Positions 1-64,000 of a DNA stretch of 64,000 nucleotides are shown here, piece after piece. Position numbers and translations under genes: made by a program. Positions within the stretch are counted from its first letter, which is position 1. Each line of letters begins with the position of its first letter. The DNA lies in the IMG/VR virus record IMGVR_UViG_3300033144_001700, positions 270 to 64,269 of that record; one strand, 5' to 3'. This DNA comes from a virus (taxonomy: Duplodnaviria; Caudoviricetes). The notes under the pieces were generated by a model. That model was not told the origin of the DNA and did not search any database. It saw nothing but the letters and a program-made list of their open reading frames with translations.

Positions 1-926
1 GTTGATCGCTGAGATTCCCTGATCATCATCAGCGGTGATCATGTTGCGCATATTGCTCATGGTATAGGTACGCATCACCGCGTTACCGTTCGTTGCGTGG
101 TCCGCTTTGATCACGACCAGCTTAGGCGCAAACTCTACTCCGTTCTTGTCGAGCGTAGTGATCTGCCTGCCCGTAGTGGCATCACCTGTGTACGTCCCGA
201 ACGCGAAGATCAATCCTTCGGGATCGACCGCCAGGGCGACGGAAACGTCGATGTCTGGAACGTACGTGGTCAGTGTCATCACCGCGACAGGCGGCGTGAT
301 TAACTGTGCGGACTCGTACGGCGCGAAGCCTGTCAGCGTTAGCGTGGCCACAGGCGGCGTGATCGTCACTGACGGCCCTGCGGCTGGTGGGAACGTGTTG
401 AGTTGTAAGATCGCGACTGGCGGTATCACGATCACAGACGGGAAGGTTGGCGCGTATCCGGTCAGTCCGAGTGTGGCCTGTGGCACGTATATAGCATCTG
501 TCACCACTACTGGCACTTGTCCCGCCAACGTCAGCGCCGCTACCGGTATAGTGACTGTTTGACCTATCCGTGCAGGTGGTACAAATCCTGTCAGAGTTAA
601 TTCGGCGAGCGGCACCGCCATGCCTTGAGGATTGTCGATGTCAGGAGCGAAAGCGGATGCCGTCAAAACGCCCTGTGGCGGCGTTACGCTTAGGTTGGAC
701 TGTGGGGCGAATCCCGTCAGTGTCAGTGCCGCGACAGGCGGCGTTGACAAAACGCCGATTATCGCGCTCGGTGGGTGTCCGACTTGCGGGTTGACCACAA
801 CTGCGACGTGCGTAAATGAACGATTCACGTCGCTGTCATCATGCCATCCAATGACAGAGCCAGTGTCCGGCGGCTGGACTAGCTTGGTACAAACTCCACC
901 TGACGAGGTGTACGTCCACATAGAGT
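1..926 (-). CDS. Tail fibre-like protein, downstream part (no start of its own; continues 879..1577 across a frameshift; truncated by window edge)
   Basis: Open minus-strand frame from ~926 to base 1 (DSMWTYTSSGG...PPVAALTLTGFAP...FAFGTYTGDATTGRQITT...APKLVVIK) carrying the same P-V-A-x-L-T-L repeats as the N-terminus of 879..1577. Confidence 0.75.
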
Positions 927-1577
927 CCCACGAGTCCCTACCCACGAGTCCCTACCGTCTCGCGCTATCTGACCGTTGCCATCTTTCATCGTTAGGCCTG
1001 ATGAATAACCCATTTGGCAAACGGACAGCAACAACGTCCCCGTCAGGAATCCCGAATCAATAAACCCTTGTATCCCGTCAGCGACAGTGTCAGTATCGGG
1101 TGTTCCGAACGGGTCGCTTGTATCTACGTTTTTAAGGTTGAGTGCCGAAGCGCCGAACCTGCCAAAATTAGTCGGCTCCATCTCGACATAGATGTTCTTG
1201 GTTCCCGGCTCCGGATTCAAATAATACAGAACTACGACTCGACGTGCGCCTGTAGTTTCGGGATTGTAATCGATCAACTCCGTCATGGCGTTGCCGTCCC
1301 AGGTGGCGACAGCCACGTCGCGAGTATCGGACATACCGACAGCAACTACGAGACAGTTCGTCCCTTCGTCTACGGTGTGCGCCCAAGTCTCGTTTCCCGG
1401 CCACTCTGAAGCACTATTTTGCTCGGCCTTAGAATACGACGTACCGACTGTCACCTCGGCAACGTCAAGCGTCATGGCGGCGACTGGCACTGTGACAGTG
1501 CCGTTGTGCGCGTTAACGAGTGGGGCGACTCCCGCCAGCGTCAGCGTTGCCAGCGGTACCGTGACCAGAGTAGCCAT
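879..1577 (-). CDS. Tail fibre-like protein, N-terminal part (frameshifted near 927-954)
   Basis: Start overlaps the stop of the upstream tail gene; VPLATLTLAGVAP repeats and a beta-rich domain; the last ~20 aa appear out of frame. Confidence 0.7.
   Translation of the reverse strand: MATLVTVPLATLTLAGVAPLVNAHNGTVTVPVAAMTLDVAEVTVGTSYSKAEQNSASEWPGNETWAHTVDEGTNCLVVAVGMSDTRDVAVATWDGNAMTELIDYNPETTGARRVVVLYYLNPEPGTKNIYVEMEPTNFGRFGASALNLKNVDTSDPFGTPDTDTVADGIQGFIDSGFLTGTLLLSVCQMGYSSGLTMKDGNGQIARDGRDSWVGTRGTLCGRTPRQVEFVPS
927..954. repeat. 14-bp perfect tandem duplication (CCCACGAGTCCCTA x2)
   Basis: 927-940 and 941-954 are identical; removing one copy fuses 879..1577 with the frame running to base 1. 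Confidence 0.92.
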
Positions 1578-4498
1578 TAAGCGACGTACTCCGTCAGGTC
1601 GATCTCTTGCAGCGCTACAGCGTAGCTGAGTAGGCTAACACGTCCATCGCCGCGCCTGAGTCCGGTGATTATGCAAAAGATTTTCTGTCCGTATCGATCG
1701 CGGAACACCAGCGTGGAAGCGTTGTTCTTTTGTCTGAGCGCTAGAGCTTCCAACTCTTCCCACGAATTCTCTCCGTGAACCCACGAACAAGGCACCGACA
1801 CTGACCTGTTGAATCGTTTGCCGATGTGAGCGATCGGTGCCGCCTTCGACCAAATGTCGCTGAGAGTTATGTCTTGGTTTACCCTGAACCTGACTTCCCC
1901 ACGCGTTCTTAACTCAGTCGAGAATCCCGGCGTCGCCAGGTCGTGGAGAAACGTCCCTTGGAAAAGGTGCTTCGCTGTCGCCGGAGTCGGCGGTTCACTC
2001 TCAACTTCCTCGCCTGTGTTCTGCGCTTCCACTTGCGTCACAACGTACTCGTAAGTGATTCCGCTAACCGCATTGAAATCTTCGTACGTTGTCTTTGTCT
2101 TAGAGTTGATCCGCGCCAGCTTGTCGTAGGTCGCCGCGCCTAGCCTCTTACGGAAGATCTGGTACCGGAGGAAGTCGGCGACGGCTGTGGCGCTCTCGTC
2201 CCAAGACAGAAGGATGCGCGGTGTCGTGTCCACGAACTCTTGCACTGTGGCCGTGAGTCCGGTGATCGTCCCAGGCGGCGTCCACGAAGTTGAGAACGGA
2301 ACTAACGATGTCTCGGCTTGCTGGCCCAAGTCGTCTTTGATTATCAGCTTGACGAAATAGCTGGCCAAGTTGTCGAGCGTTCCGGAGACTATCGAATACT
2401 GTTCATCAGTTGAGACTACGACACCAGTGTCGAACGCAACCGTCGTGCCATCGGCTTCGTAGAAAAGCACTCGGTAGTCTTGCTGCGTTCCACTTCCGCC
2501 TGAGAATGTCCAATCGATCAACCCGGCTGGATCAACGATGACATCGCCGGGATCAGGCTCGTCTATCACGATCGTCGGCGCGAGCGTCACGGTGAACGTC
2601 TTGAACGCTGTGAACGGGCTGAAGCCGGGTGCGGTTGGTGTGGAGCGTGATCGTACGCGCCACTGGTACAACGTCGCTGGTGAGGCTGTCAGCGTCTCTG
2701 TAACGACGTGCGTGAGCGTTGCTTGAACCAACACCTTCGGATCGTAGCCGGTCACTGGCGTTCCTGACGGCGATAGCTGCAACTCGATCTCGACGGACTC
2801 CTGAACATCAGCTACGTCAACGTCGTTGTGCTGCCAGGTTAGCAGCGGAGTCGTGTCACCTGTGACACCGTTGTCAGGGTCTAGCGCTGTCGGCGTTGTC
2901 GGCGTGGCGTTGATTTGAAAATGAGTCCATCCAAACGATCCGCTTGCGTTCCCGCTCCAATCACCGTAGTTGCCAGCGTTGTCTTTGGATCGCGCCCTTA
3001 TCAAATAATGTGTTCCGAAGCTCAAGGCTGGCGCGCCATCTGGTGTGTCGTTTGGAAGCACATCTCCGTACGTCACGCCAGTCGCGATCGGCGTTGTGAT
3101 ATCGCCTGATTGATAGGTCAAGATCAAACCAACGTGCGTTCGTATCTCGTACTGGAACGCTGCCTCGACATCGGCTGACGCCTGTTCGTACTGTCCTGAA
3201 ATCTCAGGCGTCTTACTCGCCGCAGCGACGGTGCCGCTTGGAGCGATGTTGGAAGGTGGGTTTGGTTGAAGGGCTGGCGTGAGCGTCAACCAAGCTGTGT
3301 AGTTAGACCACAGCGGCTCCGCGTGATCGTCCTTCATCCGGACGCGCCACTCATAGGCTGTGTTATTAACTAAGACGGTTGCGCCGCCGTCGAAGTTGTA
3401 GTCGCGATCTATCCGTGTGGCGGTCGTCTCTGCGACTGTCGCCGCCACTTCACCAGTGTCCCAAAAGGAAACGCTGTCACTCTTTCGACGCACCTGAATC
3501 TGAAAGTTTGCCAGCAAATCCGTGTCCAACGGATCGTCTACAAACGTCGCGTTGAATGTCGGTGTTAGTGATCCGACCGTCGCGTTACTTACCGGAACCA
3601 AAGCTGACGGTTCTTGCGGCTGACGGTTCGGGTCAGGTGTGAACGCCATCCACGCGCTGAACTGTCCGTAGTCTCCTTGATCATCACGGTGGCGTATGCG
3701 CCAGCGATATTCGATTCCTTCTACTAAAGGATCGCCAGCGTACGCGATAGAGAATGACGATCCAGACTCCGCGCGTGTCGTGTCCCAAAAGACTTGTTGA
3801 TCACTTGCACGTTCCACGACCAACTGAACTTGATCGATGTCGTCGCCATCTTGATCTTGCTGCAAACCAGTGAACGTAGGCGTCAGAGTTGTAGTCGGCG
3901 CTTCGGCGTCGTTAGGACGAGCTTGGTGTGAATTGATCTGCGTCGTTGAGTACGGTGGAAGGTTGTACTCTACGTTCAGCTTGATGTAGTCAACTTCGAC
4001 TTCCGTCAAAGAGATATCTGTGTACTGCACTTGCAGTTCGACGCCGAACGCCGAATCGTTCAGCATCGCTGGCGTCAAGCTGCCGAAGTCACCACCGGGA
4101 GCGGAGGTATGGGTCACCATCGTACCCCACGCCAAGTGGAACAATCTATGAGCGGTGAACATGGTATCGACCAGGTTGGACGACACCGAACTGCCTGACA
4201 CCACATGGAGTCCTAAATCCTTTGCCGAGTCTTCGACACCGATAGTTATGCGGCGGCGACGCTGAATGGATATTTTTTTCACTATGACATCAGCCGGTAT
4301 GCCGAACCCGAAGTCCGTCAGCTTCAATCCTTTTGAATACTTGAACTGCACGCTCGCGTCGCCGAACGATTCGGCGGGATTGCCGTCCTCAGCTTTTACG
4401 AACGAGTGATTGATCCACGGAACAATGCCGCCAGTGAACAGGATTCCAGGCTCTACTGATGTTAACGCTGCGTACTTCCAGCCGGTTGTAGATGACAT
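1577..4498 (-). CDS. Minor tail protein with multiple fibronectin-III/Ig-like domains
   Basis: Directly follows the tape measure; repeated YxWRVR...WSxW/F FN3-like motifs; 973 aa. Confidence 0.8.
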   Translation of the reverse strand: MSSTTGWKYAALTSVEPGILFTGGIVPWINHSFVKAEDGNPAESFGDASVQFKYSKGLKLTDFGFGIPADVIVKKISIQRRRRITIGVEDSAKDLGLHVVSGSSVSSNLVDTMFTAHRLFHLAWGTMVTHTSAPGGDFGSLTPAMLNDSAFGVELQVQYTDISLTEVEVDYIKLNVEYNLPPYSTTQINSHQARPNDAEAPTTTLTPTFTGLQQDQDGDDIDQVQLVVERASDQQVFWDTTRAESGSSFSIAYAGDPLVEGIEYRWRIRHRDDQGDYGQFSAWMAFTPDPNRQPQEPSALVPVSNATVGSLTPTFNATFVDDPLDTDLLANFQIQVRRKSDSVSFWDTGEVAATVAETTATRIDRDYNFDGGATVLVNNTAYEWRVRMKDDHAEPLWSNYTAWLTLTPALQPNPPSNIAPSGTVAAASKTPEISGQYEQASADVEAAFQYEIRTHVGLILTYQSGDITTPIATGVTYGDVLPNDTPDGAPALSFGTHYLIRARSKDNAGNYGDWSGNASGSFGWTHFQINATPTTPTALDPDNGVTGDTTPLLTWQHNDVDVADVQESVEIELQLSPSGTPVTGYDPKVLVQATLTHVVTETLTASPATLYQWRVRSRSTPTAPGFSPFTAFKTFTVTLAPTIVIDEPDPGDVIVDPAGLIDWTFSGGSGTQQDYRVLFYEADGTTVAFDTGVVVSTDEQYSIVSGTLDNLASYFVKLIIKDDLGQQAETSLVPFSTSWTPPGTITGLTATVQEFVDTTPRILLSWDESATAVADFLRYQIFRKRLGAATYDKLARINSKTKTTYEDFNAVSGITYEYVVTQVEAQNTGEEVESEPPTPATAKHLFQGTFLHDLATPGFSTELRTRGEVRFRVNQDITLSDIWSKAAPIAHIGKRFNRSVSVPCSWVHGENSWEELEALALRQKNNASTLVFRDRYGQKIFCIITGLRRGDGRVSLLSYAVALQEIDLTEYVA

Positions 4499-7400
4499 CT
4501 AACCTCTAACCTCAACATCCCACCTGTCAGCATCCATCCCTAGTTGTTCCTCCAACGCCATCTCCACAGCCTCTTGCATGATCTTCTTGTTCTGATCCAA
4601 AGAGCCGGTGAACTGAGCGTTGCTGAAGTCGAACACCATAGTCTTGCCGCCAGCCTGCGACAGCGGTGTGACCTCAACCAACTCGTCTTCCATCCCTTCG
4701 CCAGCCATGAACGCTGTCGCTCCTGACGTGACGAATGATCCACCGCTAGCAAACTGAAGTGACGGATCGGACAGTTGCCGTATCACGTTCAGCAACGCTG
4801 CGCCGCCAGGTCGCTGCGAAAACACGTCCATCAACGGGCCTGTGCCAACGACTCCGGCCCTGAAGTTCAGCGCGTCCACAACCTGATCCCAATTCCAGCC
4901 CTGATAGTTGACGTTGCCTAGCGCCAGACCCAACGTCACCCGGTGCGTGTTACCGATGTCATATGGGTTGTCGCCCAGGAGCGACATCGAGCCAGCGACG
5001 AACGCTCCCGCGCCGCCGCCTACGTTGAACGGATCGAACTCGGCGTCCTCTTCATCATCCGCAGGTTCTGGTTCTTTCGCCGCCTCTATCAAAGCGTCGA
5101 TCTGATCCAGCAAGCTCGTCAGTGTAGCGATCGCAGCGGCACCGCCGCCGTCCAATGCCGCGTTCAACGCTGCCATCAAGCTAGCGCCTAACGCATCTGC
5201 CTCGCGCGGAAGTTCCTTTTCCAACTCTCGCATCAACGCGATCACGTCATCGCCCAACGCGTCAACGGCAGACTGTGTTTTTTCTGACATCGCTTCTTCG
5301 AGCGCGAGGATAATGCTCGAACCTAGCTCTCCGACTTGCTCTTGAAGATTCATCTCGCGGATCAGTTCGCTCATCGTTTTGCCAAACGCCTCGAAGACAT
5401 CGACCGTTTCGTCAAGCGCATCTTTGACCTTGCTGGTCGCCTTTTCAACCGGCTCCACAATCACCTCTTCGATGATATCCGGCAAGTTGGCCTTGACCAA
5501 CGCGGCGTTGATCTCACCAAGCACAGTGTTGACCGCATCCACCGCTTCCGCACCGCCATCCTCTAAGGCCAGCGCCAATGCTTCCATCAATCGCTCGCCT
5601 AGTTTCTCGGCCAGCTTCGGCGACAGTTGATCTTGCATCGCCAACATGATCGAGTTGGTGCCGATCGTGACCACATCCAAACTCGTCTGCGTTCCTTCCG
5701 CCAACGCGTTAGTCAAAGCCGCCATCAAGTTGAAGCCGCTCGCACCGATCGAAGCCTTCAACTGATTGTCATGGAAAATAGCTTCCATATCTACGGTGAA
5801 CTGATCGAGCAAATGAACTGCGTCTGAAGTAGCGATCTCTATCGTATCGTTGATCGCCTGCATTATGTCGTGAACCGCCTGAATCGCAGCGTTGCCACCG
5901 GTCACTAGCGCGGTAGTCAACGCCGCCATCAGCGCTGCGCCAAGTGATGCCGAGATATCTGGACTCAGCGTATCGTTCATCACACCTATAAGGGCAGTCG
6001 CAGATTTCGACAAAGCGGCAACTGAATTCGCGCCACCATCAACGATAGCGTTCTCCAACTGCTGCATAATCCGCACACCGGCTTCACCGATCTGCTCAGT
6101 GCTCTCAACCCACTCTTGATTCTTGACCATCATCGCGTTAAAAACTTCAGACTGCACCTGTTGAACAGTCATGGCACCTTCGATGTACCGATGAATTGCC
6201 GCCGCCGCGCTATCCATCCCGCGTGCCGTAAACTCCATCGCCTGTTCGAGCGTGAACGCAGTCCGCTCCATCTCTTCACTAACCTCGTTAGCCTCATCGA
6301 TCTTGTCGCTGATCTCGCCGACCATCACAGCCAACGCACCCAATCCAGATTGACCGTCCGACCCTGTAACCACCGCCAGGGCGACCATCAATTCGTTGAC
6401 CATCCTGAACGCGTCTTCGCCCTCGAACGTCTCGTTGATCGCCTCTACCATCGCACCGGCTTGTGTGGCCAACGCTTCGATTGTTGACGTGCTCTGTTCG
6501 GTCATCGCTTCTTCGAGCGCGATCATAAGCGCACCGCCGACCGCGCCGAACTCTTCTATCAGTCCAATGTCGTGCATCTTCTTCAACATCAGCGCGCCAA
6601 AATCGCCGAAGGTCAACTCAATGGCCTCTTCAGCACCGTCACCGACCGCAGTGCCGTAATCGCTGCCCAAATCCTCGAACGAATCGACCACCGAGTGCTC
6701 GCTGCGTACGAGAGCGACAGTATCATTCATCGCATCCACGATCCGCTGAAAGTGGGTTCTTGCCGAAAATCCTGAAGCAACCGAACCGCTTGCACTTTCT
6801 TCAAGTTTTGTGAACATGGCGCCAGAGTTTGATGCAACTCTGTTCTGCAAAGCCTCTAGGTCTCGGATCGCGCCGCTGAGATCGCCGACATTGATGCCGA
6901 CCTTGCCAAGCAAGCCGCTGAACGCGCCAACTATCACATTCAAACCCTTCAGAGCTTGGATCAATGGAGTCAGCAACAACGATGCAAACTCAGCGCCAAT
7001 CGCAATCGGCACCGCAAGGAACGTAGTCTTCAGCCAATCGAGCAACCCTTGCAGTGCGTCAGTTGCGATCTGCTTAGCGTCGTCCCAGGCTGCGCTCCAA
7101 TCACCTTTGATCAAGTTCTTAACCAACGACACCATCCCGGTTACGACTTTGATAAAGTTCCTGAACATCCCGATCGTGCCTTTGATTCTAAGTTCAACAG
7201 ACTTAAACATGATCGTCAGCATCTTACCTACCACCGGCACTTGCTCAGCTTTCGCCAAGAAGTTGTTGATCGTCAACGTCAGGAAATCCCAATTCCTTTT
7301 TATGATGCCGATGACCAAGATCAACTCAACGATCGCGAGGATCGAAAGTGTGATCGGGCCTAACGACGATGCGATGGCGATACCCAACGCGACGACCGCT

Positions 7401-8707
7401 ATGATCACGATCGGCATCAGCAATCCCAACTCATCAAGCCACTTGATAAAGTCAATGATCACTTCGATGCCAGCGCCGAAGTTCTTCGCTAGCTCAACAA
7501 TCACCGGCACCAAGTCCTCTTCGATGATCTTGCTGACCGTATCGATCGCGCCAGGTAGCTCAGCGCGGATCACCGGTATCACATCCTCGCGCAGTATCAT
7601 GACCAGCTTTTGCAACTCCGGCGTAAGCGCCATCCCGATCTCGATAAACAAGTCTTGGATCGCACTCTGCAACAACTGAACCTGAGCGTTGAACGTTTTC
7701 AGTTGCTTCTCGGCCACAGTTTGCGTGGTGTTACCGGCCTCACGCAAGCCAGACTCGTAATCGCGGATGGCCTGCGACGTGCCAAGCAAAGGAAGGAGAA
7801 CACCCTGAACTCGTGCGGAGAATCCCAAGGCTTGAAGAGCCGCTACACGCTGTTGATCCGACATATCACCCAAAGCAACTTCCAAGTCTTCGATGATGTC
7901 AGCCATGTTGCGGATATTGCCGCTGCTGTCAAAGACAGCAACCCCTAATTCGGTGTACGCCTCTTTGTTGTTCTCTGCCCCTGCGGTCATCAGCCGCAGG
8001 ATGCGCGCCAAGCCTGTACCCGCGATCTCTCCTTTGACACCCTGATCAGCAAACGCGGCAAGGACGGCGACGCCTTCCTCGATATCGATGTTGAAGCTCT
8101 TCATCGCGGCACCCGCCTCGCGGGTCAGGGATGTGGAGAACTGTTCGACGGTAGCGTTGGCCAAGGTGTTCGCCTTAACCAGCACATCGGACACCCTCAC
8201 CATGTTCTCGATGTCCTGAGCCGTGTCACCGGTTACGAGACCGAGTGCGGACTGTGCGTCCGTCAGCAAGTCGGTGGCCAGCGCCATATCGAACATTCCG
8301 GCCTGTGCGAACGCTGCCACCTTCGGCAACGCGGCGACACTGGTCGCGGCGTCCAGGCCTGCTGATGCCAAGAAGAAATACGATTCGGCGGCTTGCGTTG
8401 CTGAGAACGTTGTGCTCAGCGCCACATCACGCGCAGTGTCCGACATGATCTTGCGCATCTCATCGGAAACGTCATCCATGATCGCCAACGATTGCGTCAT
8501 CGCCCCATCAAAATCTGCGAACGCTTTGATTGATGCCACACCGATCGCGCCCAGGGCGATGCCAGCGCCGATCCCGGCCATCTTGAAGATCTTACCGATC
8601 CTCGCTCCTGACTTCTTCGCCATCCCTTCGGCTCTCATCAGGCCAGCTTGATAGCCTTTGATGTCCGTCAGGACTTTGAACTTCATCGTGCCTAGCGAGC
8701 TAGACAT
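4499..8707 (-). CDS. Tape measure protein (TP901-family core)
   Basis: 1402 aa, Ala-rich helical; TTFSATQAAESYFFLASAG, QGVKGEIAGTGL and GDWSAAWDDAKQ motifs; follows the tail chaperones. Confidence 0.93.
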   Translation of the reverse strand: MSSSLGTMKFKVLTDIKGYQAGLMRAEGMAKKSGARIGKIFKMAGIGAGIALGAIGVASIKAFADFDGAMTQSLAIMDDVSDEMRKIMSDTARDVALSTTFSATQAAESYFFLASAGLDAATSVAALPKVAAFAQAGMFDMALATDLLTDAQSALGLVTGDTAQDIENMVRVSDVLVKANTLANATVEQFSTSLTREAGAAMKSFNIDIEEGVAVLAAFADQGVKGEIAGTGLARILRLMTAGAENNKEAYTELGVAVFDSSGNIRNMADIIEDLEVALGDMSDQQRVAALQALGFSARVQGVLLPLLGTSQAIRDYESGLREAGNTTQTVAEKQLKTFNAQVQLLQSAIQDLFIEIGMALTPELQKLVMILREDVIPVIRAELPGAIDTVSKIIEEDLVPVIVELAKNFGAGIEVIIDFIKWLDELGLLMPIVIIAVVALGIAIASSLGPITLSILAIVELILVIGIIKRNWDFLTLTINNFLAKAEQVPVVGKMLTIMFKSVELRIKGTIGMFRNFIKVVTGMVSLVKNLIKGDWSAAWDDAKQIATDALQGLLDWLKTTFLAVPIAIGAEFASLLLTPLIQALKGLNVIVGAFSGLLGKVGINVGDLSGAIRDLEALQNRVASNSGAMFTKLEESASGSVASGFSARTHFQRIVDAMNDTVALVRSEHSVVDSFEDLGSDYGTAVGDGAEEAIELTFGDFGALMLKKMHDIGLIEEFGAVGGALMIALEEAMTEQSTSTIEALATQAGAMVEAINETFEGEDAFRMVNELMVALAVVTGSDGQSGLGALAVMVGEISDKIDEANEVSEEMERTAFTLEQAMEFTARGMDSAAAAIHRYIEGAMTVQQVQSEVFNAMMVKNQEWVESTEQIGEAGVRIMQQLENAIVDGGANSVAALSKSATALIGVMNDTLSPDISASLGAALMAALTTALVTGGNAAIQAVHDIMQAINDTIEIATSDAVHLLDQFTVDMEAIFHDNQLKASIGASGFNLMAALTNALAEGTQTSLDVVTIGTNSIMLAMQDQLSPKLAEKLGERLMEALALALEDGGAEAVDAVNTVLGEINAALVKANLPDIIEEVIVEPVEKATSKVKDALDETVDVFEAFGKTMSELIREMNLQEQVGELGSSIILALEEAMSEKTQSAVDALGDDVIALMRELEKELPREADALGASLMAALNAALDGGGAAAIATLTSLLDQIDALIEAAKEPEPADDEEDAEFDPFNVGGGAGAFVAGSMSLLGDNPYDIGNTHRVTLGLALGNVNYQGWNWDQVVDALNFRAGVVGTGPLMDVFSQRPGGAALLNVIRQLSDPSLQFASGGSFVTSGATAFMAGEGMEDELVEVTPLSQAGGKTMVFDFSNAQFTGSLDQNKKIMQEAVEMALEEQLGMDADRWDVEVRG

Positions 8708-9149
8708 TCTTGTCTCCGAAATCCTCAGGCAGCTTCGCCTCTACAGGCGATGGTGGATCGTCTCGCGGAATAACCGTTACTCCAAAACCAAACGCCGCCA
8801 TCTGGCTCTTGAACTCACCCGCAGTGAGCTTCGGCTTTTCCTTCTTCTTCTGTGTCGGCAACGGGATCGCCTTCCACAGCCGGTTCGCTGATGCCGCCAT
8901 CCTCCGCACTGTTGATCTGAAGCCTTCCTTCTTCATGTGCGGAGCCAACGCGACCTCGACCATAGTGTGCTGGTATTGCGCTATCAGCGAAGGTAGCGCA
9001 TCCAAGTACATCCTGATCACGTTATTTGGCGTCCTTGCTAGTTCGGCTGGCCCGATGCCGTACCAGAAGGAGATCGTCGGAAACGCAGCACGGTACTCGG
9101 CGGCACGCCGGTACTCGGCCTTAGTCCTGACGATCATCCTTCTGGCCAC
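8700..9149 (-). CDS. Tail assembly chaperone, second (gpT-like) segment
   Basis: Position just before the tape measure; FWYGIGPAELARTP resembles gpT-like segments. Confidence 0.6.
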   Translation of the reverse strand: MARRMIVRTKAEYRRAAEYRAAFPTISFWYGIGPAELARTPNNVIRMYLDALPSLIAQYQHTMVEVALAPHMKKEGFRSTVRRMAASANRLWKAIPLPTQKKKEKPKLTAGEFKSQMAAFGFGVTVIPRDDPPSPVEAKLPEDFGDKNV

Positions 9150-9161
9150 GGCTCGATGCCT

Positions 9162-9623
9162 TTAGATTAGGCCAAGCTCGGCGTCGCTCAGCGTATCGGC
9201 GTCGTCCTGCATCGCGTCCGGCTGCATCTCACTGATGATCTTGATCCGTGCGCTCTTCGGCAGCAGGTCGGTGATGTCCCTCGGAACATCACTCATGTGG
9301 CAAACAATGTCCGCCGTCACGTCCGCAAGTCGGCCCTGAATCTTGTTGGCTTCCATGTGCGTCCGCGACTTCGGGAACTTGTCGTTAAGCTGCACGTACA
9401 CGCGGAACATCCGCCGCAGTGCTGCCTCTTCGTCAGGCGTCAGGTGGTCGATCGTCTTCAGGTGGTACAGCGTGTCATCAACGCCGAACGGGATAAGCGG
9501 TTGTACCGCCGTGGATACCGAGAAGATCGGATCGTGCTCCTTGTCCACCTGTGGCTCGACCGTTGCGCCAGGTGACGCCTCGTCACCGTACGTCTTGCTA
9601 GTCTCCGTTGCCTTGTCCGTCAT
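9162..9623 (-). CDS. Tail assembly chaperone (gpG-like)
   Basis: Synteny between major tail and tape measure genes; AAAGGAG RBS. Confidence 0.6.
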   Translation of the reverse strand: MTDKATETSKTYGDEASPGATVEPQVDKEHDPIFSVSTAVQPLIPFGVDDTLYHLKTIDHLTPDEEAALRRMFRVYVQLNDKFPKSRTHMEANKIQGRLADVTADIVCHMSDVPRDITDLLPKSARIKIISEMQPDAMQDDADTLSDAELGLI

Positions 9624-9864
9624 CTGCCTCTGCTCCTTTCAAGCTATGGCCTTCGACTTGACTTTGCCGTGTCACCGGAGCTTCCGGTTCTTCGACATAT
9701 CTGATGCCCATCTCTTCGCACTTCTCGATCAGGACACGACGTTCATCCAATAAGTCTGCACTGATGTGGCGATGCGTCCGGCTTAATTGCTTATGACGCT
9801 TCGCCGCATCCCGCAGTGCTGCCCCTGCCCGTCCGACTACGGCCTGAACTGCGTTATCTTCCAC
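9598..9864 (-). CDS. Hypothetical protein (88 aa)
   Basis: GTG start just after the major tail stop; fills the gap to the chaperone gene. Confidence 0.5.
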   Translation of the reverse strand: MEDNAVQAVVGRAGAALRDAAKRHKQLSRTHRHISADLLDERRVLIEKCEEMGIRYVEEPEAPVTRQSQVEGHSLKGAEADDGQGNGD

Positions 9865-9868
9865 TATG

Positions 9869-10429
9869 CTACGCCGAGTCTTGCGCCAGGTAATCTCCGA
9901 AGCGGCCTTCCGGCGTGGAGACCGAAGAGTCTTCCATGCACTGCCAGTCCACATCGAGAATCGACTTGTCTTCTCGCGTGTACTCCGGCGACGGGTTGCC
10001 GACCTGTACGCACCTGTAAAGCTGAAGCTGCGCGAAGCCGTTGTAGTGCGGCGACGGGCCTCGAACCAGGATCGCCTTCTGCTGCACTTCGTCACCGGAG
10101 CCAAGCGGGAACGCCCGCGTGTTGCCGGTGAGATCGACAGTCTGCGAGTTGAGGATCATGGCGTACCGCTCGACTGTGATCTCGGCGAGCGAGAACGTGA
10201 CGTGCAGAGCCTCGTCAACTCGGATGGCCTTCAAAGGGCCAGTGACCTGATTGACTCGAATCAAGTTGATGTTCTGCTCGTAAGCCGTGACCACGCCGCC
10301 CTCAGTCCGCCCGAAACTCAGCCAGTTTCCGCCAGGTGGATCGGTCGTGATCGATGGAAACGCTTCGCCGACCGGCCCGTAGAAAACCTCGGCTGGCCCT
10401 GCGACGATCTCGAATGGTGCTACTGCCAT
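9869..10429 (-). CDS. Major tail (tube) protein
   Basis: GPAEVFYGP...WLSFGRTEGGV...VTFSLAEIT pattern typical of siphovirus tail tube proteins; AAAGGAG RBS; synteny. Confidence 0.8.
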   Translation of the reverse strand: MAVAPFEIVAGPAEVFYGPVGEAFPSITTDPPGGNWLSFGRTEGGVVTAYEQNINLIRVNQVTGPLKAIRVDEALHVTFSLAEITVERYAMILNSQTVDLTGNTRAFPLGSGDEVQQKAILVRGPSPHYNGFAQLQLYRCVQVGNPSPEYTREDKSILDVDWQCMEDSSVSTPEGRFGDYLAQDSA

Positions 10430-10479
10430 CGTCTATCTCCTTTGGTCTGGCCCTGTGGAGCCTGACCGACTATGCGTAC

Positions 10480-10830
10480 CTACTTGGTTGGTCGTGAGCC
10501 ACGCTTATGCGGTTCTGGCTCGTCTGGTGTCTCGTCTGGTGTCTCGTCTTTCGGCGGTGGCTTGTAAGCCTTCGGCGGCGTCGCAAGATTCGGCTTCTTT
10601 TTCGCTGCCAGCGCTTCCGGCGTCTTGTTCGGTTCGACCGGAGACGCCACCTGTTCTGCAACCGGTGGAGCGACGTGTCCCTTGCCGTCAGTTGACCAAA
10701 TCTCCGGTCGTGCCTCGATCAACTTCTTCCCAACCGCCTCTGACACTTCGCGTGTCTGGCCCGACACCCAACTCGTGCCGCCTTCAGTGAACGAAGCGTT
10801 AGGCGCGATCAACGTCAGTTTCATCTCCAA
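10480..10830 (-). CDS. Hypothetical virion-region protein (Pro/Lys-rich tail)
   Basis: AAGGAG RBS; lies between tail terminator and tail tube genes. Confidence 0.6.
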   Translation of the reverse strand: MEMKLTLIAPNASFTEGGTSWVSGQTREVSEAVGKKLIEARPEIWSTDGKGHVAPPVAEQVASPVEPNKTPEALAAKKKPNLATPPKAYKPPPKDETPDETPDEPEPHKRGSRPTK

Positions 10831-10836
10831 TCTCCT

Positions 10837-11280
10837 TTAACTGGCGTCGCCTGTACCGACCAGCACGTCGGCGACTAAAAGTTGCTCCCTGATGTCGTCA
10901 GTATCGTCCGCGATTCCTTCATGCGGCCCACTAATGATGTTTGAGAAATGCAAGAGGTACGTTGCGCCATCGCTCACGGTTGTCACCTTCGTGCGTCCGC
11001 GCTGGTGCAGTATCTGTCGCACCCATCTCTGCATCTTGTCGCACTCGTACACGCTCGGATGCTGACAGATGATGTCAACGTTCGCACGAATCGTCAAGGT
11101 GTACCGCTCCGGTGCTGATAACGGAGACTGTGAAATCGAGATGCTTCCGGCCTTCTGTTGATCACGGGTAGTCGGCCCGACAACGATTCCACCTTCCGCT
11201 AGCTCGCCAGGTGCCTGTGCTTCAAGCAACCTCTTGACGACCTCTGCGACGCTCGGCAGTGCTGGTGCGACCAACACCAT
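10837..11280 (-). CDS. Putative tail terminator/completion protein
   Basis: Size (147 aa) and synteny in the neck module. Confidence 0.55.
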   Translation of the reverse strand: MVLVAPALPSVAEVVKRLLEAQAPGELAEGGIVVGPTTRDQQKAGSISISQSPLSAPERYTLTIRANVDIICQHPSVYECDKMQRWVRQILHQRGRTKVTTVSDGATYLLHFSNIISGPHEGIADDTDDIREQLLVADVLVGTGDAS

Positions 11281-11696
11281 CAGGTGATCCCTTCTTGCGC
11301 CAGCGCCATCCTGAATCTCGCGCCTGCGCCCTCGATCGCAACATCGAACGCTGGCTTCATAAACGGGTGAAGTCTTTCTTCGTATTTGGCGTAACTGATC
11401 AGCGAGCCGACCAACACCGTGACGACACCGCCTTTGACGTTGGCGGCGCGCAGTCCTTGGACTTCGCCGTCCTTTGCCACGGCTTCATCGCCCTGTCCTC
11501 GGTACTCTTCATCGAACGTGTGGATCGAGCGTGACAGTGTACCGGTGATCCGGTGAACGCGTATCTTCGCTTCACTGGCGGCGTGCTCAGCAATCGCCAG
11601 CGTCGCACGCTCACACGCTCGTGTGACCTCACGCGATCTCTTGCCGCCATCCCATCGGATGATCACGCCACCGCCTAGCGGCTGTACAACTGGCAT
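11280..11696 (-). CDS. HK97 gp10-like neck protein
   Basis: TGTLSRSI and YAKYEE...PFMKPA motifs. Confidence 0.75.
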   Translation of the reverse strand: MPVVQPLGGGVIIRWDGGKRSREVTRACERATLAIAEHAASEAKIRVHRITGTLSRSIHTFDEEYRGQGDEAVAKDGEVQGLRAANVKGGVVTVLVGSLISYAKYEERLHPFMKPAFDVAIEGAGARFRMALAQEGIT

Positions 11697-12067
11697 CAGA
11701 CCGTACTCGTCTCGACAAACGACTGTGCCATCACTTCGTAGTGGTGTCTGCCTATCAAGCCGTCCTGACGTTTGACGTGCAACACATCGATGTCTTTCCC
11801 TATCACAGAGCCGGAACTATCTTCGATCCTGTCGATGTGATCACCTTCCACCAGGTTAGCGTCCGCGCCAACGAAAATCCTGAACTGTAAGAACAGCGTA
11901 TCGCTGAGACTGTTCGTTGACCTCTCACCTTCGCCACTCGGCGTGTCCAGGCGGCAACGTACCGCCCGCTCCGGTTGCTCGGACTCAACCGTGCCACCGA
12001 ACGGATCAATCGACTGGTCAACCGACCTGACGTATGCCGTGTGGATTAGAAGGTTCTCGAAGGTCAT
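11696..12067 (-). CDS. Head-closure/stopper protein
   Basis: DPFGG...VRCRL...GDHI...HHYEV pattern and synteny. Confidence 0.65.
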   Translation of the reverse strand: MTFENLLIHTAYVRSVDQSIDPFGGTVESEQPERAVRCRLDTPSGEGERSTNSLSDTLFLQFRIFVGADANLVEGDHIDRIEDSSGSVIGKDIDVLHVKRQDGLIGRHHYEVMAQSFVETSTV

Positions 12068-12073
12068 CTCAGT

Positions 12074-12427
12074 CTACCTCGACGGCGGCTCGAACACTGC
12101 TATCGTTGCGTCGGCGAAGTCTTCCCAATCAACGTACACCTTGCCGATGTCGGCACCGCTGTTCTGGTTGTAGAGGTCAGGCGGGAACGGCCCGATCAAC
12201 CGTTCAGTTGTCGCTGGAACGGAGACAACCTTATCGGCGATCCCCTGTCCGTCAACCTCTAACGGCGTCTGGAACGTTACCGTCTTCGCCGCCACATCAG
12301 CGTTGTTCACGATAATGAACGTCCGACCGGTGTTGATGAACATATTCCCATCGGTGTCTGCTGCCGCGAGCGTTGTCGCTATCCCGCTCTTCGACAATCC
12401 AGTGGCTACTGTATTTGCTCTGACCAT
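12074..12427 (-). CDS. Virion-region protein, paralog 2 of tandem pair
   Basis: Highly similar to 12456..12800 (GIATTLAAA.TDGNMF.N.GRTF..VNNADVAAKT; ATTERLIGPFPP). Confidence 0.8.
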   Translation of the reverse strand: MVRANTVATGLSKSGIATTLAAADTDGNMFINTGRTFIIVNNADVAAKTVTFQTPLEVDGQGIADKVVSVPATTERLIGPFPPDLYNQNSGADIGKVYVDWEDFADATIAVFEPPSR

Positions 12428-12455
12428 GCTCTCTCACTCCTTTGGGTTTACCGGT

Positions 12456-12800
12456 CTATGGCTCGAAGACTGCGAGTGTGGCGTCAGCGAAGTCCTCGAA
12501 ATCGATGTAAACTCGACCGGCATCTGCACCGCCGACTTGGTTGTACGTGGCCGGTGGGAACGGCCCGATCAACCGTTCAGTTGTCGCGGCGACGCTAATG
12601 ATCAACTCGTCCACCAGGTTACCGCCCTCTGTTCGTGGCGTCTGGAAAGTGAATGTCTTCGCGGCTACGTCGGCGTTGTTCACAACGACGAATGTCCGGC
12701 CTGAGTTGTCGAACATATTCCCATCGGTGTGAGCGGCGGCGAGCGTCGTGGCGATACCGGCGATCGACAGCTTGGTCGATGCGATCAGGGTTCTTACCAT
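12456..12800 (-). CDS. Virion-region protein, paralog 1 of tandem pair
   Basis: Highly similar to 12074..12427. Confidence 0.8.
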   Translation of the reverse strand: MVRTLIASTKLSIAGIATTLAAAHTDGNMFDNSGRTFVVVNNADVAAKTFTFQTPRTEGGNLVDELIISVAATTERLIGPFPPATYNQVGGADAGRVYIDFEDFADATLAVFEP

Positions 12801-13444
12801 TAGGTGCTCCTTATCGCATAGCGTCGGTGCTGTTGAACCGCGCTCTGCGCACTGGACGGGAAGTCCTCAGACTGCTCGTCATCACTGTTAATCGTGTAGC
12901 TGTACGATCCCAAACGCTCGCTCTTCAAGTTGCTCGCGTCAGTCGTACTCCGTGTGTACTTGAAAGCTGCGATCGCGGCGACAGCATCGCGCACGTCCGC
13001 TGGTACCGCCGCTGCGTTAGGCGTGTAAGCGACCTCAACACGAGCGGCCTGACGCGCACGCGTTCTGACCTGTGCGCCTGACAGCCCCACCACATCAGCG
13101 GTCGTGATGCGGATCAGCCGGATACGTGTATCGCCCCACCGATCTGTCTCGATCGCGTAGTTGGTGTCTGCTATCAGCGATTCGCCGATGCTGCCGGACG
13201 CGTAGAACAGCGTCACAACGACAGCGGACGGCGATCGGTTCTTCAGCCAAAGCGTCTCGTCATCGCGGACGTTGTAGAACGTCTCCGTAACGGTACCGCT
13301 CGCGTCATAGTTGGTGCCGGTAGCGTTCGCCCACCACGCCTCAGCAGCCGCCAGCGCCTTGACAAGATCGTCCTCGAAAGGATCGCCCTCATCGCTATGG
13401 CGTTTCAGCAGCCGCTTGATGTCTTCGATCGTGGCGAGTGCCAT
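12800..13444 (-). CDS. Head-to-tail adaptor
   Basis: LATIEDIK N-terminus; VPADVRDAV and KSERLGSYSYT motifs typical of gp6/gp15-like connectors. Confidence 0.8.
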   Translation of the reverse strand: MALATIEDIKRLLKRHSDEGDPFEDDLVKALAAAEAWWANATGTNYDASGTVTETFYNVRDDETLWLKNRSPSAVVVTLFYASGSIGESLIADTNYAIETDRWGDTRIRLIRITTADVVGLSGAQVRTRARQAARVEVAYTPNAAAVPADVRDAVAAIAAFKYTRSTTDASNLKSERLGSYSYTINSDDEQSEDFPSSAQSAVQQHRRYAIRST

Positions 13445-13447
13445 CGT

Positions 13448-13840
13448 CTAGAATCCGTCTTCGCTATCGATGATCACAGTTATCGACACAACTTTCGAGT
13501 CGCCGCCTTGATCGATCGTGAGTAGCAAATGACCACCGACCAAGTTGTAGTCGAACTCACCGTCTGTGAGTGTGCCGGAAATGTCGGTGCCGCCTTCGTC
13601 TTGAACAAGGGACTTCACTTGCTTGATCCCAACGTCTGTGTTGACATCGGTCAACGTGACCAGGTTGCGTGTGCCTGACGGCGCTGGCATCACGCAGTCT
13701 AGCGTCAAGTCAGTCCCTGCCGGAGACGTTGCATCGTAGTTAACCGCAAAGCCGATGAACTTGCCCCACGGGATTCCCTTGGTCGCGGTGCCGTCGCCAT
13801 CGGCGTCGGTCGTGACTTCAAGTTCGTAAACGCGGAGCAT
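13448..13840 (-). CDS. Hypothetical structural protein
   Basis: Beta-rich 130 aa ORF coupled to its neighbours in the head module. Confidence 0.65.
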   Translation of the reverse strand: MLRVYELEVTTDADGDGTATKGIPWGKFIGFAVNYDATSPAGTDLTLDCVMPAPSGTRNLVTLTDVNTDVGIKQVKSLVQDEGGTDISGTLTDGEFDYNLVGGHLLLTIDQGGDSKVVSITVIIDSEDGF

Positions 13841-14574
13841 TACGAGCTAGCCTTCCGCGACCGGCGTCCGCGCTTGCCCTTTTTCTTAGGGGCTGGCAGA
13901 TCGTCGGTTGTCATCGTCCCGGTTTTTGCGTTCGGAGACTCACGCCCTTCAAACGGCTTGTCGTAGTCTTCAGCGGCTTCCCGCTCAGAGAGTGCGTCAG
14001 CAGCGCTCTCGGCTTCTTCATCATCCCCATCACCAGCGCCACCGTCTGCATCAGCATCGTCGGGTGATACGACGGTCTCGGTGGCGGCGTCCGCGCCGGT
14101 ATCACTGGTCGTGGCTGAGTCCTCAGCACCATCGTCTTCAGCCTCTCCCTTGCTGTTGTCAGCAACAAGCTCGCCCAACTCTTCCGGTATCTCTAGTTCC
14201 GGTTCAGGGAAGTCCTGCGGGTCAAACACCTGACCGTGCGCCCTCAACTCGTGAGCGTCGCGAGTACCAGGCGTGCCAAGCGCCCACATCGTACACTCGA
14301 ATCCCGGCACGCCGCGTTGTGCCAAGTCCTTGTACCGACACTCAAATCCCTTGCCGTGCTGTCGTGCGTTCGCACTGGCTTCGTACAGTACGGTCTCACG
14401 CTCCGTAGCTTCGTCGTCGGTGATCTTCCGGACTTGAACACCGAAGACCACGCGCCGCGCCGCTGCGACCAACGCGGCATCTTCGACAATGTAAAGGCCG
14501 GGTTGAAACCGGTGCTTATCGTAGCCCCACCGGTTCAGCTTGTCGCTGACCTCTAGTTCGTACTTCTGTGCCAT
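13840..14574 (-). CDS. Hypothetical protein with acidic linker and basic C-terminus
   Basis: AAAGGAG RBS; 244 aa. Confidence 0.7.
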   Translation of the reverse strand: MAQKYELEVSDKLNRWGYDKHRFQPGLYIVEDAALVAAARRVVFGVQVRKITDDEATERETVLYEASANARQHGKGFECRYKDLAQRGVPGFECTMWALGTPGTRDAHELRAHGQVFDPQDFPEPELEIPEELGELVADNSKGEAEDDGAEDSATTSDTGADAATETVVSPDDADADGGAGDGDDEEAESAADALSEREAAEDYDKPFEGRESPNAKTGTMTTDDLPAPKKKGKRGRRSRKASS

Positions 14575-14609
14575 CGTTGTCTATCTCCTTTCGAGTATGA
14601 CCGGACGGC

Positions 14610-15635
14610 TTATCCGATTGCGAGGATGTGAATGGTGTCGGTCGTGGCCCAATCGATAGTGCCACCATTTTCGAGCAAGATGGCGTCGGGGAAATCGCCG
14701 GAACCGGCGATCACTGTGGTCGCGCCGCCCCATAGCTGAGTCGCGTTCGCTGCGGCAGTTTCCTTCTGGATGCCAGTCGCGGTGACCTTGACCTGTACGT
14801 GGACGAACACCGGAGTGAAGTCCACCGGGAAGATCATCTCTGCCGCCGTGACCTCTGCCGCTGTCGGCACACGCGTGAGCGCGACGATCTGACGCGACAC
14901 CGGATCGGCACCGCCAGCCAGCGCCACTGCATCGAAGACGTTGGTCGCTCCATTGAACGTCTCGGTCGTGGCCAAAGCCAGCACACCGATCGCCCTAGCT
15001 GCGATCACCAGGTCGTTGTCGTTGCGGCCCAAGGCGGTGACCAGTCCAGCCTGATCGGACTGAATGAACCGCGCGGGATTGGTCACGCCATCGACGGCGC
15101 TGATCGCTCCATCGTTGATGATCGCCGCAAGCGCGTCAGTGAAGAGCGCTGCTGTGAGACCGGCAGCGTTTGTCGGGACGCTGATCCTGTCAACCGGTCG
15201 AGCGTTCGACTGGTTGATCGTGGTCGTGTCAACGTGTGTTGCGGCTGTCGTGCCTGCCCAACCACGGATGACCGTGAACCGTGCGTTCTCAGCAGCGGCT
15301 CCGATGTTCTGAATCGCTGTGACAAGCAACCACTCCGTCTCGACTTCAAGGATGTCACCCACGAGGACAGGGATCGCCCAAACGCCAACGTCCGCCAGGA
15401 TGAACGTCTGGTCGTCAGTCATGCCGCCGACTTGTTCGACTTCCTGCGCCGTGTCGGTGTCGATGATATCGACCTCGAACACGTCAGTGCCGATGGTAAC
15501 TGTGTCGCCGTCAACGACATCCTCTTCGACGCGCATGATGCCGACCGCTCGTTCGCCTACGTCGTTCAGCAGAGCGCGGAGGTTGTTCAAACGTGCAAAA
15601 CCTCGACCGAAGTCGAAGGTCAGTGCCTTACTCAT
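14610..15635 (-). CDS. Putative capsid decoration/fibre protein
   Basis: Follows the major capsid gene; Thr/Ala/Val-rich; RGWAGTTAATH motif; AAAGGAG RBS. Confidence 0.55.
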   Translation of the reverse strand: MSKALTFDFGRGFARLNNLRALLNDVGERAVGIMRVEEDVVDGDTVTIGTDVFEVDIIDTDTAQEVEQVGGMTDDQTFILADVGVWAIPVLVGDILEVETEWLLVTAIQNIGAAAENARFTVIRGWAGTTAATHVDTTTINQSNARPVDRISVPTNAAGLTAALFTDALAAIINDGAISAVDGVTNPARFIQSDQAGLVTALGRNDNDLVIAARAIGVLALATTETFNGATNVFDAVALAGGADPVSRQIVALTRVPTAAEVTAAEMIFPVDFTPVFVHVQVKVTATGIQKETAAANATQLWGGATTVIAGSGDFPDAILLENGGTIDWATTDTIHILAIG

Positions 15636-15734
15636 TTTCTGTGCTCCTTTCGAGCCGCACCGTTATGGTGCCTGTTTCTCGGCTGACCCCTAAAGGTCGC
15701 CAGTCCGTTTGGTTGTTTGCTGATTGTGGTGATC

Positions 15735-15775
15735 GGTGCGCCGGTAGCCGAAGGAGATCAAACTACCGGCGCACC
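15735..15775. terminator. 13-bp perfect hairpin after the major capsid gene (terminator/stabiliser)
   Basis: GGTGCGCCGGTAG (15735-15747) / CTACCGGCGCACC (15763-15775); no clear U-tract. Confidence 0.55.
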
Positions 15776-15794
15776 TATAACCTTAGCCGTACCT

Positions 15795-16745
15795 CTATGG
15801 CTCCACGTTGACGTTGGTGGCGATTGCGGTCGCCTCCGGAACGGCAAGTGCCGGAGCAACACGACTGTTCAGGATGAAGCTCGTCACGCCCTCACGAGGA
15901 TCGCGGTACGTCTCCATCTTGATCATCCGCTGGAATCCGGCGTACAGGTTGCTCTTGTGGGTCAAGAGAACCTGTGCGGTGTCCGGTGATCCGGCTGTGA
16001 TCGGGAAGTTCGCGACTCCCTTGATCAAGATGCCTTGGTACCGAAGCTCGTTGACGCCGACCAGCGACAGGTCGCCCAACGGCGTGCCACGAGCGGCCAG
16101 CTTGTCGCGGTACGTCTCGACCAAACGGCGAGGTGCGTAGTACCTCATGTTGGCCATATCGCGCTTGAACCGATCGGGGATGTCCACGAGCAAGCGCTTG
16201 AACGTGGCCTGATAGTCCTGACCGTTGGCTGTGGCGTCGAAAACGTTGCCGCCTGCGCCCTGTGCCAGCACGATCCATCCATCCGCCAGGGCGAGGAACG
16301 TGTCACCACTGTTCTCGTCGCCTGCGATGAAAAGCTCTTCGATGTCGCGGCCAGCGGCCTCGGCGATCATCGTCATTATCGTGTCGCCGAACCCCTGCTG
16401 TTCGACTTGATCCTCGAAGACCTCATCGGAAATCGGAACCTCACCACGGATCAAGACGCTGTTCATCTCGACCAGGCCAGTCGAACCCGCCTCGCGGTCG
16501 CCGTCTACGAGACGCGTGGCCTCAGTACCGGCGTGCATGATGCGGTTGCCGAACTCGATCTTCGATTCCTGCCACTGCGGTGCGTTGTTCTTGATCGTGC
16601 GCACGTCAGAGAGCATATCCTGCGGTGTGATCGCGATCCGCAGGAACTCATCGATCTGCTCAATCGCCAACGGCGCTTCACCGGCACCACCGAAGTCGGT
16701 CGTGTCCATCGTCGCCTTGGCAAGCAAGTCTTTGTTGTTAATCAT
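15795..16745 (-). CDS. Major capsid protein (HK97 fold, XkdG-like)
   Basis: 316 aa; GEVPISDEVFEDQVE, AGRDIEELFIAGD and IPDRFKR motifs; follows scaffold-like genes. Confidence 0.88.
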   Translation of the reverse strand: MINNKDLLAKATMDTTDFGGAGEAPLAIEQIDEFLRIAITPQDMLSDVRTIKNNAPQWQESKIEFGNRIMHAGTEATRLVDGDREAGSTGLVEMNSVLIRGEVPISDEVFEDQVEQQGFGDTIMTMIAEAAGRDIEELFIAGDENSGDTFLALADGWIVLAQGAGGNVFDATANGQDYQATFKRLLVDIPDRFKRDMANMRYYAPRRLVETYRDKLAARGTPLGDLSLVGVNELRYQGILIKGVANFPITAGSPDTAQVLLTHKSNLYAGFQRMIKMETYRDPREGVTSFILNSRVAPALAVPEATAIATNVNVEP

Positions 16746-16781
16746 TAAACGTGATCTCCCTTCAGAGAATTTGGTGACTGA

Positions 16782-17246
16782 CTAGGTCAGTCGGACTTTG
16801 CCGCCTGTGCGCATCCGCTTGACCGCACTGTCGAAGATGCCGGAGCCGACCCTGCTCTTTTCGAGCTTCTTGTCGCCCTTGTCGCCGTCCTGCTCGTCGT
16901 CATCGCCGCGTGACTGGCGGATGCCGAAAGCCTTCTCCATCACCGCAAGGCGGTCGATGGTCTTGTCCAGAGCCTCGCGGTTGGTCTCGCCGTCAACGAT
17001 GACCTCGGCCATCTTCGCGACGATCTCGCCAGGTTTGGTGTCGGTCGCCTCGTCAGCCGGAACCAAGAGCTTTTCGATCGCGGTCATTCGCGTACCGAAG
17101 TCCTCTAGGCCTTTGACGATCTTGTCCGCCGTCTCTTTCGAGATGCCTGCGCCGGACTTGTCCCCATCGTCGTCGTCGTCGCCCTTCTTGTTCAGGGCGT
17201 CGCTGAACGATGCAGAAAGCTCTTTCAGCATTTCCTCGAACTTCAT
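16782..17246 (-). CDS. Putative scaffolding protein
   Basis: Charged helical protein immediately upstream of the capsid gene; AAAGGA RBS. Confidence 0.55.
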   Translation of the reverse strand: MKFEEMLKELSASFSDALNKKGDDDDDGDKSGAGISKETADKIVKGLEDFGTRMTAIEKLLVPADEATDTKPGEIVAKMAEVIVDGETNREALDKTIDRLAVMEKAFGIRQSRGDDDEQDGDKGDKKLEKSRVGSGIFDSAVKRMRTGGKVRLT

Positions 17247-17301
17247 CGCTGTCCTTTCCTTCCCGTTGTTTCTCTAGGCTAGGTTGGTGCTGTGGTTCGT
17301 T

Positions 17302-17949
17302 CTAAGCGCTCTCAGCGCTCGCCGCCGCTGCCTCAGCCAACTTGCCCTCGTACTCCTTGTTGAGCGCCTTGACGCTCTCCTTGAAGCTGCTGGCCAGCTT
17401 AGACACCGCCGACTGGAAGCCGTCTTTCTTCTCGGCCTTGGTCGCCTTCGATTTGACGATCACGCCGACCTCTTCAACGAAGTCAGGCCAGTGCGCTTCC
17501 ATCGCCTTCGCTGTGACGTACTCTTCCTGTGCCTCGGCTTCCTTGTCACCGAAGAGTTTGATCATCCGCCCCAGGCGAGCGATCAGTCCCGACTTCTGAG
17601 CCGGTTCGTCGTCCTTGGTGAAGCCTTCCGACTTCAACCACTCAGCGACCTTCGCCGCAGCGCTCTTGACTGACGCCGGAGCCTTGGCGAGATTGGCGCT
17701 GGAAAGAGCGCGAGCCAAACCCGCGTTCTTCTCAACGTTCTCGTCAGAACTCTTCATCAACGCGTCTAGAGCCTCAGCGTCGAGCTTATCTGCCACTCCC
17801 GTTGCTCCTTTCACCAATTCAATCCAGCCTTCCTCTTCATTAGCCGGATGATCTACACCACTCGTTTCTTTCCAGAGGATGTCTGCCAAACCGCGCATCG
17901 GTCGCCGCGAGAAGAATCCAGTCGTGTTCCCGCCGCTTGCTTTGTTCAT
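17302..17949 (-). CDS. Head assembly protein (protease-associated/scaffold-like)
   Basis: ETSGVDHPAN resembles the E-V-S-x-V-D-x-P-A-N motif of head-maturation proteins; ATG overlaps the upstream stop. Confidence 0.6.
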   Translation of the reverse strand: MNKASGGNTTGFFSRRPMRGLADILWKETSGVDHPANEEEGWIELVKGATGVADKLDAEALDALMKSSDENVEKNAGLARALSSANLAKAPASVKSAAAKVAEWLKSEGFTKDDEPAQKSGLIARLGRMIKLFGDKEAEAQEEYVTAKAMEAHWPDFVEEVGVIVKSKATKAEKKDGFQSAVSKLASSFKESVKALNKEYEGKLAEAAAASAESA

Positions 17950-18902
17950 GCTGGTACTCTCTTTGCCCTGCCGCCGAACGACAGTCCTCGAATCTTGCCA
18001 GCCTTGACCAACGGCCACGCCCACTCGTTCCACTGGACGCCCATATAGATGGAGTTGGCCGGGATCGTACGCTTGATCAAAGTGTCGTCTGCGTTCTTGA
18101 AATCGAACGTCGCTTCCTGCGGCCAGGTGACAAGCTCAACCCACTCACCGGCCTTGCGGAATCCGAACACCGACTGACCGTGCTGAATGAAAATCGAGCG
18201 GTCGCCGCTCTTGACGTGCTTCCACGTCGCGTCGCGTAGCTCATCGGCTGTGGCGAACTCGTTGTGAGCGTCTGTCTCAGGCGAGGACTCGTGGTTGGTC
18301 GCTTTGTACACTACCGTAAACGTGAAGCGGTTACGGTCGGCTGACGCCTTGCTCAGTGCGTCTGGTGCGCATCCGTCGATGCCCCACACTTGCGGATCGA
18401 TCTCGTAGCCGTCCGCCTTGCTGACCGCGCCGGTCGGACGGAAAAGCATACAGTAATCGTCGGCTTCGATGGTGCCGGACACCAGGTCGCACTCGTCTTC
18501 GTTCTGGAAGAACTGGCACTTGCCACAGTGCTGACCGACTTCTAGCTCGTGCGCCCAGGCCTCGCGGTACTCGATCATCTTCTTGTCGATCTTGCGAGTA
18601 TAGATGGTGCCGCTGGCTACGGAGTCGGCTAGCTTCTCTAGCACCGCGTACTCGCTGTCAGCGTGGACTAGCGACCAGCCCTGTGTGAAGCCAGCCGGTA
18701 CCATCGGCGGGTGCATCACGACGCGGCCTTCAGCCTTCAGCACTCGGTGTACCTCAGCCAGCACCGGTTCGTAATCGTCAACGCCTGTGAAGTCCATCTC
18801 GACCACGGCAACCTGACCGTCTTTGATCGGCTGTTCTAGCACCGCGTCTAAACGTATACGGACGCCATCGACAGCGGCATCCTCAAAATCTTCGTATTCC
18901 AC
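17946..18902 (-). CDS. XkdF-like putative prohead protease with HiPIP-like Cys motif
   Basis: DAHNEFAT, QHG and W..VKAGKIRGLSFGG XkdF-type motifs; CGKCQFF...CDLVSGTIEADDYCMLF four-Cys segment. Confidence 0.75.
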   Translation of the reverse strand: MEYEDFEDAAVDGVRIRLDAVLEQPIKDGQVAVVEMDFTGVDDYEPVLAEVHRVLKAEGRVVMHPPMVPAGFTQGWSLVHADSEYAVLEKLADSVASGTIYTRKIDKKMIEYREAWAHELEVGQHCGKCQFFQNEDECDLVSGTIEADDYCMLFRPTGAVSKADGYEIDPQVWGIDGCAPDALSKASADRNRFTFTVVYKATNHESSPETDAHNEFATADELRDATWKHVKSGDRSIFIQHGQSVFGFRKAGEWVELVTWPQEATFDFKNADDTLIKRTIPANSIYMGVQWNEWAWPLVKAGKIRGLSFGGRAKRVPA

Positions 18903-18927
18903 GTCCTAGTTTCGACGCGAGACGGGC

Positions 18928-18964
18928 AAAGGAAAAGGGCCGGAGCGTTATCGGCTCCGGCCCT
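18928..18964 (-). terminator. Rho-independent terminator
   Basis: AGGGCCGGAGC/GCTCCGGCCCT stem followed by TTTTCCTTT on the minus strand. Confidence 0.85.
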
Positions 18965-18990
18965 GTATGGTCTGGTTCACACCCTCGTGT

Positions 18991-19893
18991 CTACATCCTC
19001 TCTACGGCGTCACGGTTGGCGCTGACCAGTTTCGCGACATCGCCACCGTACCCAACGGCCTGTGCATCCTCACCACGCGCCCTAGCCTCAACCACGCGCG
19101 TCAGGTCGCACACGCCACAGTTGCTGATCGCGTGTACGTCGCATCCTGCGTTCAAGTTCGCGGTGACGGCTGCGCTCGTTGCGATGCGGTCAGCCTCTTG
19201 ACCGTACGGGATGCCGTAGTTGCCAGCGCAAGTCGGCCCGACACCAGCGAGGATGCTGGCGGGTACCGTCAGCGTGCGACCGCAGATGTAGCAGTTGCCT
19301 GACTCCAAAGCGTAGGCGTAACCCATCGCGCGCATCTCGGTGCGGTCTTGAGCCAGCAACGCTGACAGAGCCTGCACCATCGTCGTGTCGTTCCGGTACG
19401 CGCGCTTCAGGATCACTTGGTTGCTGTTAGGACGCGTGTAGGCGACGCTCTGGAAGCTGGTCTCGTTGTCTGGCCCGACCAGCAACTTGATGCTGCGCTG
19501 GCCCGCCAGGTTAGCGTTGCCGATCCAGTTCAAGCTCTGCGCCTCAGAGATGACTGGCCCGATCTTGAACGTCCGGCGAGTAGGGCTGAACTGAACTTGG
19601 CGAACGATCGTGTAGGTGCCGACCACGTTGTCGAGCAACGTACCGATCGCGTCGGGATCGCGAAGCTCACTGCCGTTGATGTGCGTGGTGTGGAAGAACG
19701 TCATCCCACCGTCGCGGCTGATGCCGGTGGTCTCGCCGTCGAAGCGTACGCGGTCTCCAACGTTCAGAGCTTCCGTGGCGTTACACCGCGCGACCTCTGT
19801 CCAAAGGCGGCGGTTCTCTTGGCGAAGCGTGATGCCCACCATATCGTTGTCTCTTGGTGCGATCCGCGTGATCTCTACGTGCAGAGTGTCCAT
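18991..19893 (-). CDS. DUF6011-like zinc-binding protein
   Basis: CYICGRTLTVPASILAGVGPTC matches the C-x2-CGR-x-LT-x3-S...GIGP-x-C motif; AAGGAGCTAGGAA upstream. Confidence 0.75.
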   Translation of the reverse strand: MDTLHVEITRIAPRDNDMVGITLRQENRRLWTEVARCNATEALNVGDRVRFDGETTGISRDGGMTFFHTTHINGSELRDPDAIGTLLDNVVGTYTIVRQVQFSPTRRTFKIGPVISEAQSLNWIGNANLAGQRSIKLLVGPDNETSFQSVAYTRPNSNQVILKRAYRNDTTMVQALSALLAQDRTEMRAMGYAYALESGNCYICGRTLTVPASILAGVGPTCAGNYGIPYGQEADRIATSAAVTANLNAGCDVHAISNCGVCDLTRVVEARARGEDAQAVGYGGDVAKLVSANRDAVERM

Positions 19894-19905
19894 TTCCTAG
19901 CTCCT

Positions 19906-20004
19906 TTAGATCAGGGCGATGAATCCGCTGATCAGTTGTGTAATCGTGGAAGCTGCTACCATCTTGCTTCCGATCCTTGTGGTGAGTGCCTTGGTGTTCT
20001 TCAT
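19906..20004 (-). CDS. 32-aa peptide MKNTKALTTRIGSKMVAASTITQLISGFIALI (near-leaderless)
   Basis: ATG 8 nt after the -10 box; stop abuts the AAGGAGCTAGG motif; shares the MKNT start with ORFs at 28740 and 49444. Confidence 0.55.
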   Translation of the reverse strand: MKNTKALTTRIGSKMVAASTITQLISGFIALI

Positions 20005-20012
20005 CTGATGTG

Positions 20013-20041
20013 ATTATCAGACCTTCACCAGTTCTTGTCAA
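20013..20041 (-). promoter_or_regulatory. Sigma70-like promoter TTGACA-N17-GATAAT
   Basis: Read directly; followed by CACATCAG-ATGAAGAAC as at 49444. Confidence 0.75.
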
Positions 20042-20310
20042 GCGTCAGTTAGCTTCGGCACCCGTGATAGATTCGGCTCTACCCGCAAGAGCACCGGCAC
20101 CATCGGATTGCCCTTGCCCACGCTCACCCAAAGCTCTATCGACGCGCCTGCGGCCACCAGGCCGCGCTCAACGTCGTCTAACGACCACCGGCTATACACA
20201 CTGCCATCTTCCAACGGAACGGCTGGTAGCGTCCTGTACTCGTCTTGGTTCTCAGCGAAGCGCACCGTCAAGTCTGGTCGATCTTCTACAGGCGGGTCAA
20301 TCGGGTTCAT
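20038..20310 (-). CDS. Hypothetical protein
   Basis: Coupled ORF; AENQDEYRTLPA motif. Confidence 0.6.
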   Translation of the reverse strand: MNPIDPPVEDRPDLTVRFAENQDEYRTLPAVPLEDGSVYSRWSLDDVERGLVAAGASIELWVSVGKGNPMVPVLLRVEPNLSRVPKLTDA

Positions 20311-20647
20311 CGTTCATCCCTAACGCTTTCTCGATCTGCTTCATCAACTGAAGCGTCTTGGTGTCCGAACATCCAGAGCGGAACGTGCGCCACGCCTCTA
20401 GCGCCTTGGCTCCCTTGGTGCCTTCCCTCTTCAAGTGATAGGCGGCGTCGCCTTCGTGGTTCAACCTCTGGTAATCGGTTGGCTCGTTGTTGGCCAGCGC
20501 GTTCGCCATCGACTGCGCCATATCCCACGTCGGGAACTTCATCGGCTCTGGAATCTGGTTGCAAGCGTTCTCACCGCCTAAGAGTTTCCAGTGCTCGACT
20601 TCGTTGTCGTGCGCGCCAGGTGGATGCTCCCTAACCCAATAGTTCAT
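20297..20647 (-). CDS. Hypothetical protein
   Basis: AAGGAG RBS; ATGA overlap with the upstream gene. Confidence 0.55.
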   Translation of the reverse strand: MNYWVREHPPGAHDNEVEHWKLLGGENACNQIPEPMKFPTWDMAQSMANALANNEPTDYQRLNHEGDAAYHLKREGTKGAKALEAWRTFRSGCSDTKTLQLMKQIEKALGMNDEPD

Positions 20648-21231
20648 TTCGACTCCTTCTCGTCTAAGCACGTACAGTCCACGCGCTCGCACTCCAAAGC
20701 TCTGACGATCAGCGACGTGAGCTTATCGCTAGGTGTGCCGCTCCACTTTGTTGACAAGGTCAACAGGCTGGTCTCGTGCAGCTTGTCGCGGCGCAAGATC
20801 GCGCTGTACCGTCCGCAGTCTTCGCACTGCATCGCGACTGGCGTACCAATCAACGTCTTGATGTTGCCTTGGTAGTCGATCCGCACATCGGCGTTCCTCG
20901 GCCCTGCCCAGGCATCGGGATACTCGCCGCTGGTGCTCCTGTACGCATCATGCTCGTACGGCTTCGAGTTGGCCGGACGGCGTGTATCCACATCGCGCCA
21001 CTGCATCGGTTCGAGACAATCGTCGTAAGGACACAACATCACATCGTCGCTCGGCTCCAACCAATGCGGCATGAACGGCTCCGGCATCTTCATCCGACTG
21101 ATGTAGGTCACACCGTCATCGATGTGTACCGCGTGGCCGACCATCGCGTCGATGGTCGCTTGTGAAAGTCCCGGCCACAGCTCTCGCGCGTCGGCCATCG
21201 ACTGCCACTTGTCTGTGAGGGAATCAGGCAT
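20644..21231 (-). CDS. Hypothetical Cys-containing protein
   Basis: Coupled ORF with CPYDDC and CEDC motifs. Confidence 0.55.
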   Translation of the reverse strand: MPDSLTDKWQSMADARELWPGLSQATIDAMVGHAVHIDDGVTYISRMKMPEPFMPHWLEPSDDVMLCPYDDCLEPMQWRDVDTRRPANSKPYEHDAYRSTSGEYPDAWAGPRNADVRIDYQGNIKTLIGTPVAMQCEDCGRYSAILRRDKLHETSLLTLSTKWSGTPSDKLTSLIVRALECERVDCTCLDEKESK

Positions 21232-21487
21232 CCGGCCCCGCCAGGGCTGGCGGTCGTAGCAGCTTACCCGCTTCGTTCAGCGCCAGTGCGCCCTCGATGC
21301 TCGGCACGACCGTGATGATGTCGGTCAGTGAGTCCGGTGGCCAGCCGCCGCATCTCGTCACGATCTCCTTGATCGAGTCCGGCCCACAGATCAGCCGACC
21401 GCTGAGCGGCTTCGACGGATCGATGTAGTCCTTGAACGCCTCTTGCAGAATGTCGGCGTCCGTCACCCGTGCTTCCGGTGTACTCAT
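21224..21487 (-). CDS. Hypothetical protein
   Basis: Coupled ORF with RBS. Confidence 0.5.
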   Translation of the reverse strand: MSTPEARVTDADILQEAFKDYIDPSKPLSGRLICGPDSIKEIVTRCGGWPPDSLTDIITVVPSIEGALALNEAGKLLRPPALAGPDA

Positions 21488-21738
21488 TCGCCTCTCCCTT
21501 CGTAGTTCTTACCCCACTTGCGGCTCTTGCGGTACTCTTCCTGTTCCCAATCGTCCTGACGCGCCAGCGCTCGACCGTCGCGAGTGAAGTAATAGACCAC
21601 CGGCCTTATCACATCATCCGGCTCGCCGCTGCCTTCATGCACCACGATCTCAACCACCTCGCACAGTCGGCCCTTAGAACCCGCTGACGAGCGGACATCG
21701 AAACCGCCTATCGGTATTCCGTGATCGAAATCAGTCAT
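21484..21738 (-). CDS. Hypothetical protein
   Basis: ATGA overlap with the upstream gene. Confidence 0.5.
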   Translation of the reverse strand: MTDFDHGIPIGGFDVRSSAGSKGRLCEVVEIVVHEGSGEPDDVIRPVVYYFTRDGRALARQDDWEQEEYRKSRKWGKNYEGRGE

Positions 21739-21956
21739 CGTCTTCTTACCATCCTCTGTATCTTGCGTACCCGTTTGATCTCGTGCCAAGAATTAGGGTT
21801 GACCAACCACCGCAGTTCGCGCTCCAAAATCTTGATGCGCTTGGTCATCGCGAGGACGCAATCAACGCACCAAGGCGCACCGCTGCGATGGCCCTCTTCG
21901 TGTCCGCACGACCAGGCCTTCCATTCCTTCTCTAGCCGCTCAGCTTGTGCGCTCAT
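21735..21956 (-). CDS. Hypothetical protein
   Basis: ATGA overlap with the methyltransferase stop. Confidence 0.5.
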   Translation of the reverse strand: MSAQAERLEKEWKAWSCGHEEGHRSGAPWCVDCVLAMTKRIKILERELRWLVNPNSWHEIKRVRKIQRMVRRR

Positions 21957-22834
21957 TCTACTACGTTATAGCTGAACGCATCCCATCCCGCTAGGCGGTG
22001 GCCGATGTACTCTGCCACGGGTACGGTCACGGCGTCGCCTAACGCCTTGTACCGGTCGGGATCACTGCCGTGTGTCCAGTCATCGGGGAAACCCTGCAAC
22101 CGCTCGCACTCGACTGGTAGCAGTCTCCTGACGCGCCCGTCCTGCACCGCCAGGTTGTACGCTTCGTCGCCGCTCGGCCCACCTGATCCCTTCAGCCACT
22201 TCCCGCTTACGGTGCCAGCAACTTCCTGACCGCCTTTTCCACTAAGGACGGCAGTGGTATTCCGCGTTTCTCCGCTCGGCGCTGTAGTCCCTGCGCCGCC
22301 TTCGGAGTCAACCAGTACCGCTCCGGCACCTTCGACGCCGAAGTTAGCACGTCCGACAATGAACAAACGTCTCCGGCTCTGTGGAACTCCAAAGTGTCTG
22401 CTGTTAAATACATTCCAGCTAACGCCATACCCAAGCGCCTGAAGCGTTGCGGTGACGTGGACGAAATCTCTGCCATCGTTTGAAGAGAATAGTCCGGCAA
22501 CATTTTCAATGACGACCCAACGCGGCTGTATTGCGCCCAGGCATCGAGCAATCTCCCAAAAGAGAATGGATCGCTCTCCCTCGATCCCGCGCCGACCAGC
22601 CGTGGTGATCGTAATATCTTGGCAAGGAAAACCCGCTGTAATGCAATCGACTGGCTCCGCGTCGGTGGGATCGAACGTTTCGATGTCATCGAATCTCCTT
22701 ACGTCTGGCCAATGGTTCCTCAGAACGTCCAGCCTGTACGGTTCCTTCTCTACCTGCCACACAGTCTCGTGGCCTGCTCTCTCGAAGCCTAAGTCGAAGC
22801 CGCCGATGCCGCTGAACAGGCTACCAATCTTCAA
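21953..22834 (-). CDS. dcm: DNA (cytosine-5)-methyltransferase
   Basis: Motif I LFSGIGG, IV GFPCQ, VI ENV, VIII PQSRRR, RLQGFPD, X GDAVTVP; probable TTG start at 22834. Confidence 0.93.
   Translation of the reverse strand: MKIGSLFSGIGGFDLGFERAGHETVWQVEKEPYRLDVLRNHWPDVRRFDDIETFDPTDAEPVDCITAGFPCQDITITTAGRRGIEGERSILFWEIARCLGAIQPRWVVIENVAGLFSSNDGRDFVHVTATLQALGYGVSWNVFNSRHFGVPQSRRRLFIVGRANFGVEGAGAVLVDSEGGAGTTAPSGETRNTTAVLSGKGGQEVAGTVSGKWLKGSGGPSGDEAYNLAVQDGRVRRLLPVECERLQGFPDDWTHGSDPDRYKALGDAVTVPVAEYIGHRLAGWDAFSYNVVE
22207..22689 (-). CDS. Alternative-frame ORF nested in the methyltransferase (putative beta polypeptide)
   Basis: 160-aa open frame; CSLSDVL...VPERYWLTPKAAQGLQRRAEKRG resembles beta polypeptides of two-chain C5 MTases. 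Confidence 0.6.
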   Translation of the reverse strand: MTSKRSIPPTRSQSIALQRVFLAKILRSPRLVGAGSRESDPFSFGRLLDAWAQYSRVGSSLKMLPDYSLQTMAEISSTSPQRFRRLGMALAGMYLTADTLEFHRAGDVCSLSDVLTSASKVPERYWLTPKAAQGLQRRAEKRGIPLPSLVEKAVRKLLAP

Positions 22835-23156
22835 TGGTTCGCGGCTCCCACCTCTCGGTGCCGTCCAGCGGCAACCACCACTCGACTCTGTACCCGTCCC
22901 TGTGGGCCTGTACCGCGATTCTACGCAGCATCGCGTACTCAGCCGTCCTCTTGTCCATCTCTTCGTCATCGCGTCTGTACTGGCCGTCTGCCAGGTACGA
23001 GCCTTTCCATATCTGACGTTGCCTGACTAGGGTGCGACCGCCCTGTCGGTACGCCTCTACCTTGATGATCGCAGGATGCGTACAGCCGCAGTCGTCGTCG
23101 CCGCAATCCCAAATGTGGAAGAGCAAGCAACTGAAGTTGATGACCTTACTGTTCAC
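22821..23156 (-). CDS. Hypothetical protein
   Basis: GGAG RBS; overlaps the MTase start. Confidence 0.5.
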   Translation of the reverse strand: MNSKVINFSCLLFHIWDCGDDDCGCTHPAIIKVEAYRQGGRTLVRQRQIWKGSYLADGQYRRDDEEMDKRTAEYAMLRRIAVQAHRDGYRVEWWLPLDGTERWEPRTIEDW

Positions 23157-23443
23157 GACATTCTCCGTAGCGGCACTGGCTTCACGCTACCACCAACATT
23201 CTCGCGTTCGCCTGTCGAAGCCACAAGGCAACAAAAGGCCAGTGCTTGACTAGCTTGCGAGCGGTAGCAACGTTGACGTACATGATCACGCTTTACTCCA
23301 TCCTCCGAATCCCTGCCACCACGCGTCCCACACCCTCGACGTAACTTCACCACGGCACACGAACTCGCCGTCGATGATCACGACGAACTCGTAAGCCACG
23401 ACGCCGAAGAGAGGATGGCGAATCGGCTTGCGTGTGATGTCGA

Positions 23444-23710
23444 TCACGGTTCCGGCACCTCAGTGCATCTCTCGAACTCTGCACAGAAGTCGTTGGCGAT
23501 ATCGCCAACGTAGCCGCCGACACCAAACAGCGACGCCAGGGCGATCACTGTGATGGCCAGCAGCAAGCTCGCTGCTACCTCGAACGCGAAGTGGTGATCG
23601 ATGCGCAGCCTCAGTCCGCCGCTCTTAGCTATCCTGTCCAAGTAATCGGCCCTCTGCTCTTCATCCATCGCGTCTAGTTGACGCTGCCACTTGTCTTTCT
23701 CGTTCATCAT
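23444..23710 (-). CDS. Small membrane protein
   Basis: Hydrophobic stretch VAASLLLAITVIALASLFGVGG. Confidence 0.55.
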   Translation of the reverse strand: MMNEKDKWQRQLDAMDEEQRADYLDRIAKSGGLRLRIDHHFAFEVAASLLLAITVIALASLFGVGGYVGDIANDFCAEFERCTEVPEP

Positions 23711-23795
23711 CCGAATTAAGGGACGGCAAGGCAAGAGGGGGACTCCACAAGCTGCCCGTGCCAATCCTGATGCTTGCTACCCTGCCGTCCCTTAC

Positions 23796-23824
23796 GGTAT
23801 GGGACGGAGCCACACCATCGACAA
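23796..23824 (-). promoter_or_regulatory. Putative class-II promoter TTGTCG-N17-CATACC
   Basis: Same -10 (xATACC) and 17-nt spacing as five other intergenic sites. Confidence 0.45.
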
Positions 23825-23900
23825 GGCTCCACAATCCACGCACAGGCGCTCAGCGGCCTCTACGGTGGCCGTCCACTCATCAGCCATCCAAACACTCACA

Positions 23901-24158
23901 TCAAGCGTGTGACCGCGCCCACGCCCACGCTGCCGTGTTGACCGATCCCGCACGAGAGTGGTAAGCCTTTCGGGTCACATGGATCGCCTTCGACCAGGCC
24001 TCAGCACCGCACGTACAAAAGATCACGATCATCTGTAACTCGCTCGTGTACTCCAATAGTGTGACCTTAGGCCTGTGGTCTGGATTGCCGTGGCCCTCAG
24101 CTATCATCTGATCCTGCGGCGACGTGATGTCGTCTACAGTCTCGCTGATCTCCGGCAT
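23901..24158 (-). CDS. Hypothetical protein
   Basis: GGAG RBS; TGATG overlap. Confidence 0.5.
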   Translation of the reverse strand: MPEISETVDDITSPQDQMIAEGHGNPDHRPKVTLLEYTSELQMIVIFCTCGAEAWSKAIHVTRKAYHSRAGSVNTAAWAWARSHA

Positions 24159-24478
24159 CAGTCAGGCTCCCGTGGCATCATCATCGCTGGCTGATCGGCG
24201 TGTCGGTGCATCGTTGGTTGACTGCACTTCGTGTAAGAGCACACGTCGTACATCTCCCTGTCCTCGTCATCACCGGAGCGTGGTAGCACCTCAACGATCT
24301 CCGACCACTCGTCTCGGTATGGTGCCAGAGCCTTGTCAAGCGCCTTCAGCGCAGCGTTGCCGTCCTCAACGATCTTGGCCATCGCTATCGCCATCCTGTT
24401 CAGCGCGACCTCCAGGTTATCCATCAGCGTGCCAGTACTGCCAGCGACGCCAAGGCGACCACCATGATCGCGATACAC
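24158..24478 (-). CDS. Hypothetical protein (start uncertain)
   Basis: Coupled ORF. Confidence 0.45.
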   Translation of the reverse strand: MYRDHGGRLGVAGSTGTLMDNLEVALNRMAIAMAKIVEDGNAALKALDKALAPYRDEWSEIVEVLPRSGDDEDREMYDVCSYTKCSQPTMHRHADQPAMMMPREPD

Positions 24479-24696
24479 AGGACGTACTCGGCCAAACCGG
24501 GCGGCGTATCGCGTGAGTCAGGCATCAATCAACCTGTTCTGTTGTCTGTGCCACGCGCTGTCGCCTTCCATGAAATGGAGACAGGTTTCGATGTGCATCG
24601 TCTTCGTCCAGTCGTCGGTCGTAAACGCTTCAGTGCGCGCCGCCAGGTAAGCGGCTATCAGGTACTCGCGGATGAACTCGTGCGTCATCACGTACC

Positions 24697-24725
24697 GGTA
24701 TGGGCGCGCGTCCTCTACCTGTCAA
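24697..24725 (-). promoter_or_regulatory. Putative class-II promoter TTGACA-N17-CATACC
   Basis: Read directly; -35 overlaps the end of 24715..25179; GTG/ATG 5-8 nt downstream. Confidence 0.55.
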
Positions 24726-25179
24726 GCAAGGCGCGCAACTTCCTACGCGCTCTGTAAAGGCGCTGACGCTCGACTCCCGTTGGCACCACTCCACTATCCC
24801 TCTTCAGCACCAGCGCTATCGCCTCGCGTCCTACAGCGTGGCTGGCGACCTGTCTCAGCGTCATCCAGGCATCCAGGTTGAAGGTATCCGACAACCGCGC
24901 CACACGCCGGTTAAGTGGTTCCTCTTCGTCTGCGTCGTCCAACGCGTTGCGTGGGAACCGCTGCTCTTTGATCGACATATCGATCGCGACTCTCTGCCCT
25001 GCCAGCGTCCAGTACGCCTTCGGCATCTCTTCCTCGGCGGGATGGTTCCGGAGGTACTTCATCGCCACCGTCTGTGCTACGTCATCGATCATCTCTCTAT
25101 CGTGGCGCAGTACCCGCCAAGCTGCCCAACGCACCGGCCCTTTGCGACCGACCGCTTCTACCATCTTCATATCTCTCAT
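24715..25179 (-). CDS. Divergent ECF-sigma-like protein
   Basis: IDDVAQTV..KY...YWTLAGQRVAID (region 2-like) and RQRLYRARRKLR (region 4.2-like). Confidence 0.55.
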   Translation of the reverse strand: MRDMKMVEAVGRKGPVRWAAWRVLRHDREMIDDVAQTVAMKYLRNHPAEEEMPKAYWTLAGQRVAIDMSIKEQRFPRNALDDADEEEPLNRRVARLSDTFNLDAWMTLRQVASHAVGREAIALVLKRDSGVVPTGVERQRLYRARRKLRALLDR

Positions 25180-25197
25180 TGCTCCATAGCTGGCGCA

Positions 25198-25476
25198 TCA
25201 AAACACCGCTAGCACCAGATTGACAACTGTCAACGCTCCGGCCTGCGTAGTCGATGGTACGCCTGTTCCGATATCTACTCTGTTCAGTCCTTCCAAAGCG
25301 AGCAATCCGGCGACACCAATTCGTGTTGCCAGTTCGATCAACTTGGCGCGATCCGCTTCCGGCTTCTCTGCGTTGCGTACTGCCTCGCGGCGGTCTATGT
25401 ACGACTGCAAGTCTGACCGAAGCAACTGAATGTCGCTGTGCATCCTCTCGAACGCGACTTCCCAATCTTCAGCCAT
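25198..25476 (-). CDS. Small coiled-coil/membrane protein
   Basis: TGATG overlap; N-terminal heptads and hydrophobic C-terminus. Confidence 0.5.
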   Translation of the reverse strand: MAEDWEVAFERMHSDIQLLRSDLQSYIDRREAVRNAEKPEADRAKLIELATRIGVAGLLALEGLNRVDIGTGVPSTTQAGALTVVNLVLAVF

Positions 25477-26126
25477 CAGTTGGTTACCTCGAATGTATCT
25501 GTCTCCGCATGGATGACCTGATCGCTTCCAGGCACCGTGGCAAAGTAATGCTCGGTGTACACCCAAAAGCCTGCGGTCATCCGCTCACCGTTGGACGGTG
25601 TAAAGTTACGATGGTCACAGAACGCGTCGGTGCCGTTTGTGCGTCCCTCGAACTCAACTCGAAAGTCATCTGTGACCGCCAGGTACGGAGGATTGCCGTC
25701 TTCGTCTAAGGGCGGCTCGCTGCCATCTGGTAGAGCGACCATCTGGTAGCTGCTGCTAATTGATATCTGCTCTAATCCTGAGTCGGTGCTACACCGCGTA
25801 GCGATGATCTGCTGCGGTATCCCCTGCGGCAACGGGTCTGTCAGCGCCACGAGCGTGCCTTGCTGTAGCGGCTCGTACGGCTCGTTGCTAGCCTCGTCAG
25901 CCAGCGTCCCGATGATGAACAAGGCCACGGCTCCGATCACGACCGCTGCGCCTGCGTATCCGCTGTACCGCGTCCACAAGAATCTCGCTCTGGTGACGAT
26001 CGGCTCTGCTGCTGGCGGCGCTGGTGTCAAGCTAGGTGTGCTGTCGCTGTACTTCTTCTCGTGCTGCACCTGTTGCTCTTGCAGCCTGTCTAGGCGCTCT
26101 CCGATCGTCTCTTGGTCACCGTTCAC
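25476..26126 (-). CDS. Single-pass membrane protein with extracytoplasmic domain
   Basis: TM segment YAGAAVVIGAVALFIIGTL followed by a beta-rich domain with two Cys. Confidence 0.6.
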   Translation of the reverse strand: MNGDQETIGERLDRLQEQQVQHEKKYSDSTPSLTPAPPAAEPIVTRARFLWTRYSGYAGAAVVIGAVALFIIGTLADEASNEPYEPLQQGTLVALTDPLPQGIPQQIIATRCSTDSGLEQISISSSYQMVALPDGSEPPLDEDGNPPYLAVTDDFRVEFEGRTNGTDAFCDHRNFTPSNGERMTAGFWVYTEHYFATVPGSDQVIHAETDTFEVTN

Positions 26127-26341
26127 AGAATCGAGTCCAAGATCTGCCGTCCGCTCTTCTTGACCGGTGGCTTCTTGGCGTCCTTGCTGGCGACGTGCGT
26201 TGCGTCCGTACGCTTGACGTGCCGAACGCCCTTGCCGGTGTCCACGAATAGGTGCGCACCGTCGCGACTCAACCCGCGTACAACACCTGTTGCTCCGTTG
26301 GTGATCTTAACCTTGTCACCGCGCTTGAACTCCGTTGCCAT
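26123..26341 (-). CDS. Small SH3/KOW-like basic protein
   Basis: FKRGDKVKITNGATGVV; GAAAGGA RBS. Confidence 0.55.
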   Translation of the reverse strand: MATEFKRGDKVKITNGATGVVRGLSRDGAHLFVDTGKGVRHVKRTDATHVASKDAKKPPVKKSGRQILDSIL

Positions 26342-26463
26342 GTGCGACGTTCCTTTCGAGTTAGGGACGCTGACATCGACCATCTCCTGTGCCGATGCCA
26401 GCGGGGTTAAAGGGGGTGCCTTACCCGGTTCCCACTCTAGTGTCGCCATTCGGGACAAAGCGA

Positions 26464-26490
26464 AAGCCGGAGCCTTAACGACTCCGGCTT
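26464..26490 (-). terminator. Terminator-like hairpin downstream of thyX
   Basis: AAGCCGGAG/CTCCGGCTT stem followed by TCGCTTT on the minus strand. Confidence 0.55.
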
Positions 26491-26615
26491 CCACCCATCG
26501 CACGCGTTCCCAACTTCAGTATCGACAGGAGCCGGGTTGCTGCGCCAGGTCCGTTTCAGCAGTCCCCATTGGAAACGGGCCTCGGCTCCTGTTCTGGCCA
26601 GGCGAACCAGTATCG

Positions 26616-27287
26616 CTAGTGCGGCATCAACCCGTCGAGCGTCGGGCAGTGGCTTACGAGAATCGTCCTCGCCGCCCTTGCGATCTCGACGTGCTCCAAC
26701 TGCGCCTGTTGCTCTGGATCGCAGCGGAGATTGATCCAGTGAATCCACGACCTGACGTTGGCTGTTGCGTACATCGTAGTGGACGCCATTTCAGGGAGCC
26801 AGAAGCGCGCCGACTCCTTGGCCACGCCTCGATCTAGCGCCTCGCTGTAAAGCTCTGTGACCATATCTTGGATGACCTCTGTCTGTTGGTAGAACCACGT
26901 CTTCGTGTCGGCGTCTAGCGTGTCTGTGGACGCCTGACGGTTCGTGGTGGACTGTGCTCGTGGATGAATCGCTTCCCACGCGATCACCTTCGCGTATCGC
27001 TGGCTGAACTCTTGCCAGCGGAACGACCAATGGCGCAGTAGCTGCCGCCCGATCGCTCGACTCGTCTTGATCTCCAAACACATCTGCACCATCTCGAAAA
27101 CCGACCAGTGGTTATTGCGGTAACAATGGCGTAATAGTCCTTCGATGTTCTCGTTGTCTTGGTTGGCTGGATTGCTCACGCGTGCCATTCTGACCAATGC
27201 CTTCTCAGGCTCCGGCGTGATCCACTCCAACCGCACTGCGGCTGTAGCCACGTTGTCTTGCTCCTTGGTAATCGGTGTATCCGTCAT
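26616..27287 (-). CDS. thyX: Flavin-dependent thymidylate synthase
   Basis: HWSVFE, RQLLRHWSFRWQEFSQRY (RH-x8-S-x-R), KESAR, NVRSWIHWINLR, AQLEH. Confidence 0.95.
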   Translation of the reverse strand: MTDTPITKEQDNVATAAVRLEWITPEPEKALVRMARVSNPANQDNENIEGLLRHCYRNNHWSVFEMVQMCLEIKTSRAIGRQLLRHWSFRWQEFSQRYAKVIAWEAIHPRAQSTTNRQASTDTLDADTKTWFYQQTEVIQDMVTELYSEALDRGVAKESARFWLPEMASTTMYATANVRSWIHWINLRCDPEQQAQLEHVEIARAARTILVSHCPTLDGLMPH

Positions 27288-27392
27288 CGGGGTCTCTCCT
27301 TCACTTTCGTATCGCCAGATTTTCGGAACGCCAAACGGCGGCTCCCACTGGTTACATGGTGAGCCGCCGTTGATCTGTCTAGCCAGAGAAAC

Positions 27393-27626
27393 TCAGCGGT
27401 CGTGCGCCACCGAGTGTACAAGGATGCCGATCTCCACGAGCAAATCGAACCACATACCTCGCACCACAAGAAGATCGAAAGCCAACATCTCGGTGTCGCC
27501 GCTGTCGATCGTGACACCGATGACGAACTCCTGTACGCGCTTGTCGGACACCGTGTCATCGGCCAAGGGCCGGTGCATCCACACCTCGACCGTGCCGGGA
27601 ATCGTCGTCACCTTAGTTGCCATCAT
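27393..27626 (-). CDS. Hypothetical protein
   Basis: Coupled ORF. Confidence 0.4.
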   Translation of the reverse strand: MMATKVTTIPGTVEVWMHRPLADDTVSDKRVQEFVIGVTIDSGDTEMLAFDLLVVRGMWFDLLVEIGILVHSVAHDR

Positions 27627-27891
27627 TTGAACCCCACCATCTGCTGATACACTCCATCGCGATCTCGCTGTTCGGGAAGCTGCCAGTTTCCTGCAAGCAA
27701 CCATTCTCGTCATTAAAATCGAAGAAGATCGTGTCGCCAGGTGAGATGTCTGTTGGCTCGGCGGCGTCCGCTCCGACGTACAGTTGACCGCCCTTGTCAA
27801 AGGAGCGGAAGAAAGCCATGCACCCGCCGCCTGTGTTGTAGTACTGCCAGCCGTCGTTGATCCACTGACGATACGTCTCGGTCGTCTTCAT
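27613..27891 (-). CDS. Hypothetical protein
   Basis: GGAG RBS; NTGGGCMA motif. Confidence 0.55.
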   Translation of the reverse strand: MKTTETYRQWINDGWQYYNTGGGCMAFFRSFDKGGQLYVGADAAEPTDISPGDTIFFDFNDENGCLQETGSFPNSEIAMECISRWWGSNDGN

Positions 27892-28223
27892 GCGTTTAGC
27901 TCCGCTTCCTCTTTGACGTGACAGCTTCCGCAAAGCCGTGGCTGAACGTTGGCCGCTCGCACCCTGACCCTGACGCCATCACGCGTGTGGCACCGCTCGC
28001 ACTCCAAGCGGTTGTCCATGATGCGCTCTTGTTCAAGCATCTCGTCAACGACCGCTGCCCGTTCTCGGTCTGACGGCATCGTTGGCGTGAGGTTGATGTC
28101 GAAGGGCGACGGATTCATCGCGATGATGATCCGCTGACCGCCTGCGTGCAAGATCTTGTATCGGTCACCGACCGAGTTGACGCGCACCAGCGCCTCGTCA
28201 ATCTGCTTCTCGTAAATGAACAT
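27888..28223 (-). CDS. Hypothetical zinc-finger protein
   Basis: GGAGCTAGGA-ATG start; CERC...CGSC. Confidence 0.6.
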   Translation of the reverse strand: MFIYEKQIDEALVRVNSVGDRYKILHAGGQRIIIAMNPSPFDINLTPTMPSDRERAAVVDEMLEQERIMDNRLECERCHTRDGVRVRVRAANVQPRLCGSCHVKEEAELNA

Positions 28224-28225
28224 TC

Positions 28226-28552
28226 CTAGCTCCAATCTGCTTCCACGTCCTGAGCCTCGAAGTCGGGTGCATCGATCTCAGGCGCTTCGTCTATCTCGGT
28301 TCCGGCAACCTCTGCCTCTAGGTCAACGTTGGCATTGGCGTTGCCGACGAAGTCCAAAGCGAACGCTGACGGGGTTTCGTTGTCATCCCTCTCGGCGTAC
28401 GGGATGTCGAACGGCTCCACGTAGTTGAGGTTCCAAGTTTCGTCGCGGTCTTCGACGCGAACTCGGATGTGGCTGGCCTGCGGCGAGCGCTGGCCTGCGG
28501 TGAAACCGACTTTGCCGGTTCCAGTGTTCTTGACGTATCCGTGGGTGATCAT
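28226..28552 (-). CDS. Hypothetical acidic protein
   Basis: ATGA overlap; its TAG stop lies inside the GGAGCTAGG motif. Confidence 0.6.
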   Translation of the reverse strand: MITHGYVKNTGTGKVGFTAGQRSPQASHIRVRVEDRDETWNLNYVEPFDIPYAERDDNETPSAFALDFVGNANANVDLEAEVAGTEIDEAPEIDAPDFEAQDVEADWS

Positions 28553-28740
28553 GCTGCGAATGTCTCTCGGATGTCGCCGGTAACAACGTCGTCGTCGCCG
28601 ACCATCTCGACGCCCTTGGCGATTGCTGCGCAGATCGCGTTGAACTCGTTGGTGGCCCCAACGATGATCTCGAAGCTGCCAGCGACGCGGCTGATGACTG
28701 TGACTGTGTAGGCGATTTCGGTGTTCTTGGTGTTCTTCAT
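28549..28740 (-). CDS. Hypothetical early protein (MKNTKNT...)
   Basis: AAGGAGCTAGGAAA-ATG start directly after a promoter. Confidence 0.6.
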   Translation of the reverse strand: MKNTKNTEIAYTVTVISRVAGSFEIIVGATNEFNAICAAIAKGVEMVGDDDVVTGDIRETFAA

Positions 28741-28779
28741 TTTCCTAGCTCCTTGGTTCTTCATCTCTTACCTGACTAC

Positions 28780-28808
28780 AGTTTACCGTAGAGCATCCTG
28801 TATGTCAA
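28780..28808 (-). promoter_or_regulatory. Sigma70-like promoter TTGACA-N17-TAAACT with TCAGGTAAGAG leader
   Basis: Read directly; leader motif shared with promoters at 49767 and 63569. Confidence 0.78.
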
Positions 28809-29284
28809 CTCGCATCGGCCTTGTTTTGCAAGAACTCGTCTCCGTATCCATCGTGCCTGATCGCATCCAAATCCCATATCGTTTGCTTCCAGTCCGTGAA
28901 CCGGATCGCCCTATCATCGATGTAGATGTGCGCCTTCGGCTTGATGTTGGACACGTACATCACCGTCGCCGCTGACGACGGGAATAATTCCAGCCTCACG
29001 TACCAGCGGCCATCCGCATCCGTAACGGCTTGTGCGTCATCCTGTGGCCACTCCACGCGCCAATGCTGAGCTAACCACGCACACGCATCGGCCCACTGCC
29101 CAGGCGTGTCTCGTGCTGTGTAGATTTCGATGTCGTACTCGAACGTCGTCAGTAGTTGACGCATCGAGAATAGCGCGCCAGGTGTGGGCGGATCGTACAT
29201 CGTGCCGTCTTGGTATCCTTCGCGGTACCAATGCAGCGGCCCATCCAAATCGATCGCGGCTACAGACCTGTTGTGCTGTCTCAC
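28805..29284 (-). CDS. HAD-family phosphatase (phage type)
   Basis: AIDLDGPL (DxD), YTAR, KPKAHIYIDDRA. Confidence 0.8.
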   Translation of the reverse strand: MRQHNRSVAAIDLDGPLHWYREGYQDGTMYDPPTPGALFSMRQLLTTFEYDIEIYTARDTPGQWADACAWLAQHWRVEWPQDDAQAVTDADGRWYVRLELFPSSAATVMYVSNIKPKAHIYIDDRAIRFTDWKQTIWDLDAIRHDGYGDEFLQNKADAS

Positions 29285-29457
29285 ATCTTGACCCTTTTCT
29301 TGCCGGAGCCGTGCGACGCCGCGTGGCCGGGTTTCCTGCGATCGACCTCAGCATCGGCTTGTGTAAAGTGCAGGTCGGTAAGGAGTAGCCAGCCGCAGTT
29401 CAAGCAACTGGTCTCGCCTTCGTCCAGCAGGTAGCCGTCACACCGTGGACACCTCAT
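29281..29457 (-). CDS. Small zinc-ribbon protein (58 aa)
   Basis: MRCPRCDG...SCLNCGW; overlaps both neighbours by 4 nt. Confidence 0.55.
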   Translation of the reverse strand: MRCPRCDGYLLDEGETSCLNCGWLLLTDLHFTQADAEVDRRKPGHAASHGSGKKRVKM

Positions 29458-29699
29458 TCGGTAAGCGATGCCTGAAGTCCAGCGCCTCTGATGTGTTCAC
29501 GTAATGACCGCAAGAATATCTCGCCATCGTCCGGTGTCGCGGCTCGGCTGTAATCCGGCATAGGCACCTCGATCGGGATAATTCCGTTGCTGTCTTCGGT
29601 CAGCCAACTCTTCGCGCCCTCGTCCAGCACGGCTTTATCATCCACCAGGGTGATGGTGCCAACGACCTTCCCCATTGATGATATTAGCTCAACTTTCAT
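29454..29699 (-). CDS. Small protein downstream of MuF-kinase (candidate immunity/partner)
   Basis: AAGGAG RBS; 81 aa; adjacent to the kinase domain. Confidence 0.6.
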   Translation of the reverse strand: MKVELISSMGKVVGTITLVDDKAVLDEGAKSWLTEDSNGIIPIEVPMPDYSRAATPDDGEIFLRSLREHIRGAGLQASLTE

Positions 29700-29733
29700 C
29701 TCTCTCCTTTATGGCTGTTGCGCCACAGTCGCG

Positions 29734-32262
29734 CTAGAGACTCCAAGCCTCGGTGTCCAAAACTTTCTTCCACTGCGCCTTCGACCAACCGTTGAATCCG
29801 CCGTTCACTGGAATCTTCACCATGGCGCTAGCCATGTGCGGCGTGCCAAGCGATGACAATCCACCAGCACCGCTCCAGTCAGCTACCGACAACGTTCCTT
29901 GCCGATCGATCATCCAGAAGATGCGCTCCCACATCGCTGAGACCGCATCGACGCCTAGCATCGGTGTCAATTCTGCACTGATCGCCTGACCGTTCGCCAC
30001 CATGCTCTTCAGCATATCGACGTGAAATGGCTGCAACGTATCGGCTCCGACTCTCTCGGCCATCGACAGCATCTTGTGGTTGCCGAATCCAACGTGTGTC
30101 GGGTTGACCGGAAAGGCTAGGCCGTGGTCGATCAACGTGAACTCTTTCTTCGTGCCGTTCCACAAAGCGTTGCCCATGTGCCTGTCGGTGTTGCCGATGA
30201 TGCTATCGAACAAGGCGTTGTTAGTTAGTTCACGCTCGAAAACCTCATTGAACGCTTTACGCTTCGCCGATTCGGAGCCTCGACTGTACGCGTCCTTCCA
30301 GGCCTCGACACCTTCTTTGAACTGCTGCACCACCGACTCGCCCAGGTCGTCTCCAACCTTGTAGCCGTTGGCTCTAGCGTTGCTACTAAACCTCAACAGT
30401 TCGTCATCGATCTGATTTGTGACGTGGCGGATCACAGTGTCTTCAGGCACTTGGACTTTGACTCCACCTTGACTCGCATCGTCCATCATCTGCGCGATCC
30501 GCTGTGCCGCTTTCTCGCGCGGCAACTCTTCACCGACCGGTATACTTCCTCGTCTCACCGCGTCAGTCGGCTGGCCGAATCTCGGCTTGATGATGATCTT
30601 TGTTCCGTCCACAAGCTCTGCCGTGTAAACGTCGCTGACCGATTGGCCAGGTTTGAACGGCTTGATTGACCCTTCCTTGATCTCCATCGTCTGGTACTTT
30701 GAGCGGCTTGGCGTGCCTGACTGACCGGCCTTAGGTTTCGGTTTGGTGGTTGGCTTCGGGTTGGCTCTCGCTTTGATCTCTGACAGCTTACGTCGGTTGG
30801 CCGCAACCTTGATTTCTCGCTCTATGATTTGCCTTGCCTTGATCTCAGCGCGCTGCCTCACCCATCGTGCTCGGCCATCCGCCTTTAGGTTTTCCCACAT
30901 CCGCCGTCGAGCCGCTAGCTGCACGTTCTTATTGAACGCATCAGGCACCGGCATACCTTCGATATGCCAGTTCTGTTTCTCTTGAATCCGCAACCGACGC
31001 CAGAACTCCAAACGCCGATCTTGTGCAGCTAAAGGATAGAAATCGTCCGGCATATAGTTCTCGATATCAATGCCTTTCAGTTTCTTGTTGCGCTCTAGAA
31101 TCTTAGCCTGCCGTTTCTCCCAAATTTTGAGACGCAACTCCGGTTTCGCGTTAGGTAGAAAGTCATCCGGCATCTGCTTAACCGATGGCGACTTTTTGCT
31201 GCGCGGCTTCGCGCGTGCTCTCGGCTTCGCGCGGCGCGCTGGCTTCTTGTACCGCTTGTACGTCTTCGGTCGAACGACCTTCCGCTTGACGCTAAGGACT
31301 TTCTGTCCTTGAAGGAACGGCACGTCCCCTATCTGGTTGGCTTTCGGATCGATCGGAAACGGCTTCTGTCGTGGCAACCAGTTGCGCGTGTCGGCTGCGA
31401 TATCACACCGGCACCTTGGATGATCTGGTGGCCACATCGAACCGCTGCTGAAAGCCTCAGACATCGGCACCCATCCCTGAGCCTCATTGTCAGCACAGCC
31501 GACGTGAACGCCTGTGCCAGCAGTCAGCCAGCGCCGCCCTAAGATCCCGTTGTTGCGCATCGTAGTGTCGCTGACTTTACCGTACACGCGCGCCGTCTCT
31601 GTCCTTGCGATCGTCGTGGCGCGCGAGACCGTCATTCCCGCTTCGTTCATGCGCAGTCGGCGTGCCAGCGTCCCCATATCCAAAGGCGACGCTGGATTGG
31701 CGGCTTTGACCACTTGGTCAGCGATCAATTTCGGGAACTCGATCCCAACTGCTTTCTTCATCGCGCGCTCAGCCCCACGCATCAACCCAGGGTAGTACGT
31801 GTTGAACGTCTCGACGTTGGACAACCAGGCGTAACCCTTTGCGGGATCAACGATCTTCGTGACGTAGCCTAGCGCCGCGTGCGTCATCTCTGTCGCATCG
31901 GCTCCGGCTCTAGCCTGAAACTCTGCCCACGTCTTCGGCATCTTCAGGCTGGCCACGCGCCGCTCGAACACGACTTGCAGTTGGTCGCGCACCGTCTCCT
32001 TGGTCGCGCCTTTCTTCGACCACAGTTGACGTGCTGTTTCGATCTGCGTACGCGGTGATCCCATCCGCTTCAGCGCTCGGTGCAGATGCGGATTCATTAT
32101 CTCAAACGCCTCAGTCTCCGCGACCTGTCGGCGCACGTAACCTTCGGCGAAGAACTCTGGCCCTGCTACCGCCTTGTACATCTCGGACAGCATCTTGTGG
32201 ATCGCAAACCACCGCCGCCCTTTTTCGGTGTCAAGAAGTGATAAGGTCTTCGACGGAGCCAT
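29734..32262 (-). CDS. MuF/SPP1 gp7-type minor head protein fused to a C-terminal HipA/PI3-4K-like kinase domain
   Basis: RATTIARTET, C..N...PPDHPRCRC (MuF); IIKP, PREKAA, DSIIGNTDRHMGN, LIDHGLAF (kinase); GGAGG RBS at the 32262 start. Confidence 0.85.
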   Translation of the reverse strand: MAPSKTLSLLDTEKGRRWFAIHKMLSEMYKAVAGPEFFAEGYVRRQVAETEAFEIMNPHLHRALKRMGSPRTQIETARQLWSKKGATKETVRDQLQVVFERRVASLKMPKTWAEFQARAGADATEMTHAALGYVTKIVDPAKGYAWLSNVETFNTYYPGLMRGAERAMKKAVGIEFPKLIADQVVKAANPASPLDMGTLARRLRMNEAGMTVSRATTIARTETARVYGKVSDTTMRNNGILGRRWLTAGTGVHVGCADNEAQGWVPMSEAFSSGSMWPPDHPRCRCDIAADTRNWLPRQKPFPIDPKANQIGDVPFLQGQKVLSVKRKVVRPKTYKRYKKPARRAKPRARAKPRSKKSPSVKQMPDDFLPNAKPELRLKIWEKRQAKILERNKKLKGIDIENYMPDDFYPLAAQDRRLEFWRRLRIQEKQNWHIEGMPVPDAFNKNVQLAARRRMWENLKADGRARWVRQRAEIKARQIIEREIKVAANRRKLSEIKARANPKPTTKPKPKAGQSGTPSRSKYQTMEIKEGSIKPFKPGQSVSDVYTAELVDGTKIIIKPRFGQPTDAVRRGSIPVGEELPREKAAQRIAQMMDDASQGGVKVQVPEDTVIRHVTNQIDDELLRFSSNARANGYKVGDDLGESVVQQFKEGVEAWKDAYSRGSESAKRKAFNEVFERELTNNALFDSIIGNTDRHMGNALWNGTKKEFTLIDHGLAFPVNPTHVGFGNHKMLSMAERVGADTLQPFHVDMLKSMVANGQAISAELTPMLGVDAVSAMWERIFWMIDRQGTLSVADWSGAGGLSSLGTPHMASAMVKIPVNGGFNGWSKAQWKKVLDTEAWSL

Positions 32263-33967
32263 TTGCCTCCCCGGTGAAGTCTTCGATAAATCCTTCGACG
32301 CGCTCCAACTGACCTCTAACCGACGCCAACAAATCACGACCTTCCCGATCGCTAGCGTTGATCTGGAACGGCCCGTATCCGAACGCTGCTGTCAGTGCAG
32401 AACTTGCAGCGTCTTGCGGTATCTCACCCGACACACTCGTCAGGTACTCAGCCAACGTGATGTCGGCTCCGGCTGTGTCAGTGAACTCGTCTCGCTTCTC
32501 TAGGCCGATCCGTACCCGTCCTTCGTTGAGCGAGATCATGTTGATCTTCACCAGGTCGATCGCGATCTCCGCATCGTCACGTTCCTCGGTGATGTCCAGC
32601 GTCTCTAGATCGACACGGTACGGGAACTCTTCGAGACCTTCAGCACCGGTCGAAACCAATGCGCCTTCCGCACTTGCCACCGTCTCCGGCGACGCCGACG
32701 CCTCGGCTGTTCCCAAGGCGCGCACGTATTCCTCAGCGATGAAACGCGTCAGCCTGTCCTCGAACATCGCCTGCGCACGATCGACCACACCATCCTTGTA
32801 CGACCTGTTGATAGCTGTAGTAGCACTACCACCTAACGGCCCACGCCTGATCAATCCTACGCGGTCTGGTGGCATCCTGTGCGCCAAGAGAATCTTGTCA
32901 TCCAAGAACTCCATCAACTTGCCGAACTGCATATCGTTCTGGATCGCACCCATCCGCACGACCGTGATCTTGGCATCGCCATCGATCGGCAGAATCAAGT
33001 TCCGATGCGGATCGGAATGATTCTCGCGGAGTGACTGTGCGAACTGATCAGTGAACCGATCGGCTGCGCCAGCGTCCATCCCTGCCACCATGATCAGGTA
33101 GCGTGGCTCGCGGTTGTTCTCGAAGAATAGGATGTTGTGATCTCGTGCAGCGATCGACATCGTGATGTGACCCAACGCCGACACGTAGTTCGGGATGCCA
33201 TACTTGGTTGACCGGCGTGTCGGCTTGCGGAAGATCAAAATCTCGTTGGCCCATTTCAGCATCTCGCTAGTGTCGTTGCTGATCGGGTTGCCACTACTCG
33301 CCCTGATCTTGCCGGTCTCACTGTCGCCGTCAGTACCCCATTTCTGAAACCAAACGCGCTTCCCATCCCTGACCTGAACGAACTTCTTGCCGCTCCTGTG
33401 CGCTCGCAGCGTGTGGCCAGGTACGTGGTACAGGTGCGTCACCGCACCAGCGACATCGCGCCCGATCTCGAACGCGCCCCATCCTGTCACCTCATGGTCG
33501 CCGTCCACCGCCGTCAACTGTTCCAGCATCGTCTCTTCAACTGCCAGTCCGTAGAACCATCGCCGGATCGCCTCGCGCTCTTCTTCGTTGTCGGCGTCGT
33601 CGTCGCCTTTGATGACCGGGACGATCTTCGGCCCGTCTCCAACGATGTCAGTCGTCTTCTGTTCGAGCGCGGCGCTGTGGACTGGATGCGACTCAGCCAG
33701 CAACGTCAGTTGCTCCAAAGGGAAGGGCGGCTTCTTGATCGAGAAGCCGTAGTCGCTCGAATCCGAGAACGGGTCTTCCTCTAGCTGCTTACTGTCGTCT
33801 GGCAGCTTGAGGATTTCTTTACTGCCGCCGAAGCCAATGACCTTCGCGAAGAACTGCTGACCATCCTTGAAGCCAGCAGACTTCTTCATCTCGTCAGTGA
33901 CAAGGCTGTCCGGCGCTGGCTCGATCGTCATCTGCCTTTTGTTGTTCTTGGACTTCTTACGCGCCAT
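32231..33967 (-). CDS. Portal protein
   Basis: LYHVPGHTLR, EILIFR..YGIP, FFENNREP, DMQF...ILLAHRMPP, NEGR motifs; synteny. Confidence 0.9.
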   Translation of the reverse strand: MARKKSKNNKRQMTIEPAPDSLVTDEMKKSAGFKDGQQFFAKVIGFGGSKEILKLPDDSKQLEEDPFSDSSDYGFSIKKPPFPLEQLTLLAESHPVHSAALEQKTTDIVGDGPKIVPVIKGDDDADNEEEREAIRRWFYGLAVEETMLEQLTAVDGDHEVTGWGAFEIGRDVAGAVTHLYHVPGHTLRAHRSGKKFVQVRDGKRVWFQKWGTDGDSETGKIRASSGNPISNDTSEMLKWANEILIFRKPTRRSTKYGIPNYVSALGHITMSIAARDHNILFFENNREPRYLIMVAGMDAGAADRFTDQFAQSLRENHSDPHRNLILPIDGDAKITVVRMGAIQNDMQFGKLMEFLDDKILLAHRMPPDRVGLIRRGPLGGSATTAINRSYKDGVVDRAQAMFEDRLTRFIAEEYVRALGTAEASASPETVASAEGALVSTGAEGLEEFPYRVDLETLDITEERDDAEIAIDLVKINMISLNEGRVRIGLEKRDEFTDTAGADITLAEYLTSVSGEIPQDAASSALTAAFGYGPFQINASDREGRDLLASVRGQLERVEGFIEDFTGEANGSVEDLITS

Positions 33968-36271
33968 TTAACACTCGCTCCATCCACACGTCGATGACGT
34001 GCATTTCAAACAGCCCTCTTGGTACACGACCATTGCGCCGCACCGTGAGCACAGATCGCCGCTCTCCCTCTTAGTTTCGCCAGTGGTGTTGTCGATGAAC
34101 TTCATCCGTAACCACTGCGCCAGGTAATCGATGATCGACGTACACTTTCTGATCGCCTTGCTCTCGGTGAAGCCGGACGGATCGAACCGTGTGCCTTCCC
34201 ACTTAACGAGCAACGATTCCAGTGGCGTGCCGTACTGCAACGCGATCGATGTCGTCACGGCCCAGGCGTCGAGTAGGCCGCTGATCGTCTCACCTTCCTT
34301 AGCGATTTTGATGAAGATTTCCCCAGGTGAGCCTTCATCGTACAGCCCAACCGTGATGTATCCGTCGAGACCGTTGATGGCAAACTTGTGCGTCAATGCG
34401 TGGCGCTCTTCCGACAATCTCTTGCGACCGTGGACGTGCTCAGGGTGGTCGCCGCTGTGTACGCCTAGCTGAAGTGTGGCGGCTGGCTGAGCGGCGGCTG
34501 TGTGGCTTAGCACTTGGTTGTCGCGCGAACCGTCGCGGTACATCGTCACGCCTTTCAACGATCGCTGGATCATCGCCAGTTTGAACATCATTTCAATCTC
34601 AGCGACCACCGCATCAGCAGGAAGGTTGATCGTCTTACTGATCGCGCTGTCAACGTGACCTTGCCACGCCTGTTGATGATCAAGGTGCCATCGTGGTTGT
34701 ATCTCCATCGCCGTCGCGAATAGCTCGCGCACTTCCTCTGGCACTTCCTCGATCTTGCCCAATGGCTCGCCTGCCCTAAGCCGAGTGAACAAATCTTCTT
34801 CAGTGATCCGCGCGCCTCGCGCCCTGACCTCGTTATAGAGATCACGGTTAACCTCTTCGAGTACCACGCCCTCGGCAGTACGTCGCTCGTGGTGCATCGA
34901 AAACCACGGCTCGATACCACCTGACACTCCGGCGATGATCGATGTCGTGCCGGTCGGTGCCACAGTCCGCCGCCATGCGTTGCGGTACTTCGGCCCTTGG
35001 CCTTCTTCCCACGCTCCGTACGGCCCTAGTGCTTTACCCAACTGCAACGACTCTCGATCGGTCGCGATCTCCAACGCCTCTGCCAACCGCTCGGACATCT
35101 CCACGCCTTCATCGCTGGCGTACGGGATGCTCATCGCGATCAGGGCGTCGTGCAATCCCATCACACCAACACCGACGCGCCGCGTCTCTTCGTTCATCTT
35201 CTTCTGTTCCGGAACCGGGAAGCTGTTCTCGGTGACGACACGATCAAGGTAACGTACAGCGGTCTCCACATCTCGATCGAACGACTTCCATCCGAACAAG
35301 TTCGTCAGCGGTTCGTCAGCACCAACGTACGCCAAGAGATTGAGATGCCCCAGGTTGCACGACTCCCACGGCAAGAGCGGCTGTTCGCCACAAGGATTCG
35401 TTGCCTCGATCTCACCGTAGACTTCGATCAACGGATTGTCCTCGTTGACTCTCGTCAGGTTGACGACGCCAGGGTCACCGGTTCGGTGGACTCCCTCGGC
35501 TATCATCCGCAGAATCCGGCGTGCCGACTTCTGGCCCACCATCGCGCCCTTGTGATCGATCACCGCGAACTCGGTGTCCTCTTCAACGCACTTCCAAAAG
35601 CCGTCAGTCGTGCCGACCGAGATGTTGAAGTCGGAGATGCTGTCGGGATCGTCGTTCTTGCAAGTGATGAACTCTTCGATGTCGGGATGATCGAACCGGA
35701 GCACCGCCATGTTCGCGCCCTGCCGGACTCCGTTCTGTGCGACCATCCGGCTGTTCTGGTTCATCGTCTGCAACACGGACACCGGCCCACACGCGTGACC
35801 GTGGACGCCGCCGATCGGCTGGCCCTTCGCCCTCAGCTTTGACAGTGACACTCCGGTGCCACCGCCCCACTGAAGCGTACGCATCTGTGCAGAACCGCAC
35901 GCGATGATCGAGTCGAGCGAATCGTCCAGGCCTAGCACAAAGCACGCACTGAGATTCCCGCGCAGTCCCGCGTTGAACATCGTCGGACTGTTCGGGAAGA
36001 ACCGGTGCGATGCGATCAGTTCTCGGAACTCCGGCACTCCGAAGCTGATCCGATCCAAGAACTGGTTCTCCGACTCGTGCATCTCCGCGCAGTGCTCGCA
36101 CACCTTGTGGTTATCGAACGGCCCGTCACCTTTCGCGCCGCCAGGGTACGTCCCACAGACTTTGCACTTGCTGTTCTCGTCTTCCCACTGGTGTTGATGT
36201 AGGTACCTCATGCACAAGATCGTCTGCGCGTTTTCTGTGAACGATTGCGGCTTCACAACTCCTGTTGTCAT
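33968..36271 (-). CDS. nrdJ: Class II (adenosylcobalamin-dependent) ribonucleotide reductase with C-terminal TSCPD-like domain
   Basis: PNSPTMFNAG, LSACFV, GGGTG, TNPCGEQPL..ESCNLG, APTGT, SKTIN, KGVTMYRDGSR; C-terminal PGEIFI...CSRC...C; no NrdB seen. Confidence 0.92.
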   Translation of the reverse strand: MTTGVVKPQSFTENAQTILCMRYLHQHQWEDENSKCKVCGTYPGGAKGDGPFDNHKVCEHCAEMHESENQFLDRISFGVPEFRELIASHRFFPNSPTMFNAGLRGNLSACFVLGLDDSLDSIIACGSAQMRTLQWGGGTGVSLSKLRAKGQPIGGVHGHACGPVSVLQTMNQNSRMVAQNGVRQGANMAVLRFDHPDIEEFITCKNDDPDSISDFNISVGTTDGFWKCVEEDTEFAVIDHKGAMVGQKSARRILRMIAEGVHRTGDPGVVNLTRVNEDNPLIEVYGEIEATNPCGEQPLLPWESCNLGHLNLLAYVGADEPLTNLFGWKSFDRDVETAVRYLDRVVTENSFPVPEQKKMNEETRRVGVGVMGLHDALIAMSIPYASDEGVEMSERLAEALEIATDRESLQLGKALGPYGAWEEGQGPKYRNAWRRTVAPTGTTSIIAGVSGGIEPWFSMHHERRTAEGVVLEEVNRDLYNEVRARGARITEEDLFTRLRAGEPLGKIEEVPEEVRELFATAMEIQPRWHLDHQQAWQGHVDSAISKTINLPADAVVAEIEMMFKLAMIQRSLKGVTMYRDGSRDNQVLSHTAAAQPAATLQLGVHSGDHPEHVHGRKRLSEERHALTHKFAINGLDGYITVGLYDEGSPGEIFIKIAKEGETISGLLDAWAVTTSIALQYGTPLESLLVKWEGTRFDPSGFTESKAIRKCTSIIDYLAQWLRMKFIDNTTGETKRESGDLCSRCGAMVVYQEGCLKCTSSTCGWSEC

Positions 36272-36287
36272 GTACGATGTTTCCTTC

Positions 36288-37805
36288 CTAGAATCTCGCG
36301 ACCTTGCCGATGCGGGTGACAGGTCGTGACTGTTTCTTATTCGATGTTTTGTGTCCCTTGTAAACCAGCCAAGCGATCGCCATCGCGCACACTCCGTCAG
36401 GCGGATGGCCGCTCGGCAAGTACAGGTCTTCGTGTTTACACAGCCGGTGCTCGGCTTGCAACGTCGTGATGTACGGACTCGCGATCTCGCCATGCTCGAC
36501 GGCCAACGCGTACGGCGTGTACAAATCCTTCTTAGGCAACGACACGTTCGCTGTCACTGCCGCAACATCGTCTTCCAAATAATCAGAGACCACGTTACCG
36601 ACACCTTGTGCATCATGGCCAGCCTTGCCGCCCCACACGCGCACGCGCTGTTTGAATCGGTTGATCATCTTCGGCCAGGACTCGCGCCTGATTCGCTCAA
36701 ACGCAACCAACCGTGCCGGTGTCACGTCTACCCGGATCGTCACGATCACAGTGTAGTCTTTCTCCTTGGCCCAATCCGCGCCGGTAACGTAGATGCCCTC
36801 TTCGCGTGGCCGCTCGAACGCGTAGCGTCGGCCTAGCGTGTCCTCGATCTTGCCTAGCTTGGTCTGAAACATCGTCTTGACCATCGTGGTGTCGAAGACG
36901 CGGCCCTCGGCTGACGGCTCTTGCAGTTCGTACTCGACTTCCCACATCGCTGCGGGAACGTCTTTCCTCTTACGGTCGATCTGATCCTGCGTCAACCAGC
37001 CGCCATTATCAACGTGCGACTCGCGGTAACACCACTCCATGACCGGCACGCCGCTCTTCCTAAACCGGTCACGTAACGCAGTGACCGTACCGTCTGGATA
37101 TTGATGCGTACTTCCGGCTCGCGTTATCCCTCGCGTGATGCCAGGTGCGTCCATCGTGACACCTGTGGCGGCGTCGTAGATTTTGATATCCATCTCGTCT
37201 ACTTCGTCCATGATCATCACTGGCTTGTGAGAACCACGCGCGGACTTGCTCGATGCCGTGAGCGCCGTGATCGAAGTGTTCCAAATCGTCTTAGCTTTCC
37301 AACCGGACGGCTCGTCTGGCATGATCGTTCGGATCGGGTTGCGGTAAGTTTCCGGCCCGTCTTCGCCCTCAACCTCGACCGGATTAACCCACACTTCAGT
37401 CTCGATCTCGTGGACTCGTCTCGACTGTTCGCCGGAGCCGCCCAAGATGTTGACGCTGGCTCCGTCCATCGCCTTCAGCAATCCAACCGCTGCGAGCAAC
37501 GTAGTCTTGCCACCAAAACCACGCGACGCGATCAACATGATCGTCGGTTCTATGTCTTGATAGCACGCCCAAGCTGCGTCCAACGGCGCAACGTGACCAG
37601 GACATACGCTCTTCTCGGCGAGCTTGATTGTGAAGATCAACTCCATCCAAGTCTTCAGTTGCTGCTTATCTACCGGAGACGTGTACTCGACGTACTCGTT
37701 TTTGCTTGCGCGGAACCACAGTCGGTCTAGCATCTCCAACGTCTCGGCCTTTGTGTAAACAGGCCACTCGCCAGGTTTGGGTCTAACTCTTGATGCTGTG
37801 GTCAC
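36288..37805 (-). CDS. Terminase large subunit
   Basis: SRGFGGKT Walker A, VMIMDEVD Walker B, GADWAKEKDYTVI nuclease motif, PDGVCAMA. Confidence 0.88.
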   Translation of the reverse strand: MTTASRVRPKPGEWPVYTKAETLEMLDRLWFRASKNEYVEYTSPVDKQQLKTWMELIFTIKLAEKSVCPGHVAPLDAAWACYQDIEPTIMLIASRGFGGKTTLLAAVGLLKAMDGASVNILGGSGEQSRRVHEIETEVWVNPVEVEGEDGPETYRNPIRTIMPDEPSGWKAKTIWNTSITALTASSKSARGSHKPVMIMDEVDEMDIKIYDAATGVTMDAPGITRGITRAGSTHQYPDGTVTALRDRFRKSGVPVMEWCYRESHVDNGGWLTQDQIDRKRKDVPAAMWEVEYELQEPSAEGRVFDTTMVKTMFQTKLGKIEDTLGRRYAFERPREEGIYVTGADWAKEKDYTVIVTIRVDVTPARLVAFERIRRESWPKMINRFKQRVRVWGGKAGHDAQGVGNVVSDYLEDDVAAVTANVSLPKKDLYTPYALAVEHGEIASPYITTLQAEHRLCKHEDLYLPSGHPPDGVCAMAIAWLVYKGHKTSNKKQSRPVTRIGKVARF

Positions 37806-38419
37806 TTCCTGATAGTCACTCTCGCGTCGATGACGATGCCCTTACCTGTGTACTGTTCCTGTTCCTCTTCCGGCATCATCCGATCTGACGCTTTGCCGCC
37901 GCGCTCGCGCAGCCCTAGCAGTTCTTCGATCTTGGTTTCTTCCCCACTGACCACCTTCAGGAGTGCAGCCACCGCTTGACTTGATGTCGGGTCTGGCGGC
38001 AGCAGGTCGCGCAAGTGCTCCTTGGTCTCGTCATCGATTACGTTCGCTTTGTCCAACTCGAAGATCGCTGTCACGGCGCTCCGGCGCAGTCGTGTGATCT
38101 CTTGATGTGCGTTGGCGATGATCAGATTCCGGCGCTCGATCTGTTCAAGAACGATGTCGAAAATCTTCTCGGACATCTCCAACCTGAACAACTCGCGTGC
38201 TCGTCTCAAATCCTTATAGATTTGACTGATCGACACCAAGTGATGACGCGCGATCGATGCGATGTCCATCCGCTCGTTGTACTCTTTCCACACCGACAGG
38301 ATACGCGTCATCACGCGCTCGTCATCCATCCACTTCGGCGTCTTCATCATCTCGCGCTTGTTGAATTTACGGTACGGTACCGGCAACTCACTGCGCGGGA
38401 TCGATCCATTCTTAGCCAC
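37802..38419 (-). CDS. Terminase small subunit (putative)
   Basis: HTH-like IASIARHHLVSISQIYKDL; coupled to the large terminase. Confidence 0.65.
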   Translation of the reverse strand: MAKNGSIPRSELPVPYRKFNKREMMKTPKWMDDERVMTRILSVWKEYNERMDIASIARHHLVSISQIYKDLRRARELFRLEMSEKIFDIVLEQIERRNLIIANAHQEITRLRRSAVTAIFELDKANVIDDETKEHLRDLLPPDPTSSQAVAALLKVVSGEETKIEELLGLRERGGKASDRMMPEEEQEQYTGKGIVIDARVTIRK

Positions 38420-39536
38420 TGGCTAGCTCGTCTGCAAACGCGCCGGATCGGGTCGCTCCACCGTTGCGGGATACGTGCTCTTCAAGACTTGTCTTGCTCT
38501 TAGCACCGCCGACGTGTAGCTCCCGGTAGAACATGAACCACAGAGCCTCGACCAACGCTGGCTCGGTCGGCTTGACCGCCTTCATCTTGATCCGCAAGTC
38601 CCACGCCAGGGCGATCAGCGCCGCCGCCTTAGGCAGCGTCAGCTTGTCGTCAGCGATGATCTTGTCGCGTACCGCCACTGTCACAGCATCGACCATCGCA
38701 GACGCGTCTCTGTGCGCCCTGAACGTCTTGTGTATCGCTTTCAACCCGTCCTCTACCTTGCCAGCACGAGCCGACTTAATGAACGCTGTCGCGAACTCGT
38801 CTAACCCACCAGGCCACAGCCGATAGAACTTGGTGTCGTTGATCGATCCTTTCAGCAGCGACAGTTGTTCGAGCATCATCAGCGCGTCGCGCAGTGATCC
38901 ATTCGCTCGCTTAGCGATCAGCTTCAACGGATCGCCTGTTCCTACCAGCAAGTTCTCGGCCTCGACCACCGTCGCCAACCTGTCCTCGATATCCTCGACG
39001 CGGATCGCGCCGTACTGGAACACAAGGCACCGGCTCTTGATCGTCTCCGGCACTTGGTCGAACTCGGTCGTTACGAGAATATACAGCACGTTTCTGGCTG
39101 GCTCTTCCAGTTGCTTCAGTAGCGCAGAGAACGCTGACGACGACATCGCGTGACACTCGTCAACGATAAAGATTCTGTAATCTCCGGAGTGTGACAACCG
39201 ACTCAACGATTGAAGATCTCGGATGCGATCGACGTGACCGGTTGTCGCGCCGTCCACTTCGAGCACAGCCGAATTGGTTCCGTTATAAATCGACTTGCAC
39301 TGATGGCACTCAGTACACGGATCGACTTGATCGCCTTCGCAGTTGAGCGCCGCCGCGACCACGCGCGCCAGGGATGTCTTGCCGCTGCCTCGCGTACCGA
39401 CCAGCAGCAGCGCAGTCGGCAGTTCTATCTCGTCAGCATGATAGCGATTGAGCATCGCCGTGATGACCTTTGTTACGTGGCTCTGTCCGTGAAAATCCGC
39501 GAGCGAGCGCGGCCTATACTTCAACGCGAACGGCAT
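38412..39536 (-). CDS. dnaX: DNA polymerase III clamp-loader gamma/tau-like ATPase
   Basis: ALKYRP, GTRGSGKT, LNC...PCTECHQC, IVDECH, LLKQLEEP, TIKSRC, GSLRDA. Confidence 0.93.
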   Translation of the reverse strand: MPFALKYRPRSLADFHGQSHVTKVITAMLNRYHADEIELPTALLLVGTRGSGKTSLARVVAAALNCEGDQVDPCTECHQCKSIYNGTNSAVLEVDGATTGHVDRIRDLQSLSRLSHSGDYRIFIVDECHAMSSSAFSALLKQLEEPARNVLYILVTTEFDQVPETIKSRCLVFQYGAIRVEDIEDRLATVVEAENLLVGTGDPLKLIAKRANGSLRDALMMLEQLSLLKGSINDTKFYRLWPGGLDEFATAFIKSARAGKVEDGLKAIHKTFRAHRDASAMVDAVTVAVRDKIIADDKLTLPKAAALIALAWDLRIKMKAVKPTEPALVEALWFMFYRELHVGGAKSKTSLEEHVSRNGGATRSGAFADELASG

Positions 39537-42393
39537 CTTTCGTCCTTTCTGTTGCGCACTTCGGGCAGATGTCGTCACCAGCCTCGCCGATGATGTCAGT
39601 CAACACCGGCTTGTCACACCGCTCGCAATAAATCGTGAACGCATCTTCGGTGGCCTCCACTTCGCTGAAGACCTTGTTCAACACTGCGGGATATCGCATC
39701 ACGTCTGACCGCTTGCCGATGATGGCGTTGGCCACGTCGTAAGGACTGTACCGAGTGCGCACAATCATGTTCAGCTTTACCGCTGTGCCGCTGACCGACA
39801 CCCACAAATCACTCGCCGCATCGTGGATGTTTATCTCTTCTTTCTGCGGGCCTGTTCTGTACTCAGTCGTGCGGACTATCATCGGATGGTAGTCCTTGGC
39901 GTTTATCTTCTTGACCGCTTCTCGCATCACCGACTCTGGCTGATCGACTTCAAGCTGCCACCACATCCCCGCACCGTATTTCTTCAACGACTTCGGGAAC
40001 GACCAAACCGATTCGATCTTCAAGCCGTGCGGTTCGAGACACGGATTCAGTAGACCGGGCAAATCGTTGATGTCGATGTCGTCAACGAATCCGAACTCGA
40101 CCAACTGCAATCCGGCGAAGCCTGTAAGGTTCGACTTGATCTTGTCGGTGATGTAGAACTGCGAGTCTATCGCTGGTGTCAGGCCAGCTTGGAACGCGGC
40201 ACGCCTGATCGCGAGCGTCCAATGCTTCGTGTCCACGTACCGTCGATACGAATCAACGGCACAGACCAGCGTCACGCGCGTGTTCACCGACCTGTGGTCG
40301 ATCGTCTTGATCTCTGACAGCTTAACCGGCTCGTCTTCCCTCAGCGCCAGTTCGGACATCATGGCCAAATGATCCTCGTCGCACGCGCCGCACGCTGTGC
40401 AACCGATCGTACACGCTCCGAACTTCTCAATGAAACCTGCACCGTAAACAGGGATCGGCGTACCGTCCGACTCTTTGCCAACCGGCTCGTCTCGCGCACG
40501 CTTCTGAATTTGGCGCCAGTGCCTGAGTAAATACGCCTTCGTGATCAGTGGATCGATCACGTCCCAGGCGAACACTTCGTCCTCATCTTTCGGTCGGTAG
40601 TAATCTCGGTAAGTCCGGTTGTGCGCCGCCAGGTGGCGCTCGATGATCTCGCCGATCCGCTTCGACATCGCGCCGTACGTTCCTATGTTGGCTTCAATCG
40701 TCGCATCGAGCATCGCTTCGGCTGCAACGTCGTCACACATCTCGGCCATCTGAACGTAGTTGCCTAGCCCGCTCTTAGTCTCGTCACCCATCTGTGTGCC
40801 GAATCCCAACGCCTGTATCGCGGCCATCGTGTCGCTCAGATTCCCGTCCATCCGCCGACACTCAGTCCACTGCAACGGCGTGCCGCCCTGCACCATCAAC
40901 GGCTTCCAACTGAAGCGCACCTTGATGTTGCTGTCAACGCTCTTGCGTAGAGCGTCGATCTTCCTAGCAGTCTCGACCATCTCCTTGTAATCTTCTTCAG
41001 TCTCGCCAGGTAGCGACGCCACCATGTAAACCTTCAGCGATCGATAGCCAGCAGCCAGCGCGTTGCTGACCGACTTCAAGATGTCGTCTTCGTTGATTCC
41101 CTTGCTGACGATCTCGCGTAGTTTCTGGCTCGATCCCTCGGCGGCGATCGTTGCAGTCTTCTTCTGTGCGTGAACTGCGACAAACCCGAAGACCGGATCG
41201 GCACCGAAGACATCGATCCTCAACGACGGCATCGATAGCTCTGGCGTGACCTCTTCTAAAATGCGCTTCATCAAAGACTTCTTGCGGCTGAACGTGCCGA
41301 ACTCCAACATCAACGGCGACACGTCAACGCACCCGGTGTTGCGCTGAGCTAGTTTGAAGTCGGCGAGCGTCTTGTCTTCCGACCGCTCACGGTACGGAGC
41401 CTCACGGAAGGTAGCCGCACAAAAGTTACAGTGGTAGGAGCAACCACGCGCCGCCTGAATCGTTCCCATCCCCATCCTTGGATCGTGAAAGATAACCGGT
41501 GGGTTGGTTGTGCTGGTCGCTTCCGTCAGGTTGCGGACGATCCTCTTGGTCGCCACCTTCGGCACGTCCCGCGTCATCTCCCATCCGGTAACGCGCCAGT
41601 TGCCTTTGACTTTCTTGTGCGAATACTTGACGAACTTCGGACACCACAAGAACGGGTATCGATTGACCAGAGCTTCTAACGCATCGTCTTTGTCGGTGGC
41701 GGTATCGAACGCTCCGGCTTCCTTCAGCTTGATGATGTCTCCCATCACCACGTTCCAGCCAGGGTTGTCCTGTGGCGCGCGTCTCGTCTCGCGTGGTGCC
41801 TTGCTGTCCTGTATCCACGACGCTCGCGCCTGTTGCTCCTTGGTCTCGTCTTCAGCCTCGCCACACCACACCAAATCGACAGTCGGCGAGACCAGCGACG
41901 GGTTGGCGAACGCGTGACCGCCCAAGATTATGAGCGGGTGCTTGTGCGTCCGCTCTGACCAGCGCACCGGTATGCCGGACATCCTCAACATCTTGATCTG
42001 GTTGACCCAGTACGGCATATAGTTGAGCGACATCGCCAACACGTCGTACTCGCCAAGCGCGTGCCGCGTCTCCAGGCCGAACATCGGGATGCCGTGCTTC
42101 TCCATCAGGCCGACCTCTTTGTGGCTGGTCGGGTAGTACACACGCTCGTGAATCCGCTCTACGCTGTCGTACTCGTTAGCGTGCTGATACAGCAAAGGGA
42201 TCGTGACGTTGCCTACCGACTGCACGTAATCGAAGCTCGCCATTATCGCGACGCGCAACCGCGCAGCATCCCACTGCTCCGGCGTCCAGCGATGCGCGTT
42301 CGGCTCGTCTCCGTAGTAGGCTTCCGGTGTATCGAACTTGTGCTGGTTGTCGGCGAGGAACTTGTTTACTTGTGTCGGTGTTTTGAGATTCAT
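39514..42393 (-). CDS. B12-binding-type radical SAM protein (TIGR03960-like) fused to DUF2344-like domain and Zn ribbon
   Basis: RGCSYHCNFC (CX3CX2C), GIPMFGLETRHALGEYD, LIILGGHAFANP, SMPSLRID, CTIGCTACGAC, RYVDTKHW..AIRRAAFQAGL, CERC...CPKC. Confidence 0.82.
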   Translation of the reverse strand: MNLKTPTQVNKFLADNQHKFDTPEAYYGDEPNAHRWTPEQWDAARLRVAIMASFDYVQSVGNVTIPLLYQHANEYDSVERIHERVYYPTSHKEVGLMEKHGIPMFGLETRHALGEYDVLAMSLNYMPYWVNQIKMLRMSGIPVRWSERTHKHPLIILGGHAFANPSLVSPTVDLVWCGEAEDETKEQQARASWIQDSKAPRETRRAPQDNPGWNVVMGDIIKLKEAGAFDTATDKDDALEALVNRYPFLWCPKFVKYSHKKVKGNWRVTGWEMTRDVPKVATKRIVRNLTEATSTTNPPVIFHDPRMGMGTIQAARGCSYHCNFCAATFREAPYRERSEDKTLADFKLAQRNTGCVDVSPLMLEFGTFSRKKSLMKRILEEVTPELSMPSLRIDVFGADPVFGFVAVHAQKKTATIAAEGSSQKLREIVSKGINEDDILKSVSNALAAGYRSLKVYMVASLPGETEEDYKEMVETARKIDALRKSVDSNIKVRFSWKPLMVQGGTPLQWTECRRMDGNLSDTMAAIQALGFGTQMGDETKSGLGNYVQMAEMCDDVAAEAMLDATIEANIGTYGAMSKRIGEIIERHLAAHNRTYRDYYRPKDEDEVFAWDVIDPLITKAYLLRHWRQIQKRARDEPVGKESDGTPIPVYGAGFIEKFGACTIGCTACGACDEDHLAMMSELALREDEPVKLSEIKTIDHRSVNTRVTLVCAVDSYRRYVDTKHWTLAIRRAAFQAGLTPAIDSQFYITDKIKSNLTGFAGLQLVEFGFVDDIDINDLPGLLNPCLEPHGLKIESVWSFPKSLKKYGAGMWWQLEVDQPESVMREAVKKINAKDYHPMIVRTTEYRTGPQKEEINIHDAASDLWVSVSGTAVKLNMIVRTRYSPYDVANAIIGKRSDVMRYPAVLNKVFSEVEATEDAFTIYCERCDKPVLTDIIGEAGDDICPKCATERTKDAVRVEV

Positions 42394-42400
42394 CTGTACT

Positions 42401-42429
42401 GGTATCGTAACTCAGCGACTCTTTGTCAA
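42401..42429 (-). promoter_or_regulatory. Putative class-II promoter TTGACA-N17-GATACC (leaderless radical SAM mRNA)
   Basis: ATG 7 nt after the -10 box with no RBS; -35 overlaps the sigma gene stop. Confidence 0.6.
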
Positions 42430-43088
42430 GCCAGTTCGTTAGCGCTGATGCGGCCCTGCAACCGTGAACGCAAGCCGTCAAGCGCCTCGTCGCGCAACGT
42501 CAGTACAGCCGTAACGCTGATGCCTCGGTTCCTCTCCTTCGCCAAAATGTTCCCGATCTGCGCCGCCGACATTCCGTGCGTGAGTAGCAGTATCACCGCA
42601 CACTGCCTAGGCGGGAGCGACGCCAAAGCTGCCACCAATTCACCGGTCACTTTTGGTGGCAACGAATCGTTGACTGCACTGTAAGTGTCGTCAGATGGAA
42701 GCTCGGCGGGATTTATATCCTCGATCGGCGTGGTGTGAACGTCTCGCGTTCGACTGTTATCTGACAGTCTTCGGATCGTATCGAACATCGCGCCACGTAT
42801 CCTGAGAAAGCTGAAGGAGCGAAACGTATAGCCGCTGTCCTTGTCGTATTTTTCCAGAGCTTGCAGCAGCCCGATCACGCCGACAGCAATCAAGTCTTCT
42901 TCGTCCACCAGGTGTGGGATCGGGTTCTCAATCTTCTTGCGCGCGATCGATCTAACGTAACCGATGTGAGCTTCGATGACCCTTGTTCGATTGGCTGAAG
43001 TGCTACGCTTGATGTACGCCAGCACTGGCGATCCTTTGCGCTCTCGCGCTGTACGCTTTTTCTTGACCGGCTTTTTCTTACTGACCAT
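42426..43088 (-). CDS. RNA polymerase sigma factor, FliA/WhiG-like
   Basis: EDLIAVGVIGLLQALEKYD...FRSFSFLRIRGAMFDTIR (region 2); LASLPPRQ...AQIGNIL (region 4). Confidence 0.85.
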   Translation of the reverse strand: MVSKKKPVKKKRTARERKGSPVLAYIKRSTSANRTRVIEAHIGYVRSIARKKIENPIPHLVDEEDLIAVGVIGLLQALEKYDKDSGYTFRSFSFLRIRGAMFDTIRRLSDNSRTRDVHTTPIEDINPAELPSDDTYSAVNDSLPPKVTGELVAALASLPPRQCAVILLLTHGMSAAQIGNILAKERNRGISVTAVLTLRDEALDGLRSRLQGRISANELA

Positions 43089-43650
43089 CCGGCACCAACA
43101 AAGCAAGTTTGTGCCGATCAATTTCCTCCACGAACCGCGCGACCTGAGCTTGGTCATAAGCGATCGCGTGTCGCATCTCGTAGTTGTGGCGCACCGCCCC
43201 AGGTTGATAGACGCCGATCACGTAGCACCCAACATCGTGTCGGAAGACAAAGCCGTGATCCTTCGACAGCTTCTCTATGCCACCGATGAACTTGCTCGCC
43301 TCAGCACCGACAGTGATCACCAGCACTGGCGCGATGATGTGGATGTAATGCCGGAGGTTCCAACTAAAACACGCCCTGTATTCTTCGTTGGTTGGCTTCC
43401 GATCCAGAGTGTGACACATCATGCTGTTCGTGAGGTACGTGTCTTCAGGCTTCAGTCCTGCACCCGTCAACCACTTCCTCAGCAGTAATCCATCCGGCCC
43501 GAACCACGGCGTGTTTTCCAAGTCTTCTTCCGGCCCAGGCTGACGGCCTACCACCATCACGTCGGCTGGCGTCGGGCCTTTACCGATCACCGGCTGACAC
43601 GCCGAGTCCCGCGCCGGACATTTGTGGCAACCCTTCGCCACCGCATCCAT
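43078..43650 (-). CDS. Uracil-DNA glycosylase family 4-like (start uncertain)
   Basis: CHKC, VMVVGRQPGPEED, YLTNSMMC...KPT..E..AC, YQPG. Confidence 0.85.
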   Translation of the reverse strand: MDAVAKGCHKCPARDSACQPVIGKGPTPADVMVVGRQPGPEEDLENTPWFGPDGLLLRKWLTGAGLKPEDTYLTNSMMCHTLDRKPTNEEYRACFSWNLRHYIHIIAPVLVITVGAEASKFIGGIEKLSKDHGFVFRHDVGCYVIGVYQPGAVRHNYEMRHAIAYDQAQVARFVEEIDRHKLALLVPDGQ

Positions 43651-43684
43651 CACGCGCCGCCGCTGTGCTGCGCCGGGATCGCGC

Positions 43685-44323
43685 TCAGACCACAGTGGCT
43701 GTAGCTGCGTCGCCATGCTTCTCGATCCTGTACGCCTTGTCAGCGTGCTCCAAGAATTCGTCCTGATGCGTAACCAGCACGACCTGAATTCCCAAGTCGC
43801 GTGACATCTTCTGAAGCAACTGCGCCATCGCTGGCACATACTCCGCGCTAAGGTGGGCGAACGGTTCGTCCAAGAACACAACCTTTTCTACGTCGAGCAA
43901 TCGGACGAACACCATCTGAAGGATCGAGCACGTCACCGCAACCACACCGCCACCGCGAGCGTCTAGCAAGTCGGTCTCTGTGCCGTTCTCGTTGATCAAC
44001 CTGAAGTCCACGTTCACGTTGTTGCCGCGAACCTTCGTGTTGATTTTGAATTGAATGGCTTCATCGAAGACCGCCAGCAAGCCAGCACTCACCACGCGCT
44101 CTATCCCTGCGGCGAACTCGGTCTGCACTTGCTCGGTCAGCAAGTGGAACAACGCTAAGACCTTATCCATCAACACGATCTCAGCGTCGTGCTCCTTGAT
44201 TTCTTTTTCAAATTGTCGCAGGTCACGGTTGATCTGCCTCGCCGTGCCTAGGTCGCGATCGAACCGACCTTTACGGATCAGCATCATCGATGCCAGTCGT
44301 TCGCCTGTAAGCCTCTCACTCAT
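43685..44323 (-). CDS. SbcC/Rad50-like ABC ATPase, C-terminal half
   Basis: Coiled coil, DARGGG signature-like motif, VFLDEPF Walker B/D-loop, LVTH switch. Confidence 0.82.
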   Translation of the reverse strand: MSERLTGERLASMMLIRKGRFDRDLGTARQINRDLRQFEKEIKEHDAEIVLMDKVLALFHLLTEQVQTEFAAGIERVVSAGLLAVFDEAIQFKINTKVRGNNVNVDFRLINENGTETDLLDARGGGVVAVTCSILQMVFVRLLDVEKVVFLDEPFAHLSAEYVPAMAQLLQKMSRDLGIQVVLVTHQDEFLEHADKAYRIEKHGDAATATVV

Positions 44324-45521
44324 TTAGCGTGCCGACTTTCTTCCTGCGGCGCTTCTTACGCTTCGGCTCTTCCCATCCTGCCGGAGCCTCGCGCTGTGGT
44401 CGCACAACGTCTGATCCCTTAGCGGCTTCGCCCAGGTCGGGCCGCAGTTGAACCAGCACGCCTAGAAATCCTTCCTCTTCGGCTTCCTCGAACCGGAGCA
44501 TCGTCCGGCGCGCTCCCTTGTCTTCGCCGATCAGCATCCGACACTCGTTAGATTCGATCGCTTCCAGCACATCAGCTAGATAATTGTGGTTCACTCCCAA
44601 CTCACGATCCTCACCCTTCCAGTAAACGTCCAACGTCTCTTCCGCTTCGTTGCCGTTCTTGTCCAACGTCGTCAGGGTCAGTGTGTCTTTGCTCAACACC
44701 ATCGTCAGGAAGTTCGTGTCATCATCGGCGGTCAGCGCCACGCGCGCCACAGCACTCGACAACGCCTTGACATCCATCCGCAATTCGTCGGTGAACTTCG
44801 CAGTCGGCGTGATCAAGGCGCGCTGCAAATCTGGATACTCGGTCGTGTGCTTCGCGGCGACCAAGATGTCGTCATCAAATTTGAAGCTGACCGCCTTCTT
44901 GGTTTCCCCGATTTCGATCTCGTCACTGGCCATCGTCCTGATCCGTCGCAGCACTTGCTCGACTGCCTTCGACGGGAATAGCACGTCACGTACGCCAGGG
45001 AAAGCGACACGCAACATCTTGCTGCCGTCCGTCGCTTGCAGCACACCGTCCTTGGCCTGAACAAACATATAGTTGGCGCGTATGTTGTCACTGGCAATCG
45101 CCGGTCGTACTCGCTTCAACGCCGACTCGAACTCTTCTCGGTTGACGACGTACGGCTTCCGGTGCTTGGTCTCGATCTGTGGGAAGTCATCGATTGTCGG
45201 CAACCTGATCTCCCACCGCGTTGCCTCAGTCGTGATCTTGCACAGCCCGTCCTCGATCTCAAACGCCATCTCGCCATCAGGTGCAGCGCGTACGATGTCC
45301 AGCGCCTTGATAGGCCAGGCGACGGTATCCGGCTCTTCGATCACGACCTGTTGCGTGTTAGCGATCATCGTCAACTCGCCGTCGCTGCCGATCAATGTCA
45401 GCCCATCACGGGCCTCAACCTTAATCGATTGCAGCGCAGTGATCGCGTTGTTGCGCGTCGTCACGCCGAACGCTTTCTCCATCAACGCCACGAGCACGTA
45501 TTGCTTGATTGTAATTTTCAT
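44316..45521 (-). CDS. dnaN: DNA polymerase III beta sliding clamp
   Basis: Three-domain ~400 aa protein; LIGSDGE, DDFP, ATDG, YPD, GVNHNYLADVL. Confidence 0.88.
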   Translation of the reverse strand: MKITIKQYVLVALMEKAFGVTTRNNAITALQSIKVEARDGLTLIGSDGELTMIANTQQVVIEEPDTVAWPIKALDIVRAAPDGEMAFEIEDGLCKITTEATRWEIRLPTIDDFPQIETKHRKPYVVNREEFESALKRVRPAIASDNIRANYMFVQAKDGVLQATDGSKMLRVAFPGVRDVLFPSKAVEQVLRRIRTMASDEIEIGETKKAVSFKFDDDILVAAKHTTEYPDLQRALITPTAKFTDELRMDVKALSSAVARVALTADDDTNFLTMVLSKDTLTLTTLDKNGNEAEETLDVYWKGEDRELGVNHNYLADVLEAIESNECRMLIGEDKGARRTMLRFEEAEEEGFLGVLVQLRPDLGEAAKGSDVVRPQREAPAGWEEPKRKKRRRKKVGTLNE

Positions 45522-45781
45522 TTAACCAACTCAACGATCTCTTCCGCCAGGTGTATCATCTCGTTATCGATTTCTGTGTGCTTCTTGTCAAGCAAGTCCA
45601 CGTCGGCTGTTCCGAATCTCTCGATCGCTCCGGCCTCGATCTCGCTGATCTGACCTTCCTCAGCGGCGATCTTTCCGTCCAGTTCGGCGATCTCGTTGCC
45701 TAGCTCCCTTGCTCTTTTGACTGCGCTCTCCACCTCGCTCGCGCTCAGTGGCTTCCTCGAAGCTGACTTCTTTGATGCCAT
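45518..45781 (-). CDS. Small coiled-coil protein
   Basis: Heptad pattern; lies within the split Rad50 cluster. Confidence 0.6.
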   Translation of the reverse strand: MASKKSASRKPLSASEVESAVKRARELGNEIAELDGKIAAEEGQISEIEAGAIERFGTADVDLLDKKHTEIDNEMIHLAEEIVELVK

Positions 45782-46550
45782 GTTTCCCTTCCTTCACAGT
45801 TGACGCCTTGTGCGTCTCTGAACACATCGACCGGCCTCGGTACTCGCAGAAGAAACAGTGTGGCCCCTGCGTTGCGACGCGGGTTGTCTTGCCTGTCGCC
45901 TTGGCGTGCGCCGCTCTCGCTAGTTCTCTTTCCCACGCGTCTATCTCTTCCTGTGATATCTCTCGGCTCTCGATCATCCTGCGCCGGAGTGGATACAGGA
46001 ACGCTATCCTGTCTACCCTCTGACCGTACATGGTACACGCGACCGCGTACGTCAATAGCTGGTCGGGTTTCCCTTTGCTCCGTTCATCGGAGTAAAACTT
46101 CCAATCGTAAACGGTGAACGTCTCTGGATCGTAGATGTCGAACGCGCCCTTGATCGCGTACCGTGGATCGCAAGCGAGCCGGACACTGAACCGCTTCTCG
46201 AACAACGCATCATGCTCCGGCAACTTCAAAGACCTGACGATCTTCTCGGCTCTCAGCGCGCCGACCACTGTCCGGCGCATCACTTCTTGCAGCTTGTCGA
46301 TCGGCAACGACACGCGCCGCGCCTTCGCAGTCTTCTTGAACATCGGCACGACGTGCCGCTTGATGTAGCCCTCGGCGAACTTCGTCTTCGACCAATCGTG
46401 TATCAGGTCGTGGCAGATCGAGCCGACCAAGAACGGGTACTGGTCTTTGCCAACGTACCGGTGATCAATATGGCGTAGGGTGTACTGCAACTGACACTCG
46501 TTGAAGCTCTGAATCTGAGACCAACTGACCTCTACTCTTTTATCGGACAT
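45660..46550 (-). CDS. PD-(D/E)xK exonuclease, Cas4/RecB-like
   Basis: SWSQIQSFNEC, GSICH, GAFD..YDWK, QLLTYA, CFFCEY...C (1+3 Cys). Confidence 0.85.
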   Translation of the reverse strand: MSDKRVEVSWSQIQSFNECQLQYTLRHIDHRYVGKDQYPFLVGSICHDLIHDWSKTKFAEGYIKRHVVPMFKKTAKARRVSLPIDKLQEVMRRTVVGALRAEKIVRSLKLPEHDALFEKRFSVRLACDPRYAIKGAFDIYDPETFTVYDWKFYSDERSKGKPDQLLTYAVACTMYGQRVDRIAFLYPLRRRMIESREISQEEIDAWERELARAAHAKATGKTTRVATQGPHCFFCEYRGRSMCSETHKASTVKEGKHGIKEVSFEEATERERGGERSQKSKGARQRDRRTGRKDRR

Positions 46551-47526
46551 CGAACAAAATCTGCCGTGCTTCAGCCCGAACCGATTTACTCTTGGTCAAC
46601 TTGTCGGCGGCGTCCGCCAACTCTTCGACAGTGACGGCCTTGACCTCAGCACTGCGTAACTGCTCAGTGAACTCCCTGATCGATTCATCTCTGAATTTCT
46701 CCATCTCTGCACTCTCCAGGCGGAACACTTCAGCAGCCGGTGCCGCCTGTAGTTCTTCGTAACGCGCAGTCACCGTCTTGTCGGTGACTTCGATCACTGC
46801 GACCTGTGGCGTGCGCTCAACATCGTTAGCCGTCAGCGATCCACGGGACAGCGCGCCAGGGTTCGAGACCACCGTGTGGCGACGCTTGCCGCTGCCGCGA
46901 CTGTACTGTACGACTCTATCCCAAGTATCCTCTCTGATCGATCTCAGCGGCTCTGGTACGTGGATGTGTCCATAGCAAATCACCCTTGCCCTTAGCTCGT
47001 CAAGCTCGTCAGGATGGATTGTATCGTAGTACGGGTTTGACTGCCAAGCGATCGGCGCGTGCGTGATCAGCACATCGCATCCGCGTGCCGCCTCTAGGAT
47101 CATCGCCGCGTCGATCTTGTAGTCCCACTCGACACCGAACATCTTGATCCCGTTGGCGTCGAACATTCCGTTCTCGCGTGTCAAGATCTCGACGTTCGGC
47201 ATATTCGCCAGCACGCCCAATGGTTGCCTGTCCATCGACTCGATCCGACCAGCGGACAAATCGTGGTTGCCGGGTACGATCAAAGAAACGACTTGGTAGT
47301 TGTCGCTCAGCAGTTGGCACCATCGGTTGACCAACGCGTGACTCACGCGAGTGGCCTGTGGGTTGTGGAATAAATCGCCAGTGAACACGACGTAGTTCGC
47401 GTCTTCCGCGTTCGCCAGGTCGAACGCCTCTTGCAGCTTCGCGAATATCTGGTCGTTGTAAAGCCGCGTCCGATTCCGTGGCGGCTTGTCGGACGTGTGC
47501 GGATCGTTGATCTGTACGAACTTCAA
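46540..47526 (-). CDS. SbcD/Mre11-like metallophosphoesterase nuclease
   Basis: NDPH, GDLFH, PGNHD, GHIH, NPGAL motifs. Confidence 0.9.
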   Translation of the reverse strand: MKFVQINDPHTSDKPPRNRTRLYNDQIFAKLQEAFDLANAEDANYVVFTGDLFHNPQATRVSHALVNRWCQLLSDNYQVVSLIVPGNHDLSAGRIESMDRQPLGVLANMPNVEILTRENGMFDANGIKMFGVEWDYKIDAAMILEAARGCDVLITHAPIAWQSNPYYDTIHPDELDELRARVICYGHIHVPEPLRSIREDTWDRVVQYSRGSGKRRHTVVSNPGALSRGSLTANDVERTPQVAVIEVTDKTVTARYEELQAAPAAEVFRLESAEMEKFRDESIREFTEQLRSAEVKAVTVEELADAADKLTKSKSVRAEARQILFDVR

Positions 47527-48470
47527 ATCCCGCTCACCTTCTGGCTGCACACCGGACAGATCTTGACCTTGGCTAGCTCGTGCTTCAACTGGCGCAGTTC
47601 GTCGCGCTTAACGCGACGCTTCGCTATCAGTCCCACGATCGTTCCGGTCTTGGTTTGTAGCTGAGTGTAGCTGGCGATCAGCCGATCTCTGTCCTGAGAC
47701 GCGCTGAGAAGCGCGTCAGCCACATCCTGCGCTGTGTCTACGGTGTTCTTCAACGCCTTCCACCGCTCAACGTCCACGATCTGCCTAGCGCGTCTCGTAC
47801 GAATCGCAAGCTGATCCGCCGAACAAGCGATCCCTAATGCCTCTAACTCGCCGTACTGCTTGATCTTGTCTCCGGCTTCGGCCAGGTTGCGTGCGTCGTC
47901 TTCGAGATACGCGTACGATTCCAACTCCAGTCTCGCTGCATCGCGATCGTTCTCGCGGACAGTGAGCAATCGCTTAGCCTGCTGCTGTCGCTTGCGCGCG
48001 GCTTGCGTTGCGAGGAAGAGAATGTTCACACCGCTTAGCTCGCCAAGCATCCGCGCTCGCGTGCTGGCTGGCACGCCCAACAGAAACGGCATCTCGAACT
48101 GACCGGCGAAGTTCGGCGTCATCGACTCGCTGCCAATTTTGATCTCGCCGATCTTCAACCGTGCCGCGATCTCTGGCGGCACCGTCCGGCCTGTCTTGTT
48201 GAAAGTGTCTTTACCCAGGACGTACGTCGAACTGCCTTCGCGCTTGTTCCACGCGACCGTCGTCTTGTCCGCCTCGATCACCACAGTTGCGTCCTTCGCC
48301 CCGTGTGAAACGAAGTCGTTGCCGCTGCGGTTGATCGCCAGGGCGCGAACCGCTCGGATGATCGCAGACTTCCCAACATCGGACTCGCCAACGATCACGG
48401 TGAACGGCTCTAACTCCAACGTCACATCGCGCAACGATTGGAAGTTGAGGATACTGATGCGATCAATCAC
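47523..48470 (-). CDS. SbcC/Rad50-like ATPase, N-terminal half ending in a CPVC zinc hook
   Basis: ISILNFQS, GESDVGKS Walker A, Q-loop AGQFE, coiled coil, terminal CPVC. Confidence 0.88.
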   Translation of the reverse strand: MIDRISILNFQSLRDVTLELEPFTVIVGESDVGKSAIIRAVRALAINRSGNDFVSHGAKDATVVIEADKTTVAWNKREGSSTYVLGKDTFNKTGRTVPPEIAARLKIGEIKIGSESMTPNFAGQFEMPFLLGVPASTRARMLGELSGVNILFLATQAARKRQQQAKRLLTVRENDRDAARLELESYAYLEDDARNLAEAGDKIKQYGELEALGIACSADQLAIRTRRARQIVDVERWKALKNTVDTAQDVADALLSASQDRDRLIASYTQLQTKTGTIVGLIAKRRVKRDELRQLKHELAKVKICPVCSQKVSGI

Positions 48471-48475
48471 GCAAC

Positions 48476-48504
48476 GGTATAGCAAACGGCCCTTGCTTTC
48501 GCAA
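48476..48504 (-). promoter_or_regulatory. Putative class-II promoter TTGCGA-N17-TATACC (leaderless)
   Basis: GTG start 5 nt after the -10 box, no RBS. Confidence 0.55.
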
Positions 48505-48535
48505 GAGCCGTCGCGGTAAGGGTGGAGCCTAAAAT

Positions 48536-49108
48536 TCAGTCGTATGATACATCGATCCATGATGCGTCGCGCATCCCGCGCGGGAGATCGCGAACGTCCT
48601 CGTCCTCGTCCTCGAACTCGTCGTCCAGCGCCTCGATAGCGGCGGCGGTCGAGTCGAGCGCCTTGTTCACGTTGGCCTTCTGCTCTTCAGTGAGAGGCCG
48701 GACGCGCCAGTCGCCGGACTGAACGATGTCGTTGTAGTCGATCGACCTCGGCGAATTCCAGAGGTAGATTTCTGCCCGTACGATCTCGTCGCTGTCTTCG
48801 GGCCTGATCTCGACGTTGCGCCTGATGTACATCGAGTCCTTCGGTGCGTCTGGATTGAAACCTTCCAGCCTGTCCAGATCGCGTAGTCCGTTGGCGTCCA
48901 CTTCGTAAAGCTCGCCGTGGACGATACCCTCTTGGCTCGTGACCACTGCCGGGAACGCGCCGAGAGAGACCATCAAGCCGCCAACGAATCTGTAGTCGCC
49001 CACCAGGTGAGCGCCGTTGCGGGTCAGGATGTCGTGGTTGCCGAAGCCTTCCATCAGCGAACCGTAAACGAATACGAGAGTTGCGTTTGTTGCGTTTGCC
49101 TGTGTCAT
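48536..49108 (-). CDS. Gamma-glutamylcyclotransferase (AIG2-like) family protein
   Basis: VFVYGSLM, FPAV, VHGELYEV, LDRLEG, SGDW. Confidence 0.88.
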   Translation of the reverse strand: MTQANATNATLVFVYGSLMEGFGNHDILTRNGAHLVGDYRFVGGLMVSLGAFPAVVTSQEGIVHGELYEVDANGLRDLDRLEGFNPDAPKDSMYIRRNVEIRPEDSDEIVRAEIYLWNSPRSIDYNDIVQSGDWRVRPLTEEQKANVNKALDSTAAAIEALDDEFEDEDEDVRDLPRGMRDASWIDVSYD

Positions 49109-49126
49109 TTCCTAGCTCCTTCTTAC

Positions 49127-49444
49127 CTAGTTCCGGTTGATCTTGTTGATGCAGCGGGTGCAGGTGACTTCGTTGTTGTCGTCGGTGAGGTTGTGGTGAG
49201 TGTTGTTCCATGCGCGGGTGTTGTGGCCGCAGTAGGCGTAGTCGCGTCCTTCACCCTTGCCGAAGGTGGCGATCTTGTGAATCTTGACGCCGGGTGTGGC
49301 GGCGGTGGCGGGAGTGGCGGCGGTCTTGCACTCTTTGCAGGTCTTGTAGCTGTCGAATGACCATGCAGGGTTCGTGCAGTTTGTGTTCTGGCAAGTCGGC
49401 ATATCGGTGGCTCCTGCGGTTGTGGTGGCCTGTGTGTTCTTCAT
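49127..49444 (-). CDS. Cys-rich early protein (MKNT..., near-leaderless)
   Basis: ATG 8 nt after the -10 box; C-x4-C, CKEC, YCGH, CTRC. Confidence 0.65.
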   Translation of the reverse strand: MKNTQATTTAGATDMPTCQNTNCTNPAWSFDSYKTCKECKTAATPATAATPGVKIHKIATFGKGEGRDYAYCGHNTRAWNNTHHNLTDDNNEVTCTRCINKINRN

Positions 49445-49452
49445 CTGATGTA

Positions 49453-49482
49453 AGAATACACCTAGAGCTTAGAGTATGTCAA
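49453..49482 (-). promoter_or_regulatory. Sigma70-like promoter TTGACA-N18-TATTCT
   Basis: 24/25 nt identical to the promoter at 49775-49799. Confidence 0.78.
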
Positions 49483-49486
49483 GCGT

Positions 49487-49618
49487 TTACCGAACCGCCC
49501 TCGCGAGAGCGATCTGCTCACGCGCGAGTGCCGCGTGGCAAGCGCCGTGATTGCAGGACTCGCAAGGAACGAGATCGGCTTGGTTGCTGTCGCCTGCGTC
49601 GGTGTTCTCGTTATCCAT
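49487..49618 (-). CDS. 43-aa protein MDNENTD...CESCNHGACH
   Basis: AAGGAGCTAGGAAAA-ATG start; below the ORF-track cutoff. Confidence 0.6.
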   Translation of the reverse strand: MDNENTDAGDSNQADLVPCESCNHGACHAALAREQIALARAVR

Positions 49619-49622
49619 TTTC

Positions 49623-49736
49623 CTAGCTCCTTGTGTTGAGGTTGAAGAACTTGCGGATCATGTTGACGATGGTGCTGTCGCCGTAGGTGCGGTGGAAATC
49701 TGTCTGGCTTAGTTCTTGCATCCTCGCGTTTGTCAT
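49623..49736 (-). CDS. 37-aa protein MTNARMQEL...FNLNTRS
   Basis: AAGGAGCTAGGAA-ATG start; its TAG stop lies inside the next copy of the motif. Confidence 0.6.
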   Translation of the reverse strand: MTNARMQELSQTDFHRTYGDSTIVNMIRKFFNLNTRS

Positions 49737-49766
49737 TTCCTAGCTCCTTACCTCTTACCTGATGCA

Positions 49767-49796
49767 ATTATGCGCCTAGAGCTTAGGGTATGTCAA
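49767..49796 (-). promoter_or_regulatory. Sigma70-like promoter TTGACA-N18-CATAAT with TCAGGTAAGAG leader
   Basis: Read directly. Confidence 0.8.
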
Positions 49797-49815
49797 GCGC
49801 TCTGAGCGCAGAGGA

Positions 49816-50061
49816 TCAACCCCTGCGCTCAAAGTAATCTCGCATCTCTCGCGGGATGTGGATCGAGCGGAAGATCATCCGCCACTTCATCCGGTGGTAC
49901 TGCTTGATACCGCGCTCGCTGTGGCGCTCCCGATCGATGCTCGACTCGTAAGACTCGTGAGGATGTGACTTGCCTCTGTGGTCGTTCTCAGGGCGGGAGT
50001 CGTCCCATCTGATCTTCAACCAATGATCACTGTTCACGATCTCCGGAATGTACTTGAACAT
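49816..50061 (-). CDS. Basic 81-aa protein downstream of the hairpin array
   Basis: Strong AAGGAAAGGAG RBS before MFKYIPEIV. Confidence 0.6.
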   Translation of the reverse strand: MFKYIPEIVNSDHWLKIRWDDSRPENDHRGKSHPHESYESSIDRERHSERGIKQYHRMKWRMIFRSIHIPREMRDYFERRG

Positions 50062-50079
50062 CGGACGGCTCCTTTCCTT

Positions 50080-50545
50080 TGACCCAGGCGCTCCAGGTTG
50101 ATCGCATCTTGAAGAGGTCACCATCTGCGCCGCGATGTTCCCGCAGTAGCGAACTGGCGCTGCGCTTTCTCGTCGCACATGGATGGTTGGCACTGGCCAG
50201 AGCATCACTGGTGTGAGGATGGCGACCTCTTCGAGATGGTCGAGAGACTGACGAATCTGGCAAGGGCGGTCTGCATACTTTGGCTCCGCCTCTCTTGCAG
50301 CTATTCAAACCAGCGCTTGCGCGCCTGAGACAGCGGCTTCTCGTGATCTGCGAGTAGCAATATCTTGGTGGCAGGGAGCTACCCTCGCCAGATTCGTTGG
50401 TCTCTCGACCGGGTAGTGAAGGGGCCGTACTCTCTCCGTTGTACACGGCGCGAAACTTGCGGCCCCTTCACTGGTGGCTGAAGTTTTCGGTGGTGCATCG
50501 GTCTGGCTTTGTCGGCCTCGCCTCGTCCTCTTACTTGCTTCAACC
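50080..50545 (-). ncRNA. Candidate large structured non-coding RNA/leader (three back-to-back long hairpins)
   Basis: Stems 50105-50125/50218-50238, 50238-50269/50379-50410 and 50415-50427/50460-50472; own promoter upstream; no credible ORF; family unknown. Confidence 0.65.
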
Positions 50546-50551
50546 TCGACA

Positions 50552-50581
50552 ACCTTACTCCCTAGAGCACAACCATGTCAA
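50552..50581 (-). promoter_or_regulatory. Sigma70-like promoter TTGACA-N18-TAAGGT
   Basis: Spacer carries GCTCTAGG as in the promoters at 49453 and 49767; GTAAGAGG downstream. Confidence 0.68.
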
Positions 50582-50590
50582 CCCCAACGC

Positions 50591-50636
50591 AAAAGAGCGA
50601 CACCGCTCCACGTTTCACAATCAAACGGTGCCGCTC
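50591..50636 (-). terminator. Rho-independent terminator after the DUF932-like gene
   Basis: GAGCGGCACCG/CGGTGTCGCTC stem followed by TTTT on the minus strand. Confidence 0.7.
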
Positions 50637-50654
50637 ACTTGCTCTACAAATCGT

Positions 50655-51758
50655 CTAGGCGATAACCCTGTGGCAGTTGGTGCAGACTTCGGGATGGCTA
50701 GCGACCTGTCCGCCGATGCGCATCAGCTTACGAGCCAACGTCGGATCGGCTTCGTTCTCACCGCCGTCTCCGACAACATCGGGATGGTTCGACGCAACCC
50801 AGGTCACAGCGTTCAGCACGTCGTAGAGCGTCCGTGCGCCAACGTCCACGACGCGCTCCGTAACCAGTTCTCGGATGTTGACCGGCACACTGAACTCGCT
50901 GTACACACCTTGCAGTGCGTCGCTCATGTGGCCATCGAAGTTGATCGAAGCCAACCGCCCTTGACGTTCGATCTCTTCATCACCGGCATCGAGCGCCGCC
51001 TTCAGAGCATCGAACATCCAGTCGTCGGAACCGTCGTCGGAACCGTCGCGGTTCGCGGCCTGACGGAAGATCGACTCGGCACTGATCATCCCGTTGGTGC
51101 AGAGCATCGTGTGAACGTAGGTGCTGAACGTCAGCGGGTGAGCTTGTGCGTGGCTGTACTCGATCGTCACTCCGGTGCGCACAGCTTCGCGCATCGAAAC
51201 GTGACCGCCGCGCTTCGCTGCGCGCTCGATCACTTCCTTGTCTTCGTGCGTCACGATCGACAAAGTTGTGTCGTACATCGTGTGGCTGACGTGATGAGCC
51301 GACAGGTCGGCCTCGCTGCCGCCTGTGTACTCGATCGTCTTGTCAAGGATGCGGCCCATCGGAATCAAGTCGAGCTTCGACCGGCTGAAGATTTCGATCT
51401 GGTCATCGATCGCGGCCATCCCGATCATCTGGATTCCTCGGTTGGCGATCCAGTGATTCATGTGCGGGATCATCAGTTCGTGCGGCGTCCTCTGCACGTA
51501 GGCTTTCGGGATTCCAAGGAACGATCCCGCCGCCAGGTACGCGTCCCTCGACACAAGCCACTCGCCTATGCCTTCGCGACGTTGGCTGCGCTTGTCCCGC
51601 GCCTTGCGCTCGAACGTCATCAGCCCGTCAGCGTCCAGTTGGAACCGGCTCGTCACCTTCTCTTCGGTCGGAGAGAAGTTGATGATCGTCGCGTTCTCGG
51701 CGCGGTCGATCCGTTCCCGCACTTCGGGAATCGTCATCGTCTTTGTCATCGTTGTCAT
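50655..51758 (-). CDS. DUF932/DUF945-like protein
   Basis: HTMLCTNGMI and TLYDVLNAVT motifs; AAAGGAG RBS. Confidence 0.65.
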   Translation of the reverse strand: MTTMTKTMTIPEVRERIDRAENATIINFSPTEEKVTSRFQLDADGLMTFERKARDKRSQRREGIGEWLVSRDAYLAAGSFLGIPKAYVQRTPHELMIPHMNHWIANRGIQMIGMAAIDDQIEIFSRSKLDLIPMGRILDKTIEYTGGSEADLSAHHVSHTMYDTTLSIVTHEDKEVIERAAKRGGHVSMREAVRTGVTIEYSHAQAHPLTFSTYVHTMLCTNGMISAESIFRQAANRDGSDDGSDDWMFDALKAALDAGDEEIERQGRLASINFDGHMSDALQGVYSEFSVPVNIRELVTERVVDVGARTLYDVLNAVTWVASNHPDVVGDGGENEADPTLARKLMRIGGQVASHPEVCTNCHRVIA

Positions 51759-52162
51759 TAAGCGTCTCCTTTCGATGACTCTTCGTCGTTGTCCTTCTGT
51801 AATGGTATGGCGATCCGCTCTCCTATCCGCAAGATGCGGCCCACAGGACACGCCACATCGTGATCGAGCGCGAAACACTTTGGATTGCCGCAAAGAACTT
51901 CGTCATCCATCTTGTCCAAGTCTTGAATCGCTAAGCGAAGTTCGGCGTACTCCATCCTGAACGCGACGACGTACTGCAACGCGTCGCCTAGTTCTTGCTG
52001 CAAATCAAGGAGATGATCGCGACCGTCGAACGTCATCAGAGTTTGACCGTACCGCTCGATCCCGATCGCCTGTCGCGACTCGATAAACTCAACGACCTTG
52101 CTCGTCACATCGGCACTGATATCGTCAGTGTCCGGCCTCTTCTGTTCGTCAGCTTCATTCAT
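51758..52162 (-). CDS. Putative MazG-like nucleotide pyrophosphohydrolase
   Basis: GIERYGQTL...LQQELGDALQY helical motif. Confidence 0.5.
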   Translation of the reverse strand: MNEADEQKRPDTDDISADVTSKVVEFIESRQAIGIERYGQTLMTFDGRDHLLDLQQELGDALQYVVAFRMEYAELRLAIQDLDKMDDEVLCGNPKCFALDHDVACPVGRILRIGERIAIPLQKDNDEESSKGDA

Positions 52163-53301
52163 TCTGATTCTCCTTCCAGGTTAGCCGGTGCGAACGCTAG
52201 CTCGGTCGGCGTCGGCGTCTTCTCGCGTATCTTCTGAGGCTTCGTCTCCGGCTCTGAGCTTGGATTCTGAGCGAGCGCATCCATCACCGCATCTCTGAGT
52301 ATCCGGTACTTGTCGCCGTTCTCTGACAGCCATCTCAGCAGCGCCTCTAATCCGTTCTGCTTCTTGGCATTTCGGAACGGTAGCACGTAGAAGTTGCCGG
52401 ACTTCTTAACGATGCCCCTACCTTCGGCGATCTCGACAATAGTCTGCGGCTCGAACAACCCGAACTTATCTCGGATGTAGAAGGTGCCTTCCCTGAACGG
52501 CGCACCAGTCTTGTTCTTCACCACCTTTGCCAGAATCTTCACCGCGACCGGCCCGTCAACCAGGCCACCTGTAATCCGATCCTCGATCTTACCGGCAAAG
52601 GATTTGATCGTGATCAACTCGACACGAACGCTAGCGTAAAACTTCAACGCAGTGCCGCCAGGTGTCGTCTTGCGCGCCATCTTGCCGAACGTTGCCAGCG
52701 GTACACGGACGTGGTTGAGGAAGATCATCACGACTCCGCTCGCGCTGATCTTCTTGGTCAGTCGCCGGAGAACCTTCGACATCGCTCGCGCCTGTTCCGC
52801 GATGGTGCTGTCTTCGATCTCACCTTCGATCTCTTTCTTGGTCGGCATCGACGCCAGCGAGTCGCAGATGATCAAATCGACAGTATCCGATTCGATGAAC
52901 TCTTCGGCGATCGTCATCCCTTCTTCTAACGTAGTTGGCTGCGCCAACTGGAATCGGTCGGCGCTCAAATCGACTCCGTGCAAGCCAGCGTAGTACGGAT
53001 CGAAACTGTTCTCGAAATCCAAGTACAACACGCTGCCGTTGTTGTCTAGCTGCGCCTGATGCGCGCACGCCAGGGCGAGCGAAGATTTGCCGCTCGACGG
53101 GTTGCCGTACAGTTCAACGATCCGTCCACGCGGGAAGCCGCCACAGCCGATCGCCAAATCCAGCAGGATCGCACCGGTACTGATCGCGTCGATCTGCTGT
53201 TCATCGATCACGCTCTGATCGAGCGAAACCAGCGCACCGATCCCGTGCTTTTTAACGACCGCCGCCGCCGCAGATTTGAACGTAGGTTTACGAGCCGCCA
53301 T
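52159..53301 (-). CDS. recA: RecA recombinase
   Basis: ISTGAILLDLAIG.GGFPRGRIVELYGNPSSGKS, QARAMS, TTPGGTALKFYASVR, VVKNK. Confidence 0.96.
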   Translation of the reverse strand: MAARKPTFKSAAAAVVKKHGIGALVSLDQSVIDEQQIDAISTGAILLDLAIGCGGFPRGRIVELYGNPSSGKSSLALACAHQAQLDNNGSVLYLDFENSFDPYYAGLHGVDLSADRFQLAQPTTLEEGMTIAEEFIESDTVDLIICDSLASMPTKKEIEGEIEDSTIAEQARAMSKVLRRLTKKISASGVVMIFLNHVRVPLATFGKMARKTTPGGTALKFYASVRVELITIKSFAGKIEDRITGGLVDGPVAVKILAKVVKNKTGAPFREGTFYIRDKFGLFEPQTIVEIAEGRGIVKKSGNFYVLPFRNAKKQNGLEALLRWLSENGDKYRILRDAVMDALAQNPSSEPETKPQKIREKTPTPTELAFAPANLEGESE

Positions 53302-53689
53302 TGTTGACCTTCTTCTTTGCGTACTCGATCAGAGTTACGCCTGTTATCTCTTCAATTCGTGGTGTCCATCTCACAGCCTTGCCGCCGCGCTTCACCTTCA
53401 GCTTGCGCCATCCCCACAACTCTATCTTGCCGCCAGCCTTCAGCCACGCCCAGGCCGCGCTCCTACACTCGCCCAAGATTTTGTGGCGGTGTTGACTGAA
53501 CGCCGTGCCACAACTCTGAACACCGAGTATGTCGTTGTCGCGAATCGCGATGATGTCGAGAAACCCGAACAGGTCTCGTCGGACACCGCCAGCGGGATGC
53601 CGTGGGTTGAGTATCCATCGCTCGCAGATATCCGTCAGGTATCCTTTATCTTGTAATCCTTTAAGCGTCCGTTGCGTGTGCTTTGACAT
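53288..53689 (-). CDS. Putative Holliday junction resolvase-like PD-(D/E)xK nuclease
   Basis: RRDLFGFLDIIA...LGVQ, IELWGWRK; lies between SSB and recA. Confidence 0.55.
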   Translation of the reverse strand: MSKHTQRTLKGLQDKGYLTDICERWILNPRHPAGGVRRDLFGFLDIIAIRDNDILGVQSCGTAFSQHRHKILGECRSAAWAWLKAGGKIELWGWRKLKVKRGGKAVRWTPRIEEITGVTLIEYAKKKVNNGGS

Positions 53690-53700
53690 TACACAGCAAC

Positions 53701-53723
53701 GGCGCACCCGTTACAGGTGCGCC
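53701..53723. terminator. Hairpin after the SSB gene
   Basis: GGCGCACC/GGTGCGCC stem in the intergenic gap. Confidence 0.45.
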
Positions 53724-53746
53724 GCCATCTGATTCTCCTTCCGCTC

Positions 53747-54934
<1,188 letters not shown>

Positions 54935-54954
54935 GTTCACTCTCCTTCTACTGC

Positions 54955-54983
54955 GGTATGGTGCGATCGGTTGATCGGCGCTA
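54955..54983 (-). promoter_or_regulatory. Putative class-II promoter (AAC)TAGCGC-N17-CATACC
   Basis: Matches the site at 62480-62508 in both boxes and spacing. Confidence 0.62.
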
Positions 54984-54984
54984 G

Positions 54985-55479
54985 TTACTCTAACTCACTC
55001 ATGCGTTGACCAACCTGAAGTGTCTGGATGATCTGGCCAACGGCCCATCGACGGTCAGCAAAAGCGCGCGCCTGTACCGCGATTGCTTTGACAGTCTCTT
55101 CGATCTGAACAAACAAAATTTGCTGCCCATGCAAGATGATCGCGGCGTCAACGACACGCGTCCGGCAAATCGCTGCGCGCTCTTCCCAAGACATCTGTTG
55201 ACCCAGGCGCGCCACGCCCTCGACCACAGCATCGAATCCGTTTTGGTACGTGAACTGATCCTGAGTGAACAACGCTTTCGCTAGCCCAAAGAACTTCAGC
55301 GCTTCGGCGTGCTGACCTGACGCCACCATCGCATCGGATGCGCAGCGTGTCGCGTACTCTGCTAGTTCCTCAACTCCTTTCCGTGAATAACTCGGCACGC
55401 CTGTGTCAGCGTTCATCCTGTCCGCCAGGGACGCGCTCATCTCGTTCAAGCTCTCGGCGATCTCTGCTAGTTTTGCCAT
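54985..55479 (-). CDS. Helical protein, possible recombination mediator
   Basis: AAGGAG RBS; coiled-coil character; between polymerase and SSB. Confidence 0.55.
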   Translation of the reverse strand: MAKLAEIAESLNEMSASLADRMNADTGVPSYSRKGVEELAEYATRCASDAMVASGQHAEALKFFGLAKALFTQDQFTYQNGFDAVVEGVARLGQQMSWEERAAICRTRVVDAAIILHGQQILFVQIEETVKAIAVQARAFADRRWAVGQIIQTLQVGQRMSELE

Positions 55480-55490
55480 CTCGACTCCTT

Positions 55491-57761
55491 CTACGCCTTC
55501 GTCAGTTGACGTGCTACTGATGCCGCGATCTCGCCGCTGGCTTTCACGACCACGTTTTCGATCTCGTGACTCAACAACTCTTCAAGCTCCGGCACTCCCA
55601 AAGATGTCGCGTGTTTCTTCATCGCGTGTCCACCGACAGTGACAACGTTCAACCCAGGGTAGCTCGCCAGTATCCGTTTGATCATCTTCGCGATCAACGC
55701 TGTCGGCTCGGTGTCGCCTAGATCGATCTCGATCTTGATGCCGGTCGTCGCCTTCGCTTCCTCGGTCAACGCTAATTGCTCTTCGCCTTCGACTGGCGGC
55801 TCGCCCATCTTCTCGATCAACTCTTGGCGTTCCTTCCACAAGTTATAGCGCCATTTCTTGCCGTACTTCTTGTTCGGCTCGTACGCCTTCAGAGTTGCCC
55901 AACTGATCCCGATCTCGGCATCGACCTTGATCCTCGGCAGTCCTTCGATCTCCATCGACATCGCTTCCGTGATGATCGGTATGATGTCCTGCGGCTTCAC
56001 CGACTTGTGAATTTCCCACGTCTGGCTGTCGTGCGTCTGAAGGATCAGCTTCGCCAGGTCTTCCGGCCACAGTGCGGATACGGCGAGCGGCGTCTTGACC
56101 AATCCTGTCTTGTGGTAATCCGCCGCCGTGCCTTGCACGATCCGGTTGACACTGGCGCGCTCGGCCTTCGACGCTGCACCCTTGCCACGCATAAAGAACT
56201 CCGGCACGACTTGCCATCTGCCAAAGTGCGTCACTACTTTCTTGATGACGCGTGCGCGGTCGCGCGTGCGCTGACTCCACTGTTGCATCTTCGGTCGCGC
56301 TGTGTAGAACGCCGCCAGGTCGCGCTCGGCTTCGGCTTCGCTGGTCTCGTTCCGCGTCGCCAGCAGCTTCGCGCCGCCGCCGTACAGCAGCAAGTAATTC
56401 CACGTCTTCGCTTTGCGCCGGAGCGTCGGCGTCACGTCATCGTAATCAACGTGCGCCACTTCACTCGCCGTCTGTTTGTGAACGTCAAGGCCAGCGAGAT
56501 AATCCCTGACGATCTTGTCTTCACCGGACAGCGCCGCCATGATGATGTACTCGATCTGAGCGTAGTCGAACTCGATCAAATAGTAATCGTCCTCGGCGAC
56601 CACGACATCGCGTGGCTTGACTTGAATCTTGTAAGTCGATCCGTCCAGCCGGATGATCTTCCATTCCTTCATCTTCGACACGTTCTGCATATTCGGTTCG
56701 CTCGAAGAGAACCGACCGGTAGTCGCGCCGGTCTGGTTGTAGTTGGTGTGGACTCTGCCGGTGTGCGGGTTGACGTTCTTGATGATGTCGCCAGCCATCT
56801 TGCTCAGGTTGCTCGTCATCGATCGATACATCGCCACGTTGTGACAGACTGGATATTCGTCGGCCAATTTTTCCAGAACGTCCTTGCCAGTGCTCGGCTC
56901 CTTGGTCGTCGGCGATCGCGCCAGCACCGGGAGTCCCATCCGATTGAAGAGCACGTCCGCCAACTGTAAAGGCGATCCGATGTTGAACTCGACGCGCTCT
57001 TCCAACGCCTGTTCGATCTGATCGTAGATGATCTCCTTGACCTTCTCAGCCTCAGTCTTCACGTAGTTGATCAGTCGCGCCAGGTAATCGGGATCGACCT
57101 TCGCGCCGTACCCTTCGATCCTCTGAACCACCGGCCACAGCTTTTGCTCTAGTCGATGCACGTATCCGTTGTGCGGTGTCGCCTTCGCTCGCGATGCAAA
57201 TTTGTTGTGGACTCTCAGCGCGAAGTCAGCATCTTCGCCAGCGTAATCAGTAGCCTCTTCGATCAGGATCGTGGCGAAATTCCTGTCAGCCTCTTTCATC
57301 CTCGGTGGGAACAACTCAGAGAACGTCGTCATCCGATACTGAAACACAGCCATGACGATCGCGTCGAGACTGAACCGCTCGAAGCCTTCGCCAACAACGT
57401 AGACTTCGAGCATCGCATCGATCACGGTTTTGGGTCTGACCTTTAATCCAGCGGCGATCATAAACCGCGTATCAAACTTGGCGTTGTACATCACCAAGAT
57501 TTTGTTGCTTTCGATGATCGGCCTCAACGCTTCGATCACCAACGCCGCGTCTAAGTTCTTGCCCTTGTCATGCGCGACCGGAACGTACCAGGCCTCGCGC
57601 TCGTGAACGCTGATCGCCCAACCAACGATGAAGTCGCGGTCAGCGTCGAAGCCGCTAGTTTCCAAGTCTATCGCGATCGTGTCAGCTTGACGCAACTGGC
57701 GCATCATCACGCGCAGTTTCTTCTTGGTGTCTACGGTTCGGTATCTAGCTCCGGTCGTCAA
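55491..57761 (-). CDS. polA: Family A DNA polymerase (3'-5' exonuclease + polymerase, no 5' nuclease)
   Basis: IDLETSG, YNAKFD, YAGEDA; TGRFSSSEPNMQN, FDYAQIE, RRKAKTWNYLLLYG, QGTAAD, QTHDS. Confidence 0.95.
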   Translation of the reverse strand: MTTGARYRTVDTKKKLRVMMRQLRQADTIAIDLETSGFDADRDFIVGWAISVHEREAWYVPVAHDKGKNLDAALVIEALRPIIESNKILVMYNAKFDTRFMIAAGLKVRPKTVIDAMLEVYVVGEGFERFSLDAIVMAVFQYRMTTFSELFPPRMKEADRNFATILIEEATDYAGEDADFALRVHNKFASRAKATPHNGYVHRLEQKLWPVVQRIEGYGAKVDPDYLARLINYVKTEAEKVKEIIYDQIEQALEERVEFNIGSPLQLADVLFNRMGLPVLARSPTTKEPSTGKDVLEKLADEYPVCHNVAMYRSMTSNLSKMAGDIIKNVNPHTGRVHTNYNQTGATTGRFSSSEPNMQNVSKMKEWKIIRLDGSTYKIQVKPRDVVVAEDDYYLIEFDYAQIEYIIMAALSGEDKIVRDYLAGLDVHKQTASEVAHVDYDDVTPTLRRKAKTWNYLLLYGGGAKLLATRNETSEAEAERDLAAFYTARPKMQQWSQRTRDRARVIKKVVTHFGRWQVVPEFFMRGKGAASKAERASVNRIVQGTAADYHKTGLVKTPLAVSALWPEDLAKLILQTHDSQTWEIHKSVKPQDIIPIITEAMSMEIEGLPRIKVDAEIGISWATLKAYEPNKKYGKKWRYNLWKERQELIEKMGEPPVEGEEQLALTEEAKATTGIKIEIDLGDTEPTALIAKMIKRILASYPGLNVVTVGGHAMKKHATSLGVPELEELLSHEIENVVVKASGEIAASVARQLTKA

Positions 57762-58305
57762 GTCGCGCTGGCTCCGGTGCTCTGCCTTGGTTCTGGTAGT
57801 GACTCCCTAGGTCGCGATGGCCGTACGGTTTCGCTGGCGGTTTGATCGTCTCGAAACTGATCTGCGCGATCCGCATCCCAACATCAAGGATGATCGGACG
57901 TGGTGACAGGTTGAACATTTCCAGCGTAAGCCAGCCAACAAAACCGGGATCGACGTAACCGGCAGTTGCGTGGACGATCAAGCCTAGCCGACCGATCGAT
58001 GACTTACCTTCCAACCTTCCAACCAAATCGGTCGGCATCGTGATTCGCTCGCGCGTCGCGGCCAGGACAAACTCCATCGGGCGGATCGTGTACTGCTTGT
58101 CCGCCACGCACGTTGACCCAAGTTCGTGCGACGGCGGTCTGTCAGCCAGCACGATCGGCGTGTCCAAATTGTAGTGCATCCAGAACTCGTCGCCTAACGT
58201 CACGTCGTAGCTCGACGGCTGCAAGTTCGCCGCTTTGTAAGGATCAATGATCTGTTGATCAATCACGCGGTGAAATATCTGTTCGTCGTTAAGTATCATT
58301 CCCAC
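57745..58305 (-). CDS. dcd: dCTP deaminase
   Basis: LQPSSYDVTL, EGKSSIGRLGL, AGYVDPGF.G.LTLE, YQNQ. Confidence 0.93.
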   Translation of the reverse strand: MGMILNDEQIFHRVIDQQIIDPYKAANLQPSSYDVTLGDEFWMHYNLDTPIVLADRPPSHELGSTCVADKQYTIRPMEFVLAATRERITMPTDLVGRLEGKSSIGRLGLIVHATAGYVDPGFVGWLTLEMFNLSPRPIILDVGMRIAQISFETIKPPAKPYGHRDLGSHYQNQGRAPEPARLDDRS

Positions 58306-58928
58306 ACTTCCCGTATCTTGCCATCGGCGATAGCAGTGTAACTGTTGTCGGCATCGCTCGCCAGGTCGATCACGTTTCGCTTGTTTCCCTTAGCGAAATA
58401 GCTGGACGGGTCTTCGTTGTCAACCAAGATGACGTTGGCACTAATGTTGTATCGGCTCTTCCACTCGTCTCGAAGACTCACGATCTCTAGCGCCCTGTTC
58501 TGTCCGGCCTCGTCTCCATCAAGCCAGAACGTCACGTCGCGAGCGAACAACCCGATCAACGCCAACTGGTGCGGCGACGGCTTAGAGGTCAGCATCCCGA
58601 CCACGTTCTTGATCCCTGCCTTATGCACCGCGATCACGTCGGAGAATCCTTCCACGAACCACGCGTGATCCGCGTCTTTGATTTCCTTGACGGTCTTGTT
58701 GAACCCGTAAAGAACAGTGTGCGGTCTAGCGTGTGGCGGGACGATCTCGTACTTCCGACCTTCAATGGTGAGCATCCGAATAACCGTGAACACGTACAGG
58801 CCACCTAGCGTTCTGACAGGTACGATGATTCGCGTAGTACCGGCTTTCACTTCCCACTCGCTAAGGTCGGGAGCGGTTAAGCCGTGGTCGTCGTACCACT
58901 GAGTCAAACGAGCAATCGCCGTAGACAT
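58296..58928 (-). CDS. DnaG-like primase, TOPRIM-only
   Basis: LYGFN, FVEGFSDV, WLDGDEAG, EDP; no zinc-binding domain. Confidence 0.8.
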   Translation of the reverse strand: MSTAIARLTQWYDDHGLTAPDLSEWEVKAGTTRIIVPVRTLGGLYVFTVIRMLTIEGRKYEIVPPHARPHTVLYGFNKTVKEIKDADHAWFVEGFSDVIAVHKAGIKNVVGMLTSKPSPHQLALIGLFARDVTFWLDGDEAGQNRALEIVSLRDEWKSRYNISANVILVDNEDPSSYFAKGNKRNVIDLASDADNSYTAIADGKIREVWE

Positions 58929-59776
58929 TCTCTGTAACCCGTCATTCCGCTGTACGTCTCCATCCTTATCACTTCGGCCAACATCTTGAACCAATAGTTC
59001 GCCCTCTTCGTTCTGGCCAGCGAGACAAGCCGACCGGCTACAAACTGATGACATCCGGCGCGCTGCGCTAACTCTTGTATCGGCAGACGCGCGTCGATGT
59101 TCTCACTGATGATGATCAACTGATGCAGTCGCTTCTTGATTTGCGTCGTCAATGCGTCGTCAGTATGAGCGAATCGGATCACGAATTTCTCGGCCAATGA
59201 ATCGGATAAAGAATCGGTCGATACGATCTCGCGGATCGTCCGCGACTCCGGTTCATCGAACACTGCGAAGAGATCAAGGTACCTGACGATCGCGTCGATG
59301 TCTGCGGCACATCGATCAACCAACCACTCGGCATCCTTCGGCGACAGTCCTTCGATCTCACAGTATCGCTGCGTCGCTCCAGGCGTCAACTCATTGCAGT
59401 CGATGTACAGCACACGCTTGTCGCTCGGAATCCAACGCTTCTTGTTCTCATCTCGAACTCGATCCGCGACCAGCGTGAGGAAAACGTTAGGCGACGGCTC
59501 GGCCAGGTACGCGTCAAGTCGGCGTAGCCAATCGCCTTCTAGCTGCACGTTCTTGTACACGACCATCCGCGAGCGGACTAAGACGTCCGGCTCGGCCAGC
59601 TTCATCAGTAGAGCTTTGGTGTTCTCTTCCGTCGCATCGGAGTAAACAACTTCTTCAGGTTCGATGCGCACGATCAACTCGTCTAGGGCTAACTGCCGGA
59701 GCGCCGCGCTGTCGCCACCGATAACGGTGAGCATCCGCAACGGCTGGCCATCGATGAATTGGACGAACGTGGCCAC
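58904..59776 (-). CDS. Clamp-loader delta (HolA)-like subunit
   Basis: LTVIGGD, RMVVYKN, LDAYLAEPSPNVFLTL, AEWLVDRCAAD, HQFVA pattern. Confidence 0.62.
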   Translation of the reverse strand: MATFVQFIDGQPLRMLTVIGGDSAALRQLALDELIVRIEPEEVVYSDATEENTKALLMKLAEPDVLVRSRMVVYKNVQLEGDWLRRLDAYLAEPSPNVFLTLVADRVRDENKKRWIPSDKRVLYIDCNELTPGATQRYCEIEGLSPKDAEWLVDRCAADIDAIVRYLDLFAVFDEPESRTIREIVSTDSLSDSLAEKFVIRFAHTDDALTTQIKKRLHQLIIISENIDARLPIQELAQRAGCHQFVAGRLVSLARTKRANYWFKMLAEVIRMETYSGMTGYRECLRRLLV

Positions 59777-59872
59777 TGAGAAGCCTAACCGTCTATGCGT
59801 AGGTGTCGATCGCGGCCCTGTCTTCGCGCCAAGGCTAGCGTCGCTCGTACGATCTCGTCATCGCTTGCGTCG

Positions 59873-60187
59873 TTAATCGGCTCGCCTAGCTCTTTCATCC
59901 GATCCCTGAGTCTTTGGATTAGTTCCTGCAACTCTGGCTTTGACCGCGCACTGGATTGAGCAATAAACGTTCGGCGGCTTGATGACCTTGACATCACCGC
60001 AGTCCGCCAGGGCGCATCGTCGGTACCGCCGTTTGACTTCGGCTGCACACGCAAAGCTGCAATACTTTGATCGTTTGATTCTGGATGGTGCGACGTAATA
60101 GATTTCGTCACACGGCTCCGGCATCCCGTCCGTTGCCGGTCTCGTACAACGCAGCAACGCTCCCGTTCTTGGCTGGTCGCGCGGCAT
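59873..60187 (-). CDS. Cys-rich protein with two YCS-x2-C zinc-finger repeats
   Basis: KYCSFAC and VYCSIQC. Confidence 0.55.
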   Translation of the reverse strand: MPRDQPRTGALLRCTRPATDGMPEPCDEIYYVAPSRIKRSKYCSFACAAEVKRRYRRCALADCGDVKVIKPPNVYCSIQCAVKARVAGTNPKTQGSDERARRAD

Positions 60188-60469
60188 CTAATATCCTGCA
60201 TAACCGCTCGGCTCGATCAAGCCGCGCGACATCCCGCATTTGATGCAGTGCTGTATCGCGAACTCAACCATCAACCGTTCCTCACCTTCCGCGCTAGTCG
60301 CCATGCTCTTCTTGACTCGCTCAAGATCGAGCCGCTGTTCACCTGTTCCTCTGACCATCTGATCGCCACATTCAGGACACTCGTCAGGCCACTCGCTGAA
60401 CTCTGCGTTCGGGCAGTCCGCTGAAGGGCGGCTGTCGAAGTAAACTTCGTCTTCGTTGAACGATCTCAT
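60188..60469 (-). CDS. Zinc-ribbon protein
   Basis: CPECG...CIKCG; ATGA overlap. Confidence 0.6.
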   Translation of the reverse strand: MRSFNEDEVYFDSRPSADCPNAEFSEWPDECPECGDQMVRGTGEQRLDLERVKKSMATSAEGEERLMVEFAIQHCIKCGMSRGLIEPSGYAGY

Positions 60470-61161
60470 CTCGGCATCCTTGCGATCGCTTCGGCTGTCA
60501 ACACCGCCGCGCTTACTGGATCACTCACCGCGTGCATCGCCGCGAGCACCTTTCCTATCTCTTGTGTTGGTATGGCCTCGATCACCTTGAACCGCAACGC
60601 AGTGATCGTGCCACTGGTTGCGGTCGTTGCGATCTTGGCACAGAACTCGAAGTCGCGAGCCTTCGCCGAATCGATCAACGCGCCAGCTTTACTGAACTCA
60701 GATTCAGGTGGCACTCGATCCGGTTGCAGTCCTTGTTGAATCAGCTTCGCGGATCGAGCCGCGTTCGACGGAGCCATCCCGCGCTTCGCCAGGTCAGCGA
60801 CGACAGTGGCGTAATCCGGTATCTCGAAATCGTGGATCGTGCATCGACTTAGCAGCGGCACCGACAGGTCTTGCTTACTCTCGGACACGATCACAATCTT
60901 GGCATCCAGTGGCGGCTCTTCGACCAGCTTCAGCATCGCCGACATCACCGCCTTACTTGATCCGGCCACGTCAAAGATTGCGACACGTCCAGTGGAATTC
61001 TTGTCGGTCGGCTTGATCTCCAACCACTCGCTAGCGTCCTTCACGTCCGCCAGTCTTAGCGGCGCTGAGAACCGCCGCACGTCCGCTTCCTTGGCCCAGG
61101 CGTAGGCAACCTTATCAACGTGCCTCAACCGCGCTGGCTGGTAGCCTGTCGCGAGGATCAT
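60466..61161 (-). CDS. Clamp-loader delta' (HolB)-like subunit
   Basis: RVAIFD, SAMLKLVEEPP, PLLSRC (SRC motif); no Walker A. Confidence 0.75.
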   Translation of the reverse strand: MILATGYQPARLRHVDKVAYAWAKEADVRRFSAPLRLADVKDASEWLEIKPTDKNSTGRVAIFDVAGSSKAVMSAMLKLVEEPPLDAKIVIVSESKQDLSVPLLSRCTIHDFEIPDYATVVADLAKRGMAPSNAARSAKLIQQGLQPDRVPPESEFSKAGALIDSAKARDFEFCAKIATTATSGTITALRFKVIEAIPTQEIGKVLAAMHAVSDPVSAAVLTAEAIARMPR

Positions 61162-61751
61162 TTCGCAGCTATAAGCTGCTGGCGCAATCGCCGCATCGGG
61201 ACAGTCTGCATCAGGTCGGCGAACTGTTGACCGATCGCCTGTCGGCTGTAGCCGTGAGCCTTGGCGATATCGGTGTGACTGATCTTGCCGTCGAGTCTCA
61301 CTTGCTCGATCAACTCGCGGAACAACCGCGCAAGATCTTTGGTCTGTGTTGACGGCAACTCGCTCAACTGAAGATAGACTTCGGTGAGCATCACGTTGAT
61401 CGCAGGGATCGTGGTCGCCTCTTCCAAATCGGAAGTTATCGACGTGTCCGGCTTGCTGTCTTCGTCCGGCTCGGCGATGATCTCTCGCGTGTGCCGCTTC
61501 GCCAGGGCGCGCTTGGCTGAAAGGATTCTCACGCGGATGTGGCCGTAGATGTACGTCGCAAACTTGGCGCGTGACGCGCGGTACTTCTTCAAGTACTCGC
61601 CCTCGAACAACGACGCGAAAATGTCGGCGACGATTTCGTCCAGGTCGGTTCCGACAAACCCTGAACGAGCACACATCGAACGTACTCTCGGTTCCCACTC
61701 TCGGTAGAACTTGTCGAAGTTGCGGGTTGCCTGTCGGGTTGCCTTTGGCAT
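61158..61751 (-). CDS. ECF-like sigma factor
   Basis: FDKFYRE, DLDEIVADIF, AKFATYIY (region 2); SHTDIAKAHGYSRQAI (HTH). Confidence 0.7.
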   Translation of the reverse strand: MPKATRQATRNFDKFYREWEPRVRSMCARSGFVGTDLDEIVADIFASLFEGEYLKKYRASRAKFATYIYGHIRVRILSAKRALAKRHTREIIAEPDEDSKPDTSITSDLEEATTIPAINVMLTEVYLQLSELPSTQTKDLARLFRELIEQVRLDGKISHTDIAKAHGYSRQAIGQQFADLMQTVPMRRLRQQLIAAK

Positions 61752-61789
61752 CCTAGCTCCTTTGGTTTACGGGTGTGCGATGCGCACAA

Positions 61790-61818
61790 ACTTTACCTCT
61801 TCGTTTCCAGTTTGTCAA
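61790..61818 (-). promoter_or_regulatory. Sigma70-like promoter TTGACA-N17-TAAAGT
   Basis: Read directly; upstream of AAGGAGCTAGG-ATG of the sigma gene. Confidence 0.7.
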
Positions 61819-61821
61819 AAC

Positions 61822-61849
61822 GGGAAACGAGCCGGTGTCACCCGGCTCG
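61822..61849 (-). terminator. Rho-independent terminator
   Basis: CGAGCCGG/CCGGCTCG stem followed by TTTCCCGTTTT on the minus strand. Confidence 0.7.
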
Positions 61850-61866
61850 AATCCTGTGCTGACAAG

Positions 61867-62445
61867 CTAGTCCAGCAGCTTGACGCCGCCCTTAGACTTC
61901 TTGGCCTTCTTCGGCTTGGCCGTCGCCTTCGTCTTCGGCTTCGCGGCCTTGGCCTTTTTCGCCTTGGCCTTTTTCGCCTTGGCCTTCGGCTTGCCCTTGC
62001 CGTCGAACGCACCGTCGAACTCCGGCGTGCTCTTCGACTTGCCGCGCTTCTTCGTCGGCGGCGTGATCCCGGCGTACTTGACCATCTCGCCGCGACCGAT
62101 CTTGATCTTCGCGCCGGTCTCGGTGTTCTTCAGGACGAAGTACTTCTTCAGGGCCGCGCCGGTAACCGACTTGACGCCTTTGGGATCGTACTTCTCGCCG
62201 ACCAGTTCCCACGGCCCTGCGTCGGTGATCAGTTCCTTCATCCTGATCATCCGCGTCACGCCAGGTGACCGGCCTTCGCTCTGGTTCGGACGGGTGCCGG
62301 GAGCGTACTTGAACCGCTTGTCCGGCTTGCCAGAGTCGGCGATCGGGATGCCCTTCGCGTTGACCGCCCCATTCTTGCTCGCCTTCACCTTCGGCTTCGC
62401 CGTCTTCGCCTTGCGAACCTTCTTCTTGTCCTTGACCTTCACCAT
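61867..62445 (-). CDS. Lys/Ala-rich histone H1-like DNA-binding protein
   Basis: KAKAKKAKAKK repeats at both termini; GAAGGAG RBS; own promoter and terminator. Confidence 0.7.
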   Translation of the reverse strand: MVKVKDKKKVRKAKTAKPKVKASKNGAVNAKGIPIADSGKPDKRFKYAPGTRPNQSEGRSPGVTRMIRMKELITDAGPWELVGEKYDPKGVKSVTGAALKKYFVLKNTETGAKIKIGRGEMVKYAGITPPTKKRGKSKSTPEFDGAFDGKGKPKAKAKKAKAKKAKAAKPKTKATAKPKKAKKSKGGVKLLD

Positions 62446-62479
62446 TCCGCTCTCCTTCCAATCGTTTGCTTCTTGTCTA

Positions 62480-62508
62480 GGTATAGCTGTTCGCGCTCGA
62501 TCGCGCTA
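62480..62508 (-). promoter_or_regulatory. Putative class-II promoter (AAC)TAGCGC-N17-TATACC
   Basis: Matches the site at 54955-54983. Confidence 0.62.
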
Positions 62509-62528
62509 GTTCTCACCATCCGCGCCCC

Positions 62529-63530
62529 TTAAATCCTTTTGATCTCGGCGAAGTCAACCACGTTCGGCTCGCTGCGATCCAAACGGTACCGCAGGATGCG
62601 CGGGTGCCGGACTCGACTACCCTTGCTCCATCCCTGCATCTCTAGCTCGACCACGATCCCCGATGCGATGATCTCCGTCTTGACCATCGGCATCAGTTGA
62701 TCGCTAAGCTCAGCGCGCTTGGCGTCATCCCCAGGCACCACTGTGCAGATCGCCTGAAGCTCGCCGGTCGCACTGTTGAGCACTGCGACTTCCAGAGCAC
62801 CGATGCAGTCGGCCCACTTACCGCCAGCCTTGCCGTACTCCCATCCGATGACGATCGCGTCAACGGTCTCTGACTGCTTGATCTTCAGCCACGCGCGGCT
62901 CGCTGTGTAGTTGGCGTTCGGGTCTTTGATGACGACGCCCTCGAAGCCTTGTTCGTAGCAGACCGCCAAGATTTCCTTGCGGCGCTCAACGTCACAGCCC
63001 GTCCACTGCGGAACGATCTTGACGTACTCGCTGTCGATCAAATCAACGATGTCAACGAGTGACAGTTGGCGGTGCTCCATCGAGTCGCCGCGAAGATCGA
63101 AGCCGCCAGCGAACTGAACATCAAAGAGGTAAAGCACGGCCTTGCCGTAACTCCGTTGCACCTTCGCCGCGTTCTCTGGCGAAGAGCCGACCACTGACAT
63201 CGTGCGACCGAGAGTGAATCCCTCTTCGTCCTGCATCAGAATCTCGCCGTCCAGAATCGAGTATCCGCCGAACGCTACCGACTCACCTAGCTTCGCCAGC
63301 GCTTCCGCGATGTGCGGGATGTTGTCGGTGAACCGGTTGAACTGTCCGTCCTTGTTGAGCCTGCGGCTCGTGATCGTCACGGTGCCATCGTCTTCGATGT
63401 GGCAGATCGCGCGTGCGCCGTCCAGCTTAGGCTCGACGGTCGTGTGCCTCGGCGACTCGATAACGTTCCGGCCAATGAGTCCGCCAGCGTCGTTGTGCGC
63501 CTTCGGTGGTTTGCCTTCTATGAGTGTCAT
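62529..63530 (-). CDS. ATP-dependent DNA ligase
   Basis: EPKLDGAR (KxDG), ILDGEI, LFDV, EGVVIK, WLKIK, RHPRI..R. Confidence 0.95.
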   Translation of the reverse strand: MTLIEGKPPKAHNDAGGLIGRNVIESPRHTTVEPKLDGARAICHIEDDGTVTITSRRLNKDGQFNRFTDNIPHIAEALAKLGESVAFGGYSILDGEILMQDEEGFTLGRTMSVVGSSPENAAKVQRSYGKAVLYLFDVQFAGGFDLRGDSMEHRQLSLVDIVDLIDSEYVKIVPQWTGCDVERRKEILAVCYEQGFEGVVIKDPNANYTASRAWLKIKQSETVDAIVIGWEYGKAGGKWADCIGALEVAVLNSATGELQAICTVVPGDDAKRAELSDQLMPMVKTEIIASGIVVELEMQGWSKGSRVRHPRILRYRLDRSEPNVVDFAEIKRI

Positions 63531-63568
63531 TTCCTAGCTCCTTGACTCTAGTCCTCTTACCTGACGTG

Positions 63569-63598
63569 ATTATGCGCTTAGTTCTCAGGGTGTGTCAA
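63569..63598 (-). promoter_or_regulatory. Sigma70-like promoter TTGACA-N18-CATAAT with TCAGGTAAGAG leader
   Basis: Read directly. Confidence 0.8.
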
Positions 63599-63983
63599 CT
63601 TCGCCGAAGCCACGGTGCGTCGGGCAGTACAGGCGGTTGTACTTGCCGGTGTCGTTGTCGCAACCATCCTCGAAGCACTCCCACACTTTACGGCCCGCAC
63701 GCTTGATTCTGACAGGGCCATTCTTGGCGGTGCCTTTGGCCAGCTTCGCGAGCTTCACGAGCTTTCCAGAACGCTTACGCTTGCGCTCGTGAACTGCGAA
63801 AGTGATCAGGTCGCCGACTACACTCTGCATCTTTATGATCTGGTCTACGTCGAAGCGCTTGCGTGCAGCCTTCGTCCGGATCAGGCGGGCGAGAACCATT
63901 CCGACTAGGTCGATCTCGGATGGCGTCATCGGCTTGGCGTGGACGCGCTTAGCTGTCTTGTTCTTCTTGTTCTTCTTGCTCAC
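63585..63983 (-). CDS. Basic hypothetical protein with C-terminal C-x3-C...C-x2-H finger
   Basis: AAGGAGCTAGGAAC-GTG start. Confidence 0.65.
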   Translation of the reverse strand: MSKKNKKNKTAKRVHAKPMTPSEIDLVGMVLARLIRTKAARKRFDVDQIIKMQSVVGDLITFAVHERKRKRSGKLVKLAKLAKGTAKNGPVRIKRAGRKVWECFEDGCDNDTGKYNRLYCPTHRGFGEVDTP

Positions 63984-64000
63984 GTTCCTAGCTCCTTACG

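Follow-up and report, generated by a model that had tools for sequence, protein, structure and literature searches.

The gene located on the minus strand at positions 39514..42393 of the analyzed window (the whole 64-kb stretch of DNA from an uncultured phage) encodes a 959-aa protein, P0001, which we consider a predicted active stand-alone enzyme from a phage-specific sister branch of the TIGR03960/TIGR03936 (DUF2344) radical SAM family, with RNA as its most likely substrate (rough probability 0.5). Judged from its sequence and predicted structure, the enzyme is probably directed to nucleic acid and, more precisely, to RNA. More tentatively, the phage branch may modify RNA or DNA by a new radical reaction, possibly one that depends on cobalamin, in which the domain with the TruA fold would act as a base-flipping reader.

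Domain architecture of the phage protein

The ORF is complete and contains no intein, and all parts of the fusion protein proposed in the first-pass annotation were located along the sequence; the end given there, 42429, corresponds to the ORF end at 42393 plus 36 nt of upstream DNA. The AF2 model has a mean pLDDT of 92.7 and a pTM of 0.92, with a low-confidence insert at residues ~186-211 (pLDDT <50 at 192-205) that most homologs lack, as seen from a gap in the 12-row alignment.

The N-terminal Rossmann-like domain (residues 1-250; 41644..42393, minus strand) resembles a B12-binding domain by its fold matches, and its residues 67-201 match PF19864 (95.1 bits at a cut-off of 29; E 3.6e-27). 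It is followed by the radical SAM core barrel with a helical extension (residues 305-640; 40474..41481, minus strand), defined by TIGR03960 and by PF04055 at residues 315-475 (39.6 bits vs. a cut-off of 29.5). The intact CX3CX2C motif noticed earlier is CSYHCNFC at residues 318-325 (41419..41442, minus strand), and none of its cysteines (C318, C322, and C325) varies among the 12 rows of the clade alignment; in the 85-row alignment they are either invariant or conserved to at least 90%. By this motif and the PF04055 score, P0001 is a member of the radical SAM superfamily, and SAM cleavage is predicted.

The structure prediction and Foldseek search suggested in the first-pass annotation yield a front part similar to class B radical SAM enzymes and a TruA-like tail. 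The best matches of the full model are MgmA (9ccb), TsrM (6wte), CysS (9n1d), TokK (7kdy), and OxsB (5ul3), with E from 4e-11 to 7e-7; MgmA is the best match of the core by both structure and sequence (E 4.4e-11 and 1.5e-7), and MiaB (including MiaB-RNA complexes), RlmN, and RimO are also among the matches. As in P0001, a Rossmann-like N-domain precedes the radical SAM barrel in these class B enzymes, but only the first two-thirds of the phage protein align with them, at 10-14% identity and a TM score on the query of ~0.3, and they lack the four-cysteine site and the TruA-like domain. The earlier label "cobalamin-type" has support at the level of fold only, and PF02310 (B12-binding) has no match in P0001 at E≤1. 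The fold of the N-domain fits class B enzymes, but it also fits MiaB, and MiaB binds no cobalamin. Among viral homologs, the one at locus L018 is matched by PF02310 at 1e-5. As a separate observation, the same phage encodes the adenosylcobalamin-dependent NrdJ (TIGR02504, 531.9 bits vs. a cut-off of 399.95), which is circumstantial for cobalamin use by the radical SAM enzyme.

Between the core and the tail lies the motif CTIGCTACGAC (C661, C665, C668, and C671; 40381..40413, minus strand), a candidate auxiliary [4Fe-4S] or metal site. No substitution of its four cysteines is seen in the clade alignment of 12 rows, and with 85 rows their conservation is still at least 90%. The first-pass annotation rightly recorded a CxxGCxxCGAC cluster, which lies at residues 661-671, but the cluster is not an extra one, as cellular members have the same motif just before DUF2344.

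The tail is, according to profile comparisons and the model, a divergent DUF2344 domain with the pseudouridine-synthase fold (residues ~700-915; 39649..40296, minus strand), packed rigidly in the predicted structure. An earlier claim of a DUF2344-like C-terminus survives as remote homology, visible to hhalign and fold comparison but not to HMMER at E≤1. In the HMMER comparison with the three proposed models, TIGR03960 gave a match below its cut-off, and TIGR03936 and PF10105 gave none at E≤1; a phage-type homolog, P0054, reaches 22.1 bits for PF10105, below the gathering score of 23.8 bits. When only the C-termini are compared with DUF2344, hhalign reports a probability of 96.8% (E 2.2e-10, 165 columns), and a whole-length profile alignment runs through the DUF2344 domain, which occupies the same position after the four-cysteine motif. 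A Foldseek search with the tail finds 1vs3_A (E 1e-5), and TruA, PUS3, and PUS1 account for all of its 11 best PDB hits. Likewise, the eight best of 48,161 chains in the fold comparison are all pseudouridine synthases (Z from 12.0 to 10.1), the top TruA match (residues ~704-937) having Z 12.0 and an rmsd of 3.2 Å over 191 of 249 residues. According to PMC7955657, Pfam puts DUF2344 in one group with pseudouridine synthases.

The fold is common to the phage tail and TruA (1vs3, 2nqp), PUS1, and PUS3, at an identity of 11-14%. The motif HLD...RRA...GFxPxP of the aligned cellular members is not kept in the phage branch: HLD and GFxPxP are replaced, the latter often by (S/T)D, and only R731, the arginine of RRA, is invariant across the phage and cellular branches. 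The loop at residues 748-758 corresponds to what we take to be the catalytic-Asp loop of TruA, being placed by the order of secondary-structure elements. Of the 85 rows, 34 have Asp at position 750 (D750 in P0001), 6 have Glu, and 22 have Pro, the residue of the cellular rows. Because Asp is present in only these 34 rows and cellular members have Pro, formation of pseudouridine by the phage tail is unlikely.

The protein ends with a zinc-ribbon-like motif, CERC-x16-CPKC (CxxC-x16-CxxC, residues 923-946; 39556..39627, minus strand), in agreement with the terminal Zn ribbon described earlier. Of the 65 phage-side rows, at least 44 match a rough regular expression for the ribbon, compared with none of the 45 cell-side rows, which makes the ribbon specific to the phage branch. 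It weakly matches zf-FPG_IleRS (E 0.093), an Fpg-type zinc finger (E 0.07-0.09 across searches).

Family membership and phylogeny

The similarity of the N-terminal part to TIGR03960, noticed in the first-pass annotation, is confirmed (E 3.8e-64; 217.2 bits in two stretches), although the curated cut-off of 462.3 bits is not reached; model positions 190-583 match residues 244-633. In the genome-wide TIGR03960 search the scores are 135.2 and 79.2 bits, none above the cut-off. The TIGR03960 architecture, comprising the PF19864 N-domain, the radical SAM core, and the C-terminal Cys-rich motif, is complete in P0001. Cellular TIGR03960 and TIGR03936/PF10105 proteins show the same order of PF19864, the CX3CX2C core, the four-cysteine motif, and a DUF2344-type domain, and both fused and split TIGR03960/TIGR03936 forms are found in cells. 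The phage protein differs from them in its sub-cut-off score, a PF10105 domain unseen by HMMER, the replaced GFxPxP, and the terminal ribbon.

In both phylogenetic trees P0001 groups with all IMG/VR copies and away from the 30 named cellular homologs, a long branch separating the phage clade from the cellular one. The split has 100% support in FastTree (110 rows; 30 cellular vs. 13 viral) and in quick IQ-TREE (62 rows; 30 cellular vs. 12 viral, with the long-branched L018 left out). The phylogeny proposed earlier as a check for a phage-specific clade thus reveals one, and P0001 does not nest among host orthologs. Given this clade and its full separation from the cellular homologs, the sequences indicate that the phage gene is not a recent host capture.

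The family is large, with 19,644 cluster representatives at E≤1e-3 spread over many bacterial phyla and one alga; no substrate was found in the literature for any member of TIGR03960/DUF2344. An RNase E/G gene lies at most three ORFs downstream in 19 of 27 cellular loci, followed by the gene for ribosomal protein L21 in seven, a count that rests on 59 of 108 neighboring ORFs. The phage copy is found in a replication block instead of at RNase E/G-rplU.

Genomic context

The phage gene is co-oriented with the replication genes within the DNA-replication block. The overlap with dnaX claimed earlier is real: the end of the gene and the start of the clamp-loader gene share 23 nt (39514..39536, minus strand) if translation of the latter begins at the likely ATG at 39536, which is preceded by AAGGA; the longest clamp-loader ORF would extend the overlap to 65 nt. 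The 23-nt overlap suggests translational coupling of the two genes. Upstream of the gene (42394..42429, minus strand) we observe a candidate for the leaderless promoter proposed earlier, TTGACA-17-GATACC-7-ATG, without a Shine-Dalgarno sequence. TTGACA overlaps the stop codon of a sigma-factor gene, the candidate -10 box GATACC matches at three of six positions and lacks the final T, and a promoter scan of the upstream stretch did not call TTGACA-17-GATACC.

In related phages the gene is accessory, and its placement upstream of the clamp loader is kept. It is present in 17 of 65 informative related loci, and the same-strand position upstream of the clamp loader is seen in 22 of 80 related loci, that is, in all 22 that possess the gene. 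The co-occurrence analysis of gene neighborhoods envisaged in the first-pass annotation shows a conserved position but no partner: over the 65 loci, none of the genes up to 8 kb away varies together with the one for the radical SAM enzyme.

This context bears on a different possibility, in which the TruA-like domain and the ribbon would flip a base of phage or host DNA and the core would add a mark during or after replication. In its favor are the kept place in the replication block, the beta-clamp and UDG-like genes adjoining the radical SAM gene in several related loci, the overlap with the clamp-loader gene in this phage, the faint resemblance of the ribbon to the Fpg zinc finger, and the loss of the cellular DUF2344 motif. 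However, the common position may be synteny inherited within a single lineage of phages, the gene is an accessory one and has no co-varying partner, the nearest folds of the tail are all RNA enzymes, and cellular members of the family show a link to RNase E/G. Nucleotide metabolism also looks canonical. Of the neighbors listed earlier, NrdJ, ThyX, a family-4-like UDG, and dCTP deaminase (DCD) are present, but a MazG-like enzyme and a HAD phosphatase were not found among the ORFs scanned. ThyX, an ordinary thymidylate synthase, and NrdJ score above curated cut-offs, and since UDG, DCD, ThyX, and NrdJ form an ordinary dNTP-supply set, they give no specific support to a modified DNA base. Hypermodification of thymidine in M6, ViI, and similar phages reportedly involves genes for a hydroxymethylase, a DNA kinase, and a transferase. 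Unlike in such clusters, no pyrimidine hydroxymethylase, DNA kinase, or transferase of hypermodification was seen here in 32 ORFs (Pfam), 47 (PHROGs), and 19 (NCBIfam), out of 84 candidate ORFs. Thus, from the earlier proposal of an unknown modification, a nucleic-acid target remains plausible, and DNA as the substrate is unlikely.

The same proposal named a structured RNA at 50.1-50.5 kb as a possible target. The structure is real (folding z -8.3), but the stretch has no Rfam match and no look-alike in 18 related loci, and therefore nothing ties it to the enzyme. The whole window contains no tRNA gene and no Rfam RNA, which weighs against the RNA reading.

Proposed mechanism and substrate

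RNA is favored by the TruA fold of the tail and by the RNase E/G genes next to cellular homologs, and for this preferred substrate the following scheme may be suggested. The TruA-like domain and the ribbon would bind a nucleic acid, most likely a structured RNA (for example, tRNA, rRNA, or a transcript on which RNase E/G acts), and place a single nucleotide at the active site of the radical SAM core. There, SAM would be cleaved reductively to a 5'-deoxyadenosyl radical that abstracts hydrogen from the base or ribose; an auxiliary cluster would occupy the four-cysteine site, and cobalamin for the transfer of a methyl group may be bound by the N-domain, as happens in class B enzymes. A possible gain for the phage is altered translation or RNA shielded from host RNases. 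The same working model of a radical SAM core with a nucleic-acid-binding module applies to MiaB and MtaB with TRAM and to RlmN/Cfr. The appended domain differs, being TruA-like in the phage enzyme and TRAM in MiaB/MtaB; the N-terminal three-Cys cluster of MiaB is absent, and the homology is at the superfamily level only.

Several observations point against RNA. The link to RNase E/G comes from the cellular branch, and the phage copy lies among DNA-replication genes; a common fold alone is no proof of RNA binding. Because the tail has diverged from cellular DUF2344, having lost GFxPxP and gained the ribbon, the phage substrate may have changed. Moreover, the substrate of MgmA, the best match of the core, is a protein.

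The last point leads to a protein, peptide, or small molecule as the target, with the TruA-like domain as a scaffold or docking module. MgmA modifies methyl-coenzyme M reductase, and RimO, also listed among the matches, modifies ribosomal protein S12; in addition, cellular loci often run on into L21, and no conserved catalytic Asp is seen in the tail. Nevertheless, likeness between cores of radical SAM enzymes is a poor guide to what they act on, the full TruA-type fold persists in the tail together with an Arg invariant in both branches, and phages show no co-varying candidate for a peptide or protein partner, which makes such a target quite improbable.

Significance

TIGR03960/DUF2344 is among the larger radical SAM families without assigned chemistry, and the phage version, a compact single chain with a confident predicted model, offers biochemists an easy way in. 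The parts that cannot be dispensed with are also evident from it, namely the two cysteine clusters, the invariant Arg of the tail, and the motifs targeted by inteins. If the substrate is RNA, the enzyme would represent a new phage route to host or phage RNA; a DNA substrate would mean a new modification route. Solving the phage branch would also reveal the function of a large bacterial family encoded beside RNase E/G. The modification could, for instance, be a mark that directs processing by RNase E/G, copied by the phage to protect or reprogram RNA during infection.

Inteins are inserted at conserved motifs in at least 27 of the 150 best cluster-representative homologs. The insertion points include, among other sites, each cluster cysteine, so that C318, C322, and C325 are each interrupted in some homolog; inteins usually sit at catalytic sites. 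A protein that retains the shape of a radical SAM enzyme but binds nucleic acid in a structural or regulatory role, without catalysis, is hence highly improbable: one or two rows (P0156, P0162) have no regular-expression match for CX3CX2C, but all seven cluster cysteines are present here and invariant or nearly so over 85 rows, and inteins target exactly these residues. In phages, the proteins most invaded by inteins are usually polymerases, helicases, reductases, and terminases, and its intein load places the radical SAM enzyme among the most intein-invaded phage proteins.

Domain composition of the radical SAM protein

The radical SAM gene of the window (39514..42393, minus strand) encodes P0001, a protein of 959 aa with Pfam matches to PF19864 (residues 67-201) and PF04055 (residues 315-475). 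Its top NCBIfam family is TIGR03960 (E 3.8e-64), with a score of 217 bits that lies below the cut-off of 462, and PHROGs assigns it to no family. The CX3CX2C motif and the terminal ribbon described in the first-pass annotation are both readable from the sequence, at residues 318-325 and, as CxxC-x16-CxxC, at residues 923-946. The extra cysteine cluster, a 4-Cys motif with the sequence CTIGCTACGAC at residues 661-671, is also present, but the motif is not special to P0001: it occupies the same place in the cellular homologues and is at least 90% conserved across the 85 aligned rows. As judged by a rough regular expression, the terminal ribbon occurs in at least 44 of the 65 rows that make up the phage side of the family tree and in none of the 45 that make up the cellular side. 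A search of the PDB with the C-terminal profile gave ribbon matches at chance level only.

The proposed likeness of the C-terminus to DUF2344 emerges only when profiles are compared. With HMMER, P0001 does not match PF10105 or TIGR03936 at E<=1, whereas a profile of the C-terminal regions of 12 phage-type proteins aligns with the corresponding DUF2344 segment from 10 fused cellular proteins with a probability of 96.8% (E 2.2e-10).

Predicted structure and the TruA-like tail

An AlphaFold2 model built on the 85-row alignment has a mean pLDDT of 92.7, and disorder is limited to residues 192-205 and the last six. Its pTM of 0.92 indicates that the predicted packing of the domains is confident. 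In Foldseek searches of the PDB, the first two-thirds of the model resemble the cobalamin-dependent radical SAM enzymes MgmA, TsrM, CysS, TokK, and OxsB, and also MiaB. By sequence, no solved member of the family was found in the PDB; the best match is MgmA, for the core only. No protein in the BFVD collection of viral structures shares the full architecture; the best matches there, 404-646 aa long, are B12-like radical SAM proteins from other phage sequences (TM on query <=0.28).

The tail, that is, the C-terminal domain and the ribbon that follows it, resembles TruA, PUS3, and PUS1 in the full model. When residues 690-959 were modelled separately (pLDDT 93.9), the 11 best Foldseek matches were all TruA-family enzymes. 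In an exhaustive alignment against 48,161 chains, the eight best were pseudouridine synthases without exception, with TruA aligned over 191 residues (Z 12.0, rmsd 3.2 A). This fold agrees with the placement of DUF2344 by Pfam among pseudouridine synthases, as given in PMC7955657.

Position 750 is Asp in 34 of the 85 rows and Pro in the 22 cellular-type rows, and the sole residue invariant across phage and cellular tails is R731. Position 750 lies in loop 748-758, which we take to correspond to the site of the TruA catalytic Asp from the succession of strands and helices rather than from residue-level alignment. Because D750 is not conserved and R731 alone is invariant, the tail is suggestive of a binding module and not of a pseudouridine synthase.

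Relatives and phylogeny

A word-index search yielded 49 related proteins; 11 of them are similar in length (22-47% identity) and come from metagenomes only. In an exhaustive profile search, 19,644 cluster representatives matched at E<=1e-3, of which 2,660 did so at E<=1e-30, and 18 loci with a relative were found in IMG/VR. Among 50,697 GenBank phage records, tblastn found no cultured phage with the full protein and only seven weak partial matches, with identity no higher than 25.7% across more than a fifth of P0001. Megablast of 10 kb against GenBank phage records gave no match.

The phylogenetic trees, which are unrooted, so that a clade here means one side of a branch, are consistent with a phage-specific group. 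FastTree, run on 110 rows, places the 30 named cellular rows and all 13 viral rows on opposite sides of a branch whose length is 0.9 and whose support is 100%. The same split was recovered by a quick IQ-TREE search on 62 rows (SH-aLRT 100), for which the long-branched IMG/VR copy L018 was dropped and the 67 unlabelled rows were reduced to 20. There is weak evidence that the phage branch may be absent from cells; a scan of 185,579 bacterial and archaeal species genomes with one narrow pattern found no phage-type relative. In a further scan of genomes, at least 540 cellular relatives were identified, and a control search gave matches in Synechococcus, Deinococcus, and Thermotoga, among others.

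P0001 belongs to an uncharacterised family, for which we found no paper, solved structure, cultured-phage carrier, or BFVD equivalent. In full-text literature, no paper on the TIGR03960/DUF2344 radical SAM family was found; a Campylobacter phage paper (PMC3322345) deals with other genes.

Inteins in phage-type homologues

Among homologues P0051-P0180, the phage-type radical SAM proteins form a hot spot for inteins. Of the 150 best cluster representatives, at least 27 bear from one to three inteins; their lengths range from 1,200 to 2,062 aa, and their matches are broken into two to four pieces. The junctions show the usual HN followed by C, S, or T. Insertions occur directly N-terminal to each of the radical SAM cysteines C318, C322, and C325, ahead of the EGxSQ serine (about residue 422), within the 4-Cys motif, at the WCGEAEDE cysteine, and at several further places, making about ten sites in total. 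Intein splicing, Hint, or LAGLIDADG/homing-endonuclease domains were detected in 10 of 12 long proteins scanned, and domains of the intein/homing-endonuclease type are also present in one IMG/VR copy (L002:10001-13882). The copy in the window has no intein.

Gene neighborhood in phages

In 8 of the 18 IMG/VR loci a beta-clamp homologue lies upstream of the radical SAM gene, and in 8 of 18 a clamp-loader homologue lies downstream; a small SMC-like ATPase gene, a UDG-like gene, or both often intervene. In a survey anchored on the clamp loader, the radical SAM gene was found in 22 of 80 related IMG/VR loci, always upstream of the clamp loader and co-oriented with it, either adjacent or at a distance of up to about 4.6 kb. 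Of the 65 loci whose upstream sequence extends to 5 kb or more, 17 contain the gene, which makes it an accessory gene of a sub-lineage and not a fixed part of the replisome. Within 8 kb in these 65 mutually related loci, with crude ORF calling, no partner gene co-varied with it beyond the effect of relatedness.

The reported overlap with the clamp-loader gene (dnaX) was confirmed: the most likely start of the latter is ATG 39536, preceded by AAGGA, which gives an overlap of 23 nt with the radical SAM stop. The leaderless promoter proposed for the radical SAM gene corresponds to TTGACA-17-GATACC-7-ATG, with no Shine-Dalgarno sequence there; AAGGAG-type sites precede several other genes of the phage. 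The -10 box is poor, a promoter scan did not call the element, and in five relatives (L013-L017) the start of the radical SAM gene abuts or overlaps the upstream UDG-like gene. Thus, a promoter of its own is putative and is not a conserved feature. A gene for a FliA/WhiG-like sigma factor (42426-43157, minus strand) lies between the UDG-like and radical SAM genes, and its stop codon falls inside the TTGACA hexamer, the suggested -35 box. The sigma-factor gene is absent from the corresponding position in the related loci inspected.

Possible substrate and cofactor

Taken together, these features describe P0001 as a radical SAM enzyme that carries a reader domain of the nucleic-acid type. In the cellular sample (27 of 80 retained loci, with 59 of 108 neighboring ORFs scanned with Pfam), an RNase E/G gene occurs within three ORFs downstream in 19 of 27 loci, and ribosomal protein L21 follows it in seven; four of the eight loci with no RNase E/G match had no downstream ORF in the Pfam scan. 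In 7 of 27 loci an unfused radical SAM gene is directly followed by a separate DUF2344 gene. We favor RNA as the substrate, with a probability of about 0.5, given that RNA enzymes share the fold of the tail and that the cellular family has a link to RNase E/G.

DNA is a less likely substrate, for which the location of the gene in the replication block and the altered tail both speak. A joint pathway with UDG, dCTP deaminase, ThyX, or NrdJ, as had been envisaged, found nothing in its support. A protein or small-molecule substrate is somewhat less probable still.

Cobalamin use, implied by the cobalamin-type label of the first-pass annotation, is suggested by the predicted fold only, and the adenosylcobalamin-dependent NrdJ of the phage suggests merely that B12 is available in the host. 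The strongly structured stretch that was offered as a possible RNA target (50100-50500, minus strand) is real, with a minimum free energy of -181.9 kcal/mol versus -134.5 for shuffled sequences (z -8.3), but its tie to P0001 gained no support: nothing in Rfam matches it, even at E<=1, and blastn finds nothing similar in the 18 related loci. The ORFs around it match no family.

Gene content of the phage record

The window covers almost all of a 64,269-base virus record with an estimated completeness of 77%. Among sequencing runs, no RNA run is listed as containing its sequence, and DNA runs contain small shares of its sequence words only. Nearly all genes are on the minus strand, and no tRNA genes or Rfam families were found in the window. 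The structural genes encode tape measure, tail proteins, capsid, portal, and terminase; the replication genes encode PolA, a Toprim-domain protein (likely primase), RecA, SbcCD parts, beta clamp, clamp loader, and ligase; and NrdJ, ThyX, and dCTP deaminase serve dNTP supply. The capsid and polymerase share no more than 31-35% identity with their counterparts in any GenBank phage.

The gene for NrdJ (33968-36493, minus strand; above cut-off) lies within the packaging module, with the portal gene on one side and the terminase gene on the other. As about 200 nt of its longest ORF are shared with the terminase ORF, the true start is probably further downstream. Adjoining the portal gene is a gene for an 867-aa protein (29734-32337, minus strand) with weak head-morphogenesis/minor-head matches (residues ~222-485) and a PI3/PI4-kinase or HipA-like kinase segment (~686-762). 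The replication/recombination block includes a gamma-glutamyl cyclotransferase-like (GGACT/AIG2) gene (48536-49108, minus strand). An SbcC/Rad50-type ATPase seems to be split into a 345-aa N-terminal part with the Walker A side (AAA_23; 47523-48560, minus strand) and a 212-aa part whose match covers the C-terminal end of Rad50/SMC heads alone (43685-44323, minus strand); genes for SbcD, a PD-(D/E)XK nuclease, and the beta clamp lie between the two. In four related loci (L003, L006, L009, and L012) the small part is found in the equivalent position.

Follow-up and report, generated by a model that had tools for sequence, protein, structure and literature searches.

RNase III commonly cuts long-range RNA stalks around large loops, and the known cases include the leader-trailer helices of rRNA operons, the inter-cistronic sites of T7 early mRNA and lambda sib. 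Hairpins are also combined with promoters in the promoter-early stem-loop (PeSL) cassettes of T4-type phages, reportedly described by Arbiol et al. 2010. For the intramolecular RNase III targets of E. coli, one account outlines two cuts that lie 16–1080 nt apart, with a median of 58 (PMC6212723). Herein we compare these systems with an array of three tiled inverted repeats, ~440 nt of non-coding DNA that lie between a promoter and a small gene in a marine phage. The array is real, non-coding and lineage-specific, and it belongs to no described RNA family; in the literature on phage inverted repeats and origins, MITEs and RNase III leaders we found (supplements aside) nothing that describes it. 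As in the RNase III stalks, a large loop is closed by nearly perfect long-range helices that make at least about two turns, and the modules follow in series directly 3' of a host-type promoter in a phage operon. Unlike those stalks, however, the three stalks of the array abut and enclose no gene or stable RNA, the loops are short (32–115 nt) and unstructured yet sequence-conserved, and A.C makes up three of the five irregularities in the stems of the sense RNA. The likeness to the PeSL cassettes lies in repeated hairpin-plus-promoter modules at 50581, 49796 and 49482 that have small orphan ORFs 3' of them, with the array sitting in one of these modules. Whereas PeSL cassettes carry ORF cargo, the cargo of the array starts with ~440 nt of hairpin-bounded non-coding sequence.

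Three abutting inverted repeats within a replication gene block

The array was found in an IMG/VR record of 64,269 bp (estimated 77% complete, G+C ~57%), of which the window, i.e., the whole 64-kb stretch of DNA that was analysed, represents almost the entire length. The minus strand carries every ORF of at least 200 aa in the window, with the sole exception of a 454-aa plus-strand ORF that is the antisense of the 412-aa gene. On the 5' side of the array are genes for an ATP-dependent ligase, a clamp-loader-like protein, a Toprim primase, a dCTP deaminase, a family A polymerase (55491–57761) and a RecA/UvsX-like protein (52159–53301), followed by a 367/412-aa protein of unassigned function (50655–51893, minus strand). 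An AlphaFold model of the 367-aa protein (pLDDT 92) had no PDB match at E ≤ 0.001 in Foldseek and a best VIA-align Z of 6.9, which is within noise; the structure comparison offers no clue that this protein is an initiator or a transposase. The closest annotated phages are very distant actinobacteriophages, with 23–25% identity in the 412-aa protein. On the 3' side, three small ORFs are followed by genes for gamma-glutamyl cyclotransferase-like, SbcC-like and SbcD-like proteins and a PD-(D/E)XK nuclease, and farther on by a beta clamp, UDG, a sigma-70-like protein (42426–43157), a radical SAM protein, a clamp loader, terminase, ribonucleotide reductase and portal. A domain scan of 40 of the ~85 tiling ORFs (Pfam, PHROG) identified no recombinase, transposase or reverse-transcriptase domain and no RNase H gene among the ORFs scanned. 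No dedicated replication initiator gene was recognised, and no tRNA or tmRNA was found. The first gene 3' of the array (49816–50061, minus strand; 0.21 per codon in the coding score described below, GC3 0.77) encodes an 81-aa orphan protein without a Pfam or PHROG family, which matched only itself among 5.8 billion proteins, and the earlier suggestion that the array works together with this protein is unsupported.

All three units were read on the minus strand. Unit 1 (58 nt, 50415–50472) is closed by a G+C-rich stem with 13 of 13 bp paired (arms 50415–50427 and 50460–50472) around a 32-nt interior. In unit 2 (173 nt, 50238–50410), 26 of the 29 nt in each arm pair (90%; arms 50238–50266 and 50382–50410) around an interior of 115 nt, the helix consisting of 11 bp, a 2x2 mismatch and 16 bp. 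Unit 3 (134 nt, 50105–50238) has 21-nt arms (50105–50125 and 50218–50238), of which 19 nt pair (90%) as 5 bp, a 1x1 mismatch and 15 bp, around 92 nt. The units tile, in that base 50238 is common to units 2 and 3 and only 4 nt lie between units 1 and 2.

Among the nine inverted repeats detected within 250 nt in the 64-kb window, those of the array rank 1, 2 and 4, with a hairpin at 15728–15782 as number 3. Using 40 dinucleotide shuffles as a reference, two repeats with at least 19 matched bases were observed against a mean of 0.025 per window, and five with at least 13 matched bases against 1.75, whilst 301 kb of unrelated phage loci held a single repeat with at least 19 matched bases. The census, the shuffles and this comparison show that the clustering is real, and the three abutting repeats of a preliminary description of this DNA were therefore confirmed in place and far beyond what shuffled sequence produces. 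Its proposal of a relationship between the closing stems of unit 1 and unit 3 did not hold, as the best match between their arms was 8 of 11, a value reached by 347 of 5000 shuffles (the preliminary description had arrived at 9 of 11 by counting one base outside the arm). With this near-chance similarity, and with no direct or tandem repeats inside the array, the units do not appear to be repeated, related copies of each other.

A non-coding stretch behind a promoter

To score coding potential we used codon-usage log-odds trained on 23 long genes of the phage, which gave 0.31 ± 0.16 per codon for reference windows in frame and −0.37 ± 0.19 off frame. The best frame of 50062–50560 reached at most 0.06 per codon (0.08 on the plus strand), and the three ORFs that overlap the array scored −0.08 to −0.17, as compared to 0.21–0.34 for the 81-aa, 37-aa and 105-aa ORFs. 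Since no frame came near a genic score, the array is non-coding, in agreement with the preliminary description, which had seen no credible ORF in this stretch.

The upstream operon, which extends from the RecA-like gene to the 367/412-aa gene, is closed by an intrinsic terminator hairpin directly 3' of the latter (50592–50637, minus strand) with a 14-bp core stem and a subsequent UUUU. Folded over 50583–50655, it has a stability of −33.5 kcal/mol (z −5.22) that none of 200 shuffles attained. The promoter P50581 follows (50552–50581, minus strand), composed of TTGACA (50581–50576), an 18-nt spacer and TAAGGT (50557–50552). It is one of a family of four promoter copies in this phage, the others being located at 49796, 49482 and 28808, and their alignment contains the invariant motifs TTGACAT and GCTCTA.GG. 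P50581 has a weak −10 hexamer (3 of 6 positions agree with the consensus), which is why a generic consensus scan missed it. The terminator, the TTGACA promoter and the placement of a non-coding array 3' of a plausible promoter, all claimed before, were thus substantiated by the folding, the coding scores and the promoter alignment.

The three paralogous promoters directly precede genes, with ~40–70 nt from promoter to start codon as opposed to ~485 nt for P50581. The leader motif of the promoter family lies 5' of the array and a ribosome-binding site lies 3' of it. In the 5' part of the leader, an 8-bp stem around 55 nt (H0, 50473–50549, minus strand) folds approximately as expected by chance (z −1.33; in a second calculation z −1.66, with 13 of 200 shuffles as stable). 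At the other end, the tail (50062–50104, minus strand) carries the Shine-Dalgarno motif GGAG (50069–50072) 7 nt before the ATG and folds worse than its shuffles (z +1.40 and +1.67), which rules out sequestration of the ribosome-binding site. Given that the array is on the sense strand with a promoter upstream, it is almost certainly transcribed, in the direction of the minus strand.

Long-range stems, unstructured interiors and strand-neutral mismatches

The whole 500 nt fold far more stably than shuffled sequence on both strands (z −6.8 and −6.15), and so do the whole units (z −5.1 to −6.9; for the minus strand −6.46, −6.77 and −5.13 in units 1, 2 and 3, respectively). The interiors on their own give z values of −1.11 (minus strand) and −0.65 (plus strand) in unit 1, +0.24 and −0.20 in unit 2, and −0.22 and −0.44 in unit 3. 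This means that the interiors fold like random sequence and that the units are long-range stems closing loops rather than rods, at variance with the earlier view that pairing continues inside the two large units.

Covariance models of 4227 families (Rfam 15) produced no match at the gathering threshold in the whole 64-kb window. When E values up to 10 were allowed over positions 49700–50900, six weak rows from unrelated families appeared, each more than 15 bits below the gathering score; there was no credible match to GOLLD, ROOL, HEARO, OLE, ribozymes or riboswitches. A resemblance of the 173-nt unit to 6S RNA (RF00013 and related models) had been pointed out before, and the likeness consists of the length of unit 2 and of at least one sigma-70-like protein encoded by the phage (42426–43157). 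However, 6S RNA is a largely double-stranded rod of ~180 nt with a central bubble, while the stability of unit 2 comes only from its 29-nt arms, and no 6S row was returned even at E up to 10. Without rod-like interiors and without an Rfam match, the resemblance to 6S RNA is removed.

The two long stems contain five imperfections, all of them transitions, which read as two G.U and three A.C on the minus strand and as three G.U and two A.C on the plus strand; unit 2 accounts for one G.U and for two neighbouring A.C when read on the sense strand. The preliminary description had already noted that the mismatches favour neither strand. In the neighbouring hairpins the picture is different: the three non-Watson-Crick pairs in the 14-bp stem of the terminator are all sense-strand G.U, with no mismatch, and both non-Watson-Crick pairs in a 15-bp hairpin 3' of the 81-aa gene are sense-strand G.U as well (5:0 versus 2:3 sense G.U in the array stems; Fisher one-sided p ~0.08). 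The strand-neutral mismatches are a modest argument against the stalks being strictly selected for pairing in the sense RNA, and the contrast with the adjoining hairpins justifies the earlier caveat that kept a DNA-level role in play.

Such a role could be that of a replication or recombination site. In one version, a transcript-primed origin, a promoter-driven structured transcript would prime synthesis in the manner of ColE1 RNA II or T4/T7; in the other, the array would be a fragile, hairpin-prone site where a cut by the SbcCD-like nuclease of the phage starts RecA-dependent replication. This would fit an array that lies within the replication and recombination gene block, a promoter that faces ~485 nt of sequence-constrained non-coding DNA and hairpins that are equally possible on both strands, and the lack of a recognised initiator gene makes a transcript- or recombination-primed start plausible. 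With the ColE1 RNA II pre-primer and the promoter-dependent origins of T4/T7, the locus would share a promoter-driven, untranslated, multi-hairpin RNA of ~500 nt, and it shares with them a replication gene block and a leader whose 3' end is purine-rich. Unlike them, it has no AT-rich element, no antisense promoter (in a consensus scan of the region) and no RNase H gene (among the ORFs scanned), and its leader runs straight into a translated gene. Origins usually carry an AT-rich stretch and direct or tandem repeats, but the G+C content of the array stays at 0.55–0.60 in all 100-nt windows, an unwinding element is lacking, and there are no iterons or tandem repeats. Spacers of 92–115 nt, as in units 2 and 3, make cruciform extrusion from duplex DNA unlikely and are poor cruciform or lagging-strand hairpin substrates for palindrome cleavage. 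As the array is also missing from the corresponding position in 42 loci that encode distant relatives of the upstream gene and in two annotated phages (see below), we regard both versions as rather improbable.

The position of inverted repeats of 21–29 bp around segments of 92–115 bp between a promoter and a gene also raises the question of whether units 2 and/or 3 are invertons turned over by a site-specific recombinase, so that each inversion would turn read-through into the 81-aa gene, and farther downstream, on or off. A terminator-like hairpin on the plus strand of unit 3 (50146–50163) would be placed on the sense strand by such an inversion. Terminator-like sites in the region are, however, at chance level (11 found, 11.0 expected), each unit has its own repeat sequence, in contrast to shufflon-type systems, and no recombinase domain occurs in the 40 ORFs scanned. 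Phase variation would moreover be of no obvious use to a lytic phage with its own replisome. No inversion joint over the array was seen in metagenome contigs, which cannot show rare orientations, and we consider an inverton to be extremely improbable.

Low divergence of the units among metagenome relatives

The only kin of the locus came from four marine metagenome runs of one study (X1–X4), in the form of contigs rather than reads, and 32 of 142 aligned pieces provided the divergence figures. Within these 32 pieces, the divergence of units 1–3 was ~2–3% as compared to 5–12% in the flanking genes, so that the units, loops included, are ~3 times less diverged than the adjoining genes, and the leader segments outside units 1–3 are not conserved. 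For example, X1 differed within the array at 2 of 128 letters without gaps (50223–50350) and at 7 of 215 with 14 gaps (50035–50249), X3 at 7 of 240 without gaps (50110–50349) and X2 at 2 of 106 with 2 gaps (50360–50465), while a piece that takes in the 5' segment (50387–50539) differed in X3 at 14 of 153 letters with 4 gaps. The upstream pieces of X1 differed at 66 of 982 letters with 17 gaps (50360–51341, starting within the array) and at 116 of 1484 with 26 gaps (51517–53000), those of X2 at 25 of 281 with 12 gaps (50556–50836) and at 82 of 1382 with 4 gaps (50874–52255), and that of X3 at 19 of 365 with 4 gaps (50624–50988). The 81-aa gene is fast-diverging among these relatives (28 of 224 letters with 2 gaps in X1, 29 of 239 with 1 gap in X3). 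As judged from these alignments, the low divergence of units 1–3 indicates a constraint on stems and loops alike, and the array is apparently under purifying selection.

Length changes were located in the linker, where X1–X3 have a 1-nt deletion at 50413, and in the loop of unit 2, where X2 has 40 nt in place of the 9 nt at 50351–50359; the contigs of X1 and X3 end at this same place (50349–50350). The more divergent X4, in which the 412-aa gene differs at 122 of 939 letters, has zero depth over 50338–50504 and a 248-nt contig (record 27) that aligns exactly over unit 3 (50105–50238), with 18 differing letters and 6 gaps and with 51 and 61 flanking letters unaligned. Unit 3 is the only unit seen to align in X4. 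In none of the four metagenomes did the depth over the units exceed that of the flanks, and nothing in these communities thus points to a family with many copies.

Distant relatives and the question of mobility

A blastn search of 49800–50700 against the INPHARED phages gave no match. In IMG/VR, the 412-aa, RecA-like and 81-aa proteins retrieved no close relative, the single RecA match having 35% identity. The 412-aa protein found only itself in the protein collection, and a profile of its family recovered 273 relatives among 1.84 billion representatives, the top one having 42% identity. We then considered 42 IMG/VR loci with homologues of the 412-aa protein (≤29% identity) and took an inverted repeat with at least 14 matched bases in the 700 nt that follow the homologue as the sign of a comparable array; none of the 42 possessed one. 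The phages Magritte and Guwapp likewise have no such array at the corresponding position; in Microbacterium phage Magritte the order of RecA and then the homologue is kept, and a 66-nt gap follows. Positional conservation in distant kin is hereby rejected, and the array is therefore specific to the present lineage.

Collection scans for the arms covered units 2 and 3. Neither pattern had a match in IMG/VR. In one scan of JGI metagenome contigs the arm pattern of unit 2 had a single chance match of 22 bases, without a partner arm and inside an unrelated 613-aa gene, and in GTDB genomes the pattern of unit 3 had 13 matches, all of them single-arm chance matches of 21–34 nt.

These results bear on the possibility that the units are selfish or formerly mobile, MITE-like elements which were inserted side by side into a promoter-leader module of ~65 nt, any RNA effect being incidental. 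The units, like MITEs, have terminal inverted repeats, are small and contain no transposase gene, their repeats of 13–29 bp surrounding interiors without structure of their own at unit sizes of 58–173 nt. An insertion would also accord with the long distance from P50581 to its start codon relative to the three paralogous promoters, with an array that separates the shared leader motif from the ribosome-binding site, with units that are less diverged than their flanks, with the exact end-points of the X4 alignment to unit 3 alone, and with the strand-neutral stem mismatches. MITEs occur in several copies at different sites, however, and each unit is present once in the 64,269-bp record, which agrees with the scans of the collections and with the metagenome depth. 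Furthermore, no target-site duplication could be recognised, the flanks showing 3-nt coincidences at chance level (ACC on either side of unit 1), the scan of 40 of the ~85 ORFs found no transposase, recombinase or reverse transcriptase, and three different elements 0–4 nt apart would demand a strong target preference. The vMITEs, as outlined in PMC11602168, have in common with the units the terminal inverted repeats, a length of ~60–170 nt, an intergenic and non-coding nature and presence or absence between relatives; in relation to that outline, the array differs in that its units are single-copy, unlike one another and abutting, with no recognisable target duplication and no transposase among the ORFs scanned. 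The same source puts MITEs at 0.01% of viral sequences, i.e., as rare in viral genomes. On balance we hold a MITE-like origin to be unlikely.

A candidate RNase III-processed leader

The reading that we put first, tentatively and with less than even confidence, is that the array is a transcribed, untranslated leader in which long-range stems would act as RNase III-type processing stalks around sequence-constrained loops. A transcript from P50581, or read-through from upstream, would carry the array as its 5' leader, and the three repeat pairs would fold into end-to-end helices of 13, 29 and 21 bp around loops (32, 115 and 92 nt) that are for the most part unstructured. Host RNase III would then cut the stalks, whereby the leader would be detached from the mRNA of the 81-aa gene and the loop segments would be freed. 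The in vivo fold, the RNase III cleavage and the action of the products are what we infer here. RNase III stalks are characterized by helices within one transcript that span roughly 20 bp or more, and the two long stems offer such helices in a stretch that is almost certainly transcribed, with unit 1 reaching only 13 bp; since this helix length is within the size of RNase III substrates, a processing and stability module seems the most likely role. Large loops closed by stems of 21–29 bp fit the idea in the preliminary description that the units may be cut apart. Loop and stem sequences are conserved to the same degree, so that the loops probably contain sequence-specific information, for example protein- or RNA-binding segments, rather than serving as spacers, and it is this constraint on the loops that places an RNase III-processed leader first.

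Several observations speak for the processed leader: the clustering of the repeats far beyond chance, the lack of a coding signal in all frames, the low divergence of stems and loops, spacers too long for ready cruciform extrusion, the terminator and paralogous promoter directly 5' together with long ORFs on the same strand, and indels at places which an RNA would tolerate (the 4-nt linker and the unit 2 loop at 50350–50360). The absence of an AT-rich stretch and of origin-type repeats favours it over an origin. Against it count the strand-neutral mismatches in the stems, interiors without excess structure, which would be unusual for a dedicated structured RNA, and the X4 breakpoints exactly at the ends of unit 3, which would fit the insertion or loss of a DNA unit as well. 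The weak −10 hexamer of P50581 and the origin of the relatives in one study, with 32 of 142 pieces, also count against it.

In a more specific form, the array could be a small-RNA operon, a polycistronic precursor where the stalks are RNase III excision signals and the products are the three loops (32, 115 and 92 nt), freed early in infection to counter host functions in the role of guides, sponges or decoys, and where units are gained and lost like cassettes between related phages; we find this quite improbable. No RNA target within the phage itself was found, the longest complementarity elsewhere in the phage being 13 nt (E 0.39).

The non-coding DNA of uncultured phages has for the most part received no attention, and here one stretch of it appears to be under purifying selection approximately as strong as that on amino-acid-determining positions. 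The build of the array is unusual, with tiled helices that close unstructured but conserved loops, and the locus is small, well delimited and tractable in a surrogate host. If it acts at the DNA level as a start site, with RecA-like and SbcCD-like genes as neighbours, the locus would indicate how replication is begun in this phage group. If, on the other hand, the loops are released as RNAs, the array would let a lytic phage supply several regulatory RNAs from a single promoter in a compact form.

Repeated promoters and small ORFs

One promoter family has four members in the window, all on the minus strand, at 50552-50581 (P50581, ahead of the array of three stem-closed non-coding units), 49767-49796, 49453-49482 (P49482) and 28780-28808, with the layout TTGACAT, a spacer of 6-7 nt, GCTCTAGG and the -10 hexamer, often with CAGGTAAGAG after it. 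A hairpin stands in front of each of the copies at 50581, 49796 and 49482, and the small ORFs that come after them are orphans, encoding 81 aa, 37 and 43 aa, and 105 aa, respectively. T4-type phages carry cassettes that combine a hairpin with an early promoter, and the layout seen here is reminiscent of these.

The 81-aa gene ends in a perfect-looking 15-bp hairpin (49800-49834, minus strand; -27.9 kcal/mol, z -7.2), the loop of which holds its stop codon. No U run follows this hairpin on the minus strand, and both of its wobble pairs (2/2) are G.U on the sense strand. Further downstream on the same strand, the ATG of the 105-aa ORF (49444) begins just 8 nt past the -10 hexamer that belongs to P49482 and lacks a Shine-Dalgarno sequence ahead of it (49442-49482); its mRNA from P49482 would be leaderless or almost so.

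Other genes and a further inverted repeat

The gene between the array and the RecA-like gene (50655-51758, minus strand) encodes a protein of 367 aa, counted from the likely start, which belongs to phrog_1362 and has 273 relatives at E ≤ 0.001 among 1.84 billion representatives. Its invariant residues are G196, C220, N222, G223, W247, C359 and C362. Its AlphaFold model is confident (pLDDT 92), and the best match in a structural comparison against the PDB reached a Z of only 6.9. Microbacterium phage Magritte has the same gene order, with RecA followed by a homologue of this protein. Adjoining the portal gene, an 867-aa protein (29734-32337, minus strand) matches PI3/PI4-kinase and HipA-like kinases weakly over residues ~686-762 (E 2e-6 and 3e-5). 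The inverted repeat that ranks third in the window (15728-15782, minus strand; 18/20 matched, 55-nt unit) sits in the gap before the 341-aa gene (14610-15635), and is probably a terminator or stabilizer hairpin ahead of a highly expressed structural gene.

The region of the 105-aa ORF in metagenome runs

In all four of the marine metagenome runs compared, summed contig depth was raised at 49169-49335 (27-38 vs. 5-10 nearby). Here the 105-aa ORF is rich in Thr, Pro and Ala codons and contains a 9-nt repeat, and the excess probably reflects low-complexity sequence drawing in contigs of other organisms. In the run with the more divergent relative (X4), one contig at low depth (2) links 49749 back to 49445, sites immediately downstream of two paralogous promoters, and hints at duplication or shuffling of cassettes between promoter repeats in relatives.
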